Below, in pieces: positions 1 through 64,000 of a DNA stretch of 64,000 nucleotides. The notes below the pieces were generated by a model, which saw nothing but the letters and a program-made list of their open reading frames with translations, had not been told where the DNA came from and did no database searches. Position 1 is the stretch's first letter; each line of letters starts with the position of its first letter. A program made the translations under genes and the position numbers. The stretch is from a virus, in IMG/VR virus record IMGVR_UViG_3300045988_123906; one strand, written 5' to 3'.

Positions 1-14
1 ATTACATCAAGCAG

Positions 15-1151
15 GTGAAAATGTTCGACGAGGACTATAAGAAGGCGGGCTGGGTTCGTCTTGAGGATGTCTCTCTGTATGTCGATCGCAGCGGTGACGC
101 TCTGGTCTATCAGAACGAAACCAAGCAGGCGACTATGGTGTTCGCTCCTTCGCCCAAGAGAATCCAGGTCATGCAGATGATGATGAGCTGTCTGCCTCGT
201 CTGCTTCCGTGGGCATTCAAGGATCACCCGGCAACCAGGGATGAACTCGATCTGCTGAAGATGCTGGCTGAGCAGAAGTATGACAAGTTCAATGCGGCAA
301 TCGACAAGATCTGTGCAGCTTATGACTTCTACGGCAAGAAAGTCGAAAGCATGCTCAAGGGATTCTGCAGTCAGAACTTCACCCGCTCGATCCACGATCA
401 GGAAGAACGTGTCCGCCGGGCAGAGAACAACGTCAACGATTATATGAGCAGCGCCCGCAATGCCATGAAGCAGGTGGATGAAGAGCAGATGAAGCTTCTG
501 GTGCTCCGGAATCGTGCCTGCAACTCTGGAGACGATGAGAAGGAGCTGGTCGATTTCTTCAAGGCGAACAAATCTCTTATCGCTCTGGATAAGTCCGGCA
601 ATCAGCTGTGGGTCGGCGTGAACTGCTATCTGAATGACTACAACGAAGATATCTTTAAGCAGTATGTCGAAAAGCAGGATAAGATGTCCAGCTACATCTA
701 CGAGGAGAGCCCGTATGATATGGATCTCACCAAGAAGCTGTTCCTGGCTATCTGGAAAGAGCACCGGTTCAATCTGCGTGTCTACTGCGAGTGGATTGTC
801 TATGATGACTGCCGCGTCGAAGCCGTCAGAAGCACTAACATGAATCACCGAGAAGACCTGATGAAGAATCGTTTTCCTCAGCCGCATATCGACCGGTTTA
901 CCTGTTACGGCGGCTATCGCGGTATGCTTCAGGATCTGGCTCTCCGCCGTGATTACATCGGCGTTTTGTCTACTCTGGTGACTTCTTCTTCCTATATCAA
1001 CTGGACGGATTCTACGGTCGTCGAATGGATGATGGAAAAGCTGTTCGGCGATTATAGTAATCGGAAGTGTCTGGAAGATAAGGATGGTAATCTCTACACC
1101 ATCAAACAGGTGGTTGAGATCCTGGAAAACGAAAGCAGAGAAACGGCATAA
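15..1151 (+). CDS. hypothetical protein, first gene of the JAB/E1-like cluster; weak E2-like patch near the C-terminus
   Basis: Long ORF. AGGTGA lies 4 nt before ATG 21 (GTG 15 is also possible, and the frame is open to the window edge). FPQPHIDRFTCYGGY only loosely resembles the HP[NH]..C core of prokaryotic E2-like proteins. Confidence 0.55.
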   Translation: MKMFDEDYKKAGWVRLEDVSLYVDRSGDALVYQNETKQATMVFAPSPKRIQVMQMMMSCLPRLLPWAFKDHPATRDELDLLKMLAEQKYDKFNAAIDKICAAYDFYGKKVESMLKGFCSQNFTRSIHDQEERVRRAENNVNDYMSSARNAMKQVDEEQMKLLVLRNRACNSGDDEKELVDFFKANKSLIALDKSGNQLWVGVNCYLNDYNEDIFKQYVEKQDKMSSYIYEESPYDMDLTKKLFLAIWKEHRFNLRVYCEWIVYDDCRVEAVRSTNMNHREDLMKNRFPQPHIDRFTCYGGYRGMLQDLALRRDYIGVLSTLVTSSSYINWTDSTVVEWMMEKLFGDYSNRKCLEDKDGNLYTIKQVVEILENESRETA

Positions 1152-1164
1152 GGAGGTTTGAAGT

Positions 1165-2142
1165 ATGCAGCCGGTTAAGATGAATGACGAACTGATCCAG
1201 GGAATTTTGCAGGAGTTCTATGCACAGGCTTCTGCGTTGGGTAATCTGCAGGCGGATAAGTTCTCCTTTAACAAGAATTTTTCCAAGCCTGCCAAGGACG
1301 CAGTCGAGGTGAATTTCACTCTGGAAGCTTATCACGAGATGTGTGCCCTGATCGATCACTTCAGTACCGAGGTCGCCTGGCACGGTCTGGTGAATCGCAT
1401 TGATAAGACTCACTTCCAAATCACCAAGATCCTGGTTTATCCGCAGCAGGTCACGGGCGCAACAGTGAATACGGACCAGGAAAAGTATACGACCTGGCTG
1501 TATGAGCTGGACGATGAATCCTTTAATACGCTGCGGTTCCAGGGCCACAGTCATGTGAACATGAGCACTTCTCCCAGCGGTGTGGATATGCAGAATCAGT
1601 GGGATCTCATTGATACTCTGAGCTCTGAGGATTACTACGTCTTTATGATCTGGAACAAGCGGCGGGAGTATAACGTCCGTGTTGTGGACATGGCGGACAA
1701 TGTCATCTACAGCGGCGATGATGTCAAGGTGACGATTGGAGAGGCCGATACGAAAGGGTTTCTCGAACAGGCGGAAGCGCTCGTCCAAAAGCCGGTCACA
1801 ACCACATACAGCGGCTACAACAATGGCTACAGCGGCAACTACAATGGTGCAGCTTACTCCGGCAACTACAGCGCGGGTACAGCAGCTTATCAGGGAGGCG
1901 CGTTCGTTGGTAACACAAGCTCCGCAGCCGCGTCCACGAAAACAAAAGCAGAAACGAAACCGGCAGCCACGACGAACCCGGCGCTGAAAACTGTCACGGG
2001 TGGAGCCGCCCCTAAGATCGATTCAGCCAAGAGCAAGGGAAGCGAATCCAATCTGATGAAGTATTATCAGGAGAATCCGAACGACCTGATGAACAATTGG
2101 AATTCGAGCTGCTATCCCTACGCTGACGCATTCCAGGACTAA
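1165..2142 (+). CDS. JAB/MPN+ (JAMM) metalloprotease-domain protein with a Tyr/Gly/Asn-rich tail
   Basis: Exact JAMM signature HSHVNMSTSPSGVD (HxHx7Sx2D) with the upstream Glu in TEVAWHG. A GGAGG RBS precedes the ATG. Confidence 0.85.
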   Translation: MQPVKMNDELIQGILQEFYAQASALGNLQADKFSFNKNFSKPAKDAVEVNFTLEAYHEMCALIDHFSTEVAWHGLVNRIDKTHFQITKILVYPQQVTGATVNTDQEKYTTWLYELDDESFNTLRFQGHSHVNMSTSPSGVDMQNQWDLIDTLSSEDYYVFMIWNKRREYNVRVVDMADNVIYSGDDVKVTIGEADTKGFLEQAEALVQKPVTTTYSGYNNGYSGNYNGAAYSGNYSAGTAAYQGGAFVGNTSSAAASTKTKAETKPAATTNPALKTVTGGAAPKIDSAKSKGSESNLMKYYQENPNDLMNNWNSSCYPYADAFQD

Positions 2143-2156
2143 GAAAGGAAACAACA

Positions 2157-2837
2157 ATGGATCTGAGCAAAATCGAAATGGTGTTTGACCCTGCGTCTGT
2201 TAAGGGTCGCATTCATATCATCGGCTGTGGTTCGGTCGGCTCTACTGTGGCTGAACTGCTGGCACGATACGGTCTGACCAAGTTCACTCTGTGGGATATG
2301 GACTTTGTCGAACCCAAGAATATCGTCAACCAGATGTTCTTCCAGCAGGATATCGCCCATCCCAAGGTGGAAGCTGTGGGGAACATTCTGTGCAATGTGA
2401 ATCCTGATATCAAAGAGGATCTGGTTCTGATGCCCAATGGCTGGCAGGGCGAAACCGTCAAGGGTTATGTGTTCCTGGCCGTGGACAGCATCGAGATCCG
2501 CAAGCAGTTCCTGGAGAAGAATAAGTACAATCCTGAGCTGCTCGGTGTGTTCGATATCCGCACTGGCCTGTATGATGCACAGTGCTGGTCGGCCGATTGG
2601 AAGGATCGCAAGCAGATCGACAATCTGAAGAACTCCATGAACTTCACTCACGAGGAAGCAAAGGTAAGTACGCCGGTGTCTGCATGTGGCATTGTTCAGG
2701 GTGTTGCACCGACCGTTCGTTTCATCTGCTGTCTGGCGGTTACGAACTTTATCAATTTCGTGGGAGGCAACCAGCTGAAGAAGCAGATCGTTGCAACCCC
2801 GTTCATTCTGGGTGAAGAGAGCGTCATGGCGTTCTGA
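2157..2837 (+). CDS. E1-like ThiF/MoeB-family adenylyltransferase-fold protein
   Basis: Rossmann loop IIGCGSVGS (GxGxxG) followed by LWDMDFVEPKNIVNQ, typical of ThiF/E1 nucleotide-binding domains. Confidence 0.8.
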   Translation: MDLSKIEMVFDPASVKGRIHIIGCGSVGSTVAELLARYGLTKFTLWDMDFVEPKNIVNQMFFQQDIAHPKVEAVGNILCNVNPDIKEDLVLMPNGWQGETVKGYVFLAVDSIEIRKQFLEKNKYNPELLGVFDIRTGLYDAQCWSADWKDRKQIDNLKNSMNFTHEEAKVSTPVSACGIVQGVAPTVRFICCLAVTNFINFVGGNQLKKQIVATPFILGEESVMAF

Positions 2838-2856
2838 TAAAATCGTAAATAAAAAA

Positions 2857-3120
2857 ATCGTGATGAATAGTTGTTTTTATAAACAGCGCACTTAGGCCAA
2901 GCCAAGTGTATCGAATTGTTAAGAAGAGGGGGTCCTCCCCCTGTGGCATCAACATTGCAAAACTAAACGCGTGCCGCCGGATGACGGTGCTACCACAGGG
3001 TTCGAAACGATCTTCCTGGGTCACCCGAATGCGGTTATATAGCCAATTTCAGCATCCAATCATGATCGGGACCTCCTACAGCATGCATTATAGCCTCAAG
3101 AAACCCATTTAGATCACGAT
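2857..3120 (+). ncRNA. candidate structured RNA immediately upstream of the RT (retron msr/msd-like or other RT-associated ncRNA)
   Basis: 303-nt gap with stops in all frames. Terminal inverted repeat ATCGTGAT (2857-2864) / ATCACGAT (3113-3120). Hairpins AGGGGG-tcct-CCCCCT (2927-2942) and CCCTGTGG (2939-2946) / CCACAGGG (2993-3000). Shares motifs with the element at 4765-5013. Confidence 0.4.
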
Positions 3121-3140
3121 GAAATCATAAAGGAGAAACA

Positions 3141-4373
3141 ATGTACATTACATATCTGAATCCTCCTAAGACTCGGCAGATCACTTTTGATGAGATCCTT
3201 GCCGGTGTCCAGAATGTAGAAGCACTGCACTATGGCGGCAGCAACACATCTACAATGACCGTGTGCCGCAATGACTTAACCGCCAAACTTCGCGCTATCA
3301 CAAATGTTCCTGAGATGATCGAGAAGTTGGTGGACTACAACGTGAAATATGCGACGCTTGAATCCAGCGATATCCCGAGTCACTATTCTCACTTTGAGAT
3401 TCCAAAGAAATCTGGTGGCTGGCGACCCATTGATGCGCCAGATGAAACTCTTTCTGATGCACTGATCGAGCTGCGGGAACTGCTGAAGAGCTTTATGATC
3501 GCAGATTATCACACGAATGCTTTCGCATATATTCCCAATCGCAGCTTTATCGATGCGGTCCGTAAGCATCAGGCAGGTCACAATAAAACCGTCGTTGATG
3601 AGGCGACCGGCATGAAAAAGGTCGTCAATTATCAGAATCATTGGGCGGTCAAGTTCGACTTCCATGGTTTCTTTCCCAGTACGACACCGGATTTTCTGCT
3701 CGGCATGATGAGTGTGATCTATCCATTTGCTCTGATCATGCGGGATGCACATGGCCGAGATGAACTGGCAAAGGCGGTCAACCTGTGCTTTCTTCGCAAC
3801 GGCCTGCCGCAGGGAACTCCCATCAGTCCGTGGCTTACCAATGTGATGATGATTCCGTTTGACCACTGTATCACTCGCAAGCTGTGCTATGGCTACAAAG
3901 CAAAGGACGGCATCGATCGCGAGTTTACTTTCACACGATATGCAGATGATATCCTCATCAGCTGTTATCATCACTTTGACCCGATGGAAATTCAGCAGAT
4001 CATCATTGATGCGTTGAACTTCTTTCATGCGCCGTTTACTCTGAACGAAACGAAAACGCATTACGGCAACCGGCACTCCAGCAAGAACTGGTGTCTCGGC
4101 TTGATGTGGAATAAGGACAATCAGATCACGGTTGGCTGGCGCAATCTTAAAATGTTCCGTTCGGCTATGACGAACTATATCGATACAAAGCAGCATGGCA
4201 GGACCTGGGAGCTGGAAGATCTGCAAAAGTTCAATGGCAAGCTCAACTATTATCACATGGTCGAGCCTGAGGTGATCGACGAGCTGGTTCGTCGTTACAA
4301 TGCAAAGTTCGGCACTGATATTATTGCGATGCTCAAAGAAGATCTTCGTCCCAAAGAGGGCGTTGTTGCATAA
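3141..4373 (+). CDS. reverse transcriptase, retron/Abi/UG-like (not DGR-like)
   Basis: RT motifs 1-7: FEIPKKSGGWRPIDAP, AFAYIPNRS, KFDFHGFFPS, LPQGTPISPWLTN, FTRYADDILIS, LNETKTH, CLGLMWNKDNQITVG. Strong AAAGGAG RBS. Confidence 0.9.
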   Translation: MYITYLNPPKTRQITFDEILAGVQNVEALHYGGSNTSTMTVCRNDLTAKLRAITNVPEMIEKLVDYNVKYATLESSDIPSHYSHFEIPKKSGGWRPIDAPDETLSDALIELRELLKSFMIADYHTNAFAYIPNRSFIDAVRKHQAGHNKTVVDEATGMKKVVNYQNHWAVKFDFHGFFPSTTPDFLLGMMSVIYPFALIMRDAHGRDELAKAVNLCFLRNGLPQGTPISPWLTNVMMIPFDHCITRKLCYGYKAKDGIDREFTFTRYADDILISCYHHFDPMEIQQIIIDALNFFHAPFTLNETKTHYGNRHSSKNWCLGLMWNKDNQITVGWRNLKMFRSAMTNYIDTKQHGRTWELEDLQKFNGKLNYYHMVEPEVIDELVRRYNAKFGTDIIAMLKEDLRPKEGVVA

Positions 4374-4405
4374 AAAATGGAGACATACACAAGGAGTGAT
4401 GATCT

Positions 4406-4753
4406 ATGATTGAAATTATGTGCCGGGATGGAAAGGTCCCATCGAAGGAGCTCGAAAAGGTCGCGGATATGATCTACTATTCCACGGGCATCGAAACAGA
4501 GGTGGTCTACGAAGAGGATCGGAGAGCCCTAGTGTTCTGGGGCCCTGAGGATGTCAAAGAGATCGTGGAAAGTTTGAATCTGAAATCGATCAACACAGAC
4601 GATACCAATTTCTGCGATACCATTGTGGCCGCCGCAGAGCCGCGCATTCACCAGGCAATGCTGGAAGCCGGCAGAGATGTCCTGTTTGATGAAGTCTGTG
4701 AAACGGCTGCATCCATGGGCGAACAAATCGAATTCGATGAGCCCAATCAGTAA
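4406..4753 (+). CDS. hypothetical acidic protein co-oriented with the RT
   Basis: 115-aa ORF with AAGGAG RBS, 32 nt after the RT stop. No recognisable motif. Confidence 0.6.
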   Translation: MIEIMCRDGKVPSKELEKVADMIYYSTGIETEVVYEEDRRALVFWGPEDVKEIVESLNLKSINTDDTNFCDTIVAAAEPRIHQAMLEAGRDVLFDEVCETAASMGEQIEFDEPNQ

Positions 4754-4764
4754 TCAGTAAACAA

Positions 4765-5013
4765 AAAATCACTTTGCATATCGTTCCAAAAGAGCGAGCA
4801 TCACGCCCAAGGCGGATGTTAAGAAGAATACCCCAGCAATCGGCCGCTGCACTCCGCCATAGGCCCCTGATCGTGCAGCTGGCCTCAAACAATCCTTGTC
4901 AAGAAACACTCGTCCTTCGATCCGGGACGAAAGTCACGCGCCAGGTCGCGTGACAGAAGTCCCTGATCGTGCGTCCTCCCGTTTCCAGAGCATCGGATTT
5001 AGAAAGTGATTTT
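4765..5013 (+). ncRNA. second candidate structured RNA, paralogous to the element at 2857-3120
   Basis: 285-nt ORF-free gap. 11-bp terminal inverted repeat AAAATCACTTT (4765-4775) / AAAGTGATTTT (5003-5013). Hairpins TCGTCC/GGACGA (4910-4930) and GTCACGCG/CGCGTGAC (4933-4954). 12-nt direct repeat CCCTGATCGTGC at 4865 and 4961. Confidence 0.4.
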
Positions 5014-5038
5014 GATAAAAAGAAAATGAGGTAGAAAT

Positions 5039-5305
5039 ATGGAATTGATGTATAAGCCAGGCGATAAAGTAATGATTCGCCCGGATCTGAACTGCCGTGA
5101 AATTTATTGCATGAGATCAGGTCGCCACAATGGGGACTATACCTACAATGTGGTTGATCAAATGGTAGATCAGGCTGGAAAGGTTTTTACGATTCAGGGT
5201 CCTCGCCACGGAGGAGCTGGATATACTCTGGAAGAGTCTGATTATGGCTGGACCGACGAGATGTTTATTTCTATCAATGAGTGTTGCTGTGATAGCATTC
5301 TGTGA
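5039..5305 (+). CDS. small protein, tandem paralog family copy A (WTDEMF ... CxCxS[IL]L C-terminus)
   Basis: 88 aa. KPGDKVMIRPDL..YCMRSG..WTDEMF..ECCCDSIL. Aligns with the six other copies. Confidence 0.75.
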   Translation: MELMYKPGDKVMIRPDLNCREIYCMRSGRHNGDYTYNVVDQMVDQAGKVFTIQGPRHGGAGYTLEESDYGWTDEMFISINECCCDSIL

Positions 5306-5313
5306 GGTGAACT

Positions 5314-5589
5314 ATGAAATACAGATACGATGTCGGTGACGCAGTGGTCGTAAAGCGAGATCTCAGAAAGAATTGCAGCTACTTTATGATGTTCGGCCCC
5401 AATCCCAAAACATACAACACTGTTGTCGACGAAATGAAAGAGCTCGAAGGCAAGACCGTTCATATCGCAGAACATATTGATGGTCAATACTTCATTGAAG
5501 AAGACAATAAATCATATGCCTGGACGGATCAGATGTTCCTGACGCAGGACAAATACAGCGCTGCTTGTGTTTGCGAAAGTTTACTATGA
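5314..5589 (+). CDS. small protein, paralog family copy B
   Basis: 91 aa. VGDAVVVKRDL..YFMMFG..WTDQMF..CVCESLL. The junction CTGTGAGGTGAACTATG is nearly identical to the D/E junction. Confidence 0.75.
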   Translation: MKYRYDVGDAVVVKRDLRKNCSYFMMFGPNPKTYNTVVDEMKELEGKTVHIAEHIDGQYFIEEDNKSYAWTDQMFLTQDKYSAACVCESLL

Positions 5590-5605
5590 TTGGAATGATT
5601 TGAAA

Positions 5606-5809
5606 ATGCAGAATCCCTGCCATTATTGTGTGGCTCCCAAGCGTTATCCCGGGTGTCACGATCACTGTCAGGAGCGCCAGCAGTACGTCGAAACTGAGCT
5701 GACACAGCAGCACCAATACAAAGAAAAGTGCCGCATGATCAACGATTTTGATAATGAGCTATACACTCATAACCTGCGTTACAGAGAAAAATATCAACAC
5801 AGATATTGA
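5606..5809 (+). CDS. small Cys/His-rich protein
   Basis: MQNPCHYCVAPKRYPGCHDHC... An alternative start at 5567 overlaps copy B. Start uncertain. Confidence 0.5.
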   Translation: MQNPCHYCVAPKRYPGCHDHCQERQQYVETELTQQHQYKEKCRMINDFDNELYTHNLRYREKYQHRY

Positions 5810-5833
5810 TTTACATAGAAAGGATGAAGATCA

Positions 5834-6655
5834 ATGGCAGAACCGGCACGTAAGCGCAAGGATCGCGTAGTTCAGTTCCCGCAACAGCCTGGTTCCGAAG
5901 CTCACATCACCATGAGCGAAGCCGAGCTGAAGGAAATGATTTGGGACATCGTGGCTGCCGCTCGCAAGAAAAAGCGCAAGACAAAGCCAACCAACAGCCT
6001 TTATACAAAGGATGGCCGCATCAAACCTTCGCCTGCTGATCCGATTCGTTCCAAAGAGGATTTCCAGAAACTGGCGAATTATCTCGCTTCCAACGGCGAC
6101 CCCAAGTTTCGTCTACGCAACAAGGCGATTTTCGTGTTCGGGTGCAGTCTGGGTATTCGTTGTGGCGATCTTCTCAGTCTGAAAACGGCCGATGTTTACG
6201 AACAGGATGGCAGTGTGAAAGAGCATGTCGAACTGATCGAAGAAAAGACCCGTAAGCGCAATGTGTGCAAGATCCCTAAGATGGCAGCTGACATTCTTGA
6301 GGATTATTTCGATGAACAGAATTTCGAGATTAGTCAATCTGATTATCTGTTTCGCAGTCGCAAGGGTGGTCCTCTGACAGTGCGCGGATTTTATCGGATC
6401 TTGAAAGAAGCAGGGAAAGCGTGTGAGCTAGATATCGATCTGTCCACTCATACCATGCGCAAAACCTATGCAATGGCTGCACTTCAGACAGCGAAAAAAG
6501 CTGGTACATCTGGGCAAACGATCGAGATGCTTCAAGAAAAGTTTAAGCATAGCAGCCAGCGTGTCACGATGCATTATGTCAAGGCAGACCAGGATAAGAT
6601 GGACGAAATGTCTGATCGTGTGTCGGACTGGTTCGATGATGGAGGAACGGAATGA
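5834..6655 (+). CDS. tyrosine recombinase (catalytic domain only, 273 aa) embedded in the paralog array
   Basis: Catalytic residues: R in LGIRCGDLLSLK, HxxR in STHTMRKTYA, H..Y in KHSSQRVTMHYV. Confidence 0.85.
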   Translation: MAEPARKRKDRVVQFPQQPGSEAHITMSEAELKEMIWDIVAAARKKKRKTKPTNSLYTKDGRIKPSPADPIRSKEDFQKLANYLASNGDPKFRLRNKAIFVFGCSLGIRCGDLLSLKTADVYEQDGSVKEHVELIEEKTRKRNVCKIPKMAADILEDYFDEQNFEISQSDYLFRSRKGGPLTVRGFYRILKEAGKACELDIDLSTHTMRKTYAMAALQTAKKAGTSGQTIEMLQEKFKHSSQRVTMHYVKADQDKMDEMSDRVSDWFDDGGTE

Positions 6656-6927
6656 CTGATTACATGTATCACCCAGGCGACAGAGTCCGCGTTCGACTTG
6701 ATCTTTCGGAACATGAAGAATATAAAATGTTGTCTGGCGAAAATAAAGGTCAACGCTGGGTGATTTTTGACTGGATGAAAAAATACGCAGGACAAGAGAT
6801 CGTCATTCAAAAGATCGCACAAACTAGTGGTGTTTACAGAGCACAAGGAATCGATGGCTGCATCTGGGCTGATGAGATGTTTGAGCCGCTTGTCGTGGAC
6901 GAGTGCGTTTGTGATTCATTGCTGTAA
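6652..6927 (+). CDS. small protein, paralog family copy C
   Basis: 91 aa. PGDRVRVRLDL..YKMLSG..WADEMF..CVCDSLL. ATGA overlap with the recombinase stop. Confidence 0.75.
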   Translation: MTDYMYHPGDRVRVRLDLSEHEEYKMLSGENKGQRWVIFDWMKKYAGQEIVIQKIAQTSGVYRAQGIDGCIWADEMFEPLVVDECVCDSLL

Positions 6928-6948
6928 TGGAATGGAGGAAGTAGAGCA

Positions 6949-7221
6949 ATGTCAAGATATTATCAGTATAAAAACGGAGAGGAAGTGTTTGTTCGACCTG
7001 ATCTGGAGCGCGGTGTTCAGTATTATATGCGTTCCGGTTACCGAGCAAATGATGTCAGTGTCACCCTTACTTATTCTCAGGCGCAGCGGCTTGGCACTGT
7101 GGTTCATATTGCCGGCAAGCGCAATGGCCGCTATTACATCGATGAAGATTATGGGTGCGATCGGTGGACGGACGAGATGTTCGCAGCACCCAACGAATGT
7201 ATCTGTACGCCGCTGCTGTGA
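6949..7221 (+). CDS. small protein, paralog family copy D
   Basis: 90 aa. NGEEVFVRPDL..YYMRSG..WTDEMF..CICTPLL. GGAGGA RBS. Confidence 0.75.
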   Translation: MSRYYQYKNGEEVFVRPDLERGVQYYMRSGYRANDVSVTLTYSQAQRLGTVVHIAGKRNGRYYIDEDYGCDRWTDEMFAAPNECICTPLL

Positions 7222-7229
7222 GGTGAATT

Positions 7230-7493
7230 ATGGAAGGGAAATACCTGTACGAAATTGGCGACCTCGTAAAAGTTCGCGACGATATTGATCGAAACATGTA
7301 GTATCGTATGCGTTCCGGTCCCAAAGCTGGACGCGAACCCGGGACTGTATATAATATCGGAAAATATAAGGGGTCAGTCCACAAAATCATTTCTTATGAG
7401 CAGGGTTATTACAAAATCGATAATGACCCTGATCATCTGTACTGGTCTGATGAAATGTTTGAGCCGATGTCGGTAAACGAAAGCCAACAGTAA
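7230..7493 (+). CDS. paralog family copy E, interrupted by an in-frame TAG (7299-7301); lacks the CxC tail
   Basis: MEGKYLYEIGDLVKVRDDIDRNM*YRMRSGP...YWSDEMF. Family homology is continuous across the TAG. GAGGTGA RBS before ATG 7230. Confidence 0.6.
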
Positions 7494-7509
7494 CATTGTG
7501 ACATTGGAT

Positions 7510-7659
7510 ATGTCGGAACTTCATGGGCAGTTGGTTCATATTAAAGATTATTCTTCTCACGGGCACTATATCGTAGAAGAAACATATGATTTTAGATGGA
7601 CTGATGACATGTTTTCTGGTTTGGCAAACAATGAGTGCTGCTGCGAATCTCTGTTATAA
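7510..7659 (+). CDS. 5'-truncated paralog family copy F (C-terminal half only)
   Basis: 49 aa. ...GHYIVEETYDFRWTDDMFSGLANNECCCESLL. Matches only the second half of the family. May be a remnant. Confidence 0.45.
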   Translation: MSELHGQLVHIKDYSSHGHYIVEETYDFRWTDDMFSGLANNECCCESLL

Positions 7660-7670
7660 GGAGGCACAAG

Positions 7671-7961
7671 TTGCAAGATACAAAATATCATGTAGGCGAT
7701 GTCGTTATTGTCCGCCAGGATTTAGATTTTAGAAAATGTTATTGGATGCGATCAGGTGGAAAAGAAAACGCTCCTTGGAGGAACGTTGTTTCAGATGTTG
7801 TAACTGAAGACATGATAGAGCTTTGTGGACAGACTATCGAAATCGAAGAAATAGTCGATACGGTCGATGGTAAAAAATACAGAGCAAGAGGTCGCTACTG
7901 GACAGACGACATGTTTTCTGACCAAATCGGCAATGAATGTTACTGTGAATCACTTCTGTAA
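7671..7961 (+). CDS. small protein, paralog family copy G (TTG start)
   Basis: AAGGAGG then TTG at 7671. VGDVVIVRQDL..YWMRSG..YWTDDMF..CYCESLL. Confidence 0.7.
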   Translation: MQDTKYHVGDVVIVRQDLDFRKCYWMRSGGKENAPWRNVVSDVVTEDMIELCGQTIEIEEIVDTVDGKKYRARGRYWTDDMFSDQIGNECYCESLL

Positions 7962-7981
7962 ATTTGAAAGGAGAAATTATC

Positions 7982-8365
7982 ATGGAAAAGAATCTGTTTG
8001 AAATCGCAACTCGTAATCGCTATCGCTTTAACTACAAGGGCGTTATGACCGTAGAGGATCTGTGGAGTCTGCGGGTCGAGGATCTGGATGCCATCTTCAA
8101 GATGCTGAACCGTCAGAAGAAGACCGCCGATGAGGATTCTCTGCTGGCCACCAAGAGCGCCGAGGATCAGGATCTGGCCAATAAGATCGATATCGTCAGG
8201 TATATCGTGTCTGTCAAGCTGGCTGAGGCAGCGGAGCGTGTGTCTGCCGCAGAGAAGAAGGCACAGCGCGATAAGATCATGGAGATCGTGGCAAAGAAAA
8301 AGGATAAGGCGCTGGAAGACATGGGCATCGAGGATCTGATGAAGAAGCTGGAAGAGCTGAACTGA
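7982..8365 (+). CDS. hypothetical coiled-coil protein
   Basis: AAAGGAG RBS 8 nt before ATG 7982. Charged helical C-terminal half. Confidence 0.6.
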   Translation: MEKNLFEIATRNRYRFNYKGVMTVEDLWSLRVEDLDAIFKMLNRQKKTADEDSLLATKSAEDQDLANKIDIVRYIVSVKLAEAAERVSAAEKKAQRDKIMEIVAKKKDKALEDMGIEDLMKKLEELN

Positions 8366-8382
8366 GAAGGGGAGTATCAAAA

Positions 8383-9486
8383 ATGAAAGTTGTTGAAAGC
8401 GCAAGCAATCTGTTCCTGTATGGCGACGATATGAAGGCGTATGACAAGATCCCGGCGGGTACCTATGATATCCACTGTTCTGAGATGACCGGTTTCTATC
8501 TGTCCCGCCGCCCTGATATGGTCATCAACGAAAAGGTGTATGGTGTCCAGAGCAGCAAGGTTGCCAAAGTGCTGAATTCGTTCAAAGTGTTCAACCGCAA
8601 CCTGGGTGTCATCCTCAGCGGCAACAAAGGCATCGGCAAATCTCTGATCGCTAAGATGATTGCAATCGAGGCCGTCAAGCAGGGCTATCCTGTCATTCTG
8701 GCTAACCGCTATATCGGCGGTATCGCCAATTTCATTGAATCCATCGATCAGGAAGTTATGATCCTGTTTGACGAGTTTGATAAAACCTTCAAGTCCCGGG
8801 ATAATGAAAATCCGCAGGATACGATGCTGAGTCTGTTCGATGGCACCAGCGCGGGCAAAAAGCTCTTCGTTGTCACCTGTAACCAGCTCAATGGTCTGAA
8901 CGATTATCTGGTCAACCGTCCCGGCCGCTTCCACTATCACTTCCGCTTCGATTACCCGGGCGCTGATGAGGTCGAAACCTACCTCAAGGATAAGCTCGAA
9001 GAGAAGTATTACGATCAGATCCCAGCTGTGGTCGATTTTTCTGGCAAGATCGATCTGAACTATGACTGCCTGCGGTCTATCGCCTTTGAATTGAATCTGG
9101 GCACTCCATTCGCAGAGGCCATCAAGGATCTGAATATCATCAATATGAACGAGACCAGCTACAAGCTCACTGTTATCTTCAAGGATGGTTACCGTGCGTC
9201 CAGCACCAAGCGTTTTGATATGTTCAATGGTGCACAGCGTATCTGTTTTGATGTCAAGCTGAAAGATGGCTACTGGCCTGATTTCTATATCAATACTGAG
9301 GATATCCAGTATAACCCCGCCAACGGTGAGCAGTTCATTGATGGAAAGAAGATTGATGTGGATAATCCGTATTCCAAGAGTGATGACGATGAAAAGGATC
9401 GTTATGAAGCTTTTGAAAAGGACAACGGTGTGGTCAAAGTCATCATCTCTCGTACTCGTGAAAGAGACATTCACTACATGGTCTAA
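8383..9486 (+). CDS. classical AAA+ ATPase with an unknown C-terminal domain
   Basis: Walker A GNKGIGKS, Walker B MILFDEFD, and NRPGRFHYHF (the RPGRFD-type second region of homology). Confidence 0.8.
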   Translation: MKVVESASNLFLYGDDMKAYDKIPAGTYDIHCSEMTGFYLSRRPDMVINEKVYGVQSSKVAKVLNSFKVFNRNLGVILSGNKGIGKSLIAKMIAIEAVKQGYPVILANRYIGGIANFIESIDQEVMILFDEFDKTFKSRDNENPQDTMLSLFDGTSAGKKLFVVTCNQLNGLNDYLVNRPGRFHYHFRFDYPGADEVETYLKDKLEEKYYDQIPAVVDFSGKIDLNYDCLRSIAFELNLGTPFAEAIKDLNIINMNETSYKLTVIFKDGYRASSTKRFDMFNGAQRICFDVKLKDGYWPDFYINTEDIQYNPANGEQFIDGKKIDVDNPYSKSDDDEKDRYEAFEKDNGVVKVIISRTRERDIHYMV

Positions 9487-9497
9487 GGAGGCTCAAT

Positions 9498-10325
9498 ATG
9501 GTTAAAGCAAATCATTATAAAATCAGTTCTTTTCCTGACGGTACTCCGCTGATCAAGAAGGATCTGACCATCAATTATCTCAACGTGATCAGTATCGTCT
9601 GGACGTTTGAATCTATGGCCGAGCTTCCAACGGTCATTATGATCGCAAAGGATGCAAAGGATAACGGTGCAGAAGTTGAGCTGTTCATGCCGTATATCCC
9701 GAACGCTCGTATGGATCGCGCCTATCACGACGAAGATGTGTTCACCCTCAAGTGGTTCGCTGACGAGATCAATCGGTGCGGATTCAGCTGCGTTACCGTG
9801 TTTGACCCTCACAGTGATGTGGCCCCGGCATTGATCAATCGGTGCGAAGTACATACTCCGATTCGTGAAATCTGTCAGGTAATCGAGGAGAGCAAGCCAG
9901 ATGTGATCTATTTTCCGGATACCGGCGCAATGAAACGATATGAAGGGACTGTTCACTGGGCACTGGATCGAGCAAAGTGCAGTGCCTATATCATCCATGG
10001 CGATAAAAAGCGGGACTGGGCAACGGGCAAAATTCTCGGTTTGGATGTTGTTGGTGAAGTGAAGCCTGGTGAAAAGGTTTTGATGATCGATGATATCTGT
10101 TCTTACGGTGGCACTATGTTCTATTCGGCCAAGAAGCTGAAGGAACTGGGTGCTGGTGATATCGATATGTATGTCAGCCACTGCGAAAACAGCATTCTGG
10201 ATTCTGAGCGTGGCCATCTGTTTGATGATCCAGAACTGATTCACAAGGTTTATACCACAGACAGTATCTTCACCGGCCATCACGACAAGATCACTGTTTT
10301 AGAGCGTCATTGGGGCGAGGACTGA
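9498..10325 (+). CDS. ribose-phosphate pyrophosphokinase (Prs) homolog; candidate ADPR-pyrophosphate synthetase (Adps) of NARP1
   Basis: Prs motifs FPDGT, YIPNARMDR, DPHS, and the PRPP-binding loop VLMIDDICSYGGT. Adjacent to a NAMPT-family gene. Confidence 0.75.
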   Translation: MVKANHYKISSFPDGTPLIKKDLTINYLNVISIVWTFESMAELPTVIMIAKDAKDNGAEVELFMPYIPNARMDRAYHDEDVFTLKWFADEINRCGFSCVTVFDPHSDVAPALINRCEVHTPIREICQVIEESKPDVIYFPDTGAMKRYEGTVHWALDRAKCSAYIIHGDKKRDWATGKILGLDVVGEVKPGEKVLMIDDICSYGGTMFYSAKKLKELGAGDIDMYVSHCENSILDSERGHLFDDPELIHKVYTTDSIFTGHHDKITVLERHWGED

Positions 10326-10326
10326 T

Positions 10327-10584
10327 ATGAAGTATGCAAAAGGTGAAATCCTTAGTGCATATCAGCGCTTAACGAAAAGTATCAAATATGGAGATGCATA
10401 CTGGTCTGAAAAAGCAATGATAAGTGATGTTCTGAGTGATTACTTCAATCGGATCGAGAGCAAGAAAGTTGTAATCGATCCAAAATATGAAAGCTATAGA
10501 TGTCCAAAGTGCAATACAACGTTAATTGGTCAATATGATCACTATTGCGGACAATGTGGTCAGAAATTGGACTGGAGGATTTGA
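10327..10584 (+). CDS. small zinc-ribbon protein
   Basis: CPKCNTTL...YCGQCGQKL (CxxC..CxxC). Confidence 0.55.
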   Translation: MKYAKGEILSAYQRLTKSIKYGDAYWSEKAMISDVLSDYFNRIESKKVVIDPKYESYRCPKCNTTLIGQYDHYCGQCGQKLDWRI

Positions 10585-10585
10585 A

Positions 10586-12064
10586 ATGATCAATATCAAC
10601 CCGATGCTGCTGTGCGATTTCTACAAGACGACTCACAGTAAGCAGTTTCCGGCCGGCACTACCAAGCTGGTCAGTTATTTTACTCCACGCATGAGCCGAC
10701 TGGATGGCGTGGATGAAGTCGTTGTGTTCGGCATTCAGGCGTTCTGCAAGGATTATCTGGTACGATATTTCAACGACAATTTCTTCGACGAACCAAAGTG
10801 TATTGTAGTTCCTCAGTACAAGCGTGTCCTGGATGCGACCATTGGTAAGGATGCTTACGATCTAAGCAAGATTGCAGCGCTACATGATCTGGGATATCTT
10901 CCTGTTGAAATCAAGGCACTGCCAGAAGGTACTCGTTGCCCAATCCATGTGCCGTTTCTGGAGATGAGCAATACGCATCCTGATTTCGCATGGGTTCCGC
11001 AGTTCCTCGAATCTTTTATGAGTTCTGAGCTGTGGCATCCAATGATTTCTGCAACGGTCGGAACTCTGTATCGCGATATTGTGGACAAGTATTACGATGA
11101 AACCGTTGAGGATGGCGTGCCTCATGCTCGTGCTTTGGGTGATTTCAGTTTCCGTGGTCAGGAGTGTATGCAGTCGGCAGTTAAGTCAAGCGCCGGTTGG
11201 TGTCTGAGTTTTCTGAATACGGCTACTGTCCCTGCGATTCCGTATCTGGAAGAAATGTATCGCTGCAATTGCGAAGAAGAGCCCGTTGCGTTTGGCGCTG
11301 TCAGTACCGAGCATAGTGTGATGTGTTCTAACTTCGCTGTCGATGGCGACGAGATCACTTTCATCCGCCGGGCGCTGACGGAGCTGTATCCCAATATGAG
11401 CTTCAGTATGGTGTCTGATTCCTACGACTACTGGAATCTGGTCGATAATATCCTGCCGCAGCTCAAGGATGAAATCATGGCTCATAATGGTACGCTGCTG
11501 ATCCGTGGCGACTCTGGCGAACCGGTCGAAATCGTCACGCAGACGGTCTATCATCTGTGGGATATCTTCGGCGGCACAGTCAACAGTAAGGGCTACAAGG
11601 TGCTCGATCCTCATGTGAAGGCTCTGTACGGCGATTCCATCACTGTGCAGCGCTGCGAAAAGATTTATGCCGAACTCAAAGCACACGGTTTCGCCTGCAA
11701 CAATGTCAGCCTGGGTGTTGGCTCTTTCTCTATGCAGTGCATCGAGCAGAATGGCCAGTTGAAGCCGTTCACTCGCGATACGTTCGGCATGGCAGTCAAG
11801 GCAACTTATGGCGTGGTCAACGGCAAAGAGATTCAGATCTTCAAGGACCCCAAGACCGACACCGATCATTTTAAGAAGAGTCTGAAGGGTATGTGTTATG
11901 TCACTAAGGATGATTCTGGAAAGCTGGTTTGTACTGATGGTCTGATGGATCACGCTGCTCATTCGGATGGTAACCTGTTGCAAACCGTATTCCGTAATGG
12001 CGCGATGGTCAAGGAGTACAGTTTAAAGGAAGTTCGTGAGCGACTGTGGGGAGGGAAGTTCTAA
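10586..12064 (+). CDS. nicotinamide phosphoribosyltransferase (NAMPT/NadV) family; candidate Namat of NARP1
   Basis: GGAGGA RBS then ATG 10586. N-terminal NPMLLCDFYKTTH and overall length are typical of the NAMPT/NAPRTase family. Confidence 0.75.
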   Translation: MININPMLLCDFYKTTHSKQFPAGTTKLVSYFTPRMSRLDGVDEVVVFGIQAFCKDYLVRYFNDNFFDEPKCIVVPQYKRVLDATIGKDAYDLSKIAALHDLGYLPVEIKALPEGTRCPIHVPFLEMSNTHPDFAWVPQFLESFMSSELWHPMISATVGTLYRDIVDKYYDETVEDGVPHARALGDFSFRGQECMQSAVKSSAGWCLSFLNTATVPAIPYLEEMYRCNCEEEPVAFGAVSTEHSVMCSNFAVDGDEITFIRRALTELYPNMSFSMVSDSYDYWNLVDNILPQLKDEIMAHNGTLLIRGDSGEPVEIVTQTVYHLWDIFGGTVNSKGYKVLDPHVKALYGDSITVQRCEKIYAELKAHGFACNNVSLGVGSFSMQCIEQNGQLKPFTRDTFGMAVKATYGVVNGKEIQIFKDPKTDTDHFKKSLKGMCYVTKDDSGKLVCTDGLMDHAAHSDGNLLQTVFRNGAMVKEYSLKEVRERLWGGKF

Positions 12065-12537
12065 TGGCTGTTGTAATCAAAGAAGGTAATGTGTTTGATT
12101 CTGACGCTAAGATCATCTGTCATCAGGTGAATTGTCAGGGCGTTATGGGGTCTGGTGTTGCCAAAGAAGTTCGTGAGCGGTATCCAAAGGTGTACGAGAA
12201 ATATCACACTTACTGCGAAAGCAACAAGGATTGTCCTGAACGAATGCTGGGTGTCGCTCAGATGGTTCCAGTTGATGAAAAAGGTTCTCGATGGATCGTC
12301 AATTGCTTCGGTCAGAACAGTTATGGATATGACGGAAAGCAGTACACGTCTGTTGGCGCACTGTTTGAAGCATTCAAAGAAGTGGCCAAAATCGCCAAGG
12401 CATCAGGAGTTAAAGTAGCTATGCCGTATGGAATCGGCTGTGTTCGTGGCGGCGCAAAATGGCTGCTTGTGAAAGAAATTATCGATTTTACATTTAAAGA
12501 CGTTGACGTGGAACTGTGGAAACTGGAGGGTAAATAA
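12064..12537 (+). CDS. macro-domain protein (ADP-ribose binding/hydrolase)
   Basis: KIICHQVNCQGVMGSGVAKEV matches the macro-domain N..G.G(I/V)A core. TAATG overlap with the upstream stop. Confidence 0.75.
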   Translation: MAVVIKEGNVFDSDAKIICHQVNCQGVMGSGVAKEVRERYPKVYEKYHTYCESNKDCPERMLGVAQMVPVDEKGSRWIVNCFGQNSYGYDGKQYTSVGALFEAFKEVAKIAKASGVKVAMPYGIGCVRGGAKWLLVKEIIDFTFKDVDVELWKLEGK

Positions 12538-12538
12538 T

Positions 12539-13303
12539 ATGCGCAAGTATGAATTTGACGCAGCAAAAACCAAGGATGAAATCGTCGAGTGGATTCGGAA
12601 CTATTTCCGCAAGAATGGCCCCGACTGTAATGCGGTGATCGGTATCTCTGGTGGCAAGGATTCCAGTATCGTGGCTGCTCTGTGCTGTGAAGCGCTGGGC
12701 AATGGCCGTGTAATCGGTGTTTTGATGCCCCAGGGTGCTCAGAGTGATATCGATGTGGCACGGGAACTGGTCGCCCATCTGGGTATCAAGTCCTTCGAGA
12801 TCAATATTGCGGAAACTGTGAATGCGCTGCTGGCCAATGGACGGGCAGCTGGTCTGTGCGATTCCAAGCAGGCTCGTGTGAATCTGCCGGCACGAATTCG
12901 TATGGCGACTTTGTTCATGGTGAGTCAGAGTATGAATGGGCGAGTAGCTAACACTTGCAACGCTTCAGAAAATTTCGTCGGATGGCAAACTGTGGGAGGG
13001 GATGGATTTGGTCAGTTCAGTCCTCTCAGTAAGCTGACTGTCACTGAGGTAAAAGCCGTTGGTCGTGAGTTGGGTCTTCCTGAAAAGTTCATCGAGAAAG
13101 CGCCTGCAGATGGACTGACTGGCAAAACCGACGAGGATAATTTCGGCTTTACCTATGACTTCCTCGACAAGTACATTCGCACTGGTGATTTCGGCGGTGA
13201 CACTGCAACTGCAGCCAAGATCGATCGAATGCACGATGCGAACGCATTCAAACTGTTGCCGATGCCTGTGTATAAATCTAATTTTTACAAGGTTGAGTGG
13301 TAA
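12539..13303 (+). CDS. nadE: NH3-dependent NAD+ synthetase
   Basis: PP-loop VIGISGGKDSS. Length and C-terminal features fit NadE. Confidence 0.8.
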   Translation: MRKYEFDAAKTKDEIVEWIRNYFRKNGPDCNAVIGISGGKDSSIVAALCCEALGNGRVIGVLMPQGAQSDIDVARELVAHLGIKSFEINIAETVNALLANGRAAGLCDSKQARVNLPARIRMATLFMVSQSMNGRVANTCNASENFVGWQTVGGDGFGQFSPLSKLTVTEVKAVGRELGLPEKFIEKAPADGLTGKTDEDNFGFTYDFLDKYIRTGDFGGDTATAAKIDRMHDANAFKLLPMPVYKSNFYKVEW

Positions 13304-13315
13304 GGGAGAGTTTTT

Positions 13316-13882
13316 ATGGGAAAAGAAAAAGTTGATGTTCTGATCGTTGTCGATATGCAGAACGATTTTGTCACCGGTCCGCTGGGTACTCCTGAAGCGC
13401 AGGCCATTGTGCCGAAGGTTGTGGAGAAGATCAAGAACTGGAAGGGTGAAATTCTGTATACCAGAGATACTCACCATGAAAACTATCTCGAAACGCAGGA
13501 AGGCAAGCATCTTCCAGTGAAGCATTGTTTGTTCGGGACAAGTGGCTGGCAGCTTGTGAATGAAGTTGATGAAACGATTTCTGACGAGCAATGGTGTGAA
13601 GATAACCCGATTTATGATAAACACACTTTTGGATCGGCTGGGCTGGCGGATGATCTTGTATTTTTCAACAACAAAGAAAACTGCGAAATCACTTCCATCA
13701 CGTTGGTCGGCCTCTGCACTGATATCTGCGTTATCTCGAATGCGCTTCTGCTCAAGGCCGCACTTCCCGAAGTCCCTATCATTGTGGATGCAAGTTGCTG
13801 TGCCGGTGTGACTCCTGAGTCCCACAAGAATGCACTGGCAGCTATGAAGATGTGCCAGATTGAGATCGTGAACGAGGAATAA
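13316..13882 (+). CDS. pncA: nicotinamidase / isochorismatase-family hydrolase
   Basis: VVDMQNDF and LVGLCTDICV (catalytic Cys), typical of PncA-like cysteine hydrolases. Confidence 0.75.
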   Translation: MGKEKVDVLIVVDMQNDFVTGPLGTPEAQAIVPKVVEKIKNWKGEILYTRDTHHENYLETQEGKHLPVKHCLFGTSGWQLVNEVDETISDEQWCEDNPIYDKHTFGSAGLADDLVFFNNKENCEITSITLVGLCTDICVISNALLLKAALPEVPIIVDASCCAGVTPESHKNALAAMKMCQIEIVNEE

Positions 13883-13883
13883 A

Positions 13884-14072
13884 ATGCACTACGTTAATAG
13901 CGATATTATTTTGGACGCAGACGAAGCAAGACGGTTTCAGTATCTTCTAAGGCATCCAAACGTAGAGGAAATACAAAGGAAGTTAAAGGCTTGTAACGAT
14001 GCTCTCGCTGAAATGAATTATCGAGAGAACGAAGACGGGACCGCTTCTTTTGATATTGATCTTGAGGTGTAA
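13884..14072 (+). CDS. hypothetical small protein
   Basis: 62-aa ORF tightly packed in a same-strand operon. Confidence 0.4.
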   Translation: MHYVNSDIILDADEARRFQYLLRHPNVEEIQRKLKACNDALAEMNYRENEDGTASFDIDLEV

Positions 14073-14075
14073 ATC

Positions 14076-14231
14076 ATGCGCTGCCGAGTAGATGTGAAAG
14101 TCGAAGGATACATTCTGGTTGAAGCAAACGATCCTTTTGAAGCTCATAAAATCGCAGACATGCACCAAGAAGATATCGTTTGGGACAACTGGATGACATC
14201 CACAAGCTGTAAAAAGATTCAAGGAGCTTAA
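14076..14231 (+). CDS. hypothetical small protein
   Basis: 51-aa ORF (MRCRVDVKVEGYILVEAND...) starting 4 nt after the upstream stop. Confidence 0.35.
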   Translation: MRCRVDVKVEGYILVEANDPFEAHKIADMHQEDIVWDNWMTSTSCKKIQGA

Positions 14232-14335
14232 TATGGAAGAGATTATTATTTTCGCTTAAAGTCTGAATGCCAGGTGATTGGCGGTACTGGGGCAGACATA
14301 ACCGCCGCCAGAATAATTTGCAAAGGAGAATGGAT

Positions 14336-14896
14336 ATGAACGAAGAAATCAAAAAGAAACAGGACGAGCTCAAGGGCGAGATCTATGAAGACTTGAAGAA
14401 ATATCTGCCGTGGGGTGATTATCTCAAACTCACACAATGGCTGAACGAACATGAGTTTTGGTTGGCTCCTGCGTCTACAAAATATCATGGCTCTCATCCA
14501 TGTGGTTTGGCCGAGCATAGCATTGCCGTTGTAAAGGCTCTTGTTTTGTTGACAGATAAATTAGGACTGAAATGGGAAAATCCACGCTCTCCGTATCTAA
14601 TTGGGCTGCTGCATGACGTTTGCAAAACAGATCAGTATCTTTTTATTCCGGATAAAGGAACATATGAGTATCTGAATGACTCTATTTTCAGTCATCACGG
14701 TGAGAAGTCGATCTGTATGCTGGCAAGCATCATCACTCTGACTGAGGAAGAAGTCGCGTGTATCCGCTGGCACATGGGCGCATATGAAACCGACACCAAT
14801 GAGTGGAAGTATTACGGCAATGCCATTGCAAAGTACCCCAATGTACTGTGGACGCACACTGCCGATATGATGGCCAGCCATATTGATGGTGTATAA
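14336..14896 (+). CDS. HD-domain phosphohydrolase
   Basis: H...HD metal site: GLAEHSIAV and IGLLHDVCK. AAAGGAG RBS 7 nt before ATG 14336. Confidence 0.7.
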   Translation: MNEEIKKKQDELKGEIYEDLKKYLPWGDYLKLTQWLNEHEFWLAPASTKYHGSHPCGLAEHSIAVVKALVLLTDKLGLKWENPRSPYLIGLLHDVCKTDQYLFIPDKGTYEYLNDSIFSHHGEKSICMLASIITLTEEEVACIRWHMGAYETDTNEWKYYGNAIAKYPNVLWTHTADMMASHIDGV

Positions 14897-14908
14897 GGAG
14901 GAATTACA

Positions 14909-15187
14909 ATGTCGCCCTGTTTGATGTGCGCCGAAAAGAACTGTCACAACTGTCCATGTGCAATCTGTGAGGTCGTCAATGGCAAGCTGCAGGATAATTT
15001 TGTAATGCAGACAGCAATGAAGAATAAAGCGGACTGCAAGAAATTCATGGTGCGTCTTTCAGTAGAGCTTCAGCAAATCGGCCAGATGAAATCCAGGAGC
15101 TGGACGGATAAAAACAACTGGCGCGGGTTCCCGGCGGGCTGGTTCAAGCATGATGATCTGGTTTCGTGGTTGCTCTGTCATTGTTAA
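14909..15187 (+). CDS. Cys-rich hypothetical protein
   Basis: CLMCAEKNCHNCPCAIC cluster. GGAGGA RBS. Confidence 0.5.
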   Translation: MSPCLMCAEKNCHNCPCAICEVVNGKLQDNFVMQTAMKNKADCKKFMVRLSVELQQIGQMKSRSWTDKNNWRGFPAGWFKHDDLVSWLLCHC

Positions 15188-15201
15188 AAGGAGATGGCAA
15201 G

Positions 15202-15372
15202 ATGGGATACACAGTATATATTACAGCAAATCGCTATTACGAAGTACATATCAAGGATGCAAAAGATACAGACGATGCAATGCAGCAGGCTTTGGAAAAG
15301 TATGATAACGGAGAGCTCGAAAGCTATGAGGACGAGTTTGAATCAGCGTTCGCGGAATCGGAGGATGATTGA
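15202..15372 (+). CDS. small acidic hypothetical protein
   Basis: AAAGGAG RBS 8 nt before ATG 15202. 56 aa, Asp/Glu-rich C-terminus. Confidence 0.45.
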   Translation: MGYTVYITANRYYEVHIKDAKDTDDAMQQALEKYDNGELESYEDEFESAFAESEDD

Positions 15373-15687
15373 TTGGCAAGCAAGTGGCAAACCTGTCGGC
15401 TATCAGAAACTCAGGATCGTCGGGTGAAGTTGACCAAGGCCAAAAAGGAAGAAATCGCCCGTAAGTTTGAAACCGGTGAATACTCACTCCGGGGTCTAGC
15501 GCGGGAGTATAACGTCTCGCACAAAACGATTTCGCTCATTGTCGATCAGCGGGCAAAACGAAAGAACGATGAATACAACAGAACACACTGGATGTATTAT
15601 CGTCCGGATGTAGAAACAATGCGGGAAGCGCACCGAAGATCAAAAGAATATAAAAAGCGACTGTACGAAAGAGGAGAGTTGAAATAA
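15373..15687 (+). CDS. helix-turn-helix DNA-binding protein
   Basis: EYSLRGLAREYNVSHKTISLIV is a typical HTH. Start (TTG 15373) uncertain. Confidence 0.5.
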   Translation: MASKWQTCRLSETQDRRVKLTKAKKEEIARKFETGEYSLRGLAREYNVSHKTISLIVDQRAKRKNDEYNRTHWMYYRPDVETMREAHRRSKEYKKRLYERGELK

Positions 15688-16265
15688 TGGGACAGCGGTT
15701 GGTGATTACGGTCCATGCGTTTGACGAGGATATCGCCACGATCTATTATCACTGGTCTGCATATACAACCAGCGCACTGGACGAAGCTCAGAAGATCCTT
15801 AAAAATGTCAAATGGGAAGATACCACGTCAAAGGATGAATTGATCCTGCGTATCGTTCGCTTCATGGAATCCAATGGAGGCTGTATCGATTTTGAGGATA
15901 AGCCGGAGTTCAATAAGCGTTTCCCGAATGTTGAGTTTAAGGACGATGGCTCCCGCAACGATGGTCTTGTTGCAATCTCTGAGCAGGTAATGGACAAGCA
16001 AAAATACTGGTCTGAGGGCGATTTGACCATTGATTTTGATAACGAAATGATTTGTAACTCGGTTTTCTGGTGGTATGATTCGGACGACTCTCTTCGAGAT
16101 GAACTTGGCGAGGATTGCGATATTGATTTTGACACTATTCCAGAGCTCGAGATCGATCCTGGCGAATTCTCGTTCGATGATCTTACATATATGATTAAGA
16201 CGTTTACAGATGGCTATAGTTATCATCGCTATCATGGGGAAATCTGGGAAAGTATTGATGGTTGA
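15687..16265 (+). CDS. hypothetical protein
   Basis: 192-aa ORF, ATGA-type coupling with the upstream gene. Confidence 0.55.
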   Translation: MGQRLVITVHAFDEDIATIYYHWSAYTTSALDEAQKILKNVKWEDTTSKDELILRIVRFMESNGGCIDFEDKPEFNKRFPNVEFKDDGSRNDGLVAISEQVMDKQKYWSEGDLTIDFDNEMICNSVFWWYDSDDSLRDELGEDCDIDFDTIPELEIDPGEFSFDDLTYMIKTFTDGYSYHRYHGEIWESIDG

Positions 16266-16277
16266 GTGAGGTGAGTT

Positions 16278-16793
16278 ATGATTACAATGTATCGCGGTAA
16301 ATGGAAGTTTTCTGTGATGAGCGCCGACGAAGCAGAAGACTTTATTCGGCAGCCACATTCTGAACGAATCCGATTTATCTCTATCACTGAAGCTAATGGC
16401 TATCATATTGATTTTCAGAAATGCGAAGGAAACATCACGTTCTTGCCACTGAAGTTTGATGATTGCACCACTGATCTGGAGGGTACATGTATTACGGGTG
16501 TTCAAGCTAGGAATATTGTGAAATTTGTCTTGGATAACCACGAAGCAGATAAGACCGATTGGTTCTGTGTGAATTGCGCTGCTGGCGTATCGAGATCTGC
16601 CGCTGTGTGCGCTGCTATCATGAGGATTCTGTGTAATGACGATATGCCGGTATTCACCAACAGTCATTTTTGTCCGAATATGACAGTGTATCGTGAAGTG
16701 CTCAATGCTTGGATCGATAAATTGTCGGATGATGGCGAAAATACATCTCAAGAAATTTGGAATTCAACGAATCCGAATCTGATTGGAGAATAA
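16278..16793 (+). CDS. Cys-based (CX5R) phosphatase-like protein
   Basis: VNCAAGVSRSAAV matches the PTP/dual-specificity phosphatase P-loop C-x5-R-(S/T). Confidence 0.65.
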   Translation: MITMYRGKWKFSVMSADEAEDFIRQPHSERIRFISITEANGYHIDFQKCEGNITFLPLKFDDCTTDLEGTCITGVQARNIVKFVLDNHEADKTDWFCVNCAAGVSRSAAVCAAIMRILCNDDMPVFTNSHFCPNMTVYREVLNAWIDKLSDDGENTSQEIWNSTNPNLIGE

Positions 16794-16795
16794 AT

Positions 16796-17641
16796 ATGAC
16801 ACACGAATGGGTTGAACAAGAAAAGAAACGGCTGGCTGAGAAGTTTAATAACTATCCACAGCGACTTCTCGATGAATGGTATGCAATCCCTGAAGAGTAT
16901 CGGGATGTTCGCTTAAAGAAATATAATCTCTGGCCAGAAATCGCTAACATTGAAGCATCTATCAGAGAGGGAAGTCCTGTAAAACCAGTTGTTATCCACC
17001 TGCTTTTCACATATACAGATGAAGATTTCCTTGATTTTTACTTCAAAGATCGCGAGGAGTTTATTCCTGCTGCGGCAAAGTATTACGCTCATTTTCATAA
17101 AAATCTAGGGCAATATTATGAGTATCTGGAGTACGGCACAGTGTCGGTTGAAGAGGTCGAAGACAAAGTTATGGAGTTCAACGGCGATATTATCATTACA
17201 GATCCGTGTTATCTGTCTGTAAATATGACGAACGAAGAACGTCGCAACTTTGATTGTACTTGTATGATCAATTATGGAATTATCGGTATTGAATCTGATA
17301 CCTATTATGGCGATTGGGATTGCTCAACGTTTGACCGGCTTTCTTTTGACGAAAACGATTGCCCGAAACTAATCGGCAAATTTTGCGCAGATAGTGGCAT
17401 GGTCTGTGTGGCGGATTTGCGGTCGGTCTTAAGGTTTAATCCGAAGTATGATTATCACATCAAGAAGGATTGGACTGCTACGTTAATCAGAAATTTCAAA
17501 GGTACGGTTCGTATCAAGATTGACCTGGCCAATGGTGGCAATGAAATCTATCCTGCTTATAACGCTAGTGTAATTGGCCATGGTGTCAATATTAAAACTG
17601 GGGAACCAATCGAATTTTATACGAGGCAAACGGGACTATGA
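16796..17641 (+). CDS. hypothetical protein
   Basis: 281-aa ORF. GGAGAA RBS 5 nt before ATG 16796. Confidence 0.55.
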   Translation: MTHEWVEQEKKRLAEKFNNYPQRLLDEWYAIPEEYRDVRLKKYNLWPEIANIEASIREGSPVKPVVIHLLFTYTDEDFLDFYFKDREEFIPAAAKYYAHFHKNLGQYYEYLEYGTVSVEEVEDKVMEFNGDIIITDPCYLSVNMTNEERRNFDCTCMINYGIIGIESDTYYGDWDCSTFDRLSFDENDCPKLIGKFCADSGMVCVADLRSVLRFNPKYDYHIKKDWTATLIRNFKGTVRIKIDLANGGNEIYPAYNASVIGHGVNIKTGEPIEFYTRQTGL

Positions 17642-17769
17642 TGGACTATATTTTGAGATTATTATCTCGATTTGTTGATTTTTATCTTGAGTGGGCATGG
17701 TTTATTCTCCCGTTATGGGCATTTTATTTTATTGCAGTGATGTTGATAATCTCTAGTGTAAAGAGGTGA
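17638..17769 (+). CDS. small hydrophobic (membrane) peptide
   Basis: 43 aa (MMDYILRLLSRFVDFYLEWAWFILPLWAFYFIAVMLIISS...). ATGATG overlaps the upstream TGA. Confidence 0.35.
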   Translation: MMDYILRLLSRFVDFYLEWAWFILPLWAFYFIAVMLIISSVKR

Positions 17770-17775
17770 TAAAAA

Positions 17776-18561
17776 ATGACACGAGAAGAATTACAAAACG
17801 TTATCGACAGCGAACCGTATGATTTCCTACGCACCAATCCGAATCTGGGCAAGCAAGTGATGTTTTTGACCATTGGTGGCAGCCATGCCTATGGAACGAA
17901 TGTGAAGGGGTCCGATGTTGATATCCGTGGTGTCGCGCTTAACACAGAACATGAGCTGCTTGGCATGGACACGTTCGATCACTGGGTCGATGAAACCACT
18001 GATACAACGGTATTCAGTTTCAACAAAGCAGTCAAACTCATGTGCAGCGGCAATCCGAACATGCTGGAGCAACTTGGAAATGCTGACGATCTTGTCATCA
18101 GCTATCATCCAGCCACAAAGCTTTTGATGGATAATAAGAAGTTGTTCCTATCCAGACAGGTCGTGTATTCGTTTGGTGGCTTTGCGGATAAATTGTTCAA
18201 GAAGGCAGTCACTTTGGGCGAATGGTGTAATCAATACCCAGAAGATCAGAGTACAAAGAAGCGAATGAACAAAACCATTATGAATATGATTCGTCTTTAC
18301 CTTATGGTCTTTGATATTCTGGAAAAGGGTGAGATCATTACGAATCGGGCGGAGAACCATGACCTATTGATGATGGCTCGAAACGGTGAATTCCAGGCTG
18401 CTAACGGTTATATCAAGCACGATGTAAAAGATTTCCACAAAGAATATGAAAAGCGCCTGCAGTACGATAAGGCGAACACTGCTTTGCCGGACACCATCGA
18501 TAGAAACCGTGTCAACGAGTTAGTTGTGACTATCAATCGAATGGCGCTAACGGTGATGTAA
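17776..18561 (+). CDS. Pol-beta-superfamily nucleotidyltransferase
   Basis: GGSHAYGTNVKGSDVDIRG (the G[GS]..x..DxD NTase core). Confidence 0.65.
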   Translation: MTREELQNVIDSEPYDFLRTNPNLGKQVMFLTIGGSHAYGTNVKGSDVDIRGVALNTEHELLGMDTFDHWVDETTDTTVFSFNKAVKLMCSGNPNMLEQLGNADDLVISYHPATKLLMDNKKLFLSRQVVYSFGGFADKLFKKAVTLGEWCNQYPEDQSTKKRMNKTIMNMIRLYLMVFDILEKGEIITNRAENHDLLMMARNGEFQAANGYIKHDVKDFHKEYEKRLQYDKANTALPDTIDRNRVNELVVTINRMALTVM

Positions 18562-18562
18562 A

Positions 18563-18709
18563 ATGAAAATCGAAGACTATTCGCCAGATGAATTGGCTGA
18601 AATTTTTAAGGAAGAACTAGATCGTCTTGACATCCCATATCATTATGATCTGGACGCGGAAGTGAAATTTGCGCCATTGATGCCTGATGAACCAATTTTA
18701 GAAGTGTAA
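18563..18709 (+). CDS. hypothetical small acidic protein
   Basis: 48-aa ORF starting 2 nt after the upstream stop. Confidence 0.35.
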   Translation: MKIEDYSPDELAEIFKEELDRLDIPYHYDLDAEVKFAPLMPDEPILEV

Positions 18710-18778
18710 TTTATCGGACTATTAGGATGATATAATTATAGGAAAGGAGTATACCCTCCACGGATGAGGGTATAAAAA

Positions 18779-19387
18779 TTGAATATGTTGAAGCTGTCAG
18801 TGTCGAACGCAAACAGCAAGATGGGGAGTATCAAGTCGATCTCGATGCCCCGTATCAAAACCTGTGCTCCAGGCGTTCCGTGCGCAAAAACGTGCTATGT
18901 CAGTCACTTCGACTGGCGAACCACGGTACGAAACGCCTATGACAACAATTTGAATCTGTGGTTAACAGACCCTGACGGCTTTGAAGTCCAAGCGACTGCA
19001 GCTGCTTATGGGTCTTTTTATTTTCGGTGGCATGTCAGTGGAGATATCGTAGATGAACGATATTTCGATATGATGTGTCGCATCGCAACTAAACTCCCTC
19101 GCACCCAGTTTCTCGCATTCACCAAGAAATACGATCTGGTTAACACATTTGTGAAAGCTGGCGGTACGATTCCCAGAAATTTACATATTCTCTTTTCATC
19201 CTGGCCTGACTATAATGTAAATAACCCCTATAATCTTCCAGTTGCTTATGTGGCATTTAAAGATGGATATTGTGAAGCGCCAGCAGATGCATATGAGTGC
19301 TCTGGCCATTGTGAGGATTGTGCTTACGCTGGTAAAAACTGCTGGGTTATGGGGCGAGGCCAGTCCATTGTTTTAAAAGAGCATTAA
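18779..19387 (+). CDS. Cys-rich phage protein (GP88-like, tentative)
   Basis: KTCAPGVPCAKTCY N-terminal motif and a C-terminal CSGHCEDC cluster. Start is TTG 18779 or ATG 18785. The family assignment is from memory only. Confidence 0.4.
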   Translation: MNMLKLSVSNANSKMGSIKSISMPRIKTCAPGVPCAKTCYVSHFDWRTTVRNAYDNNLNLWLTDPDGFEVQATAAAYGSFYFRWHVSGDIVDERYFDMMCRIATKLPRTQFLAFTKKYDLVNTFVKAGGTIPRNLHILFSSWPDYNVNNPYNLPVAYVAFKDGYCEAPADAYECSGHCEDCAYAGKNCWVMGRGQSIVLKEH

Positions 19388-19433
19388 GGATTTTATAGAC
19401 CCCTATTATAATAATGTAGGAAGGATGATATAA

Positions 19434-20063
19434 ATGGCGTATGTTCTTACCAACGGACACACCTATATCACAAAAAAGCCGAATGGCAAATTCACAACAA
19501 CATACGATTCAAGCCTGGCGTCGCAGTATGATGCAGAAAGCAAAGCCTGGAACGTATTAAATTGTCTGCCGCGTACATATAAAGAAGCCGGGTATCTCCC
19601 AAAGAAAATCGAAGTCAAGGAAGCATCGGCACAGTTAAAAGAGCTTACCGCTCCCGCACAGCCAGAACGAAAGCGGTTCGATCCTGTATCTTATCCCATC
19701 GAAGATTCAGAGTGGATGACTGATTTTAAAAAGAGTCTCAAAATTGTCGATAAAACTCTCAGCAGCTTAAAGCCGATGTATGCAAACCTCTATTCTGATC
19801 TGACTCGGGCAACAGATGAGATTGATGATCTGGAGCACGCCATTGAGCTTGTCAAGGCAAATGCAGTTCAGCGCTGCTTTCTGGAGAACGAACTAAAGAA
19901 GGCGCGTAAGATCCGCCGCGAGTGCAAGGATGCGATGAGCCTGATCGAAATGGTGCTGAAGTTCAATCTGGATGACTGGGGAACAGGCAAGGTACAGTCT
20001 GAAATCGTTCGTCTGGAAACTCGGTGTTATACACCGAAAGTCCGCGATGATATTTTTGTTTAA
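19434..20063 (+). CDS. hypothetical protein
   Basis: 209-aa ORF with AGGAAGGA RBS. Confidence 0.55.
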   Translation: MAYVLTNGHTYITKKPNGKFTTTYDSSLASQYDAESKAWNVLNCLPRTYKEAGYLPKKIEVKEASAQLKELTAPAQPERKRFDPVSYPIEDSEWMTDFKKSLKIVDKTLSSLKPMYANLYSDLTRATDEIDDLEHAIELVKANAVQRCFLENELKKARKIRRECKDAMSLIEMVLKFNLDDWGTGKVQSEIVRLETRCYTPKVRDDIFV

Positions 20064-20076
20064 GGAGTGATTTATT

Positions 20077-20472
20077 ATGAGTGGAGCAGTATCGTTTGTT
20101 TTAGGTCTACTGGGGCTGGGAGCGTCTGGCGCGGTCAGTGCTGGGCAGAGTATGAGCCGAAAGAAAGCTGATTATGAATTTGGTGAAGCACATGGTTATC
20201 ATGGAACACCAGATGTCCTTCAGATGCGAGATCGTGTCCGCAAAGAGTGGTGGAGTATGTGTGGTGACGTATATAATGCCTGTGGTAAGCCTGCGAGTGA
20301 GTACGGAAATCCATACAAAACCCCATATTGTTATTGTAAGAAGCGCTGGTTTATTGCCCATCTGAACGAAAAAGGCATTCCGTATGATGATGTTGTCGTG
20401 AACGATGTGACAGGAGTCACATTTTATGAGCGGCAGAATCAGCGGTCGAGGGAGTGGATGAGAAAGTTATGA
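20077..20472 (+). CDS. hypothetical protein with N-terminal hydrophobic segment
   Basis: 131 aa. AVSFVLGLLGLGASGAVSAG signal/TM-like start. Confidence 0.5.
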   Translation: MSGAVSFVLGLLGLGASGAVSAGQSMSRKKADYEFGEAHGYHGTPDVLQMRDRVRKEWWSMCGDVYNACGKPASEYGNPYKTPYCYCKKRWFIAHLNEKGIPYDDVVVNDVTGVTFYERQNQRSREWMRKL

Positions 20473-20690
20473 AAGTTTATGACGCTTTGAAGTCAGTTTT
20501 AGCAGCTGTAGAAAAAAATCATTCAAAATTAAGAGCAGAACCTGATTCCGATGGTGTATCCCATGACAAATGGGAAGAAGAGGAAGAGGCATTAACTGAC
20601 TTAGAGGAAAATTTGGAAGAAGCAATTGAACAATATGAAAGTGCGATGGAAGTGAGACGAAGTCTGCGCACAATGGTTCTAAACAATTAA
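20469..20690 (+). CDS. small acidic hypothetical protein
   Basis: ATGA overlap with the upstream stop. EEEEALTDLEENLEE. Confidence 0.45.
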   Translation: MKVYDALKSVLAAVEKNHSKLRAEPDSDGVSHDKWEEEEEALTDLEENLEEAIEQYESAMEVRRSLRTMVLNN

Positions 20691-20795
20691 AAGTTGTTAT
20701 TTTGGGTTGAAATGCGCCATGTTTTGTGGTAAAATAACAACCGAACTGAATTTGGTTAGAAAAGCAGGACATCTTTTAGTTGTTTGGAGGGCAAA

Positions 20796-21119
20796 ATGCG
20801 GATCACATATACTGCCCAGGAAATGTACGAACATATCCGATCATATGACATCATCGAGTTCTGGGGCAGCCGGAACGAAGAAAATGTCTGTATGATCAAA
20901 GCCAAGTCATCTTGCGTTGTACTGAGAAAAGGCAAGCGATACAGCTACATCAGTATCGAACGCCAGTTTGATCCCAGGTCAGACATCCTTTGTTGCTGCT
21001 GCAACATTACAGGCAACGTGTTTTCTTGTGAAGTTGAGAGGGGGAAAAAGTCGGAGCGCCTTATTATTACATCAGATTGCACAGAGGAGCCAATCACACT
21101 TTTTTTAAAAAATCTCTAA
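20796..21119 (+). CDS. hypothetical protein
   Basis: GGAGGG RBS then ATG 20796. 107 aa. Confidence 0.5.
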   Translation: MRITYTAQEMYEHIRSYDIIEFWGSRNEENVCMIKAKSSCVVLRKGKRYSYISIERQFDPRSDILCCCCNITGNVFSCEVERGKKSERLIITSDCTEEPITLFLKNL

Positions 21120-21126
21120 ATTGGTA

Positions 21127-21155
21127 TTGTAAAGTGTGAATGAATATGGTATAAT
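21127..21155 (+). promoter_or_regulatory. sigma70-like promoter with extended -10
   Basis: TTGTAA (21127-21132), 17-nt spacer, TGg-TATAAT (21147-21155), upstream of the mazF-like ORF. Confidence 0.5.
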
Positions 21156-21198
21156 AAGGACACAAAGTAAAACAGATGGTCAGCAAGGAGGTCATAAT

Positions 21199-21614
21199 AT
21201 GTTTAAGGCTGGCTCAAGTGTCCCCAAAATCGGTGAGATTCGTCTCGGTTATGTCGCAGATGTTAAGCAGGAAGGAAAACTGTTCATAAATATTATGGCG
21301 TTCATCCTTATCTGATCGTCAGCAACAACATCTACAACAAAAATTCTGGCCAGTGTGAGGTGATTCCTTTCACCACAAAACGCTGGAACAGCCGCAACCC
21401 GGTCCATGTTGATTTTGGTGTAGGTGAAGTCGATGGCTTACCGCATGAATCCACTCTTGTGATCGAAGGCCGCGATACGCTGTTAAACTCTCAGCTGAGC
21501 GAACCAATCGGAACGTTCTCTGATAAGAACTGGCAGCGCGCAGCGAACGCCATGGTGATCCAGTGTCCGATGCTTGCGGCGGCATTCAGTACAAATCTGG
21601 TCTCTGCATCATAA
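21199..21614 (+). pseudogene. PemK/MazF-like toxin interrupted by a 1-nt frameshift in an A4 run (about 21276-21279)
   Basis: Frame 1 gives MFKAGSSVPKIGEIRLGYVADVKQEGK. The -1 frame continues TVHKYYGVHPYLIVSNN...VIPFTTKRW, the MazF-type (R)PxLIVSN / PxT(S/T) pattern. Confidence 0.6.
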
Positions 21615-21629
21615 AATCTACGATTCTGT

Positions 21630-21658
21630 TTGCAAAATCTTCTTACATAGTGTACAAT
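21630..21658 (+). promoter_or_regulatory. sigma70-like promoter
   Basis: TTGCAA (21630-21635), 17-nt spacer, TACAAT (21653-21658), 50 nt upstream of ATG 21708. Confidence 0.5.
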
Positions 21659-21707
21659 GAATCTAATAGTTCATATACCGACCCACTGTGTAAGGAGATA
21701 TCAAACG

Positions 21708-22805
21708 ATGAGACAGAGTGCGGAATATTATAATGAAGAGCTCAAGACCAGATTTATTCTGGATAAAATGTGCGAAAAAGATTCCAACGGAGATCCAGCT
21801 AAGGATTCCGCTGGCGAATATATCATTCTTGCTAAGAGTAAGAACAGGTATAACAAGGTTCGCAGCATTTTTCATAAGCTTGCCGCGTTCGAACAGAAGT
21901 ATGAGAAAGACTTTTATGAGATCGAGTCTGACAAAGACGAAGAATTTATAAATGATCTGTTCTCAAGGTGGATTTCCGAACTGAATGAAAACTACAGCAT
22001 CTTTGTGTTGTCTATTTTCAAGCAGTATATTATGTGGTGCAGAGATGAGGGTTTGCTCTCAACGCAGCGGTACTATCAGCATCCGTTCTTTGACATGGAA
22101 ATGTCCGGATGGAAAAAGAAAGACACCAGTTCCACCTTCCGCTCTGAGCGTGTAAAGAACCAGCTGGAAGCCATTGCAAACAAGAGTACCGATGAATTGG
22201 CTGAAAACTATGTGTTTCCATCAGAAGATGATTTCTTCACCTACGTCGTTTCTGTGTTCTCGGAAGAAGGGACGATTATGACAGGCGCAATCATGTGTCT
22301 GCTGTATTATGGATTCCAGTCCGAAGAGATTCGCGTCATCAAAAGAAAAGACGTTGATGTAGACACGAGAACCGTCTGCGGGAAATATATCGATCACGAT
22401 ATCGCATGGTCGATCATCTGTAAAGCCAAAAACACGACCACCTATCTCAAAAACCACGCAAGGGGGCAACTTGGGAAGTTAGAAATGAATCTTGGCGATG
22501 GCCCATATCTTATTCGTACAAGCAGAGAGAGTTCCAATGATAACCCTGTGCCAATTGGATACTTCAAAGACCTGTATCGAAGGGAAAAGAAAATTGTTGA
22601 GGGACTTCCGCCAACATCTAACTATAAAAACATCCTTGTTAAAACAAGCACCATCAAAAACCTGCGCGAATTCTATGAGATCATGTCGGAAGAGCATGAG
22701 TATGGTATCGAATATGTCGCTGAAAAATTCAGACAGAACCAATATGATACGCCGCTCACATTCCGAAAGTATCAAATAATGCGCGAGAAAGCAAGAAAAT
22801 TATAA
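21708..22805 (+). CDS. hypothetical protein with weak, probably degenerate tyrosine-recombinase-like features
   Basis: AAGGAG RBS. LLYYGFQSEEIRVIKRKDVD resembles the integrase GxRxxEL..L..DV box but with Q in place of the catalytic R. No clear HxxR/Y. Confidence 0.5.
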   Translation: MRQSAEYYNEELKTRFILDKMCEKDSNGDPAKDSAGEYIILAKSKNRYNKVRSIFHKLAAFEQKYEKDFYEIESDKDEEFINDLFSRWISELNENYSIFVLSIFKQYIMWCRDEGLLSTQRYYQHPFFDMEMSGWKKKDTSSTFRSERVKNQLEAIANKSTDELAENYVFPSEDDFFTYVVSVFSEEGTIMTGAIMCLLYYGFQSEEIRVIKRKDVDVDTRTVCGKYIDHDIAWSIICKAKNTTTYLKNHARGQLGKLEMNLGDGPYLIRTSRESSNDNPVPIGYFKDLYRREKKIVEGLPPTSNYKNILVKTSTIKNLREFYEIMSEEHEYGIEYVAEKFRQNQYDTPLTFRKYQIMREKARKL

Positions 22806-22811
22806 AAATGA

Positions 22812-22838
22812 AGGGGCCTGACCAGCCCCTGAATTTTT
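22812..22838 (+). terminator. rho-independent terminator
   Basis: AGGGGC-ctgacca-GCCCCT followed by TTTTT. Confidence 0.65.
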
Positions 22839-22891
22839 CCTTTACCATTCACACTTTACACTGTCATTATGATGAATAGGAGGTGATTGAA

Positions 22892-23422
22892 ATGAGAAAG
22901 ACGATTGCAGCCATTATTGTAACCGGCGTTTATCTGCTGACAAATCTACTCGGCGTGGAAGCAGCTGGTCCGGTCGAGACATACCAGGGCTGGAGCGATG
23001 AACTAAAGTCGTATACGCAGTCTGTATGTGACGAATACAATGTCGATTATTCGTTGGCGCTCGGTGTGATCTATAACGAAAGCAGGTTCCAAAGTGGCCT
23101 GACTCACGTGAATTCAAACGGCACAGTTGATTACGGTCTGATGCAGGTCAACGAGGTCAACTTCGATTATCTCAACAAGACGCTTGGCGTTCGATCCATG
23201 TCTGAACTGCTGGATGATAAAACGGGCATCAGATGTGGTGTTCAGCTGCTGGCGTATCATAAGCAGTACACTGGCAACGATTCGGCGGCGCTTCTTCGCT
23301 ACCAGATCGGGGCAGGGAAGTACAAACAGTACCTGAGGAAAGGTCGGTACACAAACCAGACGCATCAACAGGTGCTTACATATCAGAGCGAACTCGCTTC
23401 TTATATGGATTCCTTACAGTAG
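22892..23422 (+). CDS. secreted lytic transglycosylase (SLT domain); ends at TAG
   Basis: Signal-like N-terminus. YNESRFQ (catalytic Glu) and DYGLMQVN. One of only three called genes ending in TAG. Confidence 0.75.
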   Translation: MRKTIAAIIVTGVYLLTNLLGVEAAGPVETYQGWSDELKSYTQSVCDEYNVDYSLALGVIYNESRFQSGLTHVNSNGTVDYGLMQVNEVNFDYLNKTLGVRSMSELLDDKTGIRCGVQLLAYHKQYTGNDSAALLRYQIGAGKYKQYLRKGRYTNQTHQQVLTYQSELASYMDSLQ

Positions 23423-23492
23423 GAAAAAGATCAGGCGGCAGAAAAACGTCTGTTTGATCTGATCAATCGGTGGAGTGAATCCACCTTTATAT

Positions 23493-23564
23493 GCTGGAGT
23501 GGCGCAATGGTAGCGCAGGAAATTTGTAATTTTCAGGTTGCAGGTTCAAGCCCTGTCTCCAGCA
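23493..23564 (+). tRNA. tRNA-Thr (UGU)
   Basis: Hand-folded cloverleaf: GCTGGAG/CTCCAGC acceptor, GCGC D-stem, anticodon loop TTTGTAA, TTCAAGC T-loop, encoded CCA. Confidence 0.8.
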
Positions 23565-23620
23565 CCATTAGAACAGCGGGCAACCGCATCAAAGATTATG
23601 TATTACAAAGGAGAATAATT

Positions 23621-24262
23621 ATGACTACTGAAACTATGACAATTCATCGCGCACTGGCCGAGCTGAAGGTTTTGGACGATCGTATCATGAAGCTGCTGAG
23701 CGAGGCCAAGTTTTGTGGTGCCGCTAAGAATTGTATGCAGAAGCTGGGCGGTGTAACTATTGAAGAGTACAAGCAGAATGCCCAGTCTACTTATGATAAG
23801 ATCACTGATTTGATGGCTCGTCAGGCAGCGATTAAGCGGGCGGTGTCCGAGTCCAATGCGGTTACTCATGCTGTTGTATGTGGACATGATTATACTGTTG
23901 CGCAGCTTATTTGGATGAACCAGCACGGCATTGATTTCAAGAGTACTTTGCTCAATGTTCTGGAGCGTCAGTATGCAAGCGCAGTTGCTGCTACTGAGGC
24001 TGCAAACTCCAAGCTGAGTGATAAGGCAGATGATTTTATCAGCAGAAACAACGCTGGCGCAGACAAGAACAGTATGGATGCGGAAGCTATTAAGGATATG
24101 CGAGAGAGCTACATTGAGCGTGAAACCATGCAGCTGGTCGACGGTATCAACATCAAGAAGGTCAAGGAAGAACTGGCTGATGAGATCAATAAGTTCAAGG
24201 CTGAGGTTGACGCGGTTCTGTCTACTTCTAACGCCATGACTGAGATCACAATCGAATACTGA
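23621..24262 (+). CDS. hypothetical coiled-coil protein
   Basis: AAAGGAG RBS then ATG 23621. The longer ORF-track version (23507) starts inside the tRNA-Thr gene. Confidence 0.6.
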   Translation: MTTETMTIHRALAELKVLDDRIMKLLSEAKFCGAAKNCMQKLGGVTIEEYKQNAQSTYDKITDLMARQAAIKRAVSESNAVTHAVVCGHDYTVAQLIWMNQHGIDFKSTLLNVLERQYASAVAATEAANSKLSDKADDFISRNNAGADKNSMDAEAIKDMRESYIERETMQLVDGINIKKVKEELADEINKFKAEVDAVLSTSNAMTEITIEY

Positions 24263-24447
24263 TATTTAATCAGCGAAGCATATTCACTGTCTATCGAAAA
24301 CGACAAACTGTAATCGTTCGTTCTTTGCTGATGGTAGCCTGCTTGAACGAAATCAAATAATAAAAAAGCTAATAACCATTCATATAAAAGCTGGCCTCAT
24401 AAGCCGACAAGATGAAATCAAGTAAAATATTTGGTAATACTTGAATT

Positions 24448-24518
24448 TTTGGATTTGTCAAGAGGTTAAGACGCAAGCCTATAAGCTTGAAACGATGGTT
24501 CGAATCCATTATCCAAAA
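24448..24518 (+). tRNA. tRNA-like gene with an aberrant 6-nt anticodon loop (CTATAA); identity undetermined
   Basis: TTTGGAT/ATCCAAA acceptor and GATGG-TTCGAAT-CCATT T-arm are canonical. The CAAGC/GCTTG anticodon stem encloses only 6 nt. Confidence 0.45.
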
Positions 24519-24793
24519 AAATCGAATCAAGAGAAGGAGTTGTCCCAAGGGCCAACACGTAGTTGATTCAAATGTCTTGGAAAGGTTAACGGTTATTGAT
24601 TTAAAGGTTAAAGGTTGAAAGTTCAAAGCTTAAACTTCTAGCTAAAGATTAAACAGTAATGAATACAGGTCAAAGGTTTATAAAATCCATGGGCACAGGT
24701 TTGTGGATCGATTACATAAGTCCCGTTGTTTACCACATGGCTGGTAGATGGTGAGCGCCTTGGCAGGGGCGTAACAATACCTGCCGTTTATAT

Positions 24794-24867
24794 GGTTCGG
24801 TAGCTCAGAAGGATAGAGCACTAGCCTGTCACGCTAGGGGTCGTGGGTTCAATCCCCATCCGAATCG
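24794..24867 (+). tRNA. tRNA-Asp (GUC)
   Basis: Cloverleaf with anticodon loop CTGTCAC and T-loop TTCAATC. Confidence 0.8.
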
Positions 24868-24872
24868 CTTAT

Positions 24873-24946
24873 GGTCCTATAGTTCAGTTGGTTAGAACGA
24901 GAGACTGTTAATCTCTATGTCACCTGTTCGAGTCAGGTTAGGACCT
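24873..24946 (+). tRNA. tRNA-Asn (GUU)
   Basis: GGTCCTA/TAGGACC acceptor, anticodon loop CTGTTAA, T-loop TTCGAGT. Confidence 0.8.
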
Positions 24947-24952
24947 CTTCGT

Positions 24953-25025
24953 GGTTCTGTAGCTCAGTCGGTAGAGCAGGGGACTGAAAATCCCTGTGTC
25001 GCTGGTTCGATTCCAGCCGGGACCA
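24953..25025 (+). tRNA. tRNA-Phe (GAA)
   Basis: TAGCTCAGTCGGTAGAGCA D-arm, anticodon loop CTGAAAA, T-loop TTCGATT, encoded CCA. Confidence 0.8.
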
Positions 25026-25028
25026 CCA

Positions 25029-25489
25029 ATGTGCAAGTTGATTTGATAATTGAGTTTGGTCGAAATCCTCCATAAAAAGGTTGTCCGCCAAGGTCGAAAA
25101 ATCAACATGAATTCTCACCAAAATGATGTTATCAATGAAATTTGTAATAGGATTAGCGAGGCAGTCACACTCCTGATCAGGGGCCGATGTAGCAAGCTTG
25201 GTCAAACTGCGTGCCCTGACGATGATAAGATCCGCATTCCAGGCGCAACTGTGCGTGAGTCTCACCAACCCGAAAACAGTGAGAGGTGAAGGAATAACAC
25301 TGAAAAACCTTATGTAGCGCGGCTATAACCCGGAAGAGGCTTGACCCAAAAGGATGATCGAGTTTGAGAACCGCAGTGGATAAGCATATCGCCAATAGTG
25401 CTCTGAAGAGTAACGGTAAATGCCGGACGCCTGACCCGTTAAAGCCAGGACGAGGATCACAGGTGACATCCCTCTGTGATCTATATTAT
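25029..25489 (+). ncRNA. candidate large structured ncRNA between tRNA-Phe and tRNA-Lys (class unknown)
   Basis: 461 nt without a convincing ORF or RBS. GC-richer than its flanks. Many local helices, e.g. GATCACAG/CTGTGATC (25455-25482), CTCAC/GTGAG (25260-25282), AACGG/CCGTT (25412-25440). Confidence 0.3.
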
Positions 25490-25562
25490 GCGATCGTAGC
25501 TCAATTGGTAGAGCACTTGACTTTTAATCAAGGGGTAGCGGGATCGTAACCCACCGATCGCA
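25490..25562 (+). tRNA. tRNA-Lys (UUU) with atypical T-loop
   Basis: GCGATCG/CGATCGC acceptor, anticodon loop CTTTTAA. T-loop ATCGTAA (A54/U58 instead of T54/A58) and one T-stem mismatch. Confidence 0.6.
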
Positions 25563-25720
25563 CCACGCGGACCACGCAGTAAGTAGTTTTCGAGTTACAA
25601 CTATTGTAGCCAGTGTTCTTTGGATACGATTGTATTGTTAGTAGTTCTGCGGAAGGAACAAAAACATAAACAGATGACTGCTGGAAATACAACATACATT
25701 TTGATTTTGAGGGTTCAAAA

Positions 25721-26512
25721 ATGAAAGAAAGAGTCTGTGGTATTTATAAAATCGAAAATAAAATAACGCATCAGGTATATATAGGGCAATCAAGATATAT
25801 AGCACGTAGATAGAGAGACCATCGTGTGAAAAGTCAAAGAAAAGACAATGAGTGGTTTCACAGTAGACTTTATACTGCTATGTATGGCCACCTTGACGAT
25901 TTTGATTTTTCGATAATTGAAGAATGCGATCAATCAAAATTAAATGAAAGAGAAATATATTGGATTGACTATTATAAAAGTACAGAGCCGATATACGGAT
26001 ACAATATTCTAATCGGCGGGGATGTAAGTGAACATAATAGAATATTAGGGCAAAATCAATTAAATGAAATAGCCAATCTTTTAGCGACAACAGATCTTAC
26101 TCAAACAGAGATTGCAAATAGATTTGGAGTAGGGCAGCGAACAGTAAGTAGTGTGAATACGGGATATTACAATCTTGACAAAAAGTATATTTTCCCGATC
26201 CGTGATAAAAAACATGTGACTGGGAAAATAAAAGAGCGAGTTGAACAAAAGAAAGCTAGGTTAAATGGACGGGATAAGGGTATGACCGGAATATGTTGCG
26301 ATTGCGGCGGTCCATGTTCTGCTAAAGCAAAACTTTGTCGCTCATGCATGGACAAAACCCGTATTTCAAAACGCCCTGATAAAGATACTTTATTAGGGCT
26401 AACTAAAACAATGACTGTTAGTGAAATAAGTCGCGAATTCAATGTTTCTAGTACTACGGTAAAAAAATGGTGCTCACATTATGGAATTATACCAGAAAGA
26501 AAATACAAGTGA
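25721..26512 (+). CDS. GIY-YIG homing endonuclease with in-frame TAG at 25811-25813
   Basis: MKERVCGIYKIENKITHQVYIGQSRYIARR*RDH... The GIY and YIG motifs lie before the TAG. The same frame continues with NEREIYWIDYYK, GYNILIGG, a Zn-finger CCDCGGPC..CRSC and a C-terminal HTH. Confidence 0.75.
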
Positions 26513-26540
26513 TATTAACATGATTTAATAAAGAGTTTAT

Positions 26541-26613
26541 GCGCCTGTATCTTAATTGGTAAAGAAATGGGCTCTAAACCCAGGGTATCCGTGTTCGAAT
26601 CATGGCAGGCGTG
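26541..26613 (+). tRNA. amber suppressor tRNA, anticodon CUA (26574-26576)
   Basis: Canonical 73-nt cloverleaf. GCGCCTG/CAGGCGT acceptor (G1-U72), TCTT/AAGA D-stem with G18G19, anticodon loop CTCTAAA (U33, A37), CCGTG-TTCGAAT-CATGG T-arm, G73, encoded CCA. Confidence 0.8.
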
Positions 26614-26667
26614 CCAAACAAATTACATAACAGTATCCCTTATTTTATAGAAAGGAGATCGAACATT

Positions 26668-26961
26668 ATGGCAATGATTGATCCGTATGATGATGACTTC
26701 GGTGCCATTTGTAATTGTGCTGTTCGATACGCAGTTGGGCGCAGAACGTATATGCCTGGTCTTGTGATCGATTTCATTACATCGCATCTGAGCGAGTTGA
26801 CAGATAAAACGCTATGGTGCTTTCAGCAGGATCTATATCAACGTCTGGATGAAGGGTTTAATTTTGGTGATGAATTTGATTTTCAAAACTGGATGAGCTT
26901 TCTGGAAGATGTTGATAAAGAAATCAAGAAAAGAAAACAGCCCAGCGGCCATAACCACTGA
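26668..26961 (+). CDS. hypothetical protein
   Basis: AAAGGAG RBS then ATG 26668. The ORF-track start (26602) lies inside the suppressor tRNA. Confidence 0.55.
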   Translation: MAMIDPYDDDFGAICNCAVRYAVGRRTYMPGLVIDFITSHLSELTDKTLWCFQQDLYQRLDEGFNFGDEFDFQNWMSFLEDVDKEIKKRKQPSGHNH

Positions 26962-27225
26962 GCTGTCAGGATTACCCGATGACGTGATTCATCTGCAGAA
27001 CCATCAGTATGAGCCCGACGATACTGCAAATGTCACCAGCGACATCAAGAAAATCTTTCGCCTAACGCTTCATCTAAGCACCTCCAATCCGCTCGAGACG
27101 CGAGAACAATGTCCGTCATTGAGTAACTGGTGTGTCTAGTGAGAGTTAAGTTGGCAAAAGTGTATCACGTTGTTACGCGATTGTCAAGAATCATCCCGAG
27201 CATGATGTGAAAAGGCTTGTTATAT

Positions 27226-27310
27226 GCGGCAATGGCTGAGTGGTTTAAAGCGGTGGACTTGAAATCCATTGATGGTAATACATCCGCGAGTTCGAATCTT
27301 GCTTGCCGCG
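27226..27310 (+). tRNA. tRNA-Ser (UGA)
   Basis: Long variable arm, anticodon loop CTTGAAA, T-loop TTCGAAT, GCGGCAA/TTGCCGC acceptor. Confidence 0.75.
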
Positions 27311-27316
27311 TGATGT

Positions 27317-27388
27317 GGCCTGTTAGTCAAGAGGTGAAGATGCTGCCCTTTCACGGCGGAGACATCGGTTCAATTCCGGTACAGGCCA
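27317..27388 (+). tRNA. tRNA-Glu (UUC)
   Basis: GGCCTGT/ACAGGCC acceptor, anticodon loop CTTTCAC, T-loop TTCAATT. Confidence 0.75.
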
Positions 27389-27421
27389 TTTTTTGAAAAT
27401 TAAATATTGTGAGGTATCAAA

Positions 27422-27649
27422 ATGAAAACAGAAGATTGGATCTCCGTAAAAACTGATTTGCCGAAAATTCCAGACGGCGAGATTTGGAGCAAAAATGTTT
27501 GGATTTATGATGAGAAATACGGACAGCAACAAGGGTATTTTACAACTGATGGGGTATGGTATGAGTTGAACGAGTGTCTTTGGCTAAAAAATGTTACACA
27601 TTGGATGCCTCTGCCAGAAGACCCGCCAAAGGAGAAAAATGAATCATGA
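27422..27649 (+). CDS. DUF551-like phage protein
   Basis: WISVKTDLP...VTHWMPLPEDPP pattern, remembered from DUF551 proteins. Confidence 0.55.
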   Translation: MKTEDWISVKTDLPKIPDGEIWSKNVWIYDEKYGQQQGYFTTDGVWYELNECLWLKNVTHWMPLPEDPPKEKNES

Positions 27650-28398
27650 AAACGACGAAGAAAGATTGGATCTATCGTGTGATTCTTCTGATTCTGTTGG
27701 CGATTATCTGGGACATTGGCGCGGCTTTGACTTCGCCAATTTTTGTTCCCCAGAAAGGCGCTGTGTTTCGGGAATTCTTCCTGTTGATCCAAAATGGAAC
27801 AATGTTGAAAGCATTCCGATATTCGCTGGTTCGCATTACGGTGGCAGCCGCTTTGAGTGCCGGCATCTCCATTCCTCTTGGCTGTCTGATGAAAATCTGT
27901 CATCCGCTTCAAAAGCTGCTCTATCCAGCAATTCGAGCAATGCGATTTTTGCCAGTCACTGCATTCTATCCACTGTTGACTATGTGGTTTGGAATCGGAG
28001 AGAAAATGAAGATTGCTTTCTTATTTGTAGCCAGCTTTGTGTTTATGCTTCCAAGCGTTCTGATTGCCATGGATGATGTCAGTGATGATGTGATCGAGGC
28101 GGCCAGCATTGATGGAGCAGGGAAGTTCAGCACAGTAACACGAATCGTCTTCCCAATCGCAGCGCCTTCCATCTGTCAGTCATTCGCCACAATGTATGCC
28201 ATCGGTTGGACCTATATCGCAGTGGCCGAGACAGTGAATGCGAAGTACGGTATTGGCTATCTGATCTATACTTCGTCCGCTCGTGGCCGTACATCTCTGG
28301 TGTTTGTTGGAATATTGGCGATTGTGATTTTCAGTATTCTGTTTGACTGGATCACAAATATCTGTATCAAGAAGATTTTTAAGTGGAAATTTTCATAA
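27646..28398 (+). CDS. ABC transporter permease (NitT/TauT, SsuC/TauC-like)
   Basis: Multi-pass hydrophobic protein with the EAA loop EAASIDGAGKFSTVTRIVFPIAAP. Confidence 0.8.
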   Translation: MKTTKKDWIYRVILLILLAIIWDIGAALTSPIFVPQKGAVFREFFLLIQNGTMLKAFRYSLVRITVAAALSAGISIPLGCLMKICHPLQKLLYPAIRAMRFLPVTAFYPLLTMWFGIGEKMKIAFLFVASFVFMLPSVLIAMDDVSDDVIEAASIDGAGKFSTVTRIVFPIAAPSICQSFATMYAIGWTYIAVAETVNAKYGIGYLIYTSSARGRTSLVFVGILAIVIFSILFDWITNICIKKIFKWKFS

Positions 28399-28408
28399 GG
28401 AGGACAAC

Positions 28409-28624
28409 ATGTCGCATGAAATTGAGTTGTGTGGTTGTTTGACCATCCCAGATAACGCGAATTTTGATGAAATCACAGACGTGTTCTTGGGTTTTGTTGA
28501 GTCGCATGGTTGGTACTATGGTGGTGGGTTCTCTGAGATTCGAGACGGCTGTTATGTGAAGCCGGACGTAACTAGTGGTGATCCAATTTATAAATCAAAT
28601 AAGGAGAAAGATTATGGCACATGA
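28409..28624 (+). CDS. small protein, paralog pair member 1
   Basis: MSHEIELCGCLTIPDN...FVESHGWYYGGGFSEIRDG. About 45% identical to the next ORF. Confidence 0.55.
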   Translation: MSHEIELCGCLTIPDNANFDEITDVFLGFVESHGWYYGGGFSEIRDGCYVKPDVTSGDPIYKSNKEKDYGT

Positions 28625-28826
28625 AATTAAAATTATGGGATGTCTGAGTATTCCAGATAATACAAGCTGGGAGGAGTCAATAAGTTTATTTGTTGAATTT
28701 ATCGAGTCACATAATTGGTGCTATTATGGGGATTTTGCTGAGATTCGTGATGGAAAGCAAGTAGGTTATGGCGTAATAAAAAAAGAAAACGAGGAGAAAA
28801 ATTATGGCGAAGAAAAGTCTATTTGA
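28614..28826 (+). CDS. small protein, paralog pair member 2
   Basis: MAHEIKIMGCLSIPDN...FIESHNWCYYGDFAEIRDG. AAGGAG RBS. Confidence 0.55.
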   Translation: MAHEIKIMGCLSIPDNTSWEESISLFVEFIESHNWCYYGDFAEIRDGKQVGYGVIKKENEEKNYGEEKSI

Positions 28827-29424
28827 AAAACTCGGTCTTGTTGAGGGTGTAGCTGCTTCTGAATATGATATGCCGGATACCACGAATGAGCTTCGCGTTT
28901 GTAGTGGCGTCGGAGATCATTACATCAATGGAGATTTCCCAGAGGACGAACCGGTTCAGGTCGAGGTTCCTGAGGGCGATACCATCGATGTCCGGGCGGT
29001 TTACGAGACCAATGGTATGAACCCTGCCGACGCTGTTACTGTCTACAAGATCAAAGATGTGATCGATACATTCCCGTCTGAGATGCCCACCAAAACAAAA
29101 CGAGCAACGGTCAAAAACCTGATGACGACGCTTGGTTATGATGCGGCCGCGATTATCTCTGATGCGAAGCAGCGCAAGGAGCTTCTGCGGGCTGTTGGTA
29201 ACGATAAGATGAATGCACTGTTTGACGAGATGAAGAGCAACGACCAGCAGATTGAATCTATGAAGGAACAGATCGAAGCTTTGACGAATCGCAACGTTGA
29301 AGCTGGTGCGGCCATCGAAAAGATCACCAATACAGTTCAGGATGAACTCAAGATGATTTCTTCTATCGAGGAATTTATCGAAGAGGATAAGACGGAGCCT
29401 GCCGGGAAGGAGGTCGCCCAGTAA
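28804..29424 (+). CDS. hypothetical protein with coiled-coil C-terminus
   Basis: 206-aa ORF with AGGAGAAAA RBS. Confidence 0.55.
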   Translation: MAKKSLFEKLGLVEGVAASEYDMPDTTNELRVCSGVGDHYINGDFPEDEPVQVEVPEGDTIDVRAVYETNGMNPADAVTVYKIKDVIDTFPSEMPTKTKRATVKNLMTTLGYDAAAIISDAKQRKELLRAVGNDKMNALFDEMKSNDQQIESMKEQIEALTNRNVEAGAAIEKITNTVQDELKMISSIEEFIEEDKTEPAGKEVAQ

Positions 29425-30254
29425 TGTTTTCTTTCACGATTGCTGAGTTTACTTTTCTCTGTGTTGGTTTCGCCTTTGTTGGCAGTTTAATTCTGTTTCC
29501 GTCATTCCGTCAGCAGCTCAAAGCTCTTGCCGGTGGTTTCTTGCAGGTCTTTGTGCAGGATACAGCCAAGACACCAGATGGTGCACGCGCTATCTATGCT
29601 CAGAAGATCGATGAGATGACTGAGAAATACACAGATGCCTGCAATACTCTGCGAGACCTGACTGGTAAGCTCAAGACGATTCAGGATAACTACGCTGTCT
29701 GTCAGAAGCAGGCGAAAGGTTACGATGAACGTGCAAAGGCTGCTATGAGTCGCGGTGATGAAGAGTCCGCAACCACTTACGCTCGTCTTTTACAGGAAGA
29801 GCTCGATAAAGCCGAGAACCTATCTGCTCAGTTCCAAAAAATGAAACCAGCGGCGGAAGAGGTCAAGGCAATCAAGGAAAAGCTTGAAAATCAGTTGGCT
29901 GCTCTGAAGCGCGAAAGCAAGGATGTGGTGGCCGAATTGAAGGCGAACGAACAGGTTGCAGATGTGTATTCCAATCTGGATCGTCTGCGTGCATCTACCG
30001 GAACCGATAAAATGCTCAACGCTACCCGTGATGGCCTTCAGGAAAGTCGCGAAAAAGCAGCGGGTGCAAAGGTTCTGTATCAGACTAGTCGAGAGGGAAA
30101 GCTGGATAAAGCGGACGCAAATACTGCTGATTATAAGGTGAGTTCGTATCTGGATAGTCTCAAAAGGAGCAATCCAAACGTAACAACTTACAGCATTCCT
30201 GATCTGAATACCCTCACAAAGTCTTCTGGATTGAACACTCAGTCCAAGAAATAA
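29424..30254 (+). CDS. membrane-anchored PspA/IM30-like coiled-coil protein (tentative)
   Basis: N-terminal TM segment, then long heptad-rich helices (ARAIYAQKIDEM...SRGDEESATTYARLLQEELDKAENL) resembling the PspA/Vipp1 family. Confidence 0.45.
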   Translation: MFSFTIAEFTFLCVGFAFVGSLILFPSFRQQLKALAGGFLQVFVQDTAKTPDGARAIYAQKIDEMTEKYTDACNTLRDLTGKLKTIQDNYAVCQKQAKGYDERAKAAMSRGDEESATTYARLLQEELDKAENLSAQFQKMKPAAEEVKAIKEKLENQLAALKRESKDVVAELKANEQVADVYSNLDRLRASTGTDKMLNATRDGLQESREKAAGAKVLYQTSREGKLDKADANTADYKVSSYLDSLKRSNPNVTTYSIPDLNTLTKSSGLNTQSKK

Positions 30255-30281
30255 AATCAAAATTAAATAGGAGAGAATAAC

Positions 30282-31862
30282 ATGTCTAAGTTCAAATTGA
30301 CTAAGGCTGGCCGTGCTGTTGTTGGCGTGGTTCTTGCGGTAGCTGTTGCTATTGGTGTCGTTGGCGGCATCAAGGGCGGTGTGATTAAGTTCGACAAGAA
30401 AAAGCCAACTGCATCTGATAAGCCTGCCACGAATGTCACCACGAATGCATCAACCGGCGACGACACGATCAATCTGTCTCTGGATGAATGGGCGGGATGG
30501 TTGAGCTGTATCACAGCAAATGGCGGTCTCACCACTCAGCCCGGTTCTGTGTTTGACCAGCTCGGCATCAAAGTGAATATCAATGTCATCAACGACGCTA
30601 CTGAGTCCAGCAATGCACTGATCTCTGGTGATCTGCAGGCCGCTGGTTATACTACGAACCGTGTCGCGTTCCTGTCTCAGAAGTTTACGGATGCCGGTAA
30701 GAATATCATCATGCCGGTGTTTACTAACTACAGCTATGGCGGAGACGGTATTATCGCTTCCACTCAGTTTGCAGATGTGAATTCGTGGGTCAATGCCAAG
30801 ATCGGCGTTCCTGAATTCTCTGAGGCCGAAACCTTGGTCGCTTGGTTTGTCAATAATTCCAACCTGTCCGATGCGGATAAGGCAACCATTATGAACAACC
30901 TGATCATGTTCGGTACGGCAGATGATACTGCTAAAGCATACTTTGCTGGTCAGATCGATGTTGCTGCAACATGGGAGCCGTACCTGACTCAGGCTAAGAC
31001 CTATACCAACAGCACCGTTGTTTTTGATACCAAGTCTTCTTCTTCTCTGGTCATGGATGGCATTGTGTTTGATGCCGATTGGGCAGCAGCTCACGAAGAT
31101 ACTGTCAAGAAGTTCGTCAAGGGTATTCTGATGTCTTATGATCAGCCCATCAATTACGACGCAGCTCGTGAAGTGTTCCCGATGTATTCTACTTCCAGTG
31201 ATGCAGATATCGACGCTACTTACGCCAATGCCAAGATGGCCAGCTGGAAGGACAATTACAACATTCTAAACGATACTGCTCCCATGATCTATAACCAGAT
31301 GTGCGATATCTGGGAGGCTCTGGGCGAAACCGTCAATCGCGGCCTTGTGGACACGATTTTTGATACCACTTATATTGACGCTCTGAAAGGTGATTTTAAG
31401 TCTACTTCCGCCGCAAATGCCACCACAAAGGTGACTGTAAGTGACGAAACCCGTGCCAATATCACCCAGCAGGTCACTGGCAATCTGGATTATGATTCCA
31501 TGCTGAGCAAGACCGCCAATGTAACATTTGTCCCGGATTCTTCTGTGTTCACCGATCAGGCCAGCGCAGCCTCTGTTCTGGATGATTTCGTAAATATCGC
31601 CAAGACTCTGGATGGCACAATGATCGTTATCAACGGCAATATCAATGCGGACACTCAGACCGAGTTCGGTGTGCAGCTCTCTGCAAATCGTGCTCAGACT
31701 GTTGCCAACTATCTGGCTTCTCAGGGTATTGATCAGAATCGACTGATTATTACAGGCTCTGGCAATGCAAAGTATCAGGCCGACAAGGCTGCTGGTGCTC
31801 TGAAGCCGGATGCAAGCGTATACCAGTCTACCGATATCAGCTTTATGCGAATCGAGAACTGA
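30282..31862 (+). CDS. membrane-anchored ABC substrate-binding-like domain (NMT1/TauA type) fused to a C-terminal OmpA/MotB peptidoglycan-binding domain
   Basis: N-terminal TM. INLSLDEWAGW...GYTTNRVAF is SBP-like. The C-terminus LSANRAQTVANYLASQGIDQNRLIITGSGNAKY is the OmpA-like motif. Confidence 0.65.
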   Translation: MSKFKLTKAGRAVVGVVLAVAVAIGVVGGIKGGVIKFDKKKPTASDKPATNVTTNASTGDDTINLSLDEWAGWLSCITANGGLTTQPGSVFDQLGIKVNINVINDATESSNALISGDLQAAGYTTNRVAFLSQKFTDAGKNIIMPVFTNYSYGGDGIIASTQFADVNSWVNAKIGVPEFSEAETLVAWFVNNSNLSDADKATIMNNLIMFGTADDTAKAYFAGQIDVAATWEPYLTQAKTYTNSTVVFDTKSSSSLVMDGIVFDADWAAAHEDTVKKFVKGILMSYDQPINYDAAREVFPMYSTSSDADIDATYANAKMASWKDNYNILNDTAPMIYNQMCDIWEALGETVNRGLVDTIFDTTYIDALKGDFKSTSAANATTKVTVSDETRANITQQVTGNLDYDSMLSKTANVTFVPDSSVFTDQASAASVLDDFVNIAKTLDGTMIVINGNINADTQTEFGVQLSANRAQTVANYLASQGIDQNRLIITGSGNAKYQADKAAGALKPDASVYQSTDISFMRIEN

Positions 31863-32023
31863 GGTGATTCAGATTGATCTGGATTGAAATCAGTAAAGCA
31901 ATTTGGATTGTGGGCGGATTGATGCTGGCTTCTTTTGCGGCTGGTTATTTCTTCCATGGCCCAACTTCTAAGATTTAAAACTCACGGCGGTGCTCAGGTA
32001 GCACTGGGTGCCGCCTTATATAA

Positions 32024-32096
32024 TGTGCTATAGCCAAGTCGGTCAAGGCAAGGGACTTTGACTCCCTGATCGTGTGTTCGAGTCACACTAGCACAA
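32024..32096 (+). tRNA. tRNA-Gln (UUG)
   Basis: TGTGCTA/TAGCACA acceptor (U1-A72), TAGCCAAGTCGGTCAAGGCA D-arm, anticodon loop CTTTGAC, T-loop TTCGAGT, encoded CCA. Confidence 0.8.
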
Positions 32097-32130
32097 CCAA
32101 AAAAAACAAATCGGATAGGGAGGTTCACAG

Positions 32131-32319
32131 ATGACTACTCCAGAACAACTTGAAATTGCACTTCGGGACTTTATTTATCAATGCGGAAAAAGATACGAAA
32201 ACGAATTGGGCTGCGATGATTGTATCTACTGGAATTTTTGTAACCGATTCTATACTCCGCATTGTGATTGTCCTGATGAATGGACGATTTATGACAAAGT
32301 AAGCCCACTTCCGTCTTAA
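32131..32319 (+). CDS. small Cys-containing hypothetical protein
   Basis: 62-aa ORF with GGGAGG RBS. Confidence 0.5.
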   Translation: MTTPEQLEIALRDFIYQCGKRYENELGCDDCIYWNFCNRFYTPHCDCPDEWTIYDKVSPLPS

Positions 32320-32338
32320 TTTGAAAAGGAGTTTCCAG

Positions 32339-33070
32339 ATGGCAGTTTATATGACAGGTGATATCCATGGCAATCCAAGTCGATTTTATGACCTGAAAAG
32401 TTTCTGTAAAGTACATCCAGACGCAGAATGGTTTATCTGTCTGGGTGATGTTGGTTTGAATTACTACGGCGAGGATCACCCGCAGGAGATGTATATCAAG
32501 AATATTGCGGATGAAATCCCTGCAAAACTGTTCTGTATTCATGGCAATCACGAGCGGCGACCTACCGAAGCAGATGGATATAAACAGGTCGATGTCACAG
32601 AGGGTGCGATTCATGGTCCGATGATGTGGCACGCAGAACACCCTAACCAGTATTTTGCCATCGACGGTGCTGTATATACGATTTTTACATCCGACCGTGT
32701 GTTGACTGCACTTGTTTGCGGCGGTGCTTATTCGGTCGACAAGGATTATCGTCTGCGGCGCGGTTGGCATTGGTGGCCGGACGAACAGCCAAATGAACTC
32801 ACGAAGGGGCTGGTACGGTTGATGGCAACGGAAAAACAAATCGATATTATGTTGACTCATACCTGTCCGCTGCGGTTCGAGCCAACTGAGCTTTTTATCT
32901 CTGGCATTGATCAGAGCACAGTAGACAAGTCAACAGAACAATTCTTTGATGAAATCTACTCCTTATTCCAGGCGTACCAAGAGCCGATGTGGTACTTTGG
33001 CCACTTCCATGGAAATAAATACACGGATGAATACGTGATGCTCTTTGATGACATCATGGAACTGAAGTGA
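32339..33070 (+). CDS. calcineurin-like metallophosphoesterase
   Basis: GDIHGN, LGDVGLNY, IHGNHE motifs. AAAGGAG RBS. Confidence 0.8.
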   Translation: MAVYMTGDIHGNPSRFYDLKSFCKVHPDAEWFICLGDVGLNYYGEDHPQEMYIKNIADEIPAKLFCIHGNHERRPTEADGYKQVDVTEGAIHGPMMWHAEHPNQYFAIDGAVYTIFTSDRVLTALVCGGAYSVDKDYRLRRGWHWWPDEQPNELTKGLVRLMATEKQIDIMLTHTCPLRFEPTELFISGIDQSTVDKSTEQFFDEIYSLFQAYQEPMWYFGHFHGNKYTDEYVMLFDDIMELK

Positions 33071-33173
33071 ATTTATAAATAGTAAATCGAAAGGGGAGTA
33101 CAGATGCTGTATGGACGTGCGTCTCCTGATTTGATTCGATAGCATTTCGTCAAATTAGATAGGAGAAAACAAT

Positions 33174-33422
33174 ATGACTTGTAATTTTTGTGGTAAGACT
33201 CTGGACACCTGCGATGAGACCAATCTTGGTAACCTGGAACTGCCTTTCTTCTACGGAAGCAAGCGTGATGGGGACTATATGAAGTTCTCTCTCTGCTCTG
33301 GCTGCTATGACAAGCTGGCAGATGAATTCATGTCCAGATGCAAACACAAACCCCTCATTGTTCCCTTTGCCCCCAGGGTGCCGGAGTGGGAACATAAAAC
33401 TACTGAAGAATCCGATTATTGA
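33174..33422 (+). CDS. small Cys-rich hypothetical protein
   Basis: CNFCGKTL...CSGC zinc-ribbon-like. AGGAGAAAA RBS. Confidence 0.5.
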   Translation: MTCNFCGKTLDTCDETNLGNLELPFFYGSKRDGDYMKFSLCSGCYDKLADEFMSRCKHKPLIVPFAPRVPEWEHKTTEESDY

Positions 33423-33446
33423 TAACTGATTACATAGGAGGTACAT

Positions 33447-34568
33447 ATGGCAAGTAAGGAAAATAACGTTTACTCTCGCTTTAGCTTTTGCGGAAAGGTC
33501 ACCGTTTCCAAAAAGGTCCCGTTCGTGAAGCGCGACACCTACGACAAGGGTGAGAAGATCAGTATTAACTTTGGTATCAAAGCCGGAAACAATCTTGGTT
33601 ATGTCAAGCTGGAAGGCTTTAAGAATGACGAGATCAAGACCATGGATACTGACCGAAACAATATCGAGGTCGCGTGGAATAATCGTTTGGACGAAGATGT
33701 GATCAAGACTGTTGCCAGCACCAAAAAGTTCACAGTGAACCTGGGCGAGCGCAAGGAGTTCATCACCGAGTGGGATATGATCGAGTATCTGGAGTCCGCT
33801 CTGGCCGGTTATGAGGACGATATTGTTGTCACCGGCAAATTCGTTCTGCGTCCCGGCACCGGTAAGTATAAGGATCAGGTTTATCGTGAGTATCAGATCC
33901 AGAACGTGTATATGCCTGGCGAGAAGGACGTTCCTCATCTGACTATGAATCTGGATCTGTATTACGACAAGGACAGCATGGATACAACCACTCTGAAGGA
34001 TGACGGCAAGATTATGATGCATTGCTACACCCCGATGTGGTCTAAGGCAGATGGCGCACAGAAGATGTTCCAGATCGACACCGTGTTCAATACAGCTGTT
34101 TTTGATATGGACAAGCCGAAGCACAAGGCAATCCACGATTACAAGATGCGCTATCTGGAAACCAAGTCTCGCAATCCTGTCCATATGAACTGGCAGATTG
34201 CTGTCGTCAATGGCGCTGAAGAGGTTCCGTTTACTATGGACAGCCTCACTGAACAGCAGCGGGAACAGGTCGAACTCGGTATCTCTAAGATGGAAGATTT
34301 CAAGCCGCGTGGGAATATCCTCGGTGATCGGGAAAAGGAGCTGCGTCTGGTAAAGCCCATCCTGACTGGCGAGTTTGAGGAGTGCAAGATTGCAGCTGAT
34401 TCTGGTTACACTGCTCGTGAGTTCGAGAATGAGATCTGGACCCCGGCGGCTGATGAAAGTGTGGATGATATGATGAATGGCGGCTCCAAGGTTAAGACCA
34501 AGGCAAAAGCTGCTCCTGCAGTCGAGGCCCCGGAAGACAGCGATGATGATATCGACACCATGTTTTGA
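33447..34568 (+). CDS. putative ssDNA-binding protein
   Basis: Sits at the head of the replication module. The acidic C-terminal tip EDSDDDIDTMF resembles SSB protein-interaction tails. No OB fold could be confirmed by eye. Confidence 0.4.
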   Translation: MASKENNVYSRFSFCGKVTVSKKVPFVKRDTYDKGEKISINFGIKAGNNLGYVKLEGFKNDEIKTMDTDRNNIEVAWNNRLDEDVIKTVASTKKFTVNLGERKEFITEWDMIEYLESALAGYEDDIVVTGKFVLRPGTGKYKDQVYREYQIQNVYMPGEKDVPHLTMNLDLYYDKDSMDTTTLKDDGKIMMHCYTPMWSKADGAQKMFQIDTVFNTAVFDMDKPKHKAIHDYKMRYLETKSRNPVHMNWQIAVVNGAEEVPFTMDSLTEQQREQVELGISKMEDFKPRGNILGDREKELRLVKPILTGEFEECKIAADSGYTAREFENEIWTPAADESVDDMMNGGSKVKTKAKAAPAVEAPEDSDDDIDTMF

Positions 34569-34613
34569 TCCTGTCGATTTACCATGGAATGAAAATTAAA
34601 AGGAGAATACATA

Positions 34614-35717
34614 ATGGGTTTTAAAATCAATCGTATTAAGGCAGACCTTGGCAGCTATCCTCATTATATGCTGCTCGGAATTCGCAAGATCGGCAAAACC
34701 ACCTTTATTCGTGACCTGATCAAAGAGAAGTATGGTGATGCAACCAAGGGCCTACTGATTTCTTGCGGTGCTGAGAATGGTTACCACGCTCTGGATGATC
34801 TGCAGGTTGAAGAAGCGAAGGTTTTCAATCAGGACTACGACGAAGAGACCGACAGCCGTGGTTTCATTCAGATTGTTGATGATATCGTCGAGAATAATAA
34901 GGACTATGGCATTAAGCTGGTCGCCATCGATACCTTGGATTGCCTGTATGATATCGCTGCACAGGAGGCCATTCGGTTGTCTCGTAAAGAGACCGGTAAG
35001 CCGTGCAAGAGTATTAACGATGCATTTGGAGGCTACGGTCGGGGACTTGACCGTGTGATTGCACTGATTCAAGAGCAGATTACTCGTCTGGAAGATGCCG
35101 GTATCGCTGTGTTTATCTTGTCTCACGTCAAGGAAAAGACTCGTACTGATATGGTTACTGGTGAAGAGTATCAGGTTTGGACAAACAACCTGATGGACAA
35201 GGTGTATGGCGCAATTGCCGATACTGCACAGATGGTTATGATGGCGGTCTTTGATCGTGAAATCAAGGATAAGAAGGTCACTGGTGAAAATCGTGTCCTG
35301 TATCTGCGTGCTACTGCAAGTCTGGATGCTGGTTCTCGTTTTCACGGTCTGCCTGAGAAGGTTCCTTTCACCCCCAAGGCTTTCGTCGAAGCGTTTGAAG
35401 AGGGTGTTAAGAACTCTGCCACTATGAAGCCGATGACTGATGCCGATATGGCTGCCCGTCAGAAGGAAGAGGCCGCACAGCAGGAAAAGACTGCAGAAAT
35501 CGCTCGTCGTAAGGATGCAGAAAATCGTGCTGCAGCTCAGGCAGAAGAGGACGAGCCTCACCGTGCCGAGTGGATCAGCGCAATTCAGGATCGTTTCGGT
35601 AACGCTTCTGCCGATGTTAAGGCTCAGATCAAGGCGATCCGCGATGAGATCGGTCTTAAGTTTTCTGATCCGGAATTTCCTATTGACGCATTGAAACGCG
35701 TTTATTCTTTGGTCTAA
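34614..35717 (+). CDS. RecA-fold ATPase (AAA_24 / Sak4-like)
   Basis: Walker A LGIRKIGKTT and Walker B LVAIDTLD. Position next to the SSB-like gene. Confidence 0.6.
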   Translation: MGFKINRIKADLGSYPHYMLLGIRKIGKTTFIRDLIKEKYGDATKGLLISCGAENGYHALDDLQVEEAKVFNQDYDEETDSRGFIQIVDDIVENNKDYGIKLVAIDTLDCLYDIAAQEAIRLSRKETGKPCKSINDAFGGYGRGLDRVIALIQEQITRLEDAGIAVFILSHVKEKTRTDMVTGEEYQVWTNNLMDKVYGAIADTAQMVMMAVFDREIKDKKVTGENRVLYLRATASLDAGSRFHGLPEKVPFTPKAFVEAFEEGVKNSATMKPMTDADMAARQKEEAAQQEKTAEIARRKDAENRAAAQAEEDEPHRAEWISAIQDRFGNASADVKAQIKAIRDEIGLKFSDPEFPIDALKRVYSLV

Positions 35718-35790
35718 TCATTCACACTTTATATGGTCATTCTGAAGTAAATACGCAGGGCGGGATGGTGGGTATGTTGAGGTAGGAAAT

Positions 35791-36381
35791 ATGGCAAAGG
35801 AACCTACAGTTAAATGTATGGCTACCGGGGTGCAAGGCCCCAGGAGTCAATTTTATAAAGCGCCAAACAATCGCTACTTTCAATCGGAAGCGGTTTATCA
35901 GGCGTGGCTGTCCGGGCGGCGCAGGGAAAAGGCGAAAAAGAATAAGCCCGCTCCTCAAAAGAAGCCAGGCCGCACGATGGAATCTTACAAGAAGCTGTGC
36001 AGTACGATCGCTGATTTTATTGGATATGACCCGGAAAATGGTCAGCCAATGCCAACGATCGTATTTCGCCGGCTGAAGGAACTGGATTTCTATTCGGATG
36101 AAATCATTCAGCAAACCATGGATGAAAACGAAAAGTCGATTCGATGGGCAATGCAGAATAAGAAGTTCGATGATGACGCAGGGAAGTGCAGCTATCTGAT
36201 GGCGATTATTCGCAACAATATCGGCGCTGTCTACCGGCGTGAAAAAGATAAGGCAGAAAAAACTGTCAAAAACAAAGCAGAACCCAATCTTGACACGATG
36301 CTCGACTTGTCAATGATCGGTACTGCACATAAAGGCAAAGATGTCAGCAGCTTGCTAGGAGGTGACGATTTATGGATTTAA
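35791..36381 (+). CDS. hypothetical basic protein (possible replication organiser/helicase loader)
   Basis: 196-aa ORF immediately upstream of, and overlapping, the DnaB-like helicase. Function inferred from position only. Confidence 0.45.
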   Translation: MAKEPTVKCMATGVQGPRSQFYKAPNNRYFQSEAVYQAWLSGRRREKAKKNKPAPQKKPGRTMESYKKLCSTIADFIGYDPENGQPMPTIVFRRLKELDFYSDEIIQQTMDENEKSIRWAMQNKKFDDDAGKCSYLMAIIRNNIGAVYRREKDKAEKTVKNKAEPNLDTMLDLSMIGTAHKGKDVSSLLGGDDLWI

Positions 36382-37841
36382 CCAAGGCGATTGAAAAGAT
36401 CGAAGCAAATCGTGTACAGGCCGAAGCAAGCTTTGTTTTTTGTCTGTGGAAAGATCCCCAGCGATACGACGATTACAAAAACATCAACGAAGGAACAGAT
36501 AAAACCCTGATCTGTGAAGAACAGGTTTTCTATTTCATGGTCGGTCGCGGCATTCGTCGGCAGGGCTTTTCTAATATCGACAACATCACTCTTGATACAT
36601 ATCTGGCGGACAAACCCACACTCCGTCGGCACTACGAAGAACTGAACGGCTGGCGTGCTTGTAAGGCGATGATGGATCTGGTCGATCCGGAGAACACGGA
36701 CAGCTATTACAACCAAATCGCCAAAATGAATACGCTCAAAATCTTGGCCACCAAGTATGATGAGCTACTCAGTCACCCGGAGCGCTTTGATGATGCCACG
36801 AATGAAGATGTGTATAACACTTTCGAGCTACTCAATAACAGTGTGGCGCTGACAACCGGCAACGATTCAAAGATCGAAAATCTTGTTGTTGATGAAAAAT
36901 ACATCCAGCAGTGCAATGCCGGCATGGATCAGGGAATCAGTTATGCAGCCGGAGCACCTCTATTGAATTATCTGACACTTGGAGCTCCTGTTGGGGATAT
37001 GTATTTGTTTGCTGGTCACAGCGGCACAGGAAAATCAAGTTTTATCTTTGAAAATATGGTTCTCCCGTTTGCAGAAGGTGGTACAGGCGTTGCGATTATT
37101 TCAAACGAGATGCAGAGCAAGGCATATAAAAACATGTTACTGGTTCACATTCTCACGAAAGAATTGGACTACTGGAAAATCACTCGTAAAAAGCTCAGTC
37201 TTGGCCATTTTAATGAAGAGGAGTTGGAGATGCTTCGTAAGGCAGCAGCCATTACAAAAGAAAAGTATTCCAATATTCGCTTTGTAAAAATGTTCGAAAA
37301 CGACACTTCTAAAGTGCTTCAGTATATCAAGCGTCTTGCAAGATCCGGCACAAAGGCAATCATCTATGACACCATGAAATCGGATGACGGTATTGACGAT
37401 AAGATGTGGCAGGCATTGTTGATGAACAGCCGTCGCATTTTTAATACCGTTTCAAAAGAACAGGTCGCTATGATCTGTACTTTCCAGTTGGCTTTACATA
37501 CTACGAATCAGCGATGGCTTGATGCAACTTGTCTGTCAAACTCAAAACAGATAAAAGAAGTGGTGGCTCAAGCTGTCTTTGCCAGGGCATGTTGGCAGGA
37601 CGAATATACCGGTGAGAAATTTGATTGTAATCCCTATCGGCGGAATAAGGACAATCCAAAAATCAAAGAGCCATTCATCATGGATAAAGACAAAAAGTAT
37701 ATGGTTCTTTTTCTGAACAAAACTCGTTCTGATGAAGATGGCCAAACTCTTCTTTATCAGTGGGATTCAGCTTGGAACCGTTGGATCGAAATTGGTTTCT
37801 GTACCATTGTAAATGACCATGGCCAGTACGACCGCAGATAA
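36372..37841 (+). CDS. dnaB: replicative DNA helicase, DnaB family
   Basis: Walker A GHSGTGKSS, RecA-like C-terminal domain, length 489 aa. Confidence 0.8.
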   Translation: MDLTKAIEKIEANRVQAEASFVFCLWKDPQRYDDYKNINEGTDKTLICEEQVFYFMVGRGIRRQGFSNIDNITLDTYLADKPTLRRHYEELNGWRACKAMMDLVDPENTDSYYNQIAKMNTLKILATKYDELLSHPERFDDATNEDVYNTFELLNNSVALTTGNDSKIENLVVDEKYIQQCNAGMDQGISYAAGAPLLNYLTLGAPVGDMYLFAGHSGTGKSSFIFENMVLPFAEGGTGVAIISNEMQSKAYKNMLLVHILTKELDYWKITRKKLSLGHFNEEELEMLRKAAAITKEKYSNIRFVKMFENDTSKVLQYIKRLARSGTKAIIYDTMKSDDGIDDKMWQALLMNSRRIFNTVSKEQVAMICTFQLALHTTNQRWLDATCLSNSKQIKEVVAQAVFARACWQDEYTGEKFDCNPYRRNKDNPKIKEPFIMDKDKKYMVLFLNKTRSDEDGQTLLYQWDSAWNRWIEIGFCTIVNDHGQYDRR

Positions 37842-37865
37842 ATAAGAAGGGAGGCTTCGATATGA

Positions 37866-38885
37866 ATGGATGTCAATGTATTAACGTCTAAGCTTGAAAA
37901 TCAGCCAGACAAAATCATTCAGATCCTTGAAGCACTTGGCTTTGAAAATATCAAGTTCAATCCTCTCAAAAATAATCTGCGGTTCGCTCGGGAAGAGCAG
38001 CGAAATCCAACCAGTTGTATGCTCGATTGCGGCACGCTTCGGTTCTTTGTTTTCTCTACAAACCAAAAGGGGAATCTTTTCAGTCTGATTATGGATGTCA
38101 AAAGATGTTCGTTTCCAGATTCTTTGAAATTCGCTGCACAAAAGGCTGGCATCTCAGAAGAAGAGGTCAACATCAAAACGCATTGGCCGTTCGGTGGATT
38201 CTTTTTAAAACTGATGCCTGACTATGAAGAAGAGATGGAAGATTTAAAAACATACCCGGAGGAGACTCTGGAACCGTATGCCAACAAATACAATCTCCGC
38301 TTCATCAAAGATGGTATCAGCCTGGATACTCAGCAAAAATTCGGTGTCGGTTATGATGTGGAATCAAATCGAATCACGATCCCAGAGCGTGCAACTGATG
38401 GTTCTTTGGTCGGCATCATGGGCCGCGCAAATTATGAGTGTGAACACGATAAACGCTGGTATCCATTGATCGCTTGTCCACGCAGTAAAACACTGTTTGG
38501 ATACTCTGAGAATTATCATCGAATTCAGGAAACAGGGAACATCGTTCTGTTTGAATCTGAAAAGGCAGTCCAGCAGTGCGATTCGTTCGGCTGCAATATT
38601 GCCCTCGCAACGTGCGGCTGTCATGTATCAGATACGCAAACCAAATACATCAAACGAATGCTGCCAAAGAAAATCATTCTGGCTTACGATGAAGGGCTTG
38701 AAGAAGAGCACCTGGTCAACGAATGCAAAAAACTTATCGTGAACAATCCGATCTTAAAAACAAAGGTTGGATACATTTGGCCTGACGGGTTGATTCAAGA
38801 GGGCTCCAAAATGAATATCGCTGATCTTGGTAAGGATGTCTACAAAGAGGGCGTAACAAAATATGTGAAATGGGTAGAGGAGTGA
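37866..38885 (+). CDS. DNA primase (TOPRIM domain)
   Basis: TOPRIM Glu in IVLFESEKAVQQ and the acidic ILAYDEGLEEE. Adjacent to the helicase. Confidence 0.65.
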   Translation: MDVNVLTSKLENQPDKIIQILEALGFENIKFNPLKNNLRFAREEQRNPTSCMLDCGTLRFFVFSTNQKGNLFSLIMDVKRCSFPDSLKFAAQKAGISEEEVNIKTHWPFGGFFLKLMPDYEEEMEDLKTYPEETLEPYANKYNLRFIKDGISLDTQQKFGVGYDVESNRITIPERATDGSLVGIMGRANYECEHDKRWYPLIACPRSKTLFGYSENYHRIQETGNIVLFESEKAVQQCDSFGCNIALATCGCHVSDTQTKYIKRMLPKKIILAYDEGLEEEHLVNECKKLIVNNPILKTKVGYIWPDGLIQEGSKMNIADLGKDVYKEGVTKYVKWVEE

Positions 38886-38890
38886 TGTAA

Positions 38891-39991
38891 ATGGGACAAA
38901 GAGTAATAGCCCCTGAGCTACAGGCACTGTATGACAAAGGGGCGCAGGTGTACAGCTATTCAAAGCTCGGCACCATCCATGATTGTCCGTATAATGCGTA
39001 TCTTACATATATCGAAAAGCGTGATCAGTGCGCCAATGTGTATTCCTCTCTTGGTACTGTGGTTCACGATACGCTGGAAGGAATTGTTGAAGGAAAGAAC
39101 ACAGAAGCAGATATCGGTCCTGCTATTGAAAACGGTCTGGACGAACTCGATATGCTTGGGATTGATTTTCCCAAAACGAGAGATGGCGGCAATGGCATCC
39201 GCGATAAATGGATCTCAAACATGCGTTGTATGGCTCGTGATTGGGTCAGTCCAAAAGGAGAGTATGAAATCGAGAAGTTGCTTATTCTGAAGCTTCGTGA
39301 TGATCGCTATCTTCAAGGTTATGCGGATTTGATTCGTATTATGCCAGACGGGCGGCTGCAGGTGTTGGATATCAAGACTTCCAGTCAGTTTAAGGACGAA
39401 GATCTGCTTCACTATGGTCGTCAGCTGGTCGCGTACACTCTGGCGCTTGAACAGGCCGGATTTAAAACGGCCGCTCCTTGTTGGATCATGGTGAAATACT
39501 GCAAAGTCGTTTACCAAACCGGCAAAGGCAAGCTGGCCAAGCAGCAAGAAAAAGTGCTCGACCGGTGCAAAGTTGGCTACACGCTGCGGTCTACGGTTCG
39601 TTCCAAGATGAAAGCCGCCGGGTATGACAGCGAACAGATCGAAATCGTTACCCAGGCATTTATCGAATCGAATGATATCAACGATCTGCCGGAAGATATT
39701 CGCTGCCAGTTCAAATTGACCACATATGTCAGACCATATCCTGTTACCGATGAATTACGCAAAGAATGCATTGATTACATAAACGAAACAGCAGATGAAT
39801 TCGAGGAGCGGCAACGCAGCGGCGAATGGCCTGCACGAGAGATCGAAGAGAAAAATGGCAGTCCCAATTTCTTCTGTACCAATCTCTGTGGTCATCGCAA
39901 AACATGTGAACCGCTTCGGGATTGCATCAACAAGCGGCCGTTTTATGAGGCAAAAGACCCAAGCGTGGTCGGTATAGACGATTTGTTTTAA
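38891..39991 (+). CDS. PD-(D/E)XK exonuclease, Cas4/RecB-like with a Cys cluster
   Basis: YADLIR...LQVLDIKTS (D..D/ExK) and C-terminal FFCTNLCGHRKTC with an N-terminal Cys (IHDCPYN). Confidence 0.7.
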   Translation: MGQRVIAPELQALYDKGAQVYSYSKLGTIHDCPYNAYLTYIEKRDQCANVYSSLGTVVHDTLEGIVEGKNTEADIGPAIENGLDELDMLGIDFPKTRDGGNGIRDKWISNMRCMARDWVSPKGEYEIEKLLILKLRDDRYLQGYADLIRIMPDGRLQVLDIKTSSQFKDEDLLHYGRQLVAYTLALEQAGFKTAAPCWIMVKYCKVVYQTGKGKLAKQQEKVLDRCKVGYTLRSTVRSKMKAAGYDSEQIEIVTQAFIESNDINDLPEDIRCQFKLTTYVRPYPVTDELRKECIDYINETADEFEERQRSGEWPAREIEEKNGSPNFFCTNLCGHRKTCEPLRDCINKRPFYEAKDPSVVGIDDLF

Positions 39992-40000
39992 GGAGGATTC

Positions 40001-43000
40001 ATGGAGCAAAACTATGTTGTATACCATTTGCACGACGATAAAGGTTCGCTCCTTGATTCTTGTACAAAATGGGAAGACTATGTTGATCTTGCTGCTTCTT
40101 ACGGGATGAAAACGATTGCTTCTACTAACCATGGTTACAACCTTAACTGGACTGAAAAGAAACAGTACGCAGAAAAGAAGGGGTTGAAATTTATCGTTGG
40201 TTGCGAGGTGTATCTTACTTCTGAGATATATCACTATCCAGAGATTCCAGACGAGGTTTATGAATCTTATCAAGGCTGGGACCCACAGGAAGCACAAGAG
40301 GAAATCGGTAAAATGATGGATGCTGAACGCTATAAAGTTCGCGACAACTTCCACACGATTCTTCTTTGCAAAAATGCTCGTGGTGTTTTGGAGCTGAACA
40401 AGGTGATGGGCACGTCTTATGATGCTGATCACAAGTATTATAAGCCCCGTATCACTTTTGAAGAATTCTTTGGATTGTCTGATAACATCATCAAAATCTC
40501 TGCCTGTTTGGCAAGCCCGCTTCGTAAATATACGTCAGAATGTGATGGATTTCGTCAGGAAGTCTATGACAAACTATGCAAGACCTATGACTATTATGAG
40601 ATTCAGTATCACGATTGTGACGATCAAAAAGAGTATAACCAGTATCTCTGGGAGCTTTCTAAGAAATATCACAAGCCACTGATTGCAGCAACTGACACCC
40701 ACAGTCTGAATGCGTATAAAGCAGAGTGCCGCAAGATCCTTATGATGGGCAAGGGAATCGAGTTCACTGGTGAGGACGAATTTGATTTGACCTTCAAGTC
40801 TTACAATGAGCTGGTCGACGCGTTCACTGTGCAAGATGCACTCCCTCGTGAAGTCTGGATGGAAGCAATCGAGAATACGAATCGGATGGCAGATAGTGTC
40901 ACTGATTTCACTCTAAGCACAAAGGCACGATATCCCATTTTGACCGGGACTTCTGAATCAGATGCCAATGTTTATATCAAACGTACCCATGATATGCTGA
41001 ACGACAAAATTCGTCGCGGTATCATTCCTGAATATGAAGTCGCCCAGTTTAAGGCAGATGTTGAAGAGGAGCTTACAGTCTTTAAGAAAACCAACATGCT
41101 GGGCTTTATGCTTTCTATGAGCGACCTGATGATTTGGGGTAAAAATGAAGGCATTCCATTTGGACCAAGTCGTGGTTCTGTTGCAGGTTCCCGGTGTGCA
41201 TTCGTTACAGACATTATTGATGTTGACCCGGCTCGCTGGAATCTGGTGTTCTCGCGCTTCTGCAATGAAAACCGTGTTGAGATTGGTGATATTGATATCG
41301 ATGTGCCGGATGCTTATCGTCCCATGATTTACAACCACATCTTTGAATCGTTCGGTCGTGAGAAGTGTGCGTATGTTCTGGCTATGGGTACTTTGGCAGG
41401 AAAAGCGACAATCGACGAGATTGGACGAGCTCTTGCAAAGGTCTGGAAGCGTGAAAATCCGGATGCAGACGAATCTAAGAATCCTTATTCCCTTGATCGG
41501 ATCGCAAAAGTGAAAAAGGAATACGATGCCAGTGCTGAAAAGTGCCGTGCAGACCATCCTGATATCTTCTACTACTTCGATGGATTGCAGGGAACAATTG
41601 TATCGCTGTCTCACCATCCCGCCGGCGTTATCATCGCTCCAATCGACCTCTATAAAAGGTATGGGGTCTTCCAAGATAAAGACGGGCTGCCCATTCTGTG
41701 TCTTGACATGGAAGCGTCTCATGCAGTCGGTCTGGCAAAGTACGATATCCTCGGTCTTGATACAGTGTCTGTTATTGATAAGACCTGTAAGCTGGCTGAT
41801 ATTCCGTACCCACACACCTGGGAGATGAATTTCGATGATCAAAATGTTTGGGCAGATATGAAAACGTCTCCGGTTGGTATTTTTCAGTTCGTTGAAGACT
41901 TCGCTTTTGATTCGCTCAAAAAATATGACGTTCACAGCATTGCAGATTTGAGCTTGGTCACAGCAGCTATTCGACCCGGCGGTGCTTCTTACAGAGACAA
42001 GCTCTTCCGGCATGAAGCAAATCACAATCCGTCGCCTGAAATCGACGAGCTGTTAAAAGATAGCCTGGGCTGGCTTGTCTTTCAGGAACAGACCATTGCA
42101 TTCCTCCAACGGTTCTGTGATATGAGCGGCGGTGATGCAGATAGTGTTCGCCGTGCAATCGGTCATAAGAACAAAGCGGAGTTGGATGCGGCAATGCCTC
42201 GTATCTTGAATGGATATTGTAATCACTCAACGAAGCCAAGAGAAACCGCCGAAACAGAGGCAAAAGAATTCTTACAGGTCATCGAGAACTCGGCCTCGTA
42301 TCAGTTTGGTTTGAATCATGCTACCGGGTACTCTATCCTTACATACTATTGTGCGTATTATCGCTATTACTACACCCACGAATTTGTAACGGCACTTCTG
42401 AACACTGCGGACACGCAAGAAAAAATCGTCAATGCGACCAAGCTTGCGAACGAACGTGGCATCCAGATCATGCCAATCAAGTTCCGCCATTCCCGGGATG
42501 AATATGTCTACGATAAGACAGATAAGAAAATCTATCAGGGGATGGAATCTATCAAGTACCTGAACAAGCGGCTCAGTCGGGAGTTTTATAAGCTCCGCAA
42601 CCATAAATTCGATTCTTTCGTTGACTTGTTGTTGATGAACCAGAAAAGAAAAATTGCGGACAGTCGGCAGTTAGGGATTCTAATTGAGCTTGATTTCTTT
42701 TCTGAATTCGGCAATCCCAATCAGTTGTTGGAACAGGTTGATATCTTCAATAACTTCCTTGATGCAAAACAGCTCAATAAGGACGAGATGGACAAGCTTC
42801 TGTCTCACGACATCATGGCCAAACTGTGTGAGAAAGAGACCGAAAAGAAATATGTTAACGTAGACTGGATGAAAATCGTTCGGCTGCTCTGCGAAAAAAC
42901 ATATACCGTAAAGACTCCTATCACTGACAGAATAAAGTATGAGGGTGACAACCTTGGCTACATCCAGCTTACAATGCCGAAGCTCAAAGATTCTTACATC

Positions 43001-43249
43001 TACGTCTTGGATATTGATGGTAAGTTCGCCAATAAAACTGTAAGCGCCTACGTCCTCAAAACCGGTCAACAGCGTCGGCTTAAGGTGAAAGGCCGCACTC
43101 TGGAAGCTGCTCCCATCGAGAAAGGCGACATCCTTCGCATTGATGAAGAGCGGGATGAAGGCCGCTGGTCAAAAGACGAGCAGGGTCAGTGGATTCAGTC
43201 TAAGACCGATAAAGAAACGATTCTTCGTAAATACGTTCATGTGCGGTGA
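40001..43249 (+). CDS. dnaE: DNA polymerase III alpha subunit (DnaE-type, PHP domain)
   Basis: PHP start YHLHDDKGSLLDS, conserved GLAKYDILGLDT, 1082 aa. Confidence 0.85.
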   Translation: MEQNYVVYHLHDDKGSLLDSCTKWEDYVDLAASYGMKTIASTNHGYNLNWTEKKQYAEKKGLKFIVGCEVYLTSEIYHYPEIPDEVYESYQGWDPQEAQEEIGKMMDAERYKVRDNFHTILLCKNARGVLELNKVMGTSYDADHKYYKPRITFEEFFGLSDNIIKISACLASPLRKYTSECDGFRQEVYDKLCKTYDYYEIQYHDCDDQKEYNQYLWELSKKYHKPLIAATDTHSLNAYKAECRKILMMGKGIEFTGEDEFDLTFKSYNELVDAFTVQDALPREVWMEAIENTNRMADSVTDFTLSTKARYPILTGTSESDANVYIKRTHDMLNDKIRRGIIPEYEVAQFKADVEEELTVFKKTNMLGFMLSMSDLMIWGKNEGIPFGPSRGSVAGSRCAFVTDIIDVDPARWNLVFSRFCNENRVEIGDIDIDVPDAYRPMIYNHIFESFGREKCAYVLAMGTLAGKATIDEIGRALAKVWKRENPDADESKNPYSLDRIAKVKKEYDASAEKCRADHPDIFYYFDGLQGTIVSLSHHPAGVIIAPIDLYKRYGVFQDKDGLPILCLDMEASHAVGLAKYDILGLDTVSVIDKTCKLADIPYPHTWEMNFDDQNVWADMKTSPVGIFQFVEDFAFDSLKKYDVHSIADLSLVTAAIRPGGASYRDKLFRHEANHNPSPEIDELLKDSLGWLVFQEQTIAFLQRFCDMSGGDADSVRRAIGHKNKAELDAAMPRILNGYCNHSTKPRETAETEAKEFLQVIENSASYQFGLNHATGYSILTYYCAYYRYYYTHEFVTALLNTADTQEKIVNATKLANERGIQIMPIKFRHSRDEYVYDKTDKKIYQGMESIKYLNKRLSREFYKLRNHKFDSFVDLLLMNQKRKIADSRQLGILIELDFFSEFGNPNQLLEQVDIFNNFLDAKQLNKDEMDKLLSHDIMAKLCEKETEKKYVNVDWMKIVRLLCEKTYTVKTPITDRIKYEGDNLGYIQLTMPKLKDSYIYVLDIDGKFANKTVSAYVLKTGQQRRLKVKGRTLEAAPIEKGDILRIDEERDEGRWSKDEQGQWIQSKTDKETILRKYVHVR

Positions 43250-43263
43250 AAGGAGGTGACAAA

Positions 43264-43833
43264 GTGACATATAACGAAATCACTCAGATCCTCAAGTCAA
43301 TGGTGATTATTGTGGATGACCGCGAAAAGGACACTCCACTTCTTCATCAGCGGCTCTCATCGTTCCCGTGTGCTTATATGCGTAAGCGGCTGGACTTTGG
43401 TGATTATAGTGCTGAGGTGACACTGCCAAATGGCGAAAAATTCTCGTTGGCAGATAAGGCGACCATTGAAAGAAAAAATTCCATAGATGAAATCTGCGGC
43501 AACTTCACAACGAATCGAATTCGGTTCGCCAAAGAGTTCGACAGGGCGGCGGCTGCCGGAGCAAAAACTTACATACTCATTGAAAACGGTTCATGGGAAA
43601 AGATCAATCGCGGTGCATATCGCAGTAAAATGACACCCGCTTCACTGCTGGGCAGTCTCACCACATGGCTTGCTCGATATAATTGCCAGATCATCTTTTG
43701 TGAGCCGGATACCACATCATGGCTGATCCATGCGTTTCTTCTCCACGAAATGCGTGAAGCGCTGACCCATTATGAACTACCGCAAAAACCCAAGAGAACA
43801 AGAAAGGGGACTGAAGATGACATCATCACTTGA
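43264..43833 (+). CDS. ERCC4 (XPF/Mus81-like) nuclease-domain protein
   Basis: IIVDDREK, FGDYS, TIERKNSIDE (the ERK motif). AAGGAGG then GTG 43264. Confidence 0.7.
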   Translation: MTYNEITQILKSMVIIVDDREKDTPLLHQRLSSFPCAYMRKRLDFGDYSAEVTLPNGEKFSLADKATIERKNSIDEICGNFTTNRIRFAKEFDRAAAAGAKTYILIENGSWEKINRGAYRSKMTPASLLGSLTTWLARYNCQIIFCEPDTTSWLIHAFLLHEMREALTHYELPQKPKRTRKGTEDDIIT

Positions 43834-45187
43834 TTTTGAAGGTGAGCTGATTCTGGACGGTGTGCTGCTTGACAAGCTGGAAACACTGACAAAAAAGCTT
43901 CAGAAGGCCACAAAAAAGACCGATAAGGCAACAATCTTGTTGGATGCTAAGAACGAGATTGGTGAGAATACGTTGTTTTTCTTCCTTGATTTCATTCTCG
44001 ATCCGCAGATCACAACAGGGATCTCTAAGGCCAAGATCAACAAAAAGGTGCGAATCGTGGATGAATTTCCACACACTTTCCAAGATATCTGCTTATTCCT
44101 GGCGGAGTGCAACACCGGCTCTGACATGGCTTTGTCAATGGCAGCCAGTTATATCTACTGGAATGCTTCACATAAAGATTTTCTGATTCGAGTGTTCACT
44201 AAGAATTTGCCTCTGGGTGTTGAAGCTGCTACGGTCAATAAGATTTTTGGCAAAGTGGTCATTCCGGTCTGGGAAGTCCAGCAGGGATATCCTATCGATA
44301 AAGTCAAACTCAAGCCTGGAACCTGGTTCAGTCTCAGCCGCAAGATGAATGGTAACAGGGGCACCTTCTACCGTGGCAAGTTCATTTCTCGTCAGGGACA
44401 AGAGTTTACCGGTCTCGACCATATTAAGGACGACATCATCAAAGAACTTGGCGATGAATCGCTGATTGATGAATACGTCTACGATGGCGAGCTGGTGTAT
44501 CGTAATAGCAGAGGGCTATCAGACGGCGAGGCATTTCGGGTTGGCACTGGTATGTTGAACTCGGATGGAGATAAAAGCCAGATCAAGTTCGTTGTGTTTG
44601 ATTTGATTCCTACTGATGAGTTTGAGAACGGCAAAGGCAGCCTTCCTTATGAAGATGGTTCTTTTGTTACGCCATATAAACTCCGTCGTAAATGGCTTGA
44701 AGATTTAGCTGTTACGATCGAGCAGAAAGGGCTTAAAAACATCCAGGTCGTGCCGATGGTATATGAAGGTACTGATCAAAGTGTGATTCCTCAGTGGCTC
44801 GATTATGCAGTCAAACATGATTGGGAAGGGCTTATGCTTAATACATCGGTTCCTTATAAGCGGGCGCGTCACACGGGCTGTCTCAAAATCAAGCGTTTTT
44901 ATACTGTTGATCTTCGTGTCACTGCAATTGAAGAGGGTCAGAACCGTCTGGCTGGTACGATGGGCGCTCTGGTTGTTGACTACAAGGGCAACGAGCTTCG
45001 TGTTGGTTCCGGTTTTGATGATGCTACGAGAGCTACCGTGTGGGCGAATCAGGGTGATTATATCGGACGTATCATCGAATTAAAGTACAAAGAGGTCACG
45101 ATGGATAAAAAGACCGGCCTTGAGTCCCTGCAATTCCCGACCTTTGTGCGATTCCGTGATGATAAGAACGAAGTAAGCTACGGCTAA
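43817..45187 (+). CDS. ATP-dependent DNA ligase
   Basis: Motif I SRKMNGNRG (KxDG-like), motif IV WEGLMLN, motif V CLKIKRF. Confidence 0.75.
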   Translation: MTSSLDFEGELILDGVLLDKLETLTKKLQKATKKTDKATILLDAKNEIGENTLFFFLDFILDPQITTGISKAKINKKVRIVDEFPHTFQDICLFLAECNTGSDMALSMAASYIYWNASHKDFLIRVFTKNLPLGVEAATVNKIFGKVVIPVWEVQQGYPIDKVKLKPGTWFSLSRKMNGNRGTFYRGKFISRQGQEFTGLDHIKDDIIKELGDESLIDEYVYDGELVYRNSRGLSDGEAFRVGTGMLNSDGDKSQIKFVVFDLIPTDEFENGKGSLPYEDGSFVTPYKLRRKWLEDLAVTIEQKGLKNIQVVPMVYEGTDQSVIPQWLDYAVKHDWEGLMLNTSVPYKRARHTGCLKIKRFYTVDLRVTAIEEGQNRLAGTMGALVVDYKGNELRVGSGFDDATRATVWANQGDYIGRIIELKYKEVTMDKKTGLESLQFPTFVRFRDDKNEVSYG

Positions 45188-45197
45188 GGAGAAAGTT

Positions 45198-45470
45198 ATG
45201 AATCTTTCTAAGAAGTCCATTAAGCACATTCTTCGGATTTTGGACAACAAATGTATCGAGGTTCCTACAAAGACATTCGCCTATAGCAGCGGTGGACGTA
45301 GAATTTTGACTCGTGATTTTGAGCCAAAGAAGTCACACGGAATGAATGACTGGCAGCGAATCGTCTATATACCGTCCGAAGGATATTTCTACGGAATTTA
45401 TAATGGAAAATCGGAAGAAGATTGGGATATTCCAGATATCTGGTCTCCTGCTCAGCTTGCTGATTTGTGA
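45198..45470 (+). CDS. hypothetical protein
   Basis: 90-aa ORF with GGAGAAAG RBS. Confidence 0.5.
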   Translation: MNLSKKSIKHILRILDNKCIEVPTKTFAYSSGGRRILTRDFEPKKSHGMNDWQRIVYIPSEGYFYGIYNGKSEEDWDIPDIWSPAQLADL

Positions 45471-45478
45471 GGTGTCTT

Positions 45479-45721
45479 ATGGTTGATTTCAGTAAATTAG
45501 CCGTCCCAAAGAAAGAACGACTTGAAGTTCAACTTACCGATGGCACAGAAGAACATAATATCAACTACGTCATTACGTCTCTGGCTACGATCAAAGGCGA
45601 TAAGATCTATAAAAACTTCCGTCTATATTCTGTGGCCGATGATGGCCAATTGACTCAGCTGGAAAAACGGGATGGCGACCCATATTTCGAGGTGCTGAAA
45701 GGAACGGTGTATGAACAATGA
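45479..45721 (+). CDS. hypothetical protein
   Basis: GAGGTG RBS then ATG 45479. Confidence 0.45.
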   Translation: MVDFSKLAVPKKERLEVQLTDGTEEHNINYVITSLATIKGDKIYKNFRLYSVADDGQLTQLEKRDGDPYFEVLKGTVYEQ

Positions 45722-45923
45722 GAAGTGGCTTTTTGAAAGGTATCGACAAGCATTACGAGAAATCACCATCGCCCAAAATCATTTTGAGTGTTGCGAGTCT
45801 GATTATATCGATTGCGCAATTGATGATCTCGTTCACGCTGAGAAAGCTTTCGATCGAATCTTAAAGGAGATTCGCAATGAAAAATTGGACACGTCGATAT
45901 CTGAAACTTCATTATCAAGATGA
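45711..45923 (+). CDS. hypothetical protein
   Basis: 70-aa ORF overlapping its neighbours by a few codons, operon-like. Confidence 0.4.
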   Translation: MNNEKWLFERYRQALREITIAQNHFECCESDYIDCAIDDLVHAEKAFDRILKEIRNEKLDTSISETSLSR

Positions 45924-46080
45924 ATCTCTCTGTTGGCGGCTTCGCTATGGAGAACGCTTCGAAATCGTCGCAGAACTGGATGAATTTTATTTCCTCTGGG
46001 CACATGGCACGATGATTGCATTCCCCAAGTATGGCAAGTACGCATACGACATTGAAACAGAGATCGTAAATACCGAATAA
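45877..46080 (+). CDS. hypothetical protein
   Basis: 67-aa ORF. AAGGAG lies upstream of ATG 45877. Confidence 0.4.
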   Translation: MKNWTRRYLKLHYQDESLCWRLRYGERFEIVAELDEFYFLWAHGTMIAFPKYGKYAYDIETEIVNTE

Positions 46081-46098
46081 GGAGGGAGGTGAGGTCCC

Positions 46099-46284
46099 AT
46101 GCGAGGGATCAATCAAAGAGAGCTTGGCCGTAAAGAACGTGCCACAGCAGAATGCGAGCGTCAGATTCGGCGCTACGGATATGAATGTGGCGAGGTTATT
46201 ACATATAAATTGTCGCCTGAACAAATGAAACAGGTTTTGACAGGCAGAAAAACAGTGAATGATTTTATCAAGGAGGGGCAGTAA
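46099..46284 (+). CDS. hypothetical protein
   Basis: 61-aa ORF with GGAGGGAGG RBS. Confidence 0.45.
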   Translation: MRGINQRELGRKERATAECERQIRRYGYECGEVITYKLSPEQMKQVLTGRKTVNDFIKEGQ

Positions 46285-46974
46285 ATGAAAGTCGAATTGA
46301 TTTCATATTCACAGCCGGCAAAGAAAGATGCAGACAAGAATCCGCTCAGTATCGCAGAGCTGGCCGCAAGCGTTTGTTATGATTCTGAGCCGACCGAGAC
46401 TTATCGAATCGCAAAGGGATGTAGGGCGACCGGACACACCTCGGTGCTTGAACACATCAGCTTTACGTTCCATGTCACCGGTGTCAGTCGAGCACTTCTG
46501 GCGCAGTTGAGCCGCCATCGGCATATCAGTCTGAGTGTTCGCAGTCAGCGCTATTGTGATGAAAGTGTTATGCAGTATGTCAATCCATTCAGTGGAGAAG
46601 ACGCAGATGTATTTGATGGCATGATGGCAGATATCGCCAATGACTATCGCATCTTAAAAGAGTATCACGGTGCTGCCAACGAAGACGCTCGTGCTGTTTT
46701 GCCGAATGCCTGCTGTACTGAACTTTATGTCACCATCAACGCACGGTCACTGATTGAAATGAGCCACCTGCGGCTCTGCACTCGTGCCCAGCGTGAGATC
46801 CGGGGATTGTTTATGGCAATCAAATTCCAGGTTTCTCAGGTTTGCCCCGAACTCGGCGCATGGATGGTTCCGTCCTGTGAAGCGAATCCTAAGTATCCGT
46901 TCTGTCCCGAGGGGAGCCGCTGCTGTGGCCGCCATCCGAAGCTGGCAGATGTTTATAAAACTATTGAGAAGTAA
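46285..46974 (+). CDS. thyX: flavin-dependent thymidylate synthase
   Basis: ThyX signature RHRHISLSVRSQRY (RHRxxSxxxxSxR). Confidence 0.85.
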   Translation: MKVELISYSQPAKKDADKNPLSIAELAASVCYDSEPTETYRIAKGCRATGHTSVLEHISFTFHVTGVSRALLAQLSRHRHISLSVRSQRYCDESVMQYVNPFSGEDADVFDGMMADIANDYRILKEYHGAANEDARAVLPNACCTELYVTINARSLIEMSHLRLCTRAQREIRGLFMAIKFQVSQVCPELGAWMVPSCEANPKYPFCPEGSRCCGRHPKLADVYKTIEK

Positions 46975-46985
46975 GGAGCGTACAT

Positions 46986-47966
46986 ATGAATAAGAAATCT
47001 GTTATAGATATCAATAATTGCGATATTCTGAATGAAAATGGTGTCCTACGTCTTGTCTACAATTTTAACAAATGCACTTCTCCTATGATCATGGTTAGGG
47101 CAAAATCTTATCATGAGTTCAATAAAAGTGGTATGTTTCTGTTTGGTGCAAAAACATGGGCCACTTATATTGTGCAGCTGAATATTGACGAGGAAGAACC
47201 CATTCTGCGCGGTCTACTGGCCGATATTTATCAGAATTATCACGACCTGTATGAGGAAGTCTTCCATGGAGCTGCTGAGGATGACGATACCCCTGATTGT
47301 GACTGTGAAGATTGCTGCGACGATGATGGTATTATTGATTATCTGACTCTTACCGATACTGGCCGTATGAGTGAAAAGGGGCACCATATTGGCCGTTTTG
47401 ACTTCGATAGCCTTGCAGAGCTTGATACTGACACTCTTCATATCTTGGCGAAGGCTTGTGATATCAAAAATTCTGAAGTTATGACTCGTGGAATCCTGCT
47501 TTTGAATTTACACAATCAGGACATCGATATTGATGATCATTGTTATTGCGACGATGACACCGACGACGATGAGGACGATATCAATGAGTGCAACGGCGAC
47601 TGTGAGAACTGTGAGTACACAGGGCTGGATGATCGTGATGAAGAGAGTGATGAAGACGACAGCTGTACCCGTGAAGCAGAAGAGCACTCCGAGTGGCCGC
47701 ACCCGATTGAAGAAGATACCAAGTCTGATTCTGTCGATTATGAGTATGTGGATGGTCCTGCTCACTATCATGGCACCGAGTGCATCGAAAATATGCGCAA
47801 GCTGTTTGGCGATGAGGCCGTCCGCTGGTTCTGTATTTGCAATGCCTACAAGTATCGCTTCCGTGATGGTTCTAAGCCCGGTGTGGCCGCAGAGCAGGAC
47901 GAGAAGAAGGCTCGTTGGTACGAAGATTATGCCGTGAAAATGATGAACGAACAGCGCTATTATTGA
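46986..47966 (+). CDS. acidic protein with C-terminal DUF3310-like domain
   Basis: PAHYHGTECIENM...NAYKYRFRDGSKPG...KKARWY resembles DUF3310. The N-terminal part is Asp/Glu/Cys-rich. Confidence 0.5.
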   Translation: MNKKSVIDINNCDILNENGVLRLVYNFNKCTSPMIMVRAKSYHEFNKSGMFLFGAKTWATYIVQLNIDEEEPILRGLLADIYQNYHDLYEEVFHGAAEDDDTPDCDCEDCCDDDGIIDYLTLTDTGRMSEKGHHIGRFDFDSLAELDTDTLHILAKACDIKNSEVMTRGILLLNLHNQDIDIDDHCYCDDDTDDDEDDINECNGDCENCEYTGLDDRDEESDEDDSCTREAEEHSEWPHPIEEDTKSDSVDYEYVDGPAHYHGTECIENMRKLFGDEAVRWFCICNAYKYRFRDGSKPGVAAEQDEKKARWYEDYAVKMMNEQRYY

Positions 47967-47983
47967 TTTGGAGGTGATGGAAT

Positions 47984-50440
47984 ATGGAGTATGTAATCAA
48001 ACGCAATGGCGTAAAAGCTCCGTTCGACAAGTCTAAGATCGTGAATGCAATCGAAAAGGCGATGAACGATTCTTCTGATTCTGTCAATCACGAATTGAGC
48101 AAGCAAATTGCAAATGAAATCGCAGCTATCAGCCAGCCAATGGATGTTGAAGCGATTCAGAATGCCGTGGAAAATCGACTGATGCAGAGCGGCCATTATG
48201 AAACTGCTCGCTGCTACATGAATTATCGCTATCTGCACGGAATTGCCCGTAATAAGTACAAAGAGCTGATGGACGCGGTCGATGAAAAGCTGATGGGAAA
48301 GAAGATCGACAATCAAAACGCCAATGTTGACGAAGCATCTTTCGGTGGTCGTACTGGCGAGATGAGCCGTGTGGTTTCTAAGCGTTATGCTCTGGATTAT
48401 TGTATGTCAGACCTCGCAAAGAAGAACCATGAGAACAATGAGATCTACACCCATGATCTCGATAACTATGCCGTCGGCGATCATAACTGTACGAGTTGCA
48501 ATATCGACAAGCATTTGGCTAATGGATTTAAGACTCGTCAGGTTGATATTCGACCGGCTCAATCAATCAATACAGCATATCAGCTTGTTGCGGTTCTATT
48601 TCAAATTCAGTCGCTCTCACAATTCGGCGGCATCTCGGCTACACACTTCGATTACAGCATGGTTCCGTATGTGAGAAAGAGCTTCACAAAGCATTTACAG
48701 GACGGTCTGGTTTACATCGAAAAGAAGTCACAGTACAAAGCTGATCGATTCAAAGAATGGCTCAAGCACGACGAAAATCGTCCTGACGGGACTATTCATT
48801 TTGATGATCCCTTTAAAGACATGCATCCTGATGCTTGGGAATATGCGATGGAAATGACCCGGCGGGAATGTAAACAAGCAACAGAAGGATTACTTCATAA
48901 CCTAAATTCATTACAATCCCGTTCAGGAAACCAGTTGCCTTTCAGTTCTATCAATTTTGGTCTCTGCACTGACGAAGAAGGGCGAATGGTTACGGAAGAG
49001 TTCTTGAATGGTTTAATTCGTGGCACGGGCAAGTATCACCGGACGAGTATTTTTCCATGTGCTATCTTTCAGATGAAGACCGGTGTGAATCGTAAACCGG
49101 GAGATCCGAACTACGATTTGTACCGACTGGCTTTGAAATCTACTGCGCAGCGACTATACCCAAATTACTGTAACTGTGACTGGAGCAATCAGAATGCAGC
49201 TGTTCAGTATGACCGCAAAGTCAAACAGGAAGTTCTGGATGCCTTAAGCCCAGAAGAAAAGAACCGTCTGTATGATGTTTTGTCTAAAAATAAAGACCTT
49301 GCCAATAAACTGTACATAGTCGCCTACAAGGGAGACATGATGATTAACAGAGAGTATGAGGCTCCATTTGAAGTCAGTAGCACTATGGGCTGCAGGACCT
49401 GGAATTCGTATGATGTTAACTTCAAGGAAGTGTATGCAGCCAACATTCAATCTGTAATTAAGACTGGTCAGTTACAGTTCGATGATTTACTGTCTGCTGC
49501 TCAGAAAGATGGTCGCGGCAATATTTGTCCTGTAACCATCATTCTTCCGACTCTGGCAATGGAAGCTAATCAGGCGGTTTCTGTACGAGATTATCACGAC
49601 TGCAGAGATACAGTTACAGAATTTATGAAGATCCTTGACCAGAAGTTGCATGAAGCAAAACAGATCTTAATTGAGCGGTTTGATTGGATCTGTTCACAGT
49701 CTCCTGCATCTGCAAAATTCATGTGGGACAACGGTGTGCTTTCTGGATATGACGGCGTTGACATTCGGTCTGCTATGAAGCATGGCACTCTGGCGATCGG
49801 TATGCTGGGCATGGCTGAAACACTTCAGATTCTGATTGGTAAGAACCAGCTTGATCCGTATGGTATGGAAGTTGCGAAAGAAATCTGCCAGCTGTATAAA
49901 GATCGGTGTGCAGAATTTAAGAACGATACATCGTTAAATTTTGGAGTGTACTTCACACCTGCAGAAAATCTTTGTTACACAGCTATGACAAAATTCAAAG
50001 CAAAGTACGGTGAAATCCCGAATGTGTCTGACAAAAAATTCTTCACGAACAGCGTACATGTCCCAGTATGGGAAGAGGTGACACCGTTTGAGAAGATTGA
50101 TATTGAGTCTCAGTTGGATTCGTATTCCAGTGCAGGTTGTATCCTGTATACAGAATTTGATGCAACAGTAAAACACAACTTGGATGCGCTTGAGACCGTT
50201 GTAAATTATGCTATGGATCACGATGTACCGTATTTTGCGGTCAATGTACCGAACGATACTTGTGTGGACTGCGGATACTGTGATGAAATTAACGACTCCT
50301 GCCCTCAGTGCGGAGGACGCAATATCGAACGCCTGCGTCGAGTCACCGGCTACATCACAGGCAATTACACTACTGCTTTCAATCTCGGTAAGCAGCAAGA
50401 GGTTGAATTGCGAGTCAAACACAACCGTGTGATTCATTGA
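47984..50440 (+). CDS. nrdD: anaerobic ribonucleoside-triphosphate reductase
   Basis: N-terminal ATP-cone (VIKRNGVKAPFDKSKI), C-terminal Zn ribbon CVDCGY..CPQCG, and the glycyl-radical site RRVTGYITG. Confidence 0.85.
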   Translation: MEYVIKRNGVKAPFDKSKIVNAIEKAMNDSSDSVNHELSKQIANEIAAISQPMDVEAIQNAVENRLMQSGHYETARCYMNYRYLHGIARNKYKELMDAVDEKLMGKKIDNQNANVDEASFGGRTGEMSRVVSKRYALDYCMSDLAKKNHENNEIYTHDLDNYAVGDHNCTSCNIDKHLANGFKTRQVDIRPAQSINTAYQLVAVLFQIQSLSQFGGISATHFDYSMVPYVRKSFTKHLQDGLVYIEKKSQYKADRFKEWLKHDENRPDGTIHFDDPFKDMHPDAWEYAMEMTRRECKQATEGLLHNLNSLQSRSGNQLPFSSINFGLCTDEEGRMVTEEFLNGLIRGTGKYHRTSIFPCAIFQMKTGVNRKPGDPNYDLYRLALKSTAQRLYPNYCNCDWSNQNAAVQYDRKVKQEVLDALSPEEKNRLYDVLSKNKDLANKLYIVAYKGDMMINREYEAPFEVSSTMGCRTWNSYDVNFKEVYAANIQSVIKTGQLQFDDLLSAAQKDGRGNICPVTIILPTLAMEANQAVSVRDYHDCRDTVTEFMKILDQKLHEAKQILIERFDWICSQSPASAKFMWDNGVLSGYDGVDIRSAMKHGTLAIGMLGMAETLQILIGKNQLDPYGMEVAKEICQLYKDRCAEFKNDTSLNFGVYFTPAENLCYTAMTKFKAKYGEIPNVSDKKFFTNSVHVPVWEEVTPFEKIDIESQLDSYSSAGCILYTEFDATVKHNLDALETVVNYAMDHDVPYFAVNVPNDTCVDCGYCDEINDSCPQCGGRNIERLRRVTGYITGNYTTAFNLGKQQEVELRVKHNRVIH

Positions 50441-50467
50441 TAATTAAAGAAAGGCAGGTGATATCGC

Positions 50468-50650
50468 ATGAATGATATTGCAAAATTCATTTCGGGTTTT
50501 CTTGGTTTTATTCTGTCGTGGTTCATTACGACTGTTGTGTTATATGGCGGTTGGAAGCTGCTTGGGCCAGATTTTAATCTATGGGCAGCAACTGGTATTT
50601 GGCTGGTGCTGCTTATCTTTGGCAGATCTGCGAACAGTAAGAAGCAGTAA
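50468..50650 (+). CDS. small two-TM membrane protein
   Basis: Hydrophobic 60-aa ORF with GGCAGGTG RBS. Confidence 0.45.
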   Translation: MNDIAKFISGFLGFILSWFITTVVLYGGWKLLGPDFNLWAATGIWLVLLIFGRSANSKKQ

Positions 50651-50689
50651 ATAAATCAAGTAAGGGTGGGAGTGGTGGCATGAGAGGAT

Positions 50690-51196
50690 GTGAAACAAGT
50701 GAACTACATGAAAATAGTCCCGTGTGATATAGCGAACGGCGAAGGTGTGCGCGTAAGTCTTTTCGTTTCGGGTTGCAGTCATCATTGTCCTGGCTGTCAT
50801 AATCCACAGACATGGGATCAAAATGCAGGTGTTCCGTTCATTGAAGATACCATGCAACAGCTGCTTGATCTACTTCGCCCCGATTACATTCAAGGGCTAA
50901 CATTCAGCGGAGGAGACCCCCTCTTTGTTCAGAATCGACTTATCGTTGGTTATATCTGCGAGAGAGTTCGCAAAGAATTCGGTGACACCAAGGATATTTG
51001 GATGTGGACTGGATACGAGTGGGACCAAATCAAAGACTGGGATCATTTGAATTATGTGGATGTTTTGGTGGATGGCCCATATATCGAAACTCAGCGCGAT
51101 ATTTCATTGTCGTGGGCTGGCAGCAACAATCAAAGAGTGATCGATGTCAAACGGAGCTTGAAAAAGAACGAAGTCGTATTATGGAAGGAGAACTAA
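50690..51196 (+). CDS. nrdG: anaerobic RNR activating enzyme (radical SAM)
   Basis: NYMKIVPCDIANGEGVRVSLFVSGCSHHCPGCHNPQTW aligns with the NrdG N-terminus and its CxxxCxxC cluster. Start is GTG 50690/50699 or ATG 50708. Confidence 0.8.
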   Translation: MKQVNYMKIVPCDIANGEGVRVSLFVSGCSHHCPGCHNPQTWDQNAGVPFIEDTMQQLLDLLRPDYIQGLTFSGGDPLFVQNRLIVGYICERVRKEFGDTKDIWMWTGYEWDQIKDWDHLNYVDVLVDGPYIETQRDISLSWAGSNNQRVIDVKRSLKKNEVVLWKEN

Positions 51197-51197
51197 T

Positions 51198-51674
51198 ATG
51201 AACCCTATTGTAAAAGTAAACAAGATCTATCCTGACGCTCACATCCCTACTTATGGCACTGAGAAGGCCGCCTGTGCTGATGTTTACGCTTATATCCCAG
51301 CAGATCAGGCAGACCTGTATGACGAGCATGGTAACCCTATTATTTACATCCGTCCGCATGAGACCCGTATGATCGGTACCGGCCTGCGTTTTGCTCCTGC
51401 TGATGGTTGGGCTATCCTCGGATTTGCCCGCAGCGGTCTGGCATCTAAGAAGGGTCTGGCACCTGCGAACAAAGTTGGCGTGTTGGACGAGGATTATCGT
51501 GGCCAGGCTTTTATTCCTTTGCACAATCACTCTGATATGTCTCAGGAAATCGTCCATGGTGACCGTATCGCACAGTTCATGTTCGTTCCGTATTATCAGG
51601 CACAGTTCGATGTTGTCGAAGTACTAGATGAAACTGAGCGTGGTGATAATGGCTTCGGAAGCACTGGTGTTTAA
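51198..51674 (+). CDS. dut: dUTPase
   Basis: Motifs ARSGLASKKG, GVLDEDYRG, ERGDNGFGSTG. Confidence 0.85.
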   Translation: MNPIVKVNKIYPDAHIPTYGTEKAACADVYAYIPADQADLYDEHGNPIIYIRPHETRMIGTGLRFAPADGWAILGFARSGLASKKGLAPANKVGVLDEDYRGQAFIPLHNHSDMSQEIVHGDRIAQFMFVPYYQAQFDVVEVLDETERGDNGFGSTGV

Positions 51675-51687
51675 CAATTAAGGAGTA

Positions 51688-51990
51688 TTGCTTATGCGAT
51701 GTAGTTTTGGATATACAGTTAAATCCCCATATGTAGAAAGACGTGTTAAATACTATGATGAAAATGGTATCTATGACGAATCGGTACAAAGTGATGACGA
51801 ATTGATTGTTATTGGGGAAAAGCTAAGAAATGGTGGTTATAGATATAACGAAGAACTTGGGAAAGCAGAGACGGCCATGTTCGAGACAGAACCAAACAAT
51901 CTGCAATACAAAGAAATTCTTGCAAGATTAAATCGTGTTCGTGACAAATACGGTATCAAACACTGGGATGAAAAGGAGCGGGTGATGTAA
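51688..51990 (+). CDS. hypothetical protein
   Basis: 100-aa ORF with AAGGAG RBS. Confidence 0.5.
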   Translation: MLMRCSFGYTVKSPYVERRVKYYDENGIYDESVQSDDELIVIGEKLRNGGYRYNEELGKAETAMFETEPNNLQYKEILARLNRVRDKYGIKHWDEKERVM

Positions 51991-51991
51991 A

Positions 51992-52375
51992 ATGTTCTGG
52001 GATAAATCAGAAGAAAAGCCGTCAGAAGAACCTGAAAAGGCAGAAGAAGTCAAAGAGCAAAGACAATTTGAACCATATAGATGCTGGACTGTCTATGTCA
52101 ACTATTGTCTAAGAAATGGCACAGATCATAGCTTTTCAGCTGACTATGAAAATTCCGATTATCGCGATAAAATGAGCCACAAAGAGGCTGGAGAAGCTAT
52201 GGAATCGGATGCAACCAAAAAGAAAGAAGAAATAGAAGCACTGGTTGAAGAAAATCTTGGGCAGGAAACTGGCTGGATTAAACTCGGGTCGAACTATATT
52301 GCCAATCGAGATCTTGCAACAGTATCAGTGCAGCTCATAAAAAGTACAAGCGGAGCTTTTGATTGGAGAGACTAA
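51992..52375 (+). CDS. hypothetical protein
   Basis: 127-aa ORF directly after the upstream stop. Confidence 0.5.
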   Translation: MFWDKSEEKPSEEPEKAEEVKEQRQFEPYRCWTVYVNYCLRNGTDHSFSADYENSDYRDKMSHKEAGEAMESDATKKKEEIEALVEENLGQETGWIKLGSNYIANRDLATVSVQLIKSTSGAFDWRD

Positions 52376-52680
52376 TGAACGATTTGATTCAAATGCCGAA
52401 AGGCGATTACATTATGAAGGACGCAGTTCGTGTTGATACTGGCGAAACTCGTACTGACGGATGGTATCCGGAATGGATCGGTATGACAATGCAGTTCCGT
52501 CCAATTCCTGTCGGCTGGATTGCTCAGTTCCGATATGTAAAAGACAATGAGGGTTATCCGTATCCAGGTGGGATGCATACATCTCCCGTTACTTCTGTCT
52601 CGATTACAGAAGATGAAAAAATTGTCAAAATTGAAACAGCACATACGATTTATACGTTTGAAAAAGTTAAGGAGGACTAA
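52375..52680 (+). CDS. hypothetical protein
   Basis: TAATG overlap. 101 aa. Confidence 0.5.
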   Translation: MNDLIQMPKGDYIMKDAVRVDTGETRTDGWYPEWIGMTMQFRPIPVGWIAQFRYVKDNEGYPYPGGMHTSPVTSVSITEDEKIVKIETAHTIYTFEKVKED

Positions 52681-52683
52681 ATT

Positions 52684-53010
52684 ATGGCTAAGTATTTTTA
52701 TGTTTATCACGTTAATGATGGCACCACTGATCGTATCGTAAAGATGTTCAACACCGACTCTGTTGTCAACGGTAAGAGGGGTACTTATATCGCTGAGAAA
52801 AAGGTTGCATCCAGTGATCTGCAGGGTTTTACCAGTGGCATCAAGGCGGCAGGTTTTCAGCTGAATCAGGAGCTCGCAAATGCTGATACTGCCGAACAGG
52901 AAGCAAAGCGAATTCTGGCTGCTAAGATGGCCGATTATCATGCCGCACGCGACGCATATGCCGAGGCGGCAGACAATCTGAAAAAGGTAAACGCCAAGTT
53001 TGGTATCTGA
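52684..53010 (+). CDS. hypothetical protein
   Basis: 108-aa ORF with AAGGAGGA RBS. Confidence 0.5.
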   Translation: MAKYFYVYHVNDGTTDRIVKMFNTDSVVNGKRGTYIAEKKVASSDLQGFTSGIKAAGFQLNQELANADTAEQEAKRILAAKMADYHAARDAYAEAADNLKKVNAKFGI

Positions 53011-53046
53011 TACATAATCGTAGTGGTGGGTGGGAGGAATAAAAAT

Positions 53047-53319
53047 ATGAATATTGTAAAACACGGAACGAGTCAGACAAAAGATTCTGAGAAAATATAT
53101 AAAGTAACTTGTGACTCTTGTGGCTGTGTATTTGAAGCTAAAAGATCTGAATTTCATGTATGGCCTTTGCCGGCACGACCTGTTAGTGAAACGGTAAGAA
53201 ATTATGATAATACAGGGCGTCCGGCAGAGATCCAATGTCCTGAGTGCAAATGCACTTGTGGAATTAGAATGAGATTGCTTGCAAGAGAATCCGCCTTTTT
53301 ACATGCATATTGTAGGTGA
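53047..53319 (+). CDS. zinc-ribbon hypothetical protein
   Basis: CDSCGC...CPECKC. GGGAGGA RBS before ATG 53047. Confidence 0.45.
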   Translation: MNIVKHGTSQTKDSEKIYKVTCDSCGCVFEAKRSEFHVWPLPARPVSETVRNYDNTGRPAEIQCPECKCTCGIRMRLLARESAFLHAYCR

Positions 53320-53336
53320 TAGAAGGAGTAAAGAAC

Positions 53337-53672
53337 ATGACTTATACACTTATGTCTGTTCCAGAAGATAAAGAAGTCTGGTGCACTGGATTTCGATTTG
53401 ATGATACGAAGGCCGGCATCAATTGCAAGCCGGTACAAGGATCTATTCATAATAAGGATTATTGGAACTCGAAGTTTAAAACAAAGAATCGCACAATCAG
53501 CGTGAATACAAATCAATCGTATTATGCATTTGCTGATACTTACGAAGAGGCTGCACATATTTATAATGAGATGATAAATACATTTCTTGTTGAGCTTGAT
53601 AATAGATACCACAAAATTGCAAGCTCATTAGAGGGCTGCTATTTATCGAATGATCGCGGCGTGATGTTTTAA
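53337..53672 (+). CDS. hypothetical protein
   Basis: GAAGGAG RBS then ATG 53337. 111 aa. Confidence 0.5.
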   Translation: MTYTLMSVPEDKEVWCTGFRFDDTKAGINCKPVQGSIHNKDYWNSKFKTKNRTISVNTNQSYYAFADTYEEAAHIYNEMINTFLVELDNRYHKIASSLEGCYLSNDRGVMF

Positions 53673-53724
53673 GAGGTACAGAATTATGATTGAAGAATTG
53701 CGATTTTAAAGAAAGGAGAATTTG

Positions 53725-54660
53725 ATGCTTGTAAAAGATTACGGCGGTGAAATCGATTGGAACATTGGTGCGTTCTGCGGCCATGATGAAATGATGTTTG
53801 ATATTGACAAAGCTTGTAAAATGGCTTGTGAGAAAAATGGCATCAGATATGTGTTTGGAAGTATATCCACAATCCTGCAGGGTGGTCGTATCCCACCACA
53901 GAAAAATCTGCCTATGTCAGAAGTTCTGTCCAGAGCAGATAAATATAATGAACTTGGTATTGGAGTTCGTTTGACATTCTCAAGCCCGTTTGTTACACGT
54001 GGCGATCTCGTTGATGAAACTTCAAATATTATGTTGCGGCACCTCGATCATAATAATCAAAATGGTCTTACAAACCGTAACGGCGTTATTGTTATGTCCG
54101 ATTTACTGGCTGATTATATTCGCTATATGTATCCCAATCTTGAGCTGATTTCTTCGCAAGTAAAACCATCCGTCGAAGTCGGCCTTGGGAATGATTCTGC
54201 TGAATATTATAATCGTCTGCTTGACCGTTTTGATATTGTCGTTGTGAATCCATTTAAGATCCATGACGAGCAGTTTATTAAGAATTTACATGACCATGAT
54301 CGAGTAGAATTTATTGTCAATCACCGGTGTCTGCCGAATTGTCCCATGGCTGGCCGTCACTATCAGCTGAATACAAAGCTGGGTCAGGCTATTGTTAATG
54401 GTGATGATATTACGGAGCTGCAAAATCAGTTGGCGATAGTATATAACTATTGCGGCTCTACTCGAAACAGCAATCCTCTTCTTGGCACATCTATGAATGA
54501 AGATGAAATCAAAATGCTGGTTTCACAGGGATTTAAGCATTTTAAAATCGAAGGTCGAGAAAATAATATCATCTCGTTTGTGCGTGACCTTGGCGACTAT
54601 GTTTTTAATCACGAAATGTTTGAGCGAGTCGTTCATGCCATTGCCGGTATGATGTTGTAA
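53725..54660 (+). CDS. TIM-barrel-like protein with weak peptidase-U32-family resemblance (tentative)
   Basis: VEFIVNHRCLPNCPMAG loosely matches the U32 signature E-x-F-x-H-G-x-x-C..C. The order of other blocks (IGVRLTF, LELISSQ) is similar. Judged from memory only. Confidence 0.3.
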   Translation: MLVKDYGGEIDWNIGAFCGHDEMMFDIDKACKMACEKNGIRYVFGSISTILQGGRIPPQKNLPMSEVLSRADKYNELGIGVRLTFSSPFVTRGDLVDETSNIMLRHLDHNNQNGLTNRNGVIVMSDLLADYIRYMYPNLELISSQVKPSVEVGLGNDSAEYYNRLLDRFDIVVVNPFKIHDEQFIKNLHDHDRVEFIVNHRCLPNCPMAGRHYQLNTKLGQAIVNGDDITELQNQLAIVYNYCGSTRNSNPLLGTSMNEDEIKMLVSQGFKHFKIEGRENNIISFVRDLGDYVFNHEMFERVVHAIAGMML

Positions 54661-54671
54661 GGAGGTTCACA

Positions 54672-55499
54672 ATGATTATTGACTGTAGATCTATCGCACA
54701 AGATATCAAAGATAAAATCAAGAATATTATTGCAGAAGATGACTATGCTCCTATTTTACATATTTATCAAGTAGGGGACAACCCTGCATCCAACGCTTAT
54801 ATTAAAGGTAAATTACGTGACTGTGAAGAGGTGGGAATCGAAGCAAACCTTATCAAACTGCCAGAAAATATTACGGAGGATGAATTAAATAATAGGATAC
54901 TGGAAGATTATAATTGGGAAGATGTGGACGGTATCATTGTCCAGCTCCCGCTGCCAAAACATATCGATCCTAAAAATATTTGTATTCCAGATGAACTTGA
55001 CGTTGATGGTTTTAATTCTACATCACCATTTCAGCCTTGCACTCCGCTTGGCGTTATGAAGATTTTTGATTCCATCGGTTACAATCTGGATGGCAAGAAT
55101 GTACTTGTGTGCGGGCAGTCTGATATCGTTGGTCGTCCGCTGGTTGATATGCTGATTAAGCGCCATTGCAATGTGATTTCTGTGAATAGCAGCGGAAGTT
55201 TTATGAAGTGCACGGCTCTTGCAATGGATATGGTCGATGTGATCATCTCTGCAGTCGGAAAACGTAATTTCATCACACCGCTTGGTATTGATCGAGTCGA
55301 GGTCTGTATTGATGTCGGCATCAATTACGACGAGAACGGAAAGCAACATGGCGACTGTTCTGACGCTGTTTATAATATGGATGGTATCAAAGTTACACCT
55401 CGTATCGGCGGTGTCGGCCTGATGACCAGGGCGATGCTACTTTACAATGTATGTGTGGCAAAGTATGGGGAAGAGAAGATGGAGATGGTGACTGAATGA
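54672..55499 (+). CDS. folD: bifunctional methylene-THF dehydrogenase/methenyl-THF cyclohydrolase
   Basis: VGDNPASNAYIKGKLRDCEEVGI, IVQLPLPKHID, FQPCTPLGV, VCGQSDIVGRPL are typical FolD blocks. Confidence 0.85.
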   Translation: MIIDCRSIAQDIKDKIKNIIAEDDYAPILHIYQVGDNPASNAYIKGKLRDCEEVGIEANLIKLPENITEDELNNRILEDYNWEDVDGIIVQLPLPKHIDPKNICIPDELDVDGFNSTSPFQPCTPLGVMKIFDSIGYNLDGKNVLVCGQSDIVGRPLVDMLIKRHCNVISVNSSGSFMKCTALAMDMVDVIISAVGKRNFITPLGIDRVEVCIDVGINYDENGKQHGDCSDAVYNMDGIKVTPRIGGVGLMTRAMLLYNVCVAKYGEEKMEMVTE

Positions 55500-55717
55500 A
55501 AGAACAGACTATTCCAATTGACCAACAGCTTGTATATAACGTAGAAGAAGTAGCGACACTCTTGAAAACCACGCGCCCTGTGGTATACTCTTTAATAGAA
55601 AAGGGCTATTTGCCAAGTATCGTGTTGGGTCGTCGTAAAGTAACCCGTAAAGCACTTCTTGAGTTTCTTGATAAGAATGCCAACACTGACTTTGGAGAAC
55701 TTTTAAGAGCCGGTTGA
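55496..55717 (+). CDS. xis: excisionase-family HTH DNA-binding protein
   Basis: YNVEEVATLLKTTRPVVYSLIEKGYLPSIVLGRRKV (MerR/Xis-type HTH), next to attP and int. Confidence 0.7.
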   Translation: MKEQTIPIDQQLVYNVEEVATLLKTTRPVVYSLIEKGYLPSIVLGRRKVTRKALLEFLDKNANTDFGELLRAG

Positions 55718-55722
55718 TTGGC

Positions 55723-56149
55723 TTGCCCACAAAATTGCCCACATTTGAATTCTCGTGGGCAAAACGTGGGCAAAATACGCATCTTTTTGCGTTAAGTAAC
55801 GATGCTACGACAATTCACTATTGCAGGCAAAGGATGAGGCCCGTCATGGCCGCGGCTTCGAGGGCCTGCTGAAGCGCTACTTCAACGTGGAGCTGTAACG
55901 AAAAAAGCTAAAAAATACAATTGCAGAACGCAAGTTTTGCCGTTGGTCATAGGATAATCTGTTCAAATCTGTTCTTAACTGTTTTTATCGGTTGAGAACA
56001 GATTTTTTTGTTATGTGGGCAAATCGTGGGCAAAGACCTTTGATTTGACCAGTTTTGACCTCTTTTTCAAACCTTGCCCACAAAAAGCTTGAAAGTTGGC
56101 TTGTGGCCTAGAAAAATCATGGGTGGGAAAATTCGCCATTGTGGGCAAA
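55723..56149. repeat. attP region: eight copies of a 9-bp arm-type motif GTGGGCAAA / TTGCCCAC flanking a GC-rich core
   Basis: TTGCCCAC at 55723, 55735, 56074. GTGGGCAAA at 55755, 55766, 56015, 56026, 56141. The two tandem pairs are spaced 11 bp. Confidence 0.7.
55969..56009 (+). terminator. rho-independent terminator following a host-gene-like 3' fragment in the attP core
   Basis: CTGTTCTTAAC-loop-GTTGAGAACAG (11 bp) followed by TTTTTTT. Confidence 0.65.
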
Positions 56150-56222
56150 TCGTTGACACCAAACATCGGCCATGATAGAATCAAGTCAGATGAATAGACT
56201 AAGTGAGCAAAGGAGTGATATC

Positions 56223-57536
56223 ATGGGTACTATTAGAAAAAGAGGCGACAAGTGGTCGTATCGAGTTGACCTTGGCGCTGTCAATGGTAAGCGTGTGCAG
56301 AAAGAGAAAGGCGGCTTTGCCACAAAGAAAGAAGCGGCTGCCGCAATGACTATTGTAGAAAATGAACTGCTTAAAACAGGTGAATATGTAGAAGCAGAAC
56401 AAAAAATTACAATGCAACAACTATACGAAGAATTCATTGAAGAGGAGGCTCCGCTGACTCGAAAATATACAACCATTGTTCGCTACAAGTCACTTTATAG
56501 AAATCAAATAGAGCCTGAATTTGCTTCAAACTATCTGTATCAAATTACAACTGAACGAATTCAAAAATTCATCAACTATAAAGTTAAAGAAGAGAAAAAT
56601 AAAATGTATGGTCATTCTGAACAAGGGCTAAGTGCGGCTTATGTTCGCAGTGTTTATAATTTCCTTCTTGTGTTATTTGCTCTTGCAAAGAAAAAGAAGT
56701 ATATCAAAACCAACCCAATGGACGATGTGACTCCGCCAAAAGACTATCGTGCGTATGGCAAGGAGATAAGATATTATACTCAGCCACAAATCGAATGGAT
56801 GGATAAACGATTTCAGTCAACAAATCTATACACGGCTTACCAACTTGGTTTATATCTCGGTGTTCGTGTTGGAGAGTGCTTTGCACTGCGATTCAGCGAT
56901 ATAGACTGGGACAATAAAACCATTCAAGTTGGGTGTCAGCTTCAATTCCAAGATAAAGTATGGAGCCTTGTCTATCCTAAAACACCAAACTCTTTGCGCA
57001 GTATAAAAATGAATCAAAAACTAATCGACTATCTGAAAGCCCTTCAAAATAAATACGCAGAGAATAAAGAGCTGTTTGGTGCTGGCTGGAAGGGAAGTAA
57101 CAAGGTCATGGATCGTCGTCCAGAGTTTTATGGGAAGCCAGCTGTGTTAATTACCGTTGATGATTTTATCAATGTTAAACCAAACGGCGAAATGTATGTG
57201 ACCAGCTCTGATAAAACTCTTGCTCGCATTTGTAAGAGAGAAGCTGGATTTGATTTTAAATTTCACTATCTCCGTCACACCCATGCTACCATTCTTGCAA
57301 GTAAGGGAGTCAATCCTCGATATGTTATGGAACGTTTAGGGCATGGCAAGATTGATGTTACTCTTAAATACTATACTCATATCACAGATGAGATGCACGA
57401 ACAAGTTGCAGCTATTATGGATACGGTTATGGGAGAACAGGAGGTCTTTGATAGAAATAATAAAATCAAGGACGGAGAAGATATTTCTGAAATGGCAATT
57501 CTTCCGGATACAGAAGATAATGATGAAAAAGAATGA
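56223..57536 (+). CDS. int: phage integrase, tyrosine recombinase
   Basis: Arm-binding N-terminus MGTIRKRGDKWSYRVDLG. Catalytic GVRVGECFALRFSDID, HYLRHTHAT, LGHGKIDVTLKYYTH. Confidence 0.9.
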   Translation: MGTIRKRGDKWSYRVDLGAVNGKRVQKEKGGFATKKEAAAAMTIVENELLKTGEYVEAEQKITMQQLYEEFIEEEAPLTRKYTTIVRYKSLYRNQIEPEFASNYLYQITTERIQKFINYKVKEEKNKMYGHSEQGLSAAYVRSVYNFLLVLFALAKKKKYIKTNPMDDVTPPKDYRAYGKEIRYYTQPQIEWMDKRFQSTNLYTAYQLGLYLGVRVGECFALRFSDIDWDNKTIQVGCQLQFQDKVWSLVYPKTPNSLRSIKMNQKLIDYLKALQNKYAENKELFGAGWKGSNKVMDRRPEFYGKPAVLITVDDFINVKPNGEMYVTSSDKTLARICKREAGFDFKFHYLRHTHATILASKGVNPRYVMERLGHGKIDVTLKYYTHITDEMHEQVAAIMDTVMGEQEVFDRNNKIKDGEDISEMAILPDTEDNDEKE

Positions 57537-57576
57537 TTGATTCTATAAGGCGTGGGGCAACCTGCGTCTTTTTTGT

Positions 57577-57605
57577 TTGCTATCGCTTACAGCCTGTGAT
57601 ATAAT
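57577..57605 (+). promoter_or_regulatory. strong sigma70-like promoter with extended -10, downstream of int
   Basis: TTGCTA (57577-57582), 17-nt spacer with TGa, TATAAT (57600-57605). Precedes the ORF at 57635. Confidence 0.55.
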
Positions 57606-57634
57606 ATAATCAAAGAAAAACGGAGGCGAGAACT

Positions 57635-57988
57635 ATGACGAATCCTTCTGTGAACTACGAAGCCAAAAAGAGGATCGTACAGGCCGGCGAAAGCCGCATA
57701 TGTAACAACTGGGTCGAACACACAGATATCACGCCACAGGACTTCCTAGACGCCTTAGAATGGGTGTGCGAAGATCCGTTTGATGAAGAAGGTCGTATCA
57801 CTCGCGAAATCGGTCTGGAACAGAATAGAATCGTCCGCCTTCAAGTTTTTAGAGACGATAGTACCGGCCTTATGAGTCTTGTGGATATCGAAGTGTTGAA
57901 GAAGCCATTACCGCATCGTTGGGAAGGCGCATGGTTTGCTGACGGATTCTATCGCAAGATTTTGTTATCTGCAAAAGAACGGGTATGA
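57635..57988 (+). CDS. hypothetical protein (moron-like position)
   Basis: 117-aa ORF with CGGAGG RBS, own promoter. Confidence 0.55.
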   Translation: MTNPSVNYEAKKRIVQAGESRICNNWVEHTDITPQDFLDALEWVCEDPFDEEGRITREIGLEQNRIVRLQVFRDDSTGLMSLVDIEVLKKPLPHRWEGAWFADGFYRKILLSAKERV

Positions 57989-58011
57989 AATAAATCAGGA
58001 GGATATCAACG

Positions 58012-58527
58012 ATGACTATGTGTGAGAAGCTCGGTTTCAAATCTGTAGTGCAATACAAAGGTGTCTCCATGAACGTTGATATGGATGCTGTTGTAGAAGA
58101 AGCCGAGAGACAAATTAAAAAACAACACGATCGCGACGTAGAACTATCAAAAGGCACAGGCATTGTTGACCCATACTCTCATTATAGTGACGAAATGATG
58201 TATCAGCTGGCGTATGAAGCTATCACTTGGAAGATGCTTAGTGCCGAAGCAAAGCGACAGTTTGATGCGACTGGTGAATATGACTATATTGATGCTCTTG
58301 AACCAATGTCTATGGAAAAAGAAGATGCTATTATTAAAGCGCTTCGAAATCTTCGCAAGCAATATGTCATGTACGAGTTAAATCGTGATACTCCTGAGCA
58401 CGAACAAAATTATTTTGAATATAAAGCGAGACATGACCATCTTTGTGAGCTAAGAAAACCATTTGTAATGCGGAAAGACCCGAACTGGATGTATAAGCTT
58501 GGGCCACTACCTGAAGAGGAAAAGTAA
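58012..58527 (+). CDS. hypothetical protein
   Basis: 171-aa ORF with AGGAGGA RBS. Confidence 0.55.
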   Translation: MTMCEKLGFKSVVQYKGVSMNVDMDAVVEEAERQIKKQHDRDVELSKGTGIVDPYSHYSDEMMYQLAYEAITWKMLSAEAKRQFDATGEYDYIDALEPMSMEKEDAIIKALRNLRKQYVMYELNRDTPEHEQNYFEYKARHDHLCELRKPFVMRKDPNWMYKLGPLPEEEK

Positions 58528-58528
58528 T

Positions 58529-59128
58529 ATGAAACCAGATGGTAGCCGTCCAGCTAAAACTAAAAGATGCGATAAAAAACGTAGCGAATCTATTCTAAAA
58601 AAGCGCAGAGAACAATATATCGGCTCTGTCATAAACGGATGGAAGATAACCGACGTTTATAAAAAAGAAGGAGAACGAGATTATTTTTGTACTGGGCTTT
58701 GCCCTTTATGTAATCGTCCAGCAGAGATGCGTTTGTCTCAAGTGAAGAAAATCAACAAGTGTATGAAATGCACGAATAATATTGCTAAACCTGCTGAGGC
58801 AATTAAAAAGATATCAAACGTAGACGGTTCCAGCTTGACATCTATAAAGGCACGACTCGAAGGAAAGGTAAATCGTAATTCGACTACTGGCGTGACAGGT
58901 GTTTGCAAAGATGGTAACAAGTATAAAGCGACAATAACATTTAAAGGTAGACGAATCCACCTCGGCATGTATGAAGATATTAACGATGCAATCAAAGCTC
59001 GAAAAGAAGCTGAGAAGATGATATACCAAAAATATATTGATCAGCATCCTAATTGGGAACAAGAAATGAAGGAAGCTCTTAAAGCAATGAAAGGTGACAA
59101 CTCCAATGAACAATCCGGTAATACTTGA
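58529..59128 (+). CDS. AP2-domain DNA-binding protein with N-terminal zinc ribbon
   Basis: GVTGVCKDGNKYKATITFKGRRIHLGMYEDINDAIKARKEAE is an AP2/ERF-type domain. CPLCN...CMKC ribbon. Confidence 0.6.
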   Translation: MKPDGSRPAKTKRCDKKRSESILKKRREQYIGSVINGWKITDVYKKEGERDYFCTGLCPLCNRPAEMRLSQVKKINKCMKCTNNIAKPAEAIKKISNVDGSSLTSIKARLEGKVNRNSTTGVTGVCKDGNKYKATITFKGRRIHLGMYEDINDAIKARKEAEKMIYQKYIDQHPNWEQEMKEALKAMKGDNSNEQSGNT

Positions 59129-59321
59129 TATCGCACTTGGTTTTATTCTACACAAACATAGCCGGGATGAATTCGGTCGTAAAAATAATAAAGCACAGGC
59201 TATCCGTGAGATGTCAGATGATGAGCTGGCAGCACTCTTAAATGAACTCGTAGCACAACAAGATAACTGCCCACGCACAGTAAGCGGCTGGAAAGAATGG
59301 TTATCTGAGAAAATAAAATAA
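59094..59321 (+). CDS. hypothetical protein
   Basis: 75-aa ORF overlapping the previous gene's end. Start uncertain. Confidence 0.4.
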   Translation: MTTPMNNPVILDIALGFILHKHSRDEFGRKNNKAQAIREMSDDELAALLNELVAQQDNCPRTVSGWKEWLSEKIK

Positions 59322-59373
59322 AATGCTAAAAAATGGGGTACCAGTCCAATTACGGATTGATACCCCATTCGTT

Positions 59374-59610
59374 TTATATCAGCTCAATATCACTCGGCTC
59401 TACATAGCCCGACACATTCACTGAGATTGGGTACTTGCCGATGCGGCTCTCAAGATTCGTCACTCGATAACGCCCGTTCACAAGTTTCCCATCAAAAATA
59501 TACCATTCACCAGAGCGGCGCATACCGCAGTGTGTTTGGCTGTTTGAAAATAATATTCCGTCTAATTTAATTTTGTCTCCTGCACGAAATGTATTCTGGT
59601 TATCTGCCAT
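59374..59610 (-). CDS. small SH3-like/cell-wall-binding-like protein downstream of the endolysin (tentative)
   Basis: 78 aa from ATG 59610 (TGATG overlap with the endolysin stop). Beta-rich GEWYIFDGKLVNGRYRVTN. Confidence 0.45.
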   Translation of the reverse strand: MADNQNTFRAGDKIKLDGILFSNSQTHCGMRRSGEWYIFDGKLVNGRYRVTNLESRIGKYPISVNVSGYVEPSDIELI

Positions 59611-60257
59611 CAAAACGAACCCCATGTAGCAGGCCCACAGATGCCATCTGCAGCCAGCCCGTGTCCTTTCTGATACTCAATCAGCTTCGCCTTGGTATTC
59701 GCGCCAAAAATGCCGTCAGCCTTAACACCAAGATGCCGTTGCAGTACAGTTACAGCATAAGAAGCGCCATTCATAGCGTCTTTCGCACCCTGTCTGATAG
59801 TCGGCATAAGATTTGCTACACTGATATATTTCGTGCCAGATTTACTGATCCAGCGGCTGCGTGTGGTGCGCACATCAACATGAACAAAGCCGCTCGTAAG
59901 CACAGCACGGCTATAATATCCAATACCACCACTCTTTGCAAAGTATGGCAGGGAAGATACATACAGTGCGATCCGAATCGGGTCAACGCCTTTGATCCAG
60001 ATATCAGCGGCAGTTCCTTTACAATGTTGGCTACGAGGGCTTCCACCGATTGAGATGTTATAGGCAGGAGTACGATACCCAGAGTTGATGTGGACAGGAG
60101 CGCCAAAGTGAGCGCGGATCTGTTCCAGCACCTCAATCAGCTGACTATCAACCAGAACTGTATCACTCTTATCGGAGCAGGCGAACTCATAGACGGAAAA
60201 ATGAGCCGAAACCTTTTTGTTCTAGTCCTTCTTCATAGAGTATGTAATAACACCCAT
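59610..60257 (-). CDS. endolysin: peptidase M15 (YcbK/VanY-like) plus PG_binding_1 domain, with in-frame TAG at codon 12 (60222-60224)
   Basis: MGVITYSMKKD*NKKVSAHFSVYEFACSD...INSGYRTPAYNISIGGSPRSQHCKGTAADI...HVDV, C-terminal DGIFGANT..LAADGICGPAT. The conserved FSxxEFxC block lies between the TAG and the first alternative start (GTG 60131). Confidence 0.8.
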
Positions 60258-60269
60258 TTCATCACACCT

Positions 60270-60590
60270 TCAATTCTTTTTGAACTCGTCCTTGATTTTA
60301 TCGTTCTGGATGTCCATCTCTTTGACAGCGGCCTCAATCATGGTCTCAATGGTCGGAGTGATCTTCACACCCAGACGCTCCAGAGCTTCCATAACGTATT
60401 TCTTCTTGTCGGCTTTTTCGATAGCGCCGGTTGCGCCCAGCTTCTCTGCAGCACGAACAGCGATCTGCACCAGCTTGTATACGCCGATCTTTTTCAGATA
60501 GGGAATACCATAGGCCATAAAGGCAGTACCAGCGCCAGCAATAACAAGGCGGACGATAACAGAAACCAGCTCATTGATAATATCCATCAT
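60270..60590 (-). CDS. holin (LL-H-like, tentative)
   Basis: GGAGG RBS then ATGATG 60590. One N-terminal TM, then AVRAAEKLGATGAIEKADKKKYV...IEAAVKEM, as remembered for LL-H-family holins. Directly upstream of the endolysin. Confidence 0.55.
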   Translation of the reverse strand: MMDIINELVSVIVRLVIAGAGTAFMAYGIPYLKKIGVYKLVQIAVRAAEKLGATGAIEKADKKKYVMEALERLGVKITPTIETMIEAAVKEMDIQNDKIKDEFKKN

Positions 60591-60604
60591 AATAAACCTC
60601 CAAA

Positions 60605-60634
60605 ATAAAAAAGCCCGGGACACGTAGTCTCGGG
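60605..60634 (-). terminator. rho-independent terminator (minus strand)
   Basis: 8-bp stem 60614-60621 / 60627-60634 with loop ACGTA. The A-run on the + strand (60605-60612) gives a U-run on the - strand. Confidence 0.55.
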
Positions 60635-61138
60635 TTAGTTCGTAATATTCTTTGTGTTGTTCTGACCATCGATCAAATAGTTCTCAAGTGCAGCCTTGGC
60701 CTCTTTCATTGGCTCGATCGCGTTGCCGTCGATGCCGTGACTGAGGAGTGCAAGCAGAGCCTTCATGGTGACATTGTTGCCTTGCTCGCTGTGACTGATA
60801 CGCTGTTCTGATTCGAGAATTTTACGGTCATGTACTTCCAGCGTGATACTGTTTTCTTTCTGGTGCTCTTCTAATGAGACCAGCTTGGATTGAAACAAGT
60901 CGAGCCTGTCTTTATCTGCACCTAGTTTTCTATTGATCTTCTCAAGCTCTGCATCGTGGGCATTCAGTCGCTCGTTCTGCTTGTCATCCGGGGCTTTCGC
61001 ATGATTGATTGCCTTGATGATAACAGCAATAGCGGCTGAAATAGCAGTGATGCCACCACAGATGCTCAGTAACATGGTCTACAGCTGCTGTATGGTAAAA
61101 GAATAGACGTGAGGTGCGGCATTCAAACTTCCTATCAT
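60635..61138 (-). CDS. membrane-anchored coiled-coil protein, possibly starting at ATG 61138 and reading through TAG 61079-61081
   Basis: ATG 61138 overlaps the upstream TGA (ATGA) and has GGTGGTGAG upstream. The track start, ATG 61075, has no SD and sits two codons after an in-frame TAG. Confidence 0.5.
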
Positions 61139-61290
61139 GTCTTCTCACCACCATTCGTACCACTGTCTGTGTTTTTGGCTTTCAGTGTTTTATTGATCTC
61201 GGTCAGCTGTGTAACAATAGCGTTCAGTGCTGTCACGATTTCTTTGCCTGTTTCGTCTAATAACAGCGGCTTTAAGATTTCCTGCGCCAT
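61135..61290 (-). CDS. small hypothetical protein
   Basis: AAAGGAGGA RBS then ATG 61290. 51 aa. Confidence 0.5.
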   Translation of the reverse strand: MAQEILKPLLLDETGKEIVTALNAIVTQLTEINKTLKAKNTDSGTNGGEKT

Positions 61291-61441
61291 AATTCCTCCT
61301 TTCAATTGACAAATTACTATCAACGTGATATAGTGAGAGCAGTACAAACCCTCCATCGGGCTAGTACGACCTCATTTCTATGAGTTGTTGCATGAGTTAG
61401 AGTCTCTGTGATGTAGCCATCGTCACAGGGGCTCTTTCTCT

Positions 61442-61897
61442 TTATGTGCGTTTTCCGCCATCACATACAGTACGCCAGTGATAATGCGGGCGCTCTTCAT
61501 GGAATAGAACATAACGCAGCCAGTCATCAACAAAAATGCAAAGCAGCGCAAGGAAGAACCATAACACTGTAAACGGCAGGCAAATTTGGCCCAACAGATT
61601 GAACGGTAGGGAAGAGTAGTCCCAAATATGCAGGCCAAGCATCAAATTCAGTGGGACACCCACCACAAGCTCCATAGCAGTCACAAAGAGCGCTCCAATA
61701 CCAGCCTGTTTCCAGAGCGGCATTTCCCAGGGAATATAATTGTTCAGCCCACCGATCACAAGAAAGCAGATGCCACCGACAACGGCCATCGTCCAATGAG
61801 AGTGCCCGCGCCACAGAATCTCAATGCAATAATAAAGGCACCCTCCGATCAAAAAGAGGATGCCGCATTTGATTAGTTCACGAAGTTTGTTGCTCAT
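61442..61897 (-). CDS. multi-pass membrane protein (DUF1113-like, tentative)
   Basis: Four hydrophobic helices. CIEILWRGHSHWTM and HIWDYSSLPFNLLGQICL resemble that family as I remember it. Confidence 0.55.
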   Translation of the reverse strand: MSNKLRELIKCGILFLIGGCLYYCIEILWRGHSHWTMAVVGGICFLVIGGLNNYIPWEMPLWKQAGIGALFVTAMELVVGVPLNLMLGLHIWDYSSLPFNLLGQICLPFTVLWFFLALLCIFVDDWLRYVLFHEERPHYHWRTVCDGGKRT

Positions 61898-62379
61898 TCG
61901 GTCACATCCTTATCTGCGTTAAGATCCAGATATTCTGCCAGTACAGCATCATAACTGATTTCAATAGCGTCTACCTCTGCACTGGTCGTACATGCCTTGA
62001 TGCCAATCTCTAATTCCTGCTGATGAGAGACAAAGGGCTTCACATACACACCAATCGCCAGTGCTAAAGCGGCCAGATCGTCATAAGTCCACTCCACACA
62101 TTCATCGCCGGTAGAATTCCATGTCAGTTTAAAAGGCTGCCCGGCGGCTGTAGAGATCTGATATAGGGCAAGATTGCTTGTAAGAAGAGCTTGCTTCTCG
62201 CTGGTGACACTGTAATACTTGCCATCTGTCCACTGAATTGGATGCAGAGACAGGAAGGTGGAGAGAGCGATTTTTGACTGGGATATTTTACTTGTTTTGA
62301 GAGATTCAAGCTTCATATCCTCTGAAGGAACTGGTTCGTGCTGTTGTACTTCATAACAGTCATCTAAATCAGCAATCAT
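61894..62379 (-). CDS. tail-fiber-associated protein (DUF4376-like, tentative)
   Basis: 161 aa. The ATG immediately follows the TAG of the upstream ORF, in the same frame. Confidence 0.55.
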   Translation of the reverse strand: MIADLDDCYEVQQHEPVPSEDMKLESLKTSKISQSKIALSTFLSLHPIQWTDGKYYSVTSEKQALLTSNLALYQISTAAGQPFKLTWNSTGDECVEWTYDDLAALALAIGVYVKPFVSHQQELEIGIKACTTSAEVDAIEISYDAVLAEYLDLNADKDVTE

Positions 62380-62616
62380 CTAGTAATAATCACCAGACAC
62401 CGCAGTCTCGTTATGTTTTGTCACGGCGGCAACAACAACACTATACACGTCACATTCTGCTTGTATTTCAACGGGCTTCTTTACCTGATAGCCAATTATA
62501 ATATCTTCAATAGAGGGAAGAATAGGTGGTTCTTCTGCTGGCTTGCTAGGGGTTTCGCTTGGTGCTTCTGTCTCCTCATTCTTTTCGATTTCTTTCATTT
62601 CATCCATATATATCAC
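62380..62616 (-). CDS. hypothetical protein ending in TAG, in frame with the next ORF
   Basis: AGAGGTG RBS then ATG 62616. The stop TAG (62380-62382) abuts ATG 62379. Confidence 0.5.
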   Translation of the reverse strand: MIYMDEMKEIEKNEETEAPSETPSKPAEEPPILPSIEDIIIGYQVKKPVEIQAECDVYSVVVAAVTKHNETAVSGDYY

Positions 62617-62619
62617 CTC

Positions 62620-63921
62620 TTACTTCCATCGTCCAATTGCAATATATTCCATCGTATTATTTTCACTTCGCAGAATAACACCAGTGGTTGATTTACCGCC
62701 AATTGCATAGTTTTCCCAGCTGCTACTTTTCCATTCACTCATACCAATGCGATAATCTGTGTTGGCAAAAGCTGCGCCAAAACTAGAAAATGAGTTATTG
62801 CCACATGAACCCCAGCATATCTGAGTTCCATCATCGAAACGAACGTAATTCTAGCCAGAGGCGGAGACGCCATTTCCTAACCAACTTTTCAAAATATCCT
62901 TATCAACGTCCTTGATCTTCGTGCCATTGTCTGTGTAGCCTGCAATATAGTTTAAATTTGAAGTTGTAAGACCAGCGCCAGCGAAACCGATTCGAATGGT
63001 TCTGCCACTATCGTTGTAATCCGTAACTCCAGTGGTAGCGATGGTAGCGTTCCCGTCTATATTCGCTGTAATTGTAGCAGGTTGTCCTGTCGCTTTAATG
63101 ACATCTAACGTACCATCGTCATAAGCAACCATACGAATATTGTAATCTTTGTAATTATCACCAATATCTTCTGTATGGAAATCAACGTATTTACCAACTT
63201 CTATAACACCATCATCACCAACTGCAGGAATTACATTCCAATAACCTGCACTTCTCGAACTGACATCGTAACCTTTCAATTTCATTGCATTCAGCGCATC
63301 ACCACCCGGTTCGGTAGAACCAGCGTAATTATGTGTATGTCCAACAGCAGCATATAACGTATCCGTCCTACTTTTGATCCAGTTCCATAAAGCAGCCAGT
63401 GGTCTACGGGTATACTTCGTGGTAGCACTACCATCATCACTTGTAACTATAGCGCCAACCATAACAGTGTCAGCATCTTCAACAGCGTCAGCACTCGTCT
63501 CCAATGTATCTACCAATTCACCCAAGTCATGCGTATGATCGGCAGGGGAGACACCCTCTGCGGCCAACTCTTCACTCGTCATTTTATCTGCTGTCGCTAC
63601 ATGGCCTGTATTATCAACACTGATGCGATATAGTCCAGCCTGTTTTGCTTCGTATACCGGGTGAGTATAATTGTTAGCTCCAGCTTCAATGCCATCCAGC
63701 TTTGCTTTATCAGCCGAGCTCATCAAACCATTGTTTTCAGTAGTAGCTATATTAGGGTCGCCTAAACTAGCAAGCTTCTTTTTTTCTTCTGTTGTATAGT
63801 CGTTGCTAGACAGGCCGAATCCTTCGATTTTATCTACCTTTGTACCGAGCATAGCCTCGATCGTTTTCCAGAGGTGAACCGCACCAGCTCTGTCTAGCCA
63901 ACTTTTTTTTTCATCGTTCAT
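62620..63921 (-). CDS. tail fiber / receptor-binding protein with in-frame TAG (62851-62853) before the C-terminal domain
   Basis: N-terminal LSSNDYTTEEKKKL / LMSSADKAKLDGIEAGAN repeats. After the TAG the frame stays open for 76 codons (NYVRFDDGTQICWGS...FGAAFANT...TTGVILRS...EYIAIGRWK) to TAA 62620-62622, with no start codon near its beginning. Confidence 0.75.
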
Positions 63922-64000
63922 CGATATGTGATCGCCTCCTTATAAAATATTTTTATTTGCGATGCGTTATTTATATCAGTCTGCGGAATTTGAATGTGAA

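Follow-up and report, generated by a model that had tools for sequence, protein, structure and literature searches.

What is the role, in a viral genome, of a reverse transcriptase (RT) gene that is bracketed by two similar regions lacking conserved open reading frames? Retrons, as they are understood, consist of one RT, one RNA and one effector, and guard bacteria against phages. The locus described here lies in a 64,000-nucleotide stretch of viral DNA (hereafter, the window) and was compared with ~140 related loci in which RT identity ranges from 37 to 98%. The locus is probably a retron-derived system carried by a phage, with a single RT that turns several RNAs of the msr-msd type into distinct small cDNAs. 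Its features are listed below.

15..1151, + strand: ~491-aa protein truncated at the window edge, of which the C-terminal 378 codons are present; opens the conserved block in this clade
1165..2142, + strand: 325-aa metallopeptidase-like protein of the JAB/JAMM type; its C-terminal half is of low complexity
2157..2837, + strand: E1-superfamily (ThiF-like) adenylyltransferase, 226 aa, directly 5' of element 1 (Pfam ThiF, 3.3e-19)
2857..3120, + strand: element 1, a retron-like ncRNA gene within the region 2838-3140 (303 nt)
3141..4373, + strand: probable retron-clade RT, 410 aa, with LPQGTPISP, YADD, AVRKH in region X and CLG in region Y
4406..4753, + strand: orf115, encoding a small acidic protein of 115 aa; lies between the RT gene and element 2
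4765..5013, + strand: element 2, a second retron-like ncRNA gene within the region 4754-5038 (285 nt)

The reverse transcriptase and the conserved gene block

The RT matches RVT_1 (1.5e-15), and its top matches are retron RTs in three libraries: PADLOC, where retron RT models score 127 (RT_II-A), 102 and 100 bits, those after RT_II-A belonging to other retron types; NCBIfam, where retron St85 reaches 142 bits, under its cutoff of 235; and PDB, where the best matches are the RTs of Ec83, Ec78, Ec67 and Ec86. The best library matches point to a retron-type class, as the preliminary description of this DNA had proposed, with every curated family cutoff missed. When aligned to Ec83, AVRKH of region X corresponds to NAKIH and CLG of region Y to VTG; the N and A of NAXXH and the V and T of VTG are lost, and H143, L319 and G320 are invariant in 18 relatives, as are the catalytic residues (the motif-A Asp and YADD, residues 267-270). 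For regions X and Y, Mestre et al. (PMC7736814) report the H and the G, respectively, to be the most conserved residues. Codon-position pi values of 0.022/0.007/0.097 indicate strong purifying selection. As a group II intron maturase the RT scores 73 bits (TIGR04416, cutoff 300), with no intron match in Rfam; as a UG/DRT enzyme it scores 39 bits for Drt2 (cutoff 390) and 27 for Drt3a (cutoff 200), and none of its best 25 PADLOC matches is a UG model.

The RT and the two elements form the end of a conserved block with the E1-like (ThiF), JAMM-like and ~491-aa proteins. The ThiF-like protein has profile matches to UBA5, Uba1, TcdA, MoeB, MccB and Cap2; its gene is kept in 67 of 71 loci, and the RT was found in all 16 of 16 new viral loci anchored on ThiF. 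The JAMM-like protein is matched weakly by PADLOC JAB models (E = 1e-4), as is, independently, its homologue in locus L068, and the HxH-x7-S-x2-D motif (HSHVNMSTSPSGVD), read from the translation, is intact; 60 of the 65 loci with enough upstream sequence keep the gene. Homologues of the ~491-aa protein, which is represented at full length by P0146 (491 aa, 99% identity), lie upstream of the RT in 58/78 diverse loci and 41/46 full distant loci. Its AF2 model (pLDDT 89.7) has no fold match in PDB and a single match to an uncharacterised viral protein, and a PDB profile search returned coiled-coil noise only; a tie to the RT is suggested solely by conserved adjacency. The position of orf115 is kept in all clades with RT identity ≥60%, whereas the gene is missing from more distant relatives (3 of 78 loci). 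Its family comprises 25 clusters, 0 of them annotated; it has no match in Pfam, PADLOC, NCBIfam or PHROGs, and Foldseek found no PDB structure resembling its AF2 model (pLDDT 71.5). Searches with PADLOC, Pfam and NCBIfam found none of the known effectors of the 13 retron types in orf115 or its neighbours. In distant loci, upstream genes of ~132 aa and ~76 aa were considered as E2 and Ubl proteins, respectively; these identities are not claimed because no domain match supports them.

Downstream of the unit are hypervariable small paralogous genes and a tyrosine recombinase, and neither the downstream genes nor the small ORFs are conserved with the RT. Together with the variable templates and the phage-borne setting, these genes just downstream recall diversity-generating retroelements, which likewise combine a phage-encoded RT, a template RNA and nearby hypervariable sequence, and they would fit a diversity-generating or editing retroelement whose cDNAs are donors that rewrite a target gene at another site, in the genome of the phage or of its host. 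We consider this improbable: the RT belongs to another clade and is not of the DGR type, no accessory Avd-like gene was found, the genes downstream do not follow the RT, and the 64-kb window contains no template/variable repeat pair and, in a search for DGR-like targets, no match >12 nt to either element centre.

Architecture and covariation of the two elements

The two elements, each ~250 nt, have a common architecture consisting of a closing stem (arms a1 and a2) whose first arm is followed directly by a G, a pair of hairpins on the 5' side, a variable centre and a TTTAG-a2 end. The closing stem measures 8 bp in element 1 and 11 bp in element 2, and CCAAG forms the loop region of hairpin 2 in both.

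2857-2864, +: element 1, a1 (ATCGTGAT); 2865, candidate branch G; 2866-2869, spacer
2870-2887, +: element 1, hairpin 1; 2888-2909, hairpin 2; 2917-2927, TGTTAAGAAGA
~2928-3107, +: element 1, variable template region; 3108-3112, TTTAG; 3113-3120, a2 (ATCACGAT)
4765-4775, +: element 2, a1 (AAAATCACTTT); 4776, candidate branch G; 4777-4780, spacer
4781-4797, +: element 2, hairpin 1; 4798-4819, hairpin 2; 4817-4827, TGTTAAGAAGA
~4828-4997, +: element 2, template region; 4998-5002, TTTAG; 5003-5013, a2 (AAAGTGATTTT)

The sequence features noted in the preliminary description are all present where it had placed them. One of these, a CCTCC..CAG(n)GCAT block, is conserved solely within the closest clade, and the term "paralogous" that had been applied to the pair is appropriate for the 5' domain and the ends but not for the centres, which are unrelated. 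Both RNAs are predicted to fold stably (element 1, -78 kcal/mol, z = -2.6; element 2, -90.6 kcal/mol, z = -5.9). The predicted cDNA of element 2 is also structured (-36.4 kcal/mol, z = -3.4), whereas that of element 1 (-22.2 kcal/mol, z = 0.1) has no significant self-structure, unlike classical msd hairpins. The ORFs inside 2838-3140 and 4754-5038 are mechanical and non-conserved, with conserved genes flanking both regions. In Rfam, at gathering and at permissive thresholds, neither element matches a retron or any other family, and sub-threshold snoRNA noise on the opposite strand is all that was returned.

Taken by themselves, the motifs are at chance level; it is the comparison between loci that establishes the elements as real. 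Allowing ≤1 mismatch, the 11-mer TGTTAAGAAGA is found 3 times against 1.5 expected; an 8-bp arm followed by G and TNAGA has 6 matches in the window, 4 of them clearly due to chance; and a loose, hand-written descriptor yields ~3 matches per shuffled window. The search with this descriptor did not discriminate and missed element 1, and a tighter detector was still noisy; both were replaced by a covariance model, R1. Plain MAFFT or global alignment of element 1 with element 2 was likewise uninformative, the centres aligning at the level of shuffled sequence.

In hairpin 2, 97% of the cells are paired, 7/8 pairs show compensatory changes and covariation is 0.73 vs 0.28, a value attained in 0/500 shuffles; its loop differs between clades (GGCCAAGCC vs CCGGATGACCG). 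For hairpins 1 and 2 together, covariation across 46 seed elements is 0.64 vs 0.25, and among 119 model-aligned elements, an alignment that was fitted to the model and so leans toward its structure, pairing is 91.6% and covariation is 0.69 vs 0.25. The a1/a2 stem is 94% paired in 15 curated elements, with compensatory changes in 10/10 pairs, figures that are inflated by the most distant loci, where the arms were picked by complementarity; that of element 2 covaries between clades. The AG before a2 is nearly invariant. The G after a1 (G2865 and G4776 in the window) is invariant in 15/15 curated elements and nearly so in the 46-element seed; it is the candidate 2'-OH primer.

The elements are also tightly linked to the RT. 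In the 64-kb window R1 has exactly two matches, element 1 (52.5 bits, E = 8e-9) and element 2 (31.1 bits, E = 1.3e-3), and in 1.4 Mb it has 272 (160 + 98 + 14), all on the RT strand and located either 280-380 nt upstream of the RT ATG or 12-60 nt past its stop, continuing from there in ~300-nt periods. All 65 viral loci with RT identity ≥64% have both elements at the same positions, and every related locus retains element 1. Hairpin-2 identity is 0.74 within a locus vs 0.57 between loci (0/2000 permutations), indicating co-evolution within a genome, and the hairpins are predicted to be bound by the RT. The conservation and covariation in homologous loci that the preliminary description had put forward as a check are thus borne out, and both flanking regions are structured RNAs with the layout of a retron msr-msd.

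Element arrays and fast-evolving centres

Each RT of the relatives is accompanied by between one and seven or eight element copies, often in tandem arrays that contain no ORF and whose units have unrelated centres; these counts are lower bounds because R1 with default filters misses 17 close loci (L050-L066) and some distant ones. In L142 there are seven complete tandem units, free of ORFs, and every unit has a closing stem of 9-15 bp and a G of its own. The two copies in the window are at the low end of the family range. The preliminary description had singled out two diverged copies around an RT as unusual, and the literature search likewise returned engineered retron arrays only. Its further point, on the different gene family that follows copy 2, is incidental: the downstream copies of the relatives lie in ORF-free tandem arrays.

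The arrays bear on two alternatives. Each element of the window ends 15-25 nt before an RBS and ATG, as would be expected of ordinary cis-regulatory leaders or terminators serving the downstream genes independently of the RT. This is strongly disfavoured, given the seven ORF-free units of L142, the strict association with the RT, the co-evolution of hairpin 2 between copies located ahead of unrelated genes, and a promoter/terminator scan with no signal above shuffled expectation. The elements might instead be non-autonomous mobile or selfish repeats (SINE- or MITE-like) multiplying beside the RT gene without a role for the phage, in keeping with the tandem arrays, the terminal inverted repeats and the variable copy number, from one to seven or eight. 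Such repeats fit poorly with copies that are confined to the RT strand and lie, almost without exception, near the RT, with element positions that are stable across the RT range of 37-98%, and with a 5' domain and 3' end that are more tightly constrained than synonymous sites, and we give this explanation little credence.

The centres behave differently from the ends. Within one genome, the centres of the copies are no more similar than shuffled sequence. In element 1, pi is 0.18 in the centre vs 0.018 at the 5' end and 0.025 at the 3' end; the centre evolves at ~2x the synonymous rate, whereas the 5' domain and 3' end are more constrained than synonymous sites. Long, unrelated and quickly changing centres suit replaceable templates better than scaffolds, and this is relevant to the possibility that the elements are RT-binding structured RNAs other than retron templates: scaffolds, regulators, or non-retron templates like those of DRT2/DRT9, with rolling-circle or homopolymer synthesis or protein priming. 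An RT without canonical NAXXH and VTG and below all family cutoffs, the weak similarity to Drt2 and Drt3a, and the lack of a strong hairpin in the centre of element 1 would all be compatible with this possibility. It appears unlikely nonetheless, as the UG/DRT models fall far below the retron models and the layout, with its closing stem, invariant G and hairpins on the 5' side, is specific to retrons.

A proposed multi-template retron-derived system

We therefore return to the reading of the locus as a retron-derived system that copies several RNAs. Each element would be transcribed together with its neighbours and would fold with a1 paired to a2. The two 5' hairpins, hairpin 2 above all, would be the handle recognised by the RT (the msr part), priming would take place from the 2'-OH of the invariant G beside the closing stem, the putative branch linkage, and copying would begin at the conserved TTTAG that adjoins a2 on its 5' side and proceed across the variable centre (the msd part) in the direction of UAAGAAGA, its presumed stop. 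The predicted output is two different small cDNAs of ~170-190 nt in the window, and up to seven or eight in the relatives.

The similarity to bacterial retrons, in which an msr-msd ncRNA is combined with an RT and an effector in 13 types (Mestre et al. 2020, PMC7736814), includes the probable retron-clade RT, an ncRNA adjoining the gene on the RT strand, the a1/a2 closing stem, the junction G, two 5' msr-like hairpins, where retrons have one to three, and a variable template before a2. Bacterial retrons have one ncRNA, whereas here an RT is served by ncRNA genes that number from two to seven or eight and lie upstream and downstream of it; the templates are long, at ~170-190 nt, and do not always form a single hairpin; AVRKH/CLG replace NAXXH/VTG in the RT, which is below all curated family cutoffs; no known effector class is present, the RT being tightly linked to the E1-like, JAMM and ~491-aa proteins; and the carriers are viral contigs of ~75-150 kb. 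Retron-type RTs are also present in other viral genomes, retronphage phiR73 carrying Ec73. The retrons of phages and satellites (P2/P4 hotspots, PMC9122126; survey, 10.1101/2024.10.26.620412) are, however, canonical single-ncRNA defence retrons of known types on temperate elements of Proteobacteria, whereas the present RT family is distinct and is carried by large phages in gut MAGs labelled mostly Clostridia. In Type VI retrons, such as Retron-Vpa2 (bioRxiv 10.1101/2025.10.22.683967), a hybrid RNA occurs, and the system has a single template together with an HTH protein and a small toxin. Element 2, which ends ~25 nt before a small ORF, resembles them in that a template RNA and a downstream small-protein gene could share one transcript, but most downstream copies in the family precede another copy and not a gene, and the small ORFs are not conserved with the RT. 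There is also a synthetic parallel: in "multitrons" (PMC10370050), Eco1-based arrays built for multiplex editing and with no natural counterpart described in that paper, a single RT likewise serves an array of ncRNA/msd units with different templates, whereas the array reported here is natural, conserved and fast-evolving. A literature search found no natural multi-RNA retron, no phage-encoded retron like this one and no E1/JAB-linked retron.

The family is abundant: the RT has 3347 relatives at E ≤ 1e-5, and the gut samples in which they occur come from human, termite, rabbit, horse, ruminants and chicken. The MAG labels are mostly Clostridia and also include Alistipes, Prevotella, an archaeon and a betaproteobacterium; host assignment from them is unreliable, as these are probably mis-binned phage contigs.

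As for function, the chances are roughly even that the cDNA repertoire provides decoys or sensors in conflicts of the phage with its host or with other phages, and it would probably act together with the linked E1-like, JAMM and ~491-aa proteins. A more speculative proposal, which we make tentatively, is that this is a previously unrecognised phage system, distinct from the 13 retron types, in which a retron-derived RT and a genomic array of two to eight interchangeable, rapidly diversifying templates generate a repertoire of small DNAs that works with these three proteins. The DNAs could be aimed at host immunity or at rival phages, as decoys or guides, or could be the substrate of enzymatic modification or conjugation; the system might then represent a natural, programmable, multiplexed DNA-writing module.

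The locus looks like a natural multi-template retron, a type so far known only as an engineered design. The retron architecture appears inverted and multiplied: it is the phage that holds the RT, paired with an array of different templates. If the cDNAs are made, the "multitron" design of multiplex genome editing would already be in use in nature, and the RT family would be a candidate enzyme for taking long (~180-nt), interchangeable templates by way of a small hairpin handle. It would also raise the question of what use reverse-transcribed DNA is to a virus of gut Clostridia.

Gene content and carrier of the locus

The reverse transcriptase (RT) lies within a part of the window (1-9000) in which every gene is on the + strand, and its surroundings are arranged as follows.

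15-1151, + strand: C-terminal 378 codons of a ~491-aa protein (homologue P0146, 491 aa, 99% identical)
1165-2142, + strand: JAB-like protein (weak PADLOC matches)
2157-2837, + strand: ThiF/E1-like protein (Pfam 3.3e-19)
2838-3140: 303-nt gap holding element 1
3141-4373, + strand: RT
4406-4753, + strand: orf115, an acidic ORF of 115 aa
4754-5038: 285-nt gap holding element 2
3' of the element-2 gap, + strand: small paralogous ORFs and a tyrosine recombinase

The window edge falls inside the gene for the ~491-aa protein, and the GTG at position 15 is an artefactual start. In translation, the JAB-like protein has an intact JAMM motif, HSHVNMSTSPSGVD, and the profile matches of the ThiF/E1-like protein are UBA5, Uba1, TcdA, MoeB, MccB and Cap2. 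The searches run gave no sequence match of known function and no structural match for the ~491-aa protein, and for orf115 nothing of known function by sequence or by fold. At least seven small paralogous ORFs (53-108 aa) occupy 5039-7961, interrupted by the 273-aa recombinase (5834-6655); they share the motifs W(T/S)D(E/Q)MF and, C-terminally, C.C(E/D)SLL, vary more among close relatives than any other genes, non-synonymous sites included (pi 0.075-0.10), and have weak unknown-function PHROGs as their sole database matches.

Elsewhere the window has genes for a DNA polymerase, a DnaB-like helicase, a ligase, an anaerobic ribonucleotide reductase and NAMPT, together with ten tRNAs, and its nearest relatives, all from gut metagenomes, are viral contigs about 55-150 kb long; the carrier of the RT locus is therefore a large phage. 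One tRNA (26541-26616, in the cluster at 23493-32099) has a CTA anticodon of the amber-suppressor type, labelled Pyl by ARAGORN, and TAG could be recoded in part of the phage genome. The phage-like contigs from genome bins (L072-L144; 95-360 kb) carry the labels Oscillospiraceae, Lachnospiraceae and Defluviitaleaceae, but also Alistipes, Prevotella, an archaeon and a betaproteobacterium; this mixture probably reflects binning artefacts, making the labels unreliable for host assignment.

Related loci comprised 66 viral loci retrieved by searching with the RT (41-98% identity), four found via encoding contigs, 73 from genome bins, nearly all at 37-48% identity, and 16 new loci reached via ThiF. 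Across 37-98% RT identity, the block of ~491-aa, JAMM peptidase-like and E1-like genes (window 15-2837) stands immediately 5' of the RT, with an upstream ThiF gene in 67 of 71 loci and an upstream JAB-like gene in 60 of 65. In distant loci (L081, 8-4622) two small genes, of ~132 and ~76 aa, precede this block; E2 and Ubl identities were considered for them, and domain searches gave no confirmation. Scored from the distant reference loci L081, L093 and L117, each gene from the ~132-aa gene through the RT is present in 27-46 of 46 distant loci, and genes past either end in 0-9. All 16 ThiF-anchored loci contained the RT, in a test that reaches down to 56% ThiF identity only. No such conservation with the RT was found for orf115 (3/78 loci), the small paralogues (3/78) or the recombinase (7/78); at RT identities of about 60% and above, orf115 is conserved ahead of element 2. 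From this conserved adjacency with sharp edges, we infer that the RT and the E1/JAMM block may be functionally linked. An extra ORF of ~167-186 aa, with no database match, lies between the RT, whose 3' end it overlaps, and the orf115 homologue in some clades (L001, L038 and L043, at 5160-5720); in L044, L012 and L040 its presence was deduced from the position of element 2.

A divergent retron-like reverse transcriptase

The preliminary description had called the RT retron-like, and its best matches in three databases agree: retron RTs in PADLOC (II-A, 127 bits; III-A, 102; I-A, 100), retron St85 in NCBIfam (142 bits, below the cutoff of 235) and Ec83 in the PDB (3.8e-12), followed by Ec78, Ec67 and Ec86. 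Group II, DRT and UG models score far below the retron models. The NAKIH of Ec83 region X aligns to AVRKH in the window RT, and the VTG of region Y to CLG. The region X histidine and the region Y glycine, the most conserved residues of retron RTs (Mestre et al., PMC7736814), are invariant in 18 relatives of the RT, as are YADD, LPQG and the motif-A aspartate. On these sequence comparisons, the RT is probably a divergent member of the retron clade outside the curated families. One related locus, L069, also encodes an unrelated RT of UG/DRT type (9000-10346; PADLOC UG18, UG17, UG4), 1.8 kb downstream of the retron-like one, and has two tRNA-like sequences, recognised by eye, directly 3' of its downstream RNA element (~7700-7850).

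Conservation, covariation and copy number of the RNA elements

The sequence motifs that the preliminary description listed for the two elements are all present at the positions it gave. The 11-mer common to both, with at most one mismatch, occurs three times versus 1.5 expected; a generic pattern of arm, G, TNAGA and complementary arm yields four plainly spurious matches beyond the two real ones, and a loose descriptor ~3 matches per shuffled window. Taken alone, the motifs are without significance. The two elements share a fold made up of a closing stem, a pair of adjacent hairpins at the 5' side, UGUUAAGAAGA and then GC-rich hairpins, with z-scores of -2.6 for the element 1 region and -5.9 for that of element 2. 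A 12-nt direct repeat, CCCTGATCGTGC, is present within the template region of element 2 (4865-4876 and 4961-4972), its copies sitting in different hairpins of the predicted fold.

Comparison among loci bears out the proposal of two conserved, structured elements. Both occupy the same positions in 65 of 65 viral loci with RT identity of at least 64%. Across loci the 5' domain and the 3' end, TTTAG fused to the right arm of the closing stem, are conserved; the hairpin and closing stems vary by compensatory substitutions. For hairpin 2 (17 elements), 97% of cells are paired, seven of eight pairs are compensatory, and covariation is 0.73 versus 0.28 after shuffling (0/500) and at most 0.14 when slid. 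The closing stem (15 elements) is 94% paired with all ten pairs compensatory and covariation of 0.94 versus 0.24, values to be read with the selection of arms by their complementarity in the most distant loci; the G following its left arm is invariant in these elements and the AG preceding its right arm nearly so. Hairpins 1 and 2 together give 0.64 versus 0.25 in a 46-element seed, and 119 model-aligned elements, an alignment biased toward the model structure, are 91.6% paired with 0.69 versus 0.25.

A covariance model (R1; 64 positions, 12 base pairs) has exactly two matches in the 64-kb window, 2857-2922 (52.5 bits) and 4768-4824 (31.1 bits). There were 160 matches in 778 kb of diverse loci and 98 in close loci, exactly two per locus in L001-L049; an unfiltered re-search of nine loci previously without a match below E = 0.01 added 14, weak ones in eight of the nine and none in L107. 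All 272 matches share the strand of the RT, with none on the other strand. They fall 280-380 nt before the RT start or 12-60 nt past its stop, then at periods of ~300 nt. Of the 53 loci flanked by 3 kb or more on both sides, 10 have no copy near the RT at E < 0.01, 10 have one, 18 two, 11 three and four have four, counts that are lower bounds because the 65% clade, in which both elements were confirmed by eye, escapes R1 at its default filter settings. The largest array seen, in L142 (392-2611), directly past the RT 3' end, consists of seven complete head-to-tail units and a possible eighth start; the units recur at 288-367 nt, each with a 9-15-bp closing stem and the G, without a real gene between them, and units of two hairpin-2 subtypes are intermixed.

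Putative shared handles and divergent templates

Copies within one genome show parallel changes in hairpin 2. In the window clade its loops are GGCCAAGCC and CGCCCAAGGCG; the 65% clade has CCGGATGACCG in both elements, L068 has GGTTTTATC and L070 has CGCTGTCAG. Hairpin-2 identity is 0.74 within a locus versus 0.57 between loci (0/2000 permutations). The centres of copies from one genome are similar only at the shuffled level (0.61 vs 0.59 in L142; 0.55 vs 0.57 in the window). In a set of 40 phages (the window plus 39 loci with RTs 96-98% identical to its own), the centre of element 1 has a pi of 0.18, which alignment error may inflate somewhat, with 69% of columns variable in a partly mosaic pattern; the values are 0.018 for its 5' domain, 0.025 for its 3' end, 0.068 for the element 2 centre and 0.066-0.097 for third codon positions of flanking genes.

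The simplest reading of the locus is a multi-template retron, in which a single RT would serve every copy. Each element would be an RNA of msr-msd type, hairpins 1 and 2 its putative RT handle, and the G at the closing stem the primer for a copy that would begin at TTTAG and extend back across the centre; the window phage would produce two different cDNAs, predicted at about 170-190 nt each. Several other accounts, in which the elements are scaffold RNAs or take part in non-retron templating, serve DGR-like editing, or represent selfish repeats or gene leaders, are disfavoured by the retron-specific layout, a target search that was negative across the 64-kb window, the strict linkage of strand and position to the RT, and the ORF-free arrays.

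The phage phiR73 carries a retron. The presence of retrons in phage genomes is not new (PMC9122126). Two diverged ncRNA copies around one RT are unusual, as the preliminary description suggested: the retron ncRNA arrays known so far are all engineered multitrons (PMC10370050), and the literature searched, of incomplete coverage, contained no description of natural multi-ncRNA retrons or of retrons linked to E1/JAB genes, although an earlier description elsewhere is possible. Being both fast-evolving and unrelated to one another, the putative templates point to a role in conflict, to which we give roughly an even chance, and in which the cDNAs would act as decoys or sensors, either in defence or in counter-defence.

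Follow-up and report, generated by a model that had tools for sequence, protein, structure and literature searches.

The 64,000-nt stretch of DNA analysed here (the window; IMG/VR virus record IMGVR_UViG_3300045988_123906) is organized in two blocks of opposite orientation. The early block, from position 1 to 59300, holds ∼91 + strand ORFs for replication and nucleotide metabolism, among them a DnaB-like helicase, a primase, an exonuclease, a 1082-aa DNA polymerase, a ligase, NrdD, ThyX, FolD, NAMPT, NadE and two tyrosine integrases. The late block lies on the − strand, from 59610 to beyond the window end, and encodes an endolysin, a holin, a membrane protein, tail-fibre-associated proteins and a tail fibre. 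The two tyrosine recombinase genes are at 5834–6655 and 56172–57536. The second (+ strand), whose product has Arm-binding, SAM-like and catalytic domains, is situated where the early module meets the late one, a boundary that coincides with the end point of one relative's contig. The tyrosine integrase at the junction suggests a temperate lifestyle, and an earlier note on this DNA had likewise described a temperate phage.

The window is a member of a family of more than 200 phage contigs of 110–150 kb, nearly all from the human gut. An exact 60-mer from the window end identified a 147,834 bp IMG/VR contig that is 93–96% identical over the shared parts, and the genome size of this phage type is ∼140 kb. 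A protein-anchored search with a baseplate-like protein gave 187 relatives, 80 of which were kept for the analysis of the late genes. The early region was sampled as 49 loci around the transglycosylase gene and the tRNA array, and additional loci from distant clades were collected separately. When bacterial genomes were scanned for a host, the sole match was a phage contig of 12 kb that had been assigned to a Peptococcaceae MAG; homologs in Clostridium perfringens phages and in Faecalibacterium phage FP_oengus are weak hints of a host in Clostridia or Faecalibacterium.

The early block also contains auxiliary metabolic genes, at 9498–13303, 27646–31862 and 46285–55499. The set comprises NAMPT-like, NAD synthase and PRPP-transferase-like genes; an ABC permease and a substrate-binding/OmpA-domain protein; and ThyX, NrdD and FolD. 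A reverse transcriptase gene (RVT_1; 3141–4373) adjoins a gene for a ThiF-family protein (2157–2837) with a gap of 300 nt. The 2157–4373 region could be a diversity-generating retroelement (DGR) or a retron-like element; a search of the window for the template/variable repeats of a DGR near the reverse transcriptase gave no such pair.

Ten tRNAs were called by ARAGORN in the window, all on the + strand. Nine make up an array at 23493–27389 inside the early module (ARAGORN and Rfam), in the order Thr, an odd tRNA at 24447, Asp, Asn, Phe, Lys, a suppressor, Ser and Glu. A tRNA-Gln(UUG) is encoded separately at 32024–32096, where the earlier note had placed it. We looked for a sigma-70-like promoter for the + strand array and found none. 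In relatives, the slot of the odd tRNA (24447–24519) is filled by tRNAs called Tyr(ata), His(atg), Leu(taa), Ser(tga), Gly(gcc) or Phe(gaa), and just upstream of it, at 24283–24374, there is a weak, sub-threshold match to the RAGATH-27 RNA (39 bits, with the gathering score at 76; E = 0.0065).

The suppressor gene (26541–26616, + strand) was called with the anticodon CTA; the label ‘Pyl’ that ARAGORN attaches to it is the tool's default for CUA. Positions 26541–26613 scored 57 bits against Rfam RF00005, for which the gathering score is 29. The anticodon loop is CTCTAAA, the D-loop carries GG (AATTGGTA), the T-loop is TTCGAAT, and G73 is followed by an encoded CCA; in the acceptor stem, a G1·U72 pair is followed by C2-G71. 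The canonical 73-nt cloverleaf with anticodon CUA that the earlier note had described from the letters is thus borne out by the tRNA scanner and the Rfam score. The ATG of the next gene (26668) follows the CCA end (26616) after only 51 nt. An Rfam E-value scan of 23300–27700, made with a release (Rfam 15) that possibly holds no theta model, gave no ribozyme beside the tRNA. We also tried to read the isotype by blastn against GenBank phages; this was abandoned as uninformative, the single weak match being an Acinetobacter-phage ‘tRNA-Pyl’.

This is a genuine, conserved tRNA: 44 of the 49 early loci of relatives have it, the five without it include truncated loci, and its sequence is found there in 15 variants. 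When 11 of these suppressor variants were aligned with three tRNA-Trp(CCA) genes, 98% of stem cells were paired and 16 of the 21 pairs showed both-sided (compensatory) changes, values that were reached in 0 of 500 shuffles. G1·U72, G73 and the CCA end were invariant across all 14 sequences. The anticodon loop reads CUCUAAA in the suppressors and CUCCAAA in the Trp tRNAs, the sole difference being position 35.

A comparison of gene order indicated where this tRNA came from. In sister clades (L131/L141, L181–187, L192 and L194) the slot between tRNA-Lys and tRNA-Ser is occupied by a tRNA-Trp(CCA), followed by a gene identical in kind to the downstream neighbour of the suppressor; in other relatives the slot is empty. 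The sister tRNA-Trp(CCA) genes are up to 77% identical to the suppressor, with the 5′ half nearly identical. The mean identity of the suppressor to phage Trp tRNAs is 67%, compared with 59% or less for any other isotype, and G73, G1·U72 and the CU-NNN-AA form of the anticodon loop are shared with phage tRNA-Trp(CCA). Position 2 differs: all 11 aligned suppressors have C2-G71, and the Trp(CCA) genes have G2. From the gene order, which we regard as decisive, and the similarity of the letters, we conclude that the suppressor descends from a tRNA-Trp. Some close relatives hold both a tRNA-Trp(CCA) and the CUA suppressor, and in one contig (IMGVR_UViG_3300045988_127336) a normal tRNA-Trp(CCA) lies at 12453–12528 of the L132 locus, between the Phe and Lys tRNAs. 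The window encodes only the suppressor, and its TGG codons must therefore depend on the host tRNA-Trp.

We next consider the TAG codons that this tRNA could read. The window contains 272 TAG triplets on its + strand and 557 on its − strand. The ORF listings agree with the earlier note, in which all but three of roughly 100 CDS ended in TAA or TGA: almost no real gene ends in TAG. All seven TAGs that had been singled out exist. Six lie within genes, at 7299, 25811, 60222, 61079, 62380 and 62851, the last four numbers being the low coordinates of − strand codons in the late module (59610–63921 and beyond). Homology extends over both sides of the TAG in the endolysin, the tail fibre, a DUF4376-like protein, a GIY-YIG endonuclease and a small paralog. 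The core of the earlier reading, that a phage amber suppressor tRNA allows in-frame TAGs to be translated, is supported by the tRNA, by these domains and by the relatives, and lysis and tail genes are affected as had been stated.

In the endolysin gene (59610–60257, − strand; Peptidase_M15_3 and PG_binding_1 by Pfam, with PHROG support), TAG is codon 12 (60222–60224). The M15 domain begins six residues past it, there is no start codon between the two, and the ATG at 60257 is preceded by a good RBS. Relatives have TAG at this codon in 33 cases and TGG in 20. The adjacent holin gene (60270–60623, − strand; phrog_6918, E = 6e-14) is free of TAG in the window. The membrane protein gene beyond it (60635–61138, − strand; phrog_1009) has TAG as codon 20 (61079–61081), where relatives have TAG 43 times and TGG six times; its ATG at 61138 overlaps the stop of a small upstream ORF (ATGA). 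In the phrog_20274 gene (61442–61897, − strand) all the Trp codons are TGG in the window, and six of them are TAG in some relatives.

The next two genes of the late block each contain a TAG that the earlier note had listed as a gene end followed by an open continuation. The gene for a tail-fibre-associated protein (61894–62616, − strand; Pfam, PHROG and relatives) matches DUF4376 only weakly, at 21.9 bits and under the Pfam cut-off of 25; its codon 79 (62380–62382) is TAG in the window and, in relatives, TGG in 35 and TAG in four. The tail fibre gene (62620–63921, − strand) has TAG as codon 357 (62851–62853), ahead of the C-terminal domain, with no start codon after it. At this codon relatives have TAG (14), TGG (2), TCY (4) or GGT (1). 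A tail protein of FP_oengus, encoded by a single ORF, aligns across this TAG; the column is variable in such outside homologs, which indicates read-through and not the identity of the amino acid. Because relatives show TGG or TAG at the internal codons, 61894–62616 and 62620–63921 are each one gene, and the open continuations past 62380 and 62851 are accounted for by internal Trp codons. Three of the four late TAGs of the window thus fall on TGG columns, and the fourth, at 62851, on a variable column that includes TGG.

Two TAGs are in the early block. One lies at 25811–25813 in a gene (25721–26512, + strand) for a homing endonuclease with Pfam GIY-YIG and HTH domains, and aligns to the W of ‘FEKRWKRHF’ in I-TevI (PDB 1mk0/1ln0). 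The endonuclease's own catalytic motif requires that this TAG be W. The gene ends 28 nt before the start of the suppressor tRNA. It was found only beside the window-type variant of the suppressor, at full length in three contigs and as C-terminal remnants in two, and the pair looks like a mobile endonuclease-plus-suppressor cassette. The other TAG (7299–7301) is in a small gene (7230–7493, + strand), one of five tandem paralogs of ∼90 aa at 5314–7961 that share the motifs ‘GD.V.VR.DL’ and ‘W.DEMF’; this paralog family is present in Clostridium perfringens phages and is multi-copy in MT835544. The alignment with the paralogs, and with homologs from Clostridium phages, covers the sequence before and after this TAG, and the column is variable, again indicating read-through and not the amino acid. 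Where the residue can be read from homologs, it is Trp: at the endolysin, membrane protein and DUF4376-like sites and in the alignment to I-TevI.

The seventh TAG, at 23420–23422, ends the gene for an SLT lytic transglycosylase (22883–23422, + strand; Pfam SLT), the sole candidate for a TAG-terminated gene in the window. All 42 of the close relatives have TAG here, and none has TGG. The frame past it is open for 59 to 279 codons, as the earlier note had seen; that continuation, however, meets a hairpin (GGTGGAGTGAATCCACC) with a T-run at 23469–23485, resembling a terminator, and then the tRNA-Thr gene at 23493, and shows no evident coding sequence. In several other clades the transglycosylase reading frame reaches the tRNA-Thr gene, enters it or passes right through it. 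This TAG is most likely a true stop, or at most a leaky one. Its role is ambiguous between a stop, a leaky stop and part of a switch linked to tRNA processing; as a working stop, it may mean that suppression is incomplete.

To identify the amino acid across the late genes, ORFs from the late region of a relative, with TAG taken as sense, were aligned by tblastn to the 80 loci, and codons were tabulated for each column holding a TAG. A column was called one-step where its commonest other codon was one mutation from TAG. TGG was that codon in 52 of the 56 one-step columns, compared with an expectation of 10.4% (binomial p = 2e-46). Viewed from the other side, 52 of 115 Trp columns carry TAG in at least one relative. 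Most TAG columns are of low frequency, with TAG in one to eight of about 60 sequences. On this comparative evidence TAG is predicted to be read as Trp, and a Gln reading is not supported.

The TAGs at Trp sites are distributed unevenly, both within genomes and between clades. In the close clade that has the CUA tRNA, the Trp columns of late genes contained 392 TAG and 5,688 TGG codons (6.4% TAG), whereas those of the early region contained 10 and 3,188 (0.3%), a ∼20-fold enrichment of late over early. The window itself shows the same trend, with four TAG to 26 TGG in late ORFs and two to 267 in early ones (p = 0.001). In the distant and sister clades, where the slot holds CCA or is empty, there was one TAG to 4,531 TGG, and the other TAGs of the distant clade are taken as true stops because they alternate with TAA. 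Among contigs from which both regions were recovered, TAG at Trp sites was seen in 18 of 18 with the CUA tRNA and in 0 of 7 with CCA or an empty slot (Fisher p = 2e-6).

The recoding is sparse and mostly limited to late genes; it is not genome-wide. Late genes carry one to 12 TAGs per 20 kb. In a crude one-strand ORF tiling, reading TAG as sense raised the coding density from 92.2% to 95.7% in late loci and from 78.3% to 80.8% in early loci, below the rise of 5–10% or more that is the usual criterion for recoding. Sparse recoding of this kind is probably missed by standard pipelines. Going by the codon counts, TAG appears to have become a minor synonym of TGG in the clade, at ∼6% in late genes (tail, baseplate and lysis) and ∼0.3% in early ones, and seems nearly to have vanished as a terminator.

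We consider it highly probable that a derivative of a phage tRNA-Trp, in which a C35-to-U change turned the anticodon CCA into CUA, decodes UAG as Trp in competition with the host RF1. The suppressor is in the early-strand tRNA array, and UAG decoding would begin once the tRNA is expressed. Since several late genes have a TAG close to the 5′ end (at codon 12 in the endolysin gene, for instance, and at codon 20 in that for the membrane protein beside the holin), the full-length late and lysis proteins would depend on the suppressor tRNA. Such genes might in this way be kept silent in the lysogen or early in infection.

An explanation that does without timing or a lysis role is neutral drift: once a Trp suppressor existed, changes from TGG to TAG became tolerable, and the TAGs are near-neutral or slightly harmful. 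The low frequency of most TAG columns, the small share of TAG among late Trp codons and the lack of sequence-context bias (the +4 base at TAG sites shows none; p = 0.70) are what drift would give. The late enrichment is not, nor is the fact that TAG is the majority allele at a few sites, among them the 5′-proximal codons of the endolysin gene (33 of 53) and of the membrane protein gene (43 of 49). We regard drift as a serious possibility, although we lean against it. It bears on the purpose of the recoding alone and leaves the decoding of TAG untouched.

Decoding as Trp raises the problem of how the tRNA is charged, presumably by the host TrpRS. In E. coli, a change of the tRNA-Trp anticodon to CUA takes the tRNA away from TrpRS and makes it a substrate of GlnRS (PMC2965240). 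Because E. coli TrpRS rejects this anticodon, Trp charging here needs a host TrpRS that tolerates U35, or another factor. Pfam and PHROG scans of about 45 window proteins gave no aminoacyl-tRNA synthetase and no release factor, and a further ∼45 kb of sequence from the family, like the window, yielded no gene for TrpRS or a release factor. A tblastn search of 5.1 Mb of family loci, with an approximate E. coli TrpRS sequence as the query, also gave no match to TrpRS; the loci and the window together cover about half of the genome.

The altered anticodon, a major identity element for TrpRS, together with the few TAG columns that include TAT or TAC, could also be taken to mean that the CUA tRNA carries some other amino acid that Trp sites tolerate (Tyr or Phe, for example), or that its charging is ambiguous and gives a mixture of Trp and Gln. 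We find this improbable. The suppressor has kept the G73 and acceptor-stem pattern that it shares with phage tRNA-Trp(CCA), TGG columns are overwhelmingly dominant, and the short variable arm speaks against bacterial Tyr.

Charging with Gln, so that TAG means Gln as in the standard phage code 15 of crAss-like phages, Lak phages and phAss-1 and as for E. coli su+7, was implied by the earlier label ‘code-15-like’. All published TAG recodings in phages are to Gln, with only TAG-to-Gln and TGA-to-Trp observed by Borges et al. (10.1101/2021.08.26.457843), and E. coli GlnRS does charge a tRNA-Trp(CUA) (PMC2965240). In the codon columns, three or four TAG columns pair with CAG. Against these, TAG is found in three of 151 CAG columns compared with 52 of 115 TGG columns; the alignment to I-TevI gives W; and Gln at conserved Trp positions would harm the proteins. 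The tRNA itself is orthologous to tRNA-Trp, and has C2-G71 in 11 of 11 aligned suppressors where Trp(CCA) has G2. G2-C71 is an identity element for GlnRS. The invariant C2-G71 and G1·U72 may have evolved to evade mischarging with Gln. Charging with Gln is therefore very unlikely in our view, and the label was wrong: 52 of the 56 one-step columns are TGG and three are CAG. Of the two origins that the earlier note had left open, Trp-like or Gln-like, the first stands on the codon columns and on the synteny with tRNA-Trp(CCA), and the second falls.

That the TAGs are sequencing or assembly errors, or inactivating mutations of defective prophages with which the tRNA has nothing to do, is scarcely credible: although the data are all metagenomic assemblies, identical TAG positions recur in dozens of independent contigs, random nonsense changes would be expected ∼9 times more often on AAG, CAG, GAG, TAT, TAC and TTG columns than on TGG columns, a pattern that was not seen, and a strict co-occurrence links the CUA tRNA to TAG at Trp sites.

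With TAG read as Trp, the phage can be set beside known systems. The code 15 gut phages (crAss-like, Lak, Garnet/Amethyst and phAss-1; Borges et al. preprint 10.1101/2021.08.26.457843; Peters et al. PMC9523058; Babkin et al. PMC10607447) likewise encode a tRNA(CUA), have in-frame TAGs in structural and lysis genes, and have been proposed to use them as a late or lysis gate. Here, however, the amino acid would be Trp rather than Gln, and the recoding is sparse, with a density change of less than four points. The phAss-1 group, which is alike in size (136 kb) and in recoding TAG, was rejected as a match for the window because it is a TAG-to-Gln lineage and showed no megablast similarity. The code 4 phages (Jade, Sapphire and Agate) resemble the present phage in turning a stop codon into Trp by means of a suppressor derived from tRNA-Trp and in the involvement of lysis genes; there the codon and anticodon are TGA and UCA, here TAG and CUA. 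Some code 4 phages encode TrpRS and RF1, whereas neither was found in the examined sequence of this phage.

Outside phages, the plastid code of Balanophoraceae (Balanophora; NCBI table 32) reads TAG as Trp. The codon change is the same, but it is a full reassignment in a reduced, AT-rich organelle genome, and not that of a virus in a host with the standard code. The E. coli suppressor su+7 arose by the same single anticodon change in tRNA-Trp, from CCA to CUA; su+7 is charged by GlnRS (PMC2965240), whereas here the comparative evidence favours Trp and the acceptor stem is different (C2-G71, G1·U72). A related case is the work of Kienbeck et al. (PMC10879173), who predicted a Trp isotype for 19.4% of 180 ribozyme-linked suppressor tRNAs of phages and referred to the ‘rarely reported code 32’. 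Like the present tRNA, these are amber suppressors of gut phages, and their assignment to Trp was an isotype prediction, without codon-level evidence; the theta-ribozyme-linked tRNAs adjoin an HDV-like ribozyme, and none was found flanking the tRNA described here. Our text search of the literature found no paper demonstrating TAG-to-Trp in a phage, and this reassignment appears not to have been shown previously at the codon level in phages.

For annotation, recoding this sparse evades detectors that rely on coding density, and the use of code 15 would put Q in place of W and leave tail-fibre and endolysin genes split or truncated. A natural amber suppressor that inserts Trp would also be a possible reagent for genetic-code engineers.

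In our judgement there is probably a natural UAG-to-Trp code in a widespread clade of gut phages, at an early, polymorphic stage, which arose by a C35-to-U change in a phage tRNA-Trp and from which sister clades that keep CCA and TAG stops have remained apart. The working rule has been that recoding in phages is confined to two changes, TAG to Gln and TGA to Trp, and it has been explained by what the host GlnRS and TrpRS will accept. A TAG-to-Trp clade would break this rule and make the enzyme that charges the CUA tRNA with Trp the biochemical question: if the reading is true, a bacterial TrpRS or a phage factor must do so, unlike in E. coli. It would also be a code change caught under way, with CCA and CUA alternating in one slot, TAG and TGG polymorphic at 52 Trp sites and TAG stops nearly gone, and models of codon reassignment would become directly testable in this clade.

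What the first reader, a model, noticed from the sequence alone, without database searches (positions are those of the whole stretch)
59610..60257. Endolysin gated by an in-frame TAG at codon 12
ATG 60257 has a GAAGGTG RBS and sits 10 nt after the holin stop. Codon 12 is TAG (60222-60224). The same frame continues with NKKVSAHFSVYEFACSDKSDTVLVDSQLIEVLEQIRAHFGAPVHINSGYR. The FSxxEFxC block belongs to the M15 (YcbK-like) peptidase fold. No ATG, GTG or TTG lies between the TAG and GTG 60131, which would delete that block. Full-length lysin therefore appears to need TAG decoding. That would tie lysis timing to the suppressor tRNA.
Basis: partly seen in the sequence, partly recalled or inferred. 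Interest (0 to 1): 0.75.

Follow-up and report, generated by a model that had tools for sequence, protein, structure and literature searches.

The report
Phage lysin with amber-encoded tryptophan
The lysis enzyme of this common gut prophage carries an in-frame TAG that is most likely read as tryptophan by the phage's own tRNA; it is one of many such TAGs found only in late genes, a variant of phage stop-codon recoding that current pipelines mistranslate as glutamine.

Summary
The minus-strand ORF from ATG 60257 to TGA 59610 is an intact M15/LAS zinc-peptidase plus PG_binding_1 endolysin, 12 nt after a holin. Codon 12 is TAG (60224-60222). No ATG, GTG or TTG follows before codon 43, and a start there would delete invariant, structured residues.

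The full-length lysin does need amber decoding, and a tRNA(CUA) lies at 26541-26616 on the same replicon. But this is not a dedicated gate:
- Among 89 copies of the gene, codon 12 is TAG in 44 and TGG in 45.
- Other copies carry TAG at Trp136 or Trp212. None has an in-frame TGA or TAA.
- In late genes, 57 of 186 reference TGG sites have TAG in other genomes; 0 of 179 CAG sites do.
- In the early/replication block, 0 of 60 TGG sites do.
- Genomes with tRNA(CUA) have 4-13 sense TAGs in the last 10 kb of late genes. Genomes with tRNA-Trp(CCA) in that slot have essentially none.

So TAG behaves as a late-gene-only synonym of Trp, not Gln. Four late genes in the window use it. Timing control remains an inference and matches the published Borges model. 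Verdict: new variant of a known kind.

The parts
59610..60257 (-). Endolysin CDS of 215 codons plus TGA: an M15_3/LAS zinc peptidase (residues 18-128; Zn ligands H78, D85, H126) followed by PG_binding_1 (residues 178-212)
60222..60224 (-). In-frame TAG at codon 12 of the lysin, inferred to be read as Trp. It is TGG in 45 of 89 homologous copies
60265..60271 (-). Shine-Dalgarno-like GAAGGTG, 7 nt upstream of ATG 60257, overlapping the holin stop codon
   Evidence: read from the sequence. Conserved in the close clade
60270..60590 (-). Holin (106 aa, Phage_holin_6_1) with no in-frame TAG. The exact protein occurs in 4106 blocks of the public collection
60635..61138 (-). p167, a membrane/coiled-coil protein just upstream of the holin. 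Its ATG overlaps the upstream stop codon (ATGA). It has an in-frame TAG at codon 20 (61081-61079), which is TAG in 50 and TGG in 5 relatives
61894..62616 (-). p240 (weak DUF4376 match), with an in-frame TAG at codon 79 (62382-62380). It is TGG in 17 of 18 aligned relatives
62620..63921 (-). Tail-fibre-like protein (433 aa) with an in-frame TAG at codon 357 (62853-62851). It is TAG in 13 and TGG in 3 relatives
26541..26616 (+). tRNA with anticodon CUA (amber suppressor). It has a G1.U72 pair, G73, anticodon loop CU-CUA-AA and an encoded CCA end. It occupies the slot that holds tRNA-Trp(CCA) in some relatives
25721..26512 (+). GIY-YIG homing-endonuclease gene immediately upstream of the suppressor tRNA. 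It is the only non-late gene with a convincing in-frame TAG (codon 31, 25811-25813), and that TAG is conserved in the two relatives that carry the insertion (each fetched twice)
22883..23422 (+). SLT lytic-transglycosylase gene that ends in TAG (23420-23422). It is the one believable case in the window of TAG used as a true stop
56172..57536 (+). Tyrosine integrase. Homology to integrated copies ends at about 55826, the attachment junction, which shows the window is in the excised arrangement

Best explanation
The lysin gene is intact, and its codon 12 is an amber codon translated as tryptophan by the phage-encoded, tRNA-Trp-like suppressor tRNA(CUA) at 26541-26616. In this family of 100-150 kb temperate gut phages, which integrate into spore-forming Firmicutes, TAG serves as a second tryptophan codon. 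It is used only in the late (virion and lysis) module, at roughly 8-15% of Trp positions, and it interchanges freely with TGG between closely related genomes.

Four late genes in the window depend on it: the tail-fibre-like gene, p240, p167 and the lysin. Without the charged suppressor, lysin translation stops after 11 residues.

The steps shown here are that the gene is intact, that a start at ATG 60257 is needed, that TAG is equivalent to Trp, that this use is restricted to late genes, and that it co-occurs with the tRNA.

The inferred steps are these. The tRNA lies in the plus-strand early/middle block. Late-gene translation, lysis included, would therefore depend on earlier expression of the phage's own tRNA. 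That would act as a translational interlock, keeping late proteins silent in lysogens and early in infection.
For: 1. The gene is intact and needs its N-terminus.
2. Among 89 copies, codon 12 is TAG in 44 and TGG in 45. The only other internal stops are TAG at W136 and W212, both at least 90% conserved Trp positions in the family. No copy has an in-frame TGA or TAA.
3. At codon level in late genes, reference TGG sites have TAG as essentially their only alternative: 15/24, 18/50, 17/44, 3/12 and 4/56 sites across five references. CAG sites alternate with CAA and never with TAG (0 of 179).
4. In the early/replication block, 0 of 60 TGG sites and 0 of 2613 comparisons show TAG, against 85 of 1106 comparisons in late genes (Fisher p about 1e-10 by sites).
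5. All 9 TAG-bearing lysins with a known tRNA region come from genomes with tRNA(CUA).
6. The 17 genomes with tRNA(CUA) have 4-13 sense TAGs in the last 10.6 kb of late genes. The 3 genomes with only tRNA-Trp(CCA) have 0, 0 and 2, and the one of those two that could be examined lies in a frame that does not look coding (128/721 versus 2/131 TAG/TGG, p=7e-7).
7. tRNA(CUA) occupies the same slot, between tRNA-Lys and tRNA-Ser, as tRNA-Trp(CCA) in relatives. It shares that tRNA's D-arm, anticodon-loop flanks and G73. Trp is the nearest class for all three suppressor families.
8. The tRNA and the lysin are on one replicon.
9. The only 'Gln' evidence, Q12 in P0001, is a table-15 translation of a TAG.
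Against: - There is no direct protein or aminoacylation evidence. The residue identity is inferred from substitution patterns.
- The window's own suppressor variant resembles tRNA-Trp only marginally better than other classes (0.675 versus 0.654).
- Its weak 1:72 pair, G73 and U35 are features that favour GlnRS in E. coli (from my own knowledge of the su7 suppressor).
- C35 is a TrpRS identity element, so charging with Trp may be inefficient.
- TAG still ends the SLT gene, so suppression cannot be complete without producing read-through products.
- tRNA presence or absence was scored in only about 19.5 kb per genome.
- The genomes compared are related, so site counts are not independent events.
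- The timing of tRNA and late-gene expression is unknown.
Confidence: 0.8

Rival explanations
1. Dedicated lysis gate. The TAG at codon 12 has been specifically selected so that lysin synthesis, and therefore lysis timing, is set by the accumulation of the suppressor tRNA.
For: In this window the TAG sits at codon 12, so failure is cheap, and there is no bypass start. In the close clade TAG is the majority allele at lysin codon 12 (44 of 54). It is also the majority allele at codon 20 of p167, on the other side of the holin (50 of 55). Both frequencies are far above the roughly 8% average for Trp sites. Borges et al. report that lysis genes are biased toward recoded stops.
Against: Near-identical phages carry TGG instead. 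The roughly 80%-identity clade is all TGG at this codon, yet most of its copies still have TAGs elsewhere in late genes. TAG also occurs at codons 136 and 212 of the lysin and in tail-fibre genes, so dependence on the tRNA is module-wide. The high allele frequency can be explained by shared ancestry within a 96-100% identical clade. Codon 16 is GTG in most TAG-bearing copies.
Confidence: 0.25
2. TAG is read as glutamine (genetic code 15), as in crAss-like, Lak and phAss-1 phages and as assumed by the gene callers.
For: Code 15 is the reported norm for TAG-recoded phages. Database proteins such as P0001 carry Q at this position. The tRNA has a weak 1:72 pair, G73 and U35, which are features compatible with GlnRS (read; own knowledge).
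Against: Across 179 late-gene CAG sites, none ever has TAG, whereas 57 of 186 TGG sites do. TAG replaces Trp at W136 and W212, which are at least 90% conserved. P0001's Q is a translation artefact of a TAG. The suppressor does not resemble the phage's own tRNA-Gln(UUG).
Confidence: 0.07
3. The functional lysin is a shorter product that does not need the TAG. It would be initiated at GTG codon 43 (60131), or in relatives at GTG codon 16.
For: The Zn ligands H78, D85 and H126 and the PG-binding domain all lie downstream of codon 43. Gene callers report 173-aa and 200-aa products. Codon 16 is GTG in 78 of 89 copies, with a GAAGGA motif 13 nt upstream.
Against: In this window codon 16 is GTT. A codon-43 start deletes the invariant residues F20, E24, F25, D32 and L40, along with strands and helices modelled with confidence. 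The residues upstream of the TAG (TYSMKKD) are conserved at protein level out to about 45% identity. GTG at codon 16 is also present in all-TGG clades, so it is an ordinary Val codon rather than an evolved bypass.
Confidence: 0.05
4. The TAG is a nonsense mutation in a decaying prophage, or a sequencing or assembly error.
For: Many copies sit inside bacterial contigs as prophages, and TGG to TAG is a single transition.
Against: The same TAG appears in 44 independent assemblies. In 89 copies there are no frameshifts and no TGA or TAA. Only Trp codons are affected, only in late genes, and only in genomes with tRNA(CUA). The window itself is in the excised arrangement also seen in viral contigs.
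Confidence: 0.03

Closest known systems
Stop-codon-recoded gut phages and prophages (Borges et al., bioRxiv 10.1101/2021.08.26.457843, later Nat Microbiol 2022; crAss-like, Lak, Garnet and Topaz clades)
   Same: Both have a standard-code host and a phage-encoded tRNA(CUA). In both, in-frame TAGs are concentrated in structural and lysis genes, the integrase and early genes are compatible with the standard code, and prophage forms exist. Both carry the proposed role of gating late or lytic expression.
   Different: Those phages are reported as TAG=Gln, and the authors state that they observed only TAG-to-Gln and TGA-to-Trp. Here TAG behaves as Trp. Usage is sparse (about 8-15% of late Trp codons, 4 genes in 4.8 kb) and polymorphic between near-identical genomes. 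The gain in coding density is therefore small, and such phages can escape density-based detection.
Trp-isotype tRNA-Sup(CUA) genes noted in gut phages (Kienbeck et al. 2024, PMC10879173)
   Same: That study predicted a Trp isotype for 19.4% of 180 phage tRNA-Sup genes and mentioned 'rarely reported code 32'.
   Different: It was an isotype prediction only, and the authors still concluded code 15. No codon-level evidence was given. No HDV-like or theta ribozyme was detected next to the tRNA here.
NCBI genetic code 32 (Balanophoraceae plastid, TAG=Trp)
   Same: TAG is read as tryptophan (my own knowledge of the code table; 'UAG to Trp' was found only in that plant literature).
   Different: That is a genome-wide organellar reassignment. 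Here the use is confined to one temporal module of a virus, depends on a virus-encoded tRNA in a standard-code cell, and TAG still ends at least one gene.
E. coli su7 (supU), an amber suppressor derived from tRNA-Trp by a CCA-to-CUA anticodon change
   Same: It is a Trp-type tRNA body with a CUA anticodon (su7 from my own knowledge).
   Different: su7 is largely mischarged with Gln by GlnRS. The substitution pattern here argues for Trp-equivalence and against Gln. The acceptor stem also differs from the phage tRNA-Trp (G1.U72 and C2-G71, against A1-U72 and G2.U71).
M15/LAS zinc-peptidase endolysins and the Streptomyces albus Zn D-Ala-D-Ala carboxypeptidase (PDB 1LBU); also VanY, Ply500, LysB4 and the T5 endolysin
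   Same: They share the catalytic fold and the H-x6-D...H zinc site, and 1LBU also has a PG_binding_1 module.
   Different: The domain order is reversed relative to 1LBU. Sequence identity is low (18%). The bond cleaved has not been determined.

Membership tests
Peptidase_M15_3 / LAS zinc-peptidase endolysin | A match to the family profile above the curated threshold that covers the whole domain | tested here: met
   PF08291: 78.5 bits against a cutoff of 23.2, profile positions 1-108 of 108, residues 18-128
Peptidase_M15_3 / LAS zinc-peptidase endolysin | Zinc ligands H-x6-D and a downstream H | tested here: met
   H78, D85, H126 and D128 are invariant in 50 homologues. The fold matches 1LBU, VanY and Ply500
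Peptidase_M15_3 / LAS zinc-peptidase endolysin | Lysis-cassette context (adjacent holin, cell-wall-binding module) | tested here: met
   A Phage_holin_6_1 gene ends 12 nt upstream, and there is a C-terminal PG_binding_1 domain
Peptidase_M15_3 / LAS zinc-peptidase endolysin | Peptidoglycan-hydrolysing activity | not testable with these tools
   Needs a zymogram or lysis assay
Stop-codon-recoded (alternatively coded) phage, TAG type | In-frame TAGs inside conserved genes, with homology on both sides | tested here: met
   Seen in the lysin, p167, p240, the tail-fibre gene and the GIY-YIG gene
Stop-codon-recoded (alternatively coded) phage, TAG type | A phage-encoded suppressor tRNA with anticodon CUA | tested here: met
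   tRNA at 26541-26616, 57 bits against Rfam tRNA. Present in 41 of the 60 related tRNA regions scanned
Stop-codon-recoded (alternatively coded) phage, TAG type | Recoded codons enriched in late or lysis genes and absent from early or lysogeny genes | tested here: met
   TGG/TAG interchange occurs at 15 of 24 late sites against 0 of 60 early sites. The integrase has no TAG
Stop-codon-recoded (alternatively coded) phage, TAG type | TAG depleted as a terminator | tested here: met
   Among the TAG-ending ORFs, only the SLT gene is a believable gene. Stop usage is TAA 46 and TGA 38
Stop-codon-recoded (alternatively coded) phage, TAG type | A marked gain in coding density under the alternative code (the usual detection criterion) | tested here: inconclusive
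   Coverage by ORFs of at least 100 codons rises only from 0.892 to 0.936 when TAG is read as sense. TGA or TAA read as sense give larger, spurious gains. TAG use is too sparse for this criterion
Genetic code 15 (TAG=Gln) | TAG aligns with, or interchanges with, glutamine codons | tested here: not met
   No CAG site of 179 shows TAG. TAG sites alternate with TGG. The Q in database proteins is a table-15 artefact
Genetic code 32-like (TAG=Trp) | TAG aligns with, or interchanges with, tryptophan codons | tested here: met
   57 of 186 TGG sites have TAG alternatives, and TAG sites revert to TGG. W136 and W212 are conserved Trp positions
Genetic code 32-like (TAG=Trp) | Reassignment applies genome-wide and TAG no longer terminates | tested here: not met
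   No TAG at early-gene Trp sites. The SLT gene ends in TAG in the window and 29 relatives
Genetic code 32-like (TAG=Trp) | Trp is actually inserted at UAG (by protein or aminoacylation evidence) | not testable with these tools
   Needs mass spectrometry or charging assays

The most novel reading that the evidence does not exclude
This widespread family of 100-150 kb temperate Firmicute phages runs a module-restricted genetic code in which UAG means tryptophan. A suppressor that arose from, and in many genomes replaced, the phage's own tRNA-Trp gene enforces it. The amber codons near the 5' ends of the genes flanking the holin (lysin codon 12 and p167 codon 20) would be selected interlocks that keep lysis proteins untranslatable in lysogens until the phage's tRNA cluster is expressed. 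This would be the first well-supported amber-to-Trp code in a virus. It would also be a code caught in transit, with TAG and TGG still polymorphic at the same sites.
Probability: 0.3. Interest if true: 0.85.

Novelty: new variant of a known kind. Interest (0 to 1): 0.66.

Why it matters
- **Extends the known recodings.** Phage stop-codon recoding has been described as TAG-to-Gln or TGA-to-Trp. A common human-gut prophage family in which TAG behaves as Trp would add a third kind. The holin's exact protein is on record in 4106 blocks of public assemblies, which shows how common the family is.
- **Current pipelines get it wrong.** They either fragment these genes (lysin calls of 173, 196 and 200 aa) or translate them with table 15. 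The latter has put a wrong residue into thousands of database sequences (the P0001 cluster has 2075 members).
- **A natural experiment.** Usage is sparse, polymorphic and limited to late genes. That makes it a natural case of how a codon reassignment starts and spreads under a virus-encoded tRNA.
- **Directly testable.** Near-isogenic TAG and TGG alleles already exist, so the idea that recoding locks lytic genes in lysogens can be tested directly.
- **A possible tool.** A natural amber suppressor that appears to insert Trp in Firmicutes could also be useful experimentally.

Tried and rejected
- **Annotated relatives.** Megablast and blastn of the lysis region against 50,697 GenBank phage records gave one unannotated partial hit, MT835573.1 at 77% identity. 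There is no annotated relative.
- **Host identification.** A scan of the GTDB representative genomes with the lysin returned only two distant hits, from Odoribacter and Sedimenticolaceae. The host remains 'spore-forming Firmicute', based on the Spo0A and SpoIVB genes flanking integrated copies.
- **phAss-1 (PMC10607447).** It looked like a candidate relative because of its size and source, but it is a different group that reads TAG as Gln.
- **Q12 in P0001.** It looked like evidence for Gln, but the DNA has TAG.
- **Crude ORF-based TAG counts.** These were noisy because true TAG stops fuse adjacent ORFs. I replaced them with codon-level alignment.
- **Ribozyme next to the suppressor tRNA.** None was found at the gathering threshold or at E<=1.
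- **Promoter and terminator scans.** Scans around the lysis cassette and the tRNA gave nothing decisive.
- **Base after the TAG.** There is only a weak purine excess (77% against 68%, p=0.02, sites not independent), so I treat it as suggestive only.
- **Hypermutation or a diversity-generating retroelement.** I considered these as the source of TGG/TAG variation and rejected them. TGA never appears at Trp sites, the early genes are untouched, and the variable sites are spread over many genes and show only the two states.
- **tRNA sequence alone.** It does not settle the amino acid for the window's suppressor variant.
Full report
**Observation**

On the minus strand, ATG 60257 opens a 215-codon frame that ends at TGA 59612-59610. 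Codon 12 is TAG (60224-60222), and the next ATG, GTG or TTG in frame is GTG 60131, which is codon 43. GAAGGTG lies 7 nt upstream of the ATG and overlaps the stop codon of the preceding gene. That gene matches Phage_holin_6_1, and the gap between the two genes is 12 nt. With the TAG read through, the protein matches Peptidase_M15_3 over the whole profile (residues 18-128, E=5e-22) and PG_binding_1 (residues 178-212). A tRNA with anticodon CUA lies at 26541-26616.

**Is the upstream part really coding?**

A search of 5.8 billion proteins found 551 relatives. Nearly all of the full-length ones are 214-217 aa and begin at the equivalent of ATG 60257. In an alignment of 50 of them:
- M1, Y6, S7 and S17 are at least 90% conserved.
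- F20, E24, F25, D32 and L40 are invariant, and all lie upstream of codon 43.
- The zinc ligands H78, D85 and H126 are invariant.

An AlphaFold model of a homologue that has a native Trp at position 12 (pLDDT 95.5, pTM 0.90) has a strand at residues 3-7, a helix at 22-25, a strand at 33-37 and a helix at 38-51. A start at codon 43 would remove or cut all of these. The nearest solved structures are LAS/M15 zinc peptidases: 1LBU, VanY, Ply500, LysB4 and the T5 endolysin.

**What the element is**

The holin's exact sequence is on record in 4106 blocks of public assemblies. In the longest contigs (340-670 kb) it sits in a prophage flanked by an integrase and host genes that include Spo0A and SpoIVB. 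The host is therefore a spore-forming Firmicute. IMG/VR holds more than 150 related viral contigs of about 100-150 kb.

The rest of the window encodes replication and nucleotide-metabolism proteins, a cluster of 10 tRNAs, and an integrase at 56172-57536. I identified the replication and nucleotide-metabolism functions by reading the translations; they were not run against Pfam.

Homology between the window and integrated copies stops at about 55826. In a viral contig (L020) it continues through the integrase into the FolD/Nrd block, exactly as in the window. The window is therefore the excised arrangement, and the tRNA(CUA) and the lysin are on one replicon. One 150-kb contig holds both the identical tRNA and the lysin.

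**TAG at codon 12 across the family**

Among 89 copies of the gene, codon 12 is TAG in 44 and TGG in 45. The clade at 96% identity or more is mostly TAG, and the clade at about 80% identity is all TGG. Other copies have additional TAGs at codon 136 (4 copies) and codon 212 (6 copies). Both are Trp positions conserved in at least 90% of the family. No copy has an in-frame TGA, an in-frame TAA or a frameshift.

One abundant database cluster (P0001, 2075 members) shows Q at position 12. Its DNA has TAG there, so the Q comes from a table-15 translation.

Codon 16 is GTG in 78 copies but GTT in the window and 7 others. This window has no internal start that could bypass the TAG, whereas most relatives have a possible weak one.

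**What TAG means**

I aligned late genes codon by codon across 89 genomes.
- Reference TGG sites have TAG as essentially their only alternative: 15 of 24 sites with the window as reference, 18 of 50 and 17 of 44 with two prophage copies, and 57 of 186 summed over five references.
- TGA and TAA never appear at these sites.
- Reference CAG sites alternate with CAA and never with TAG (0 of 179).
- Reference TAG sites alternate with TGG.

TAG therefore behaves toward TGG as CAA behaves toward CAG, that is, as a synonym. All four in-frame TAGs in the window's late genes follow this pattern:

| Gene | Codon | TAG in relatives | TGG in relatives |
|---|---|---|---|
| Lysin | 12 | 43 | 45 |
| p167 | 20 | 50 | 5 |
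| p240 | 79 | 1 | 17 |
| Tail-fibre-like | 357 | 13 | 3 |

The start of p167 at ATG 61138 overlaps the upstream stop codon (ATGA), which supports the longer reading of that gene.

**Restriction to late genes**

I ran the same test on 20.5 kb of the early/replication block against about 60 related loci. TAG appeared at 0 of 60 TGG sites and in 0 of 2613 comparisons. In late genes it appeared in 85 of 1106 comparisons (Fisher p about 1e-10 by sites).

The only convincing non-late TAG is codon 31 of a GIY-YIG homing-endonuclease gene inserted just upstream of the suppressor tRNA. That TAG is conserved in the two relatives that carry the insertion, each of which was fetched twice.

TAG is almost unused as a terminator. 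The one believable case is the SLT gene at 22883-23422, and its TAG stop is conserved in 29 relatives.

**The tRNA**

In 60 related tRNA regions, the slot between tRNA-Lys and tRNA-Ser(UGA) holds a tRNA(CUA), a tRNA-Trp(CCA), both, or neither. The CUA tRNAs fall into three sequence families. All three share a G1.U72 pair, G73 and the loop CU-CUA-AA. Their nearest class among all phage tRNAs is Trp. The match is clear for the commonest family (0.82 against 0.72 over the 5' half) but only marginal for the window's variant. None resembles the phage's tRNA-Gln(UUG).

**Co-variation of the tRNA with sense TAGs**

- All 9 TAG-bearing lysins with a known tRNA region come from genomes with tRNA(CUA).
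- The 17 genomes with tRNA(CUA) have 4-13 sense TAGs in the last 10.6 kb of late genes.
- The three genomes with only tRNA-Trp(CCA) have 0, 0 and 2. The one of those two that could be examined lies in a frame that does not look coding.

**Mechanism**

Shown here: the lysin is intact, it needs its N-terminus, and in this window it cannot be made without reading UAG. UAG is evolutionarily equivalent to Trp. This holds only in the late module and only in genomes with tRNA(CUA).

Inferred: host TrpRS charges the suppressor. The tRNA is transcribed with the plus-strand early/middle block. Late proteins, including tail fibres, p167 and the lysin, therefore become translatable only after the phage's tRNA cluster is expressed. 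The 78-aa gene whose ATG overlaps the lysin stop codon (TGATG) may be coupled to the lysin's translation and so depend on this too. Such an arrangement would silence leaky late transcripts in lysogens.

This is the model Borges et al. proposed for recoded phages and prophages. It is not specific to codon 12 of the lysin, where TGG and TAG alleles coexist among near-identical phages.

**Comparison with what is known**

Borges et al. state that they observed only TAG-to-Gln and TGA-to-Trp. The phAss-1 and crAss-like phages are annotated with code 15. Kienbeck et al. predicted a Trp isotype for 19.4% of 180 phage tRNA-Sup genes but still concluded code 15. Text searches for UAG or TAG read as tryptophan returned only parasitic-plant plastid work.

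The present case is thus a new variant of a known kind: amber-to-Trp, sparse, polymorphic and restricted to one module.

**Caveats**

- There is no protein or charging evidence.
- The genomes compared are related, so the counts are not independent events.
- The tRNA state was scored in about 19.5 kb per genome only.
- The host species is unknown.
- The +4 context effect is weak.
- No promoter, terminator or ribozyme signal clarifies timing.

Noticed in passing
window 24447-24519 (+), and the same slot in L093-L154: ARAGORN reports a tRNA-like gene here with an abnormal anticodon loop ('tRNA-???', anticodon 'at'). At the same slot relatives carry different anticodons: ATA, ATG, GCC, GAA, TAA or TGA. 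The anticodon of this gene is unusually variable between near-identical phages.
   Followed up: no
window 25721-26512 (+): A GIY-YIG homing-endonuclease gene lies between tRNA-Lys and the suppressor tRNA. The insertion is present in some relatives and absent or truncated in others. It has a conserved in-frame TAG at codon 31, inside the catalytic domain, at the position where I-TevI has Trp (RWKRH; my own knowledge). It is the only non-late gene that appears to need the suppressor.
   Followed up: partly
window 22883-23422 (+): The SLT lytic-transglycosylase gene ends in TAG, about 70 nt before tRNA-Thr. If the suppressor reads this TAG, translation would run through the tRNA gene and stay in frame with the next gene as far as 24262. 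The TAG stop is conserved in 29 relatives that carry the suppressor.
   Followed up: partly
relatives L093, L125, L142, L146, L147, L149, L152, L155 (tRNA(CUA) genes): In the commonest suppressor family, the variable region contains a T-run whose length differs between genomes (TTTT up to TTTTTTTT). This gives tRNAs of 77-81 nt. It could be a slippage-prone tract that affects tRNA function.
   Followed up: no
window 27646-28398 and 30282-31862 (+): The phage encodes an ABC-transporter permease (BPD_transp_1) and a 526-aa protein that combines an NMT1/THI5-like substrate-binding domain with a C-terminal OmpA domain. Both lie within the tRNA cluster region, which is unusual cargo for a phage.
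   Followed up: no
window 3141-4373 (+): A 410-aa protein contains a YADD motif typical of reverse transcriptases (read from the translation; not run against Pfam). I considered it and rejected it as the source of the TAG/TGG variation.
   Followed up: no
window about 55717-56172, junction near 55826: Homology to integrated prophage copies ends at about 55826, just upstream of the integrase gene. This marks the attachment site and shows the window is the excised or circular form. Another lineage (L002, L008) lacks this integrase and lies next to the ribosomal protein L31 gene instead of the rubrerythrin locus.
   Followed up: partly
database proteins P0001 (2075 members) and the 167-aa call in L157-L159: Public protein sets hold table-15 translations of these genes, with Q at TAG positions. 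Other pipelines report truncated lysins of 173, 196 or 200 aa, or miss the gene altogether (L001, L006). If TAG is Trp, these entries carry a wrong residue.
   Followed up: yes
window 59374-59610 (-): The ATG of a 78-aa gene of unknown function overlaps the lysin stop codon (TGATG). This suggests translational coupling to the lysin. Its expression may therefore also depend on read-through of the TAG at codon 12.
   Followed up: no
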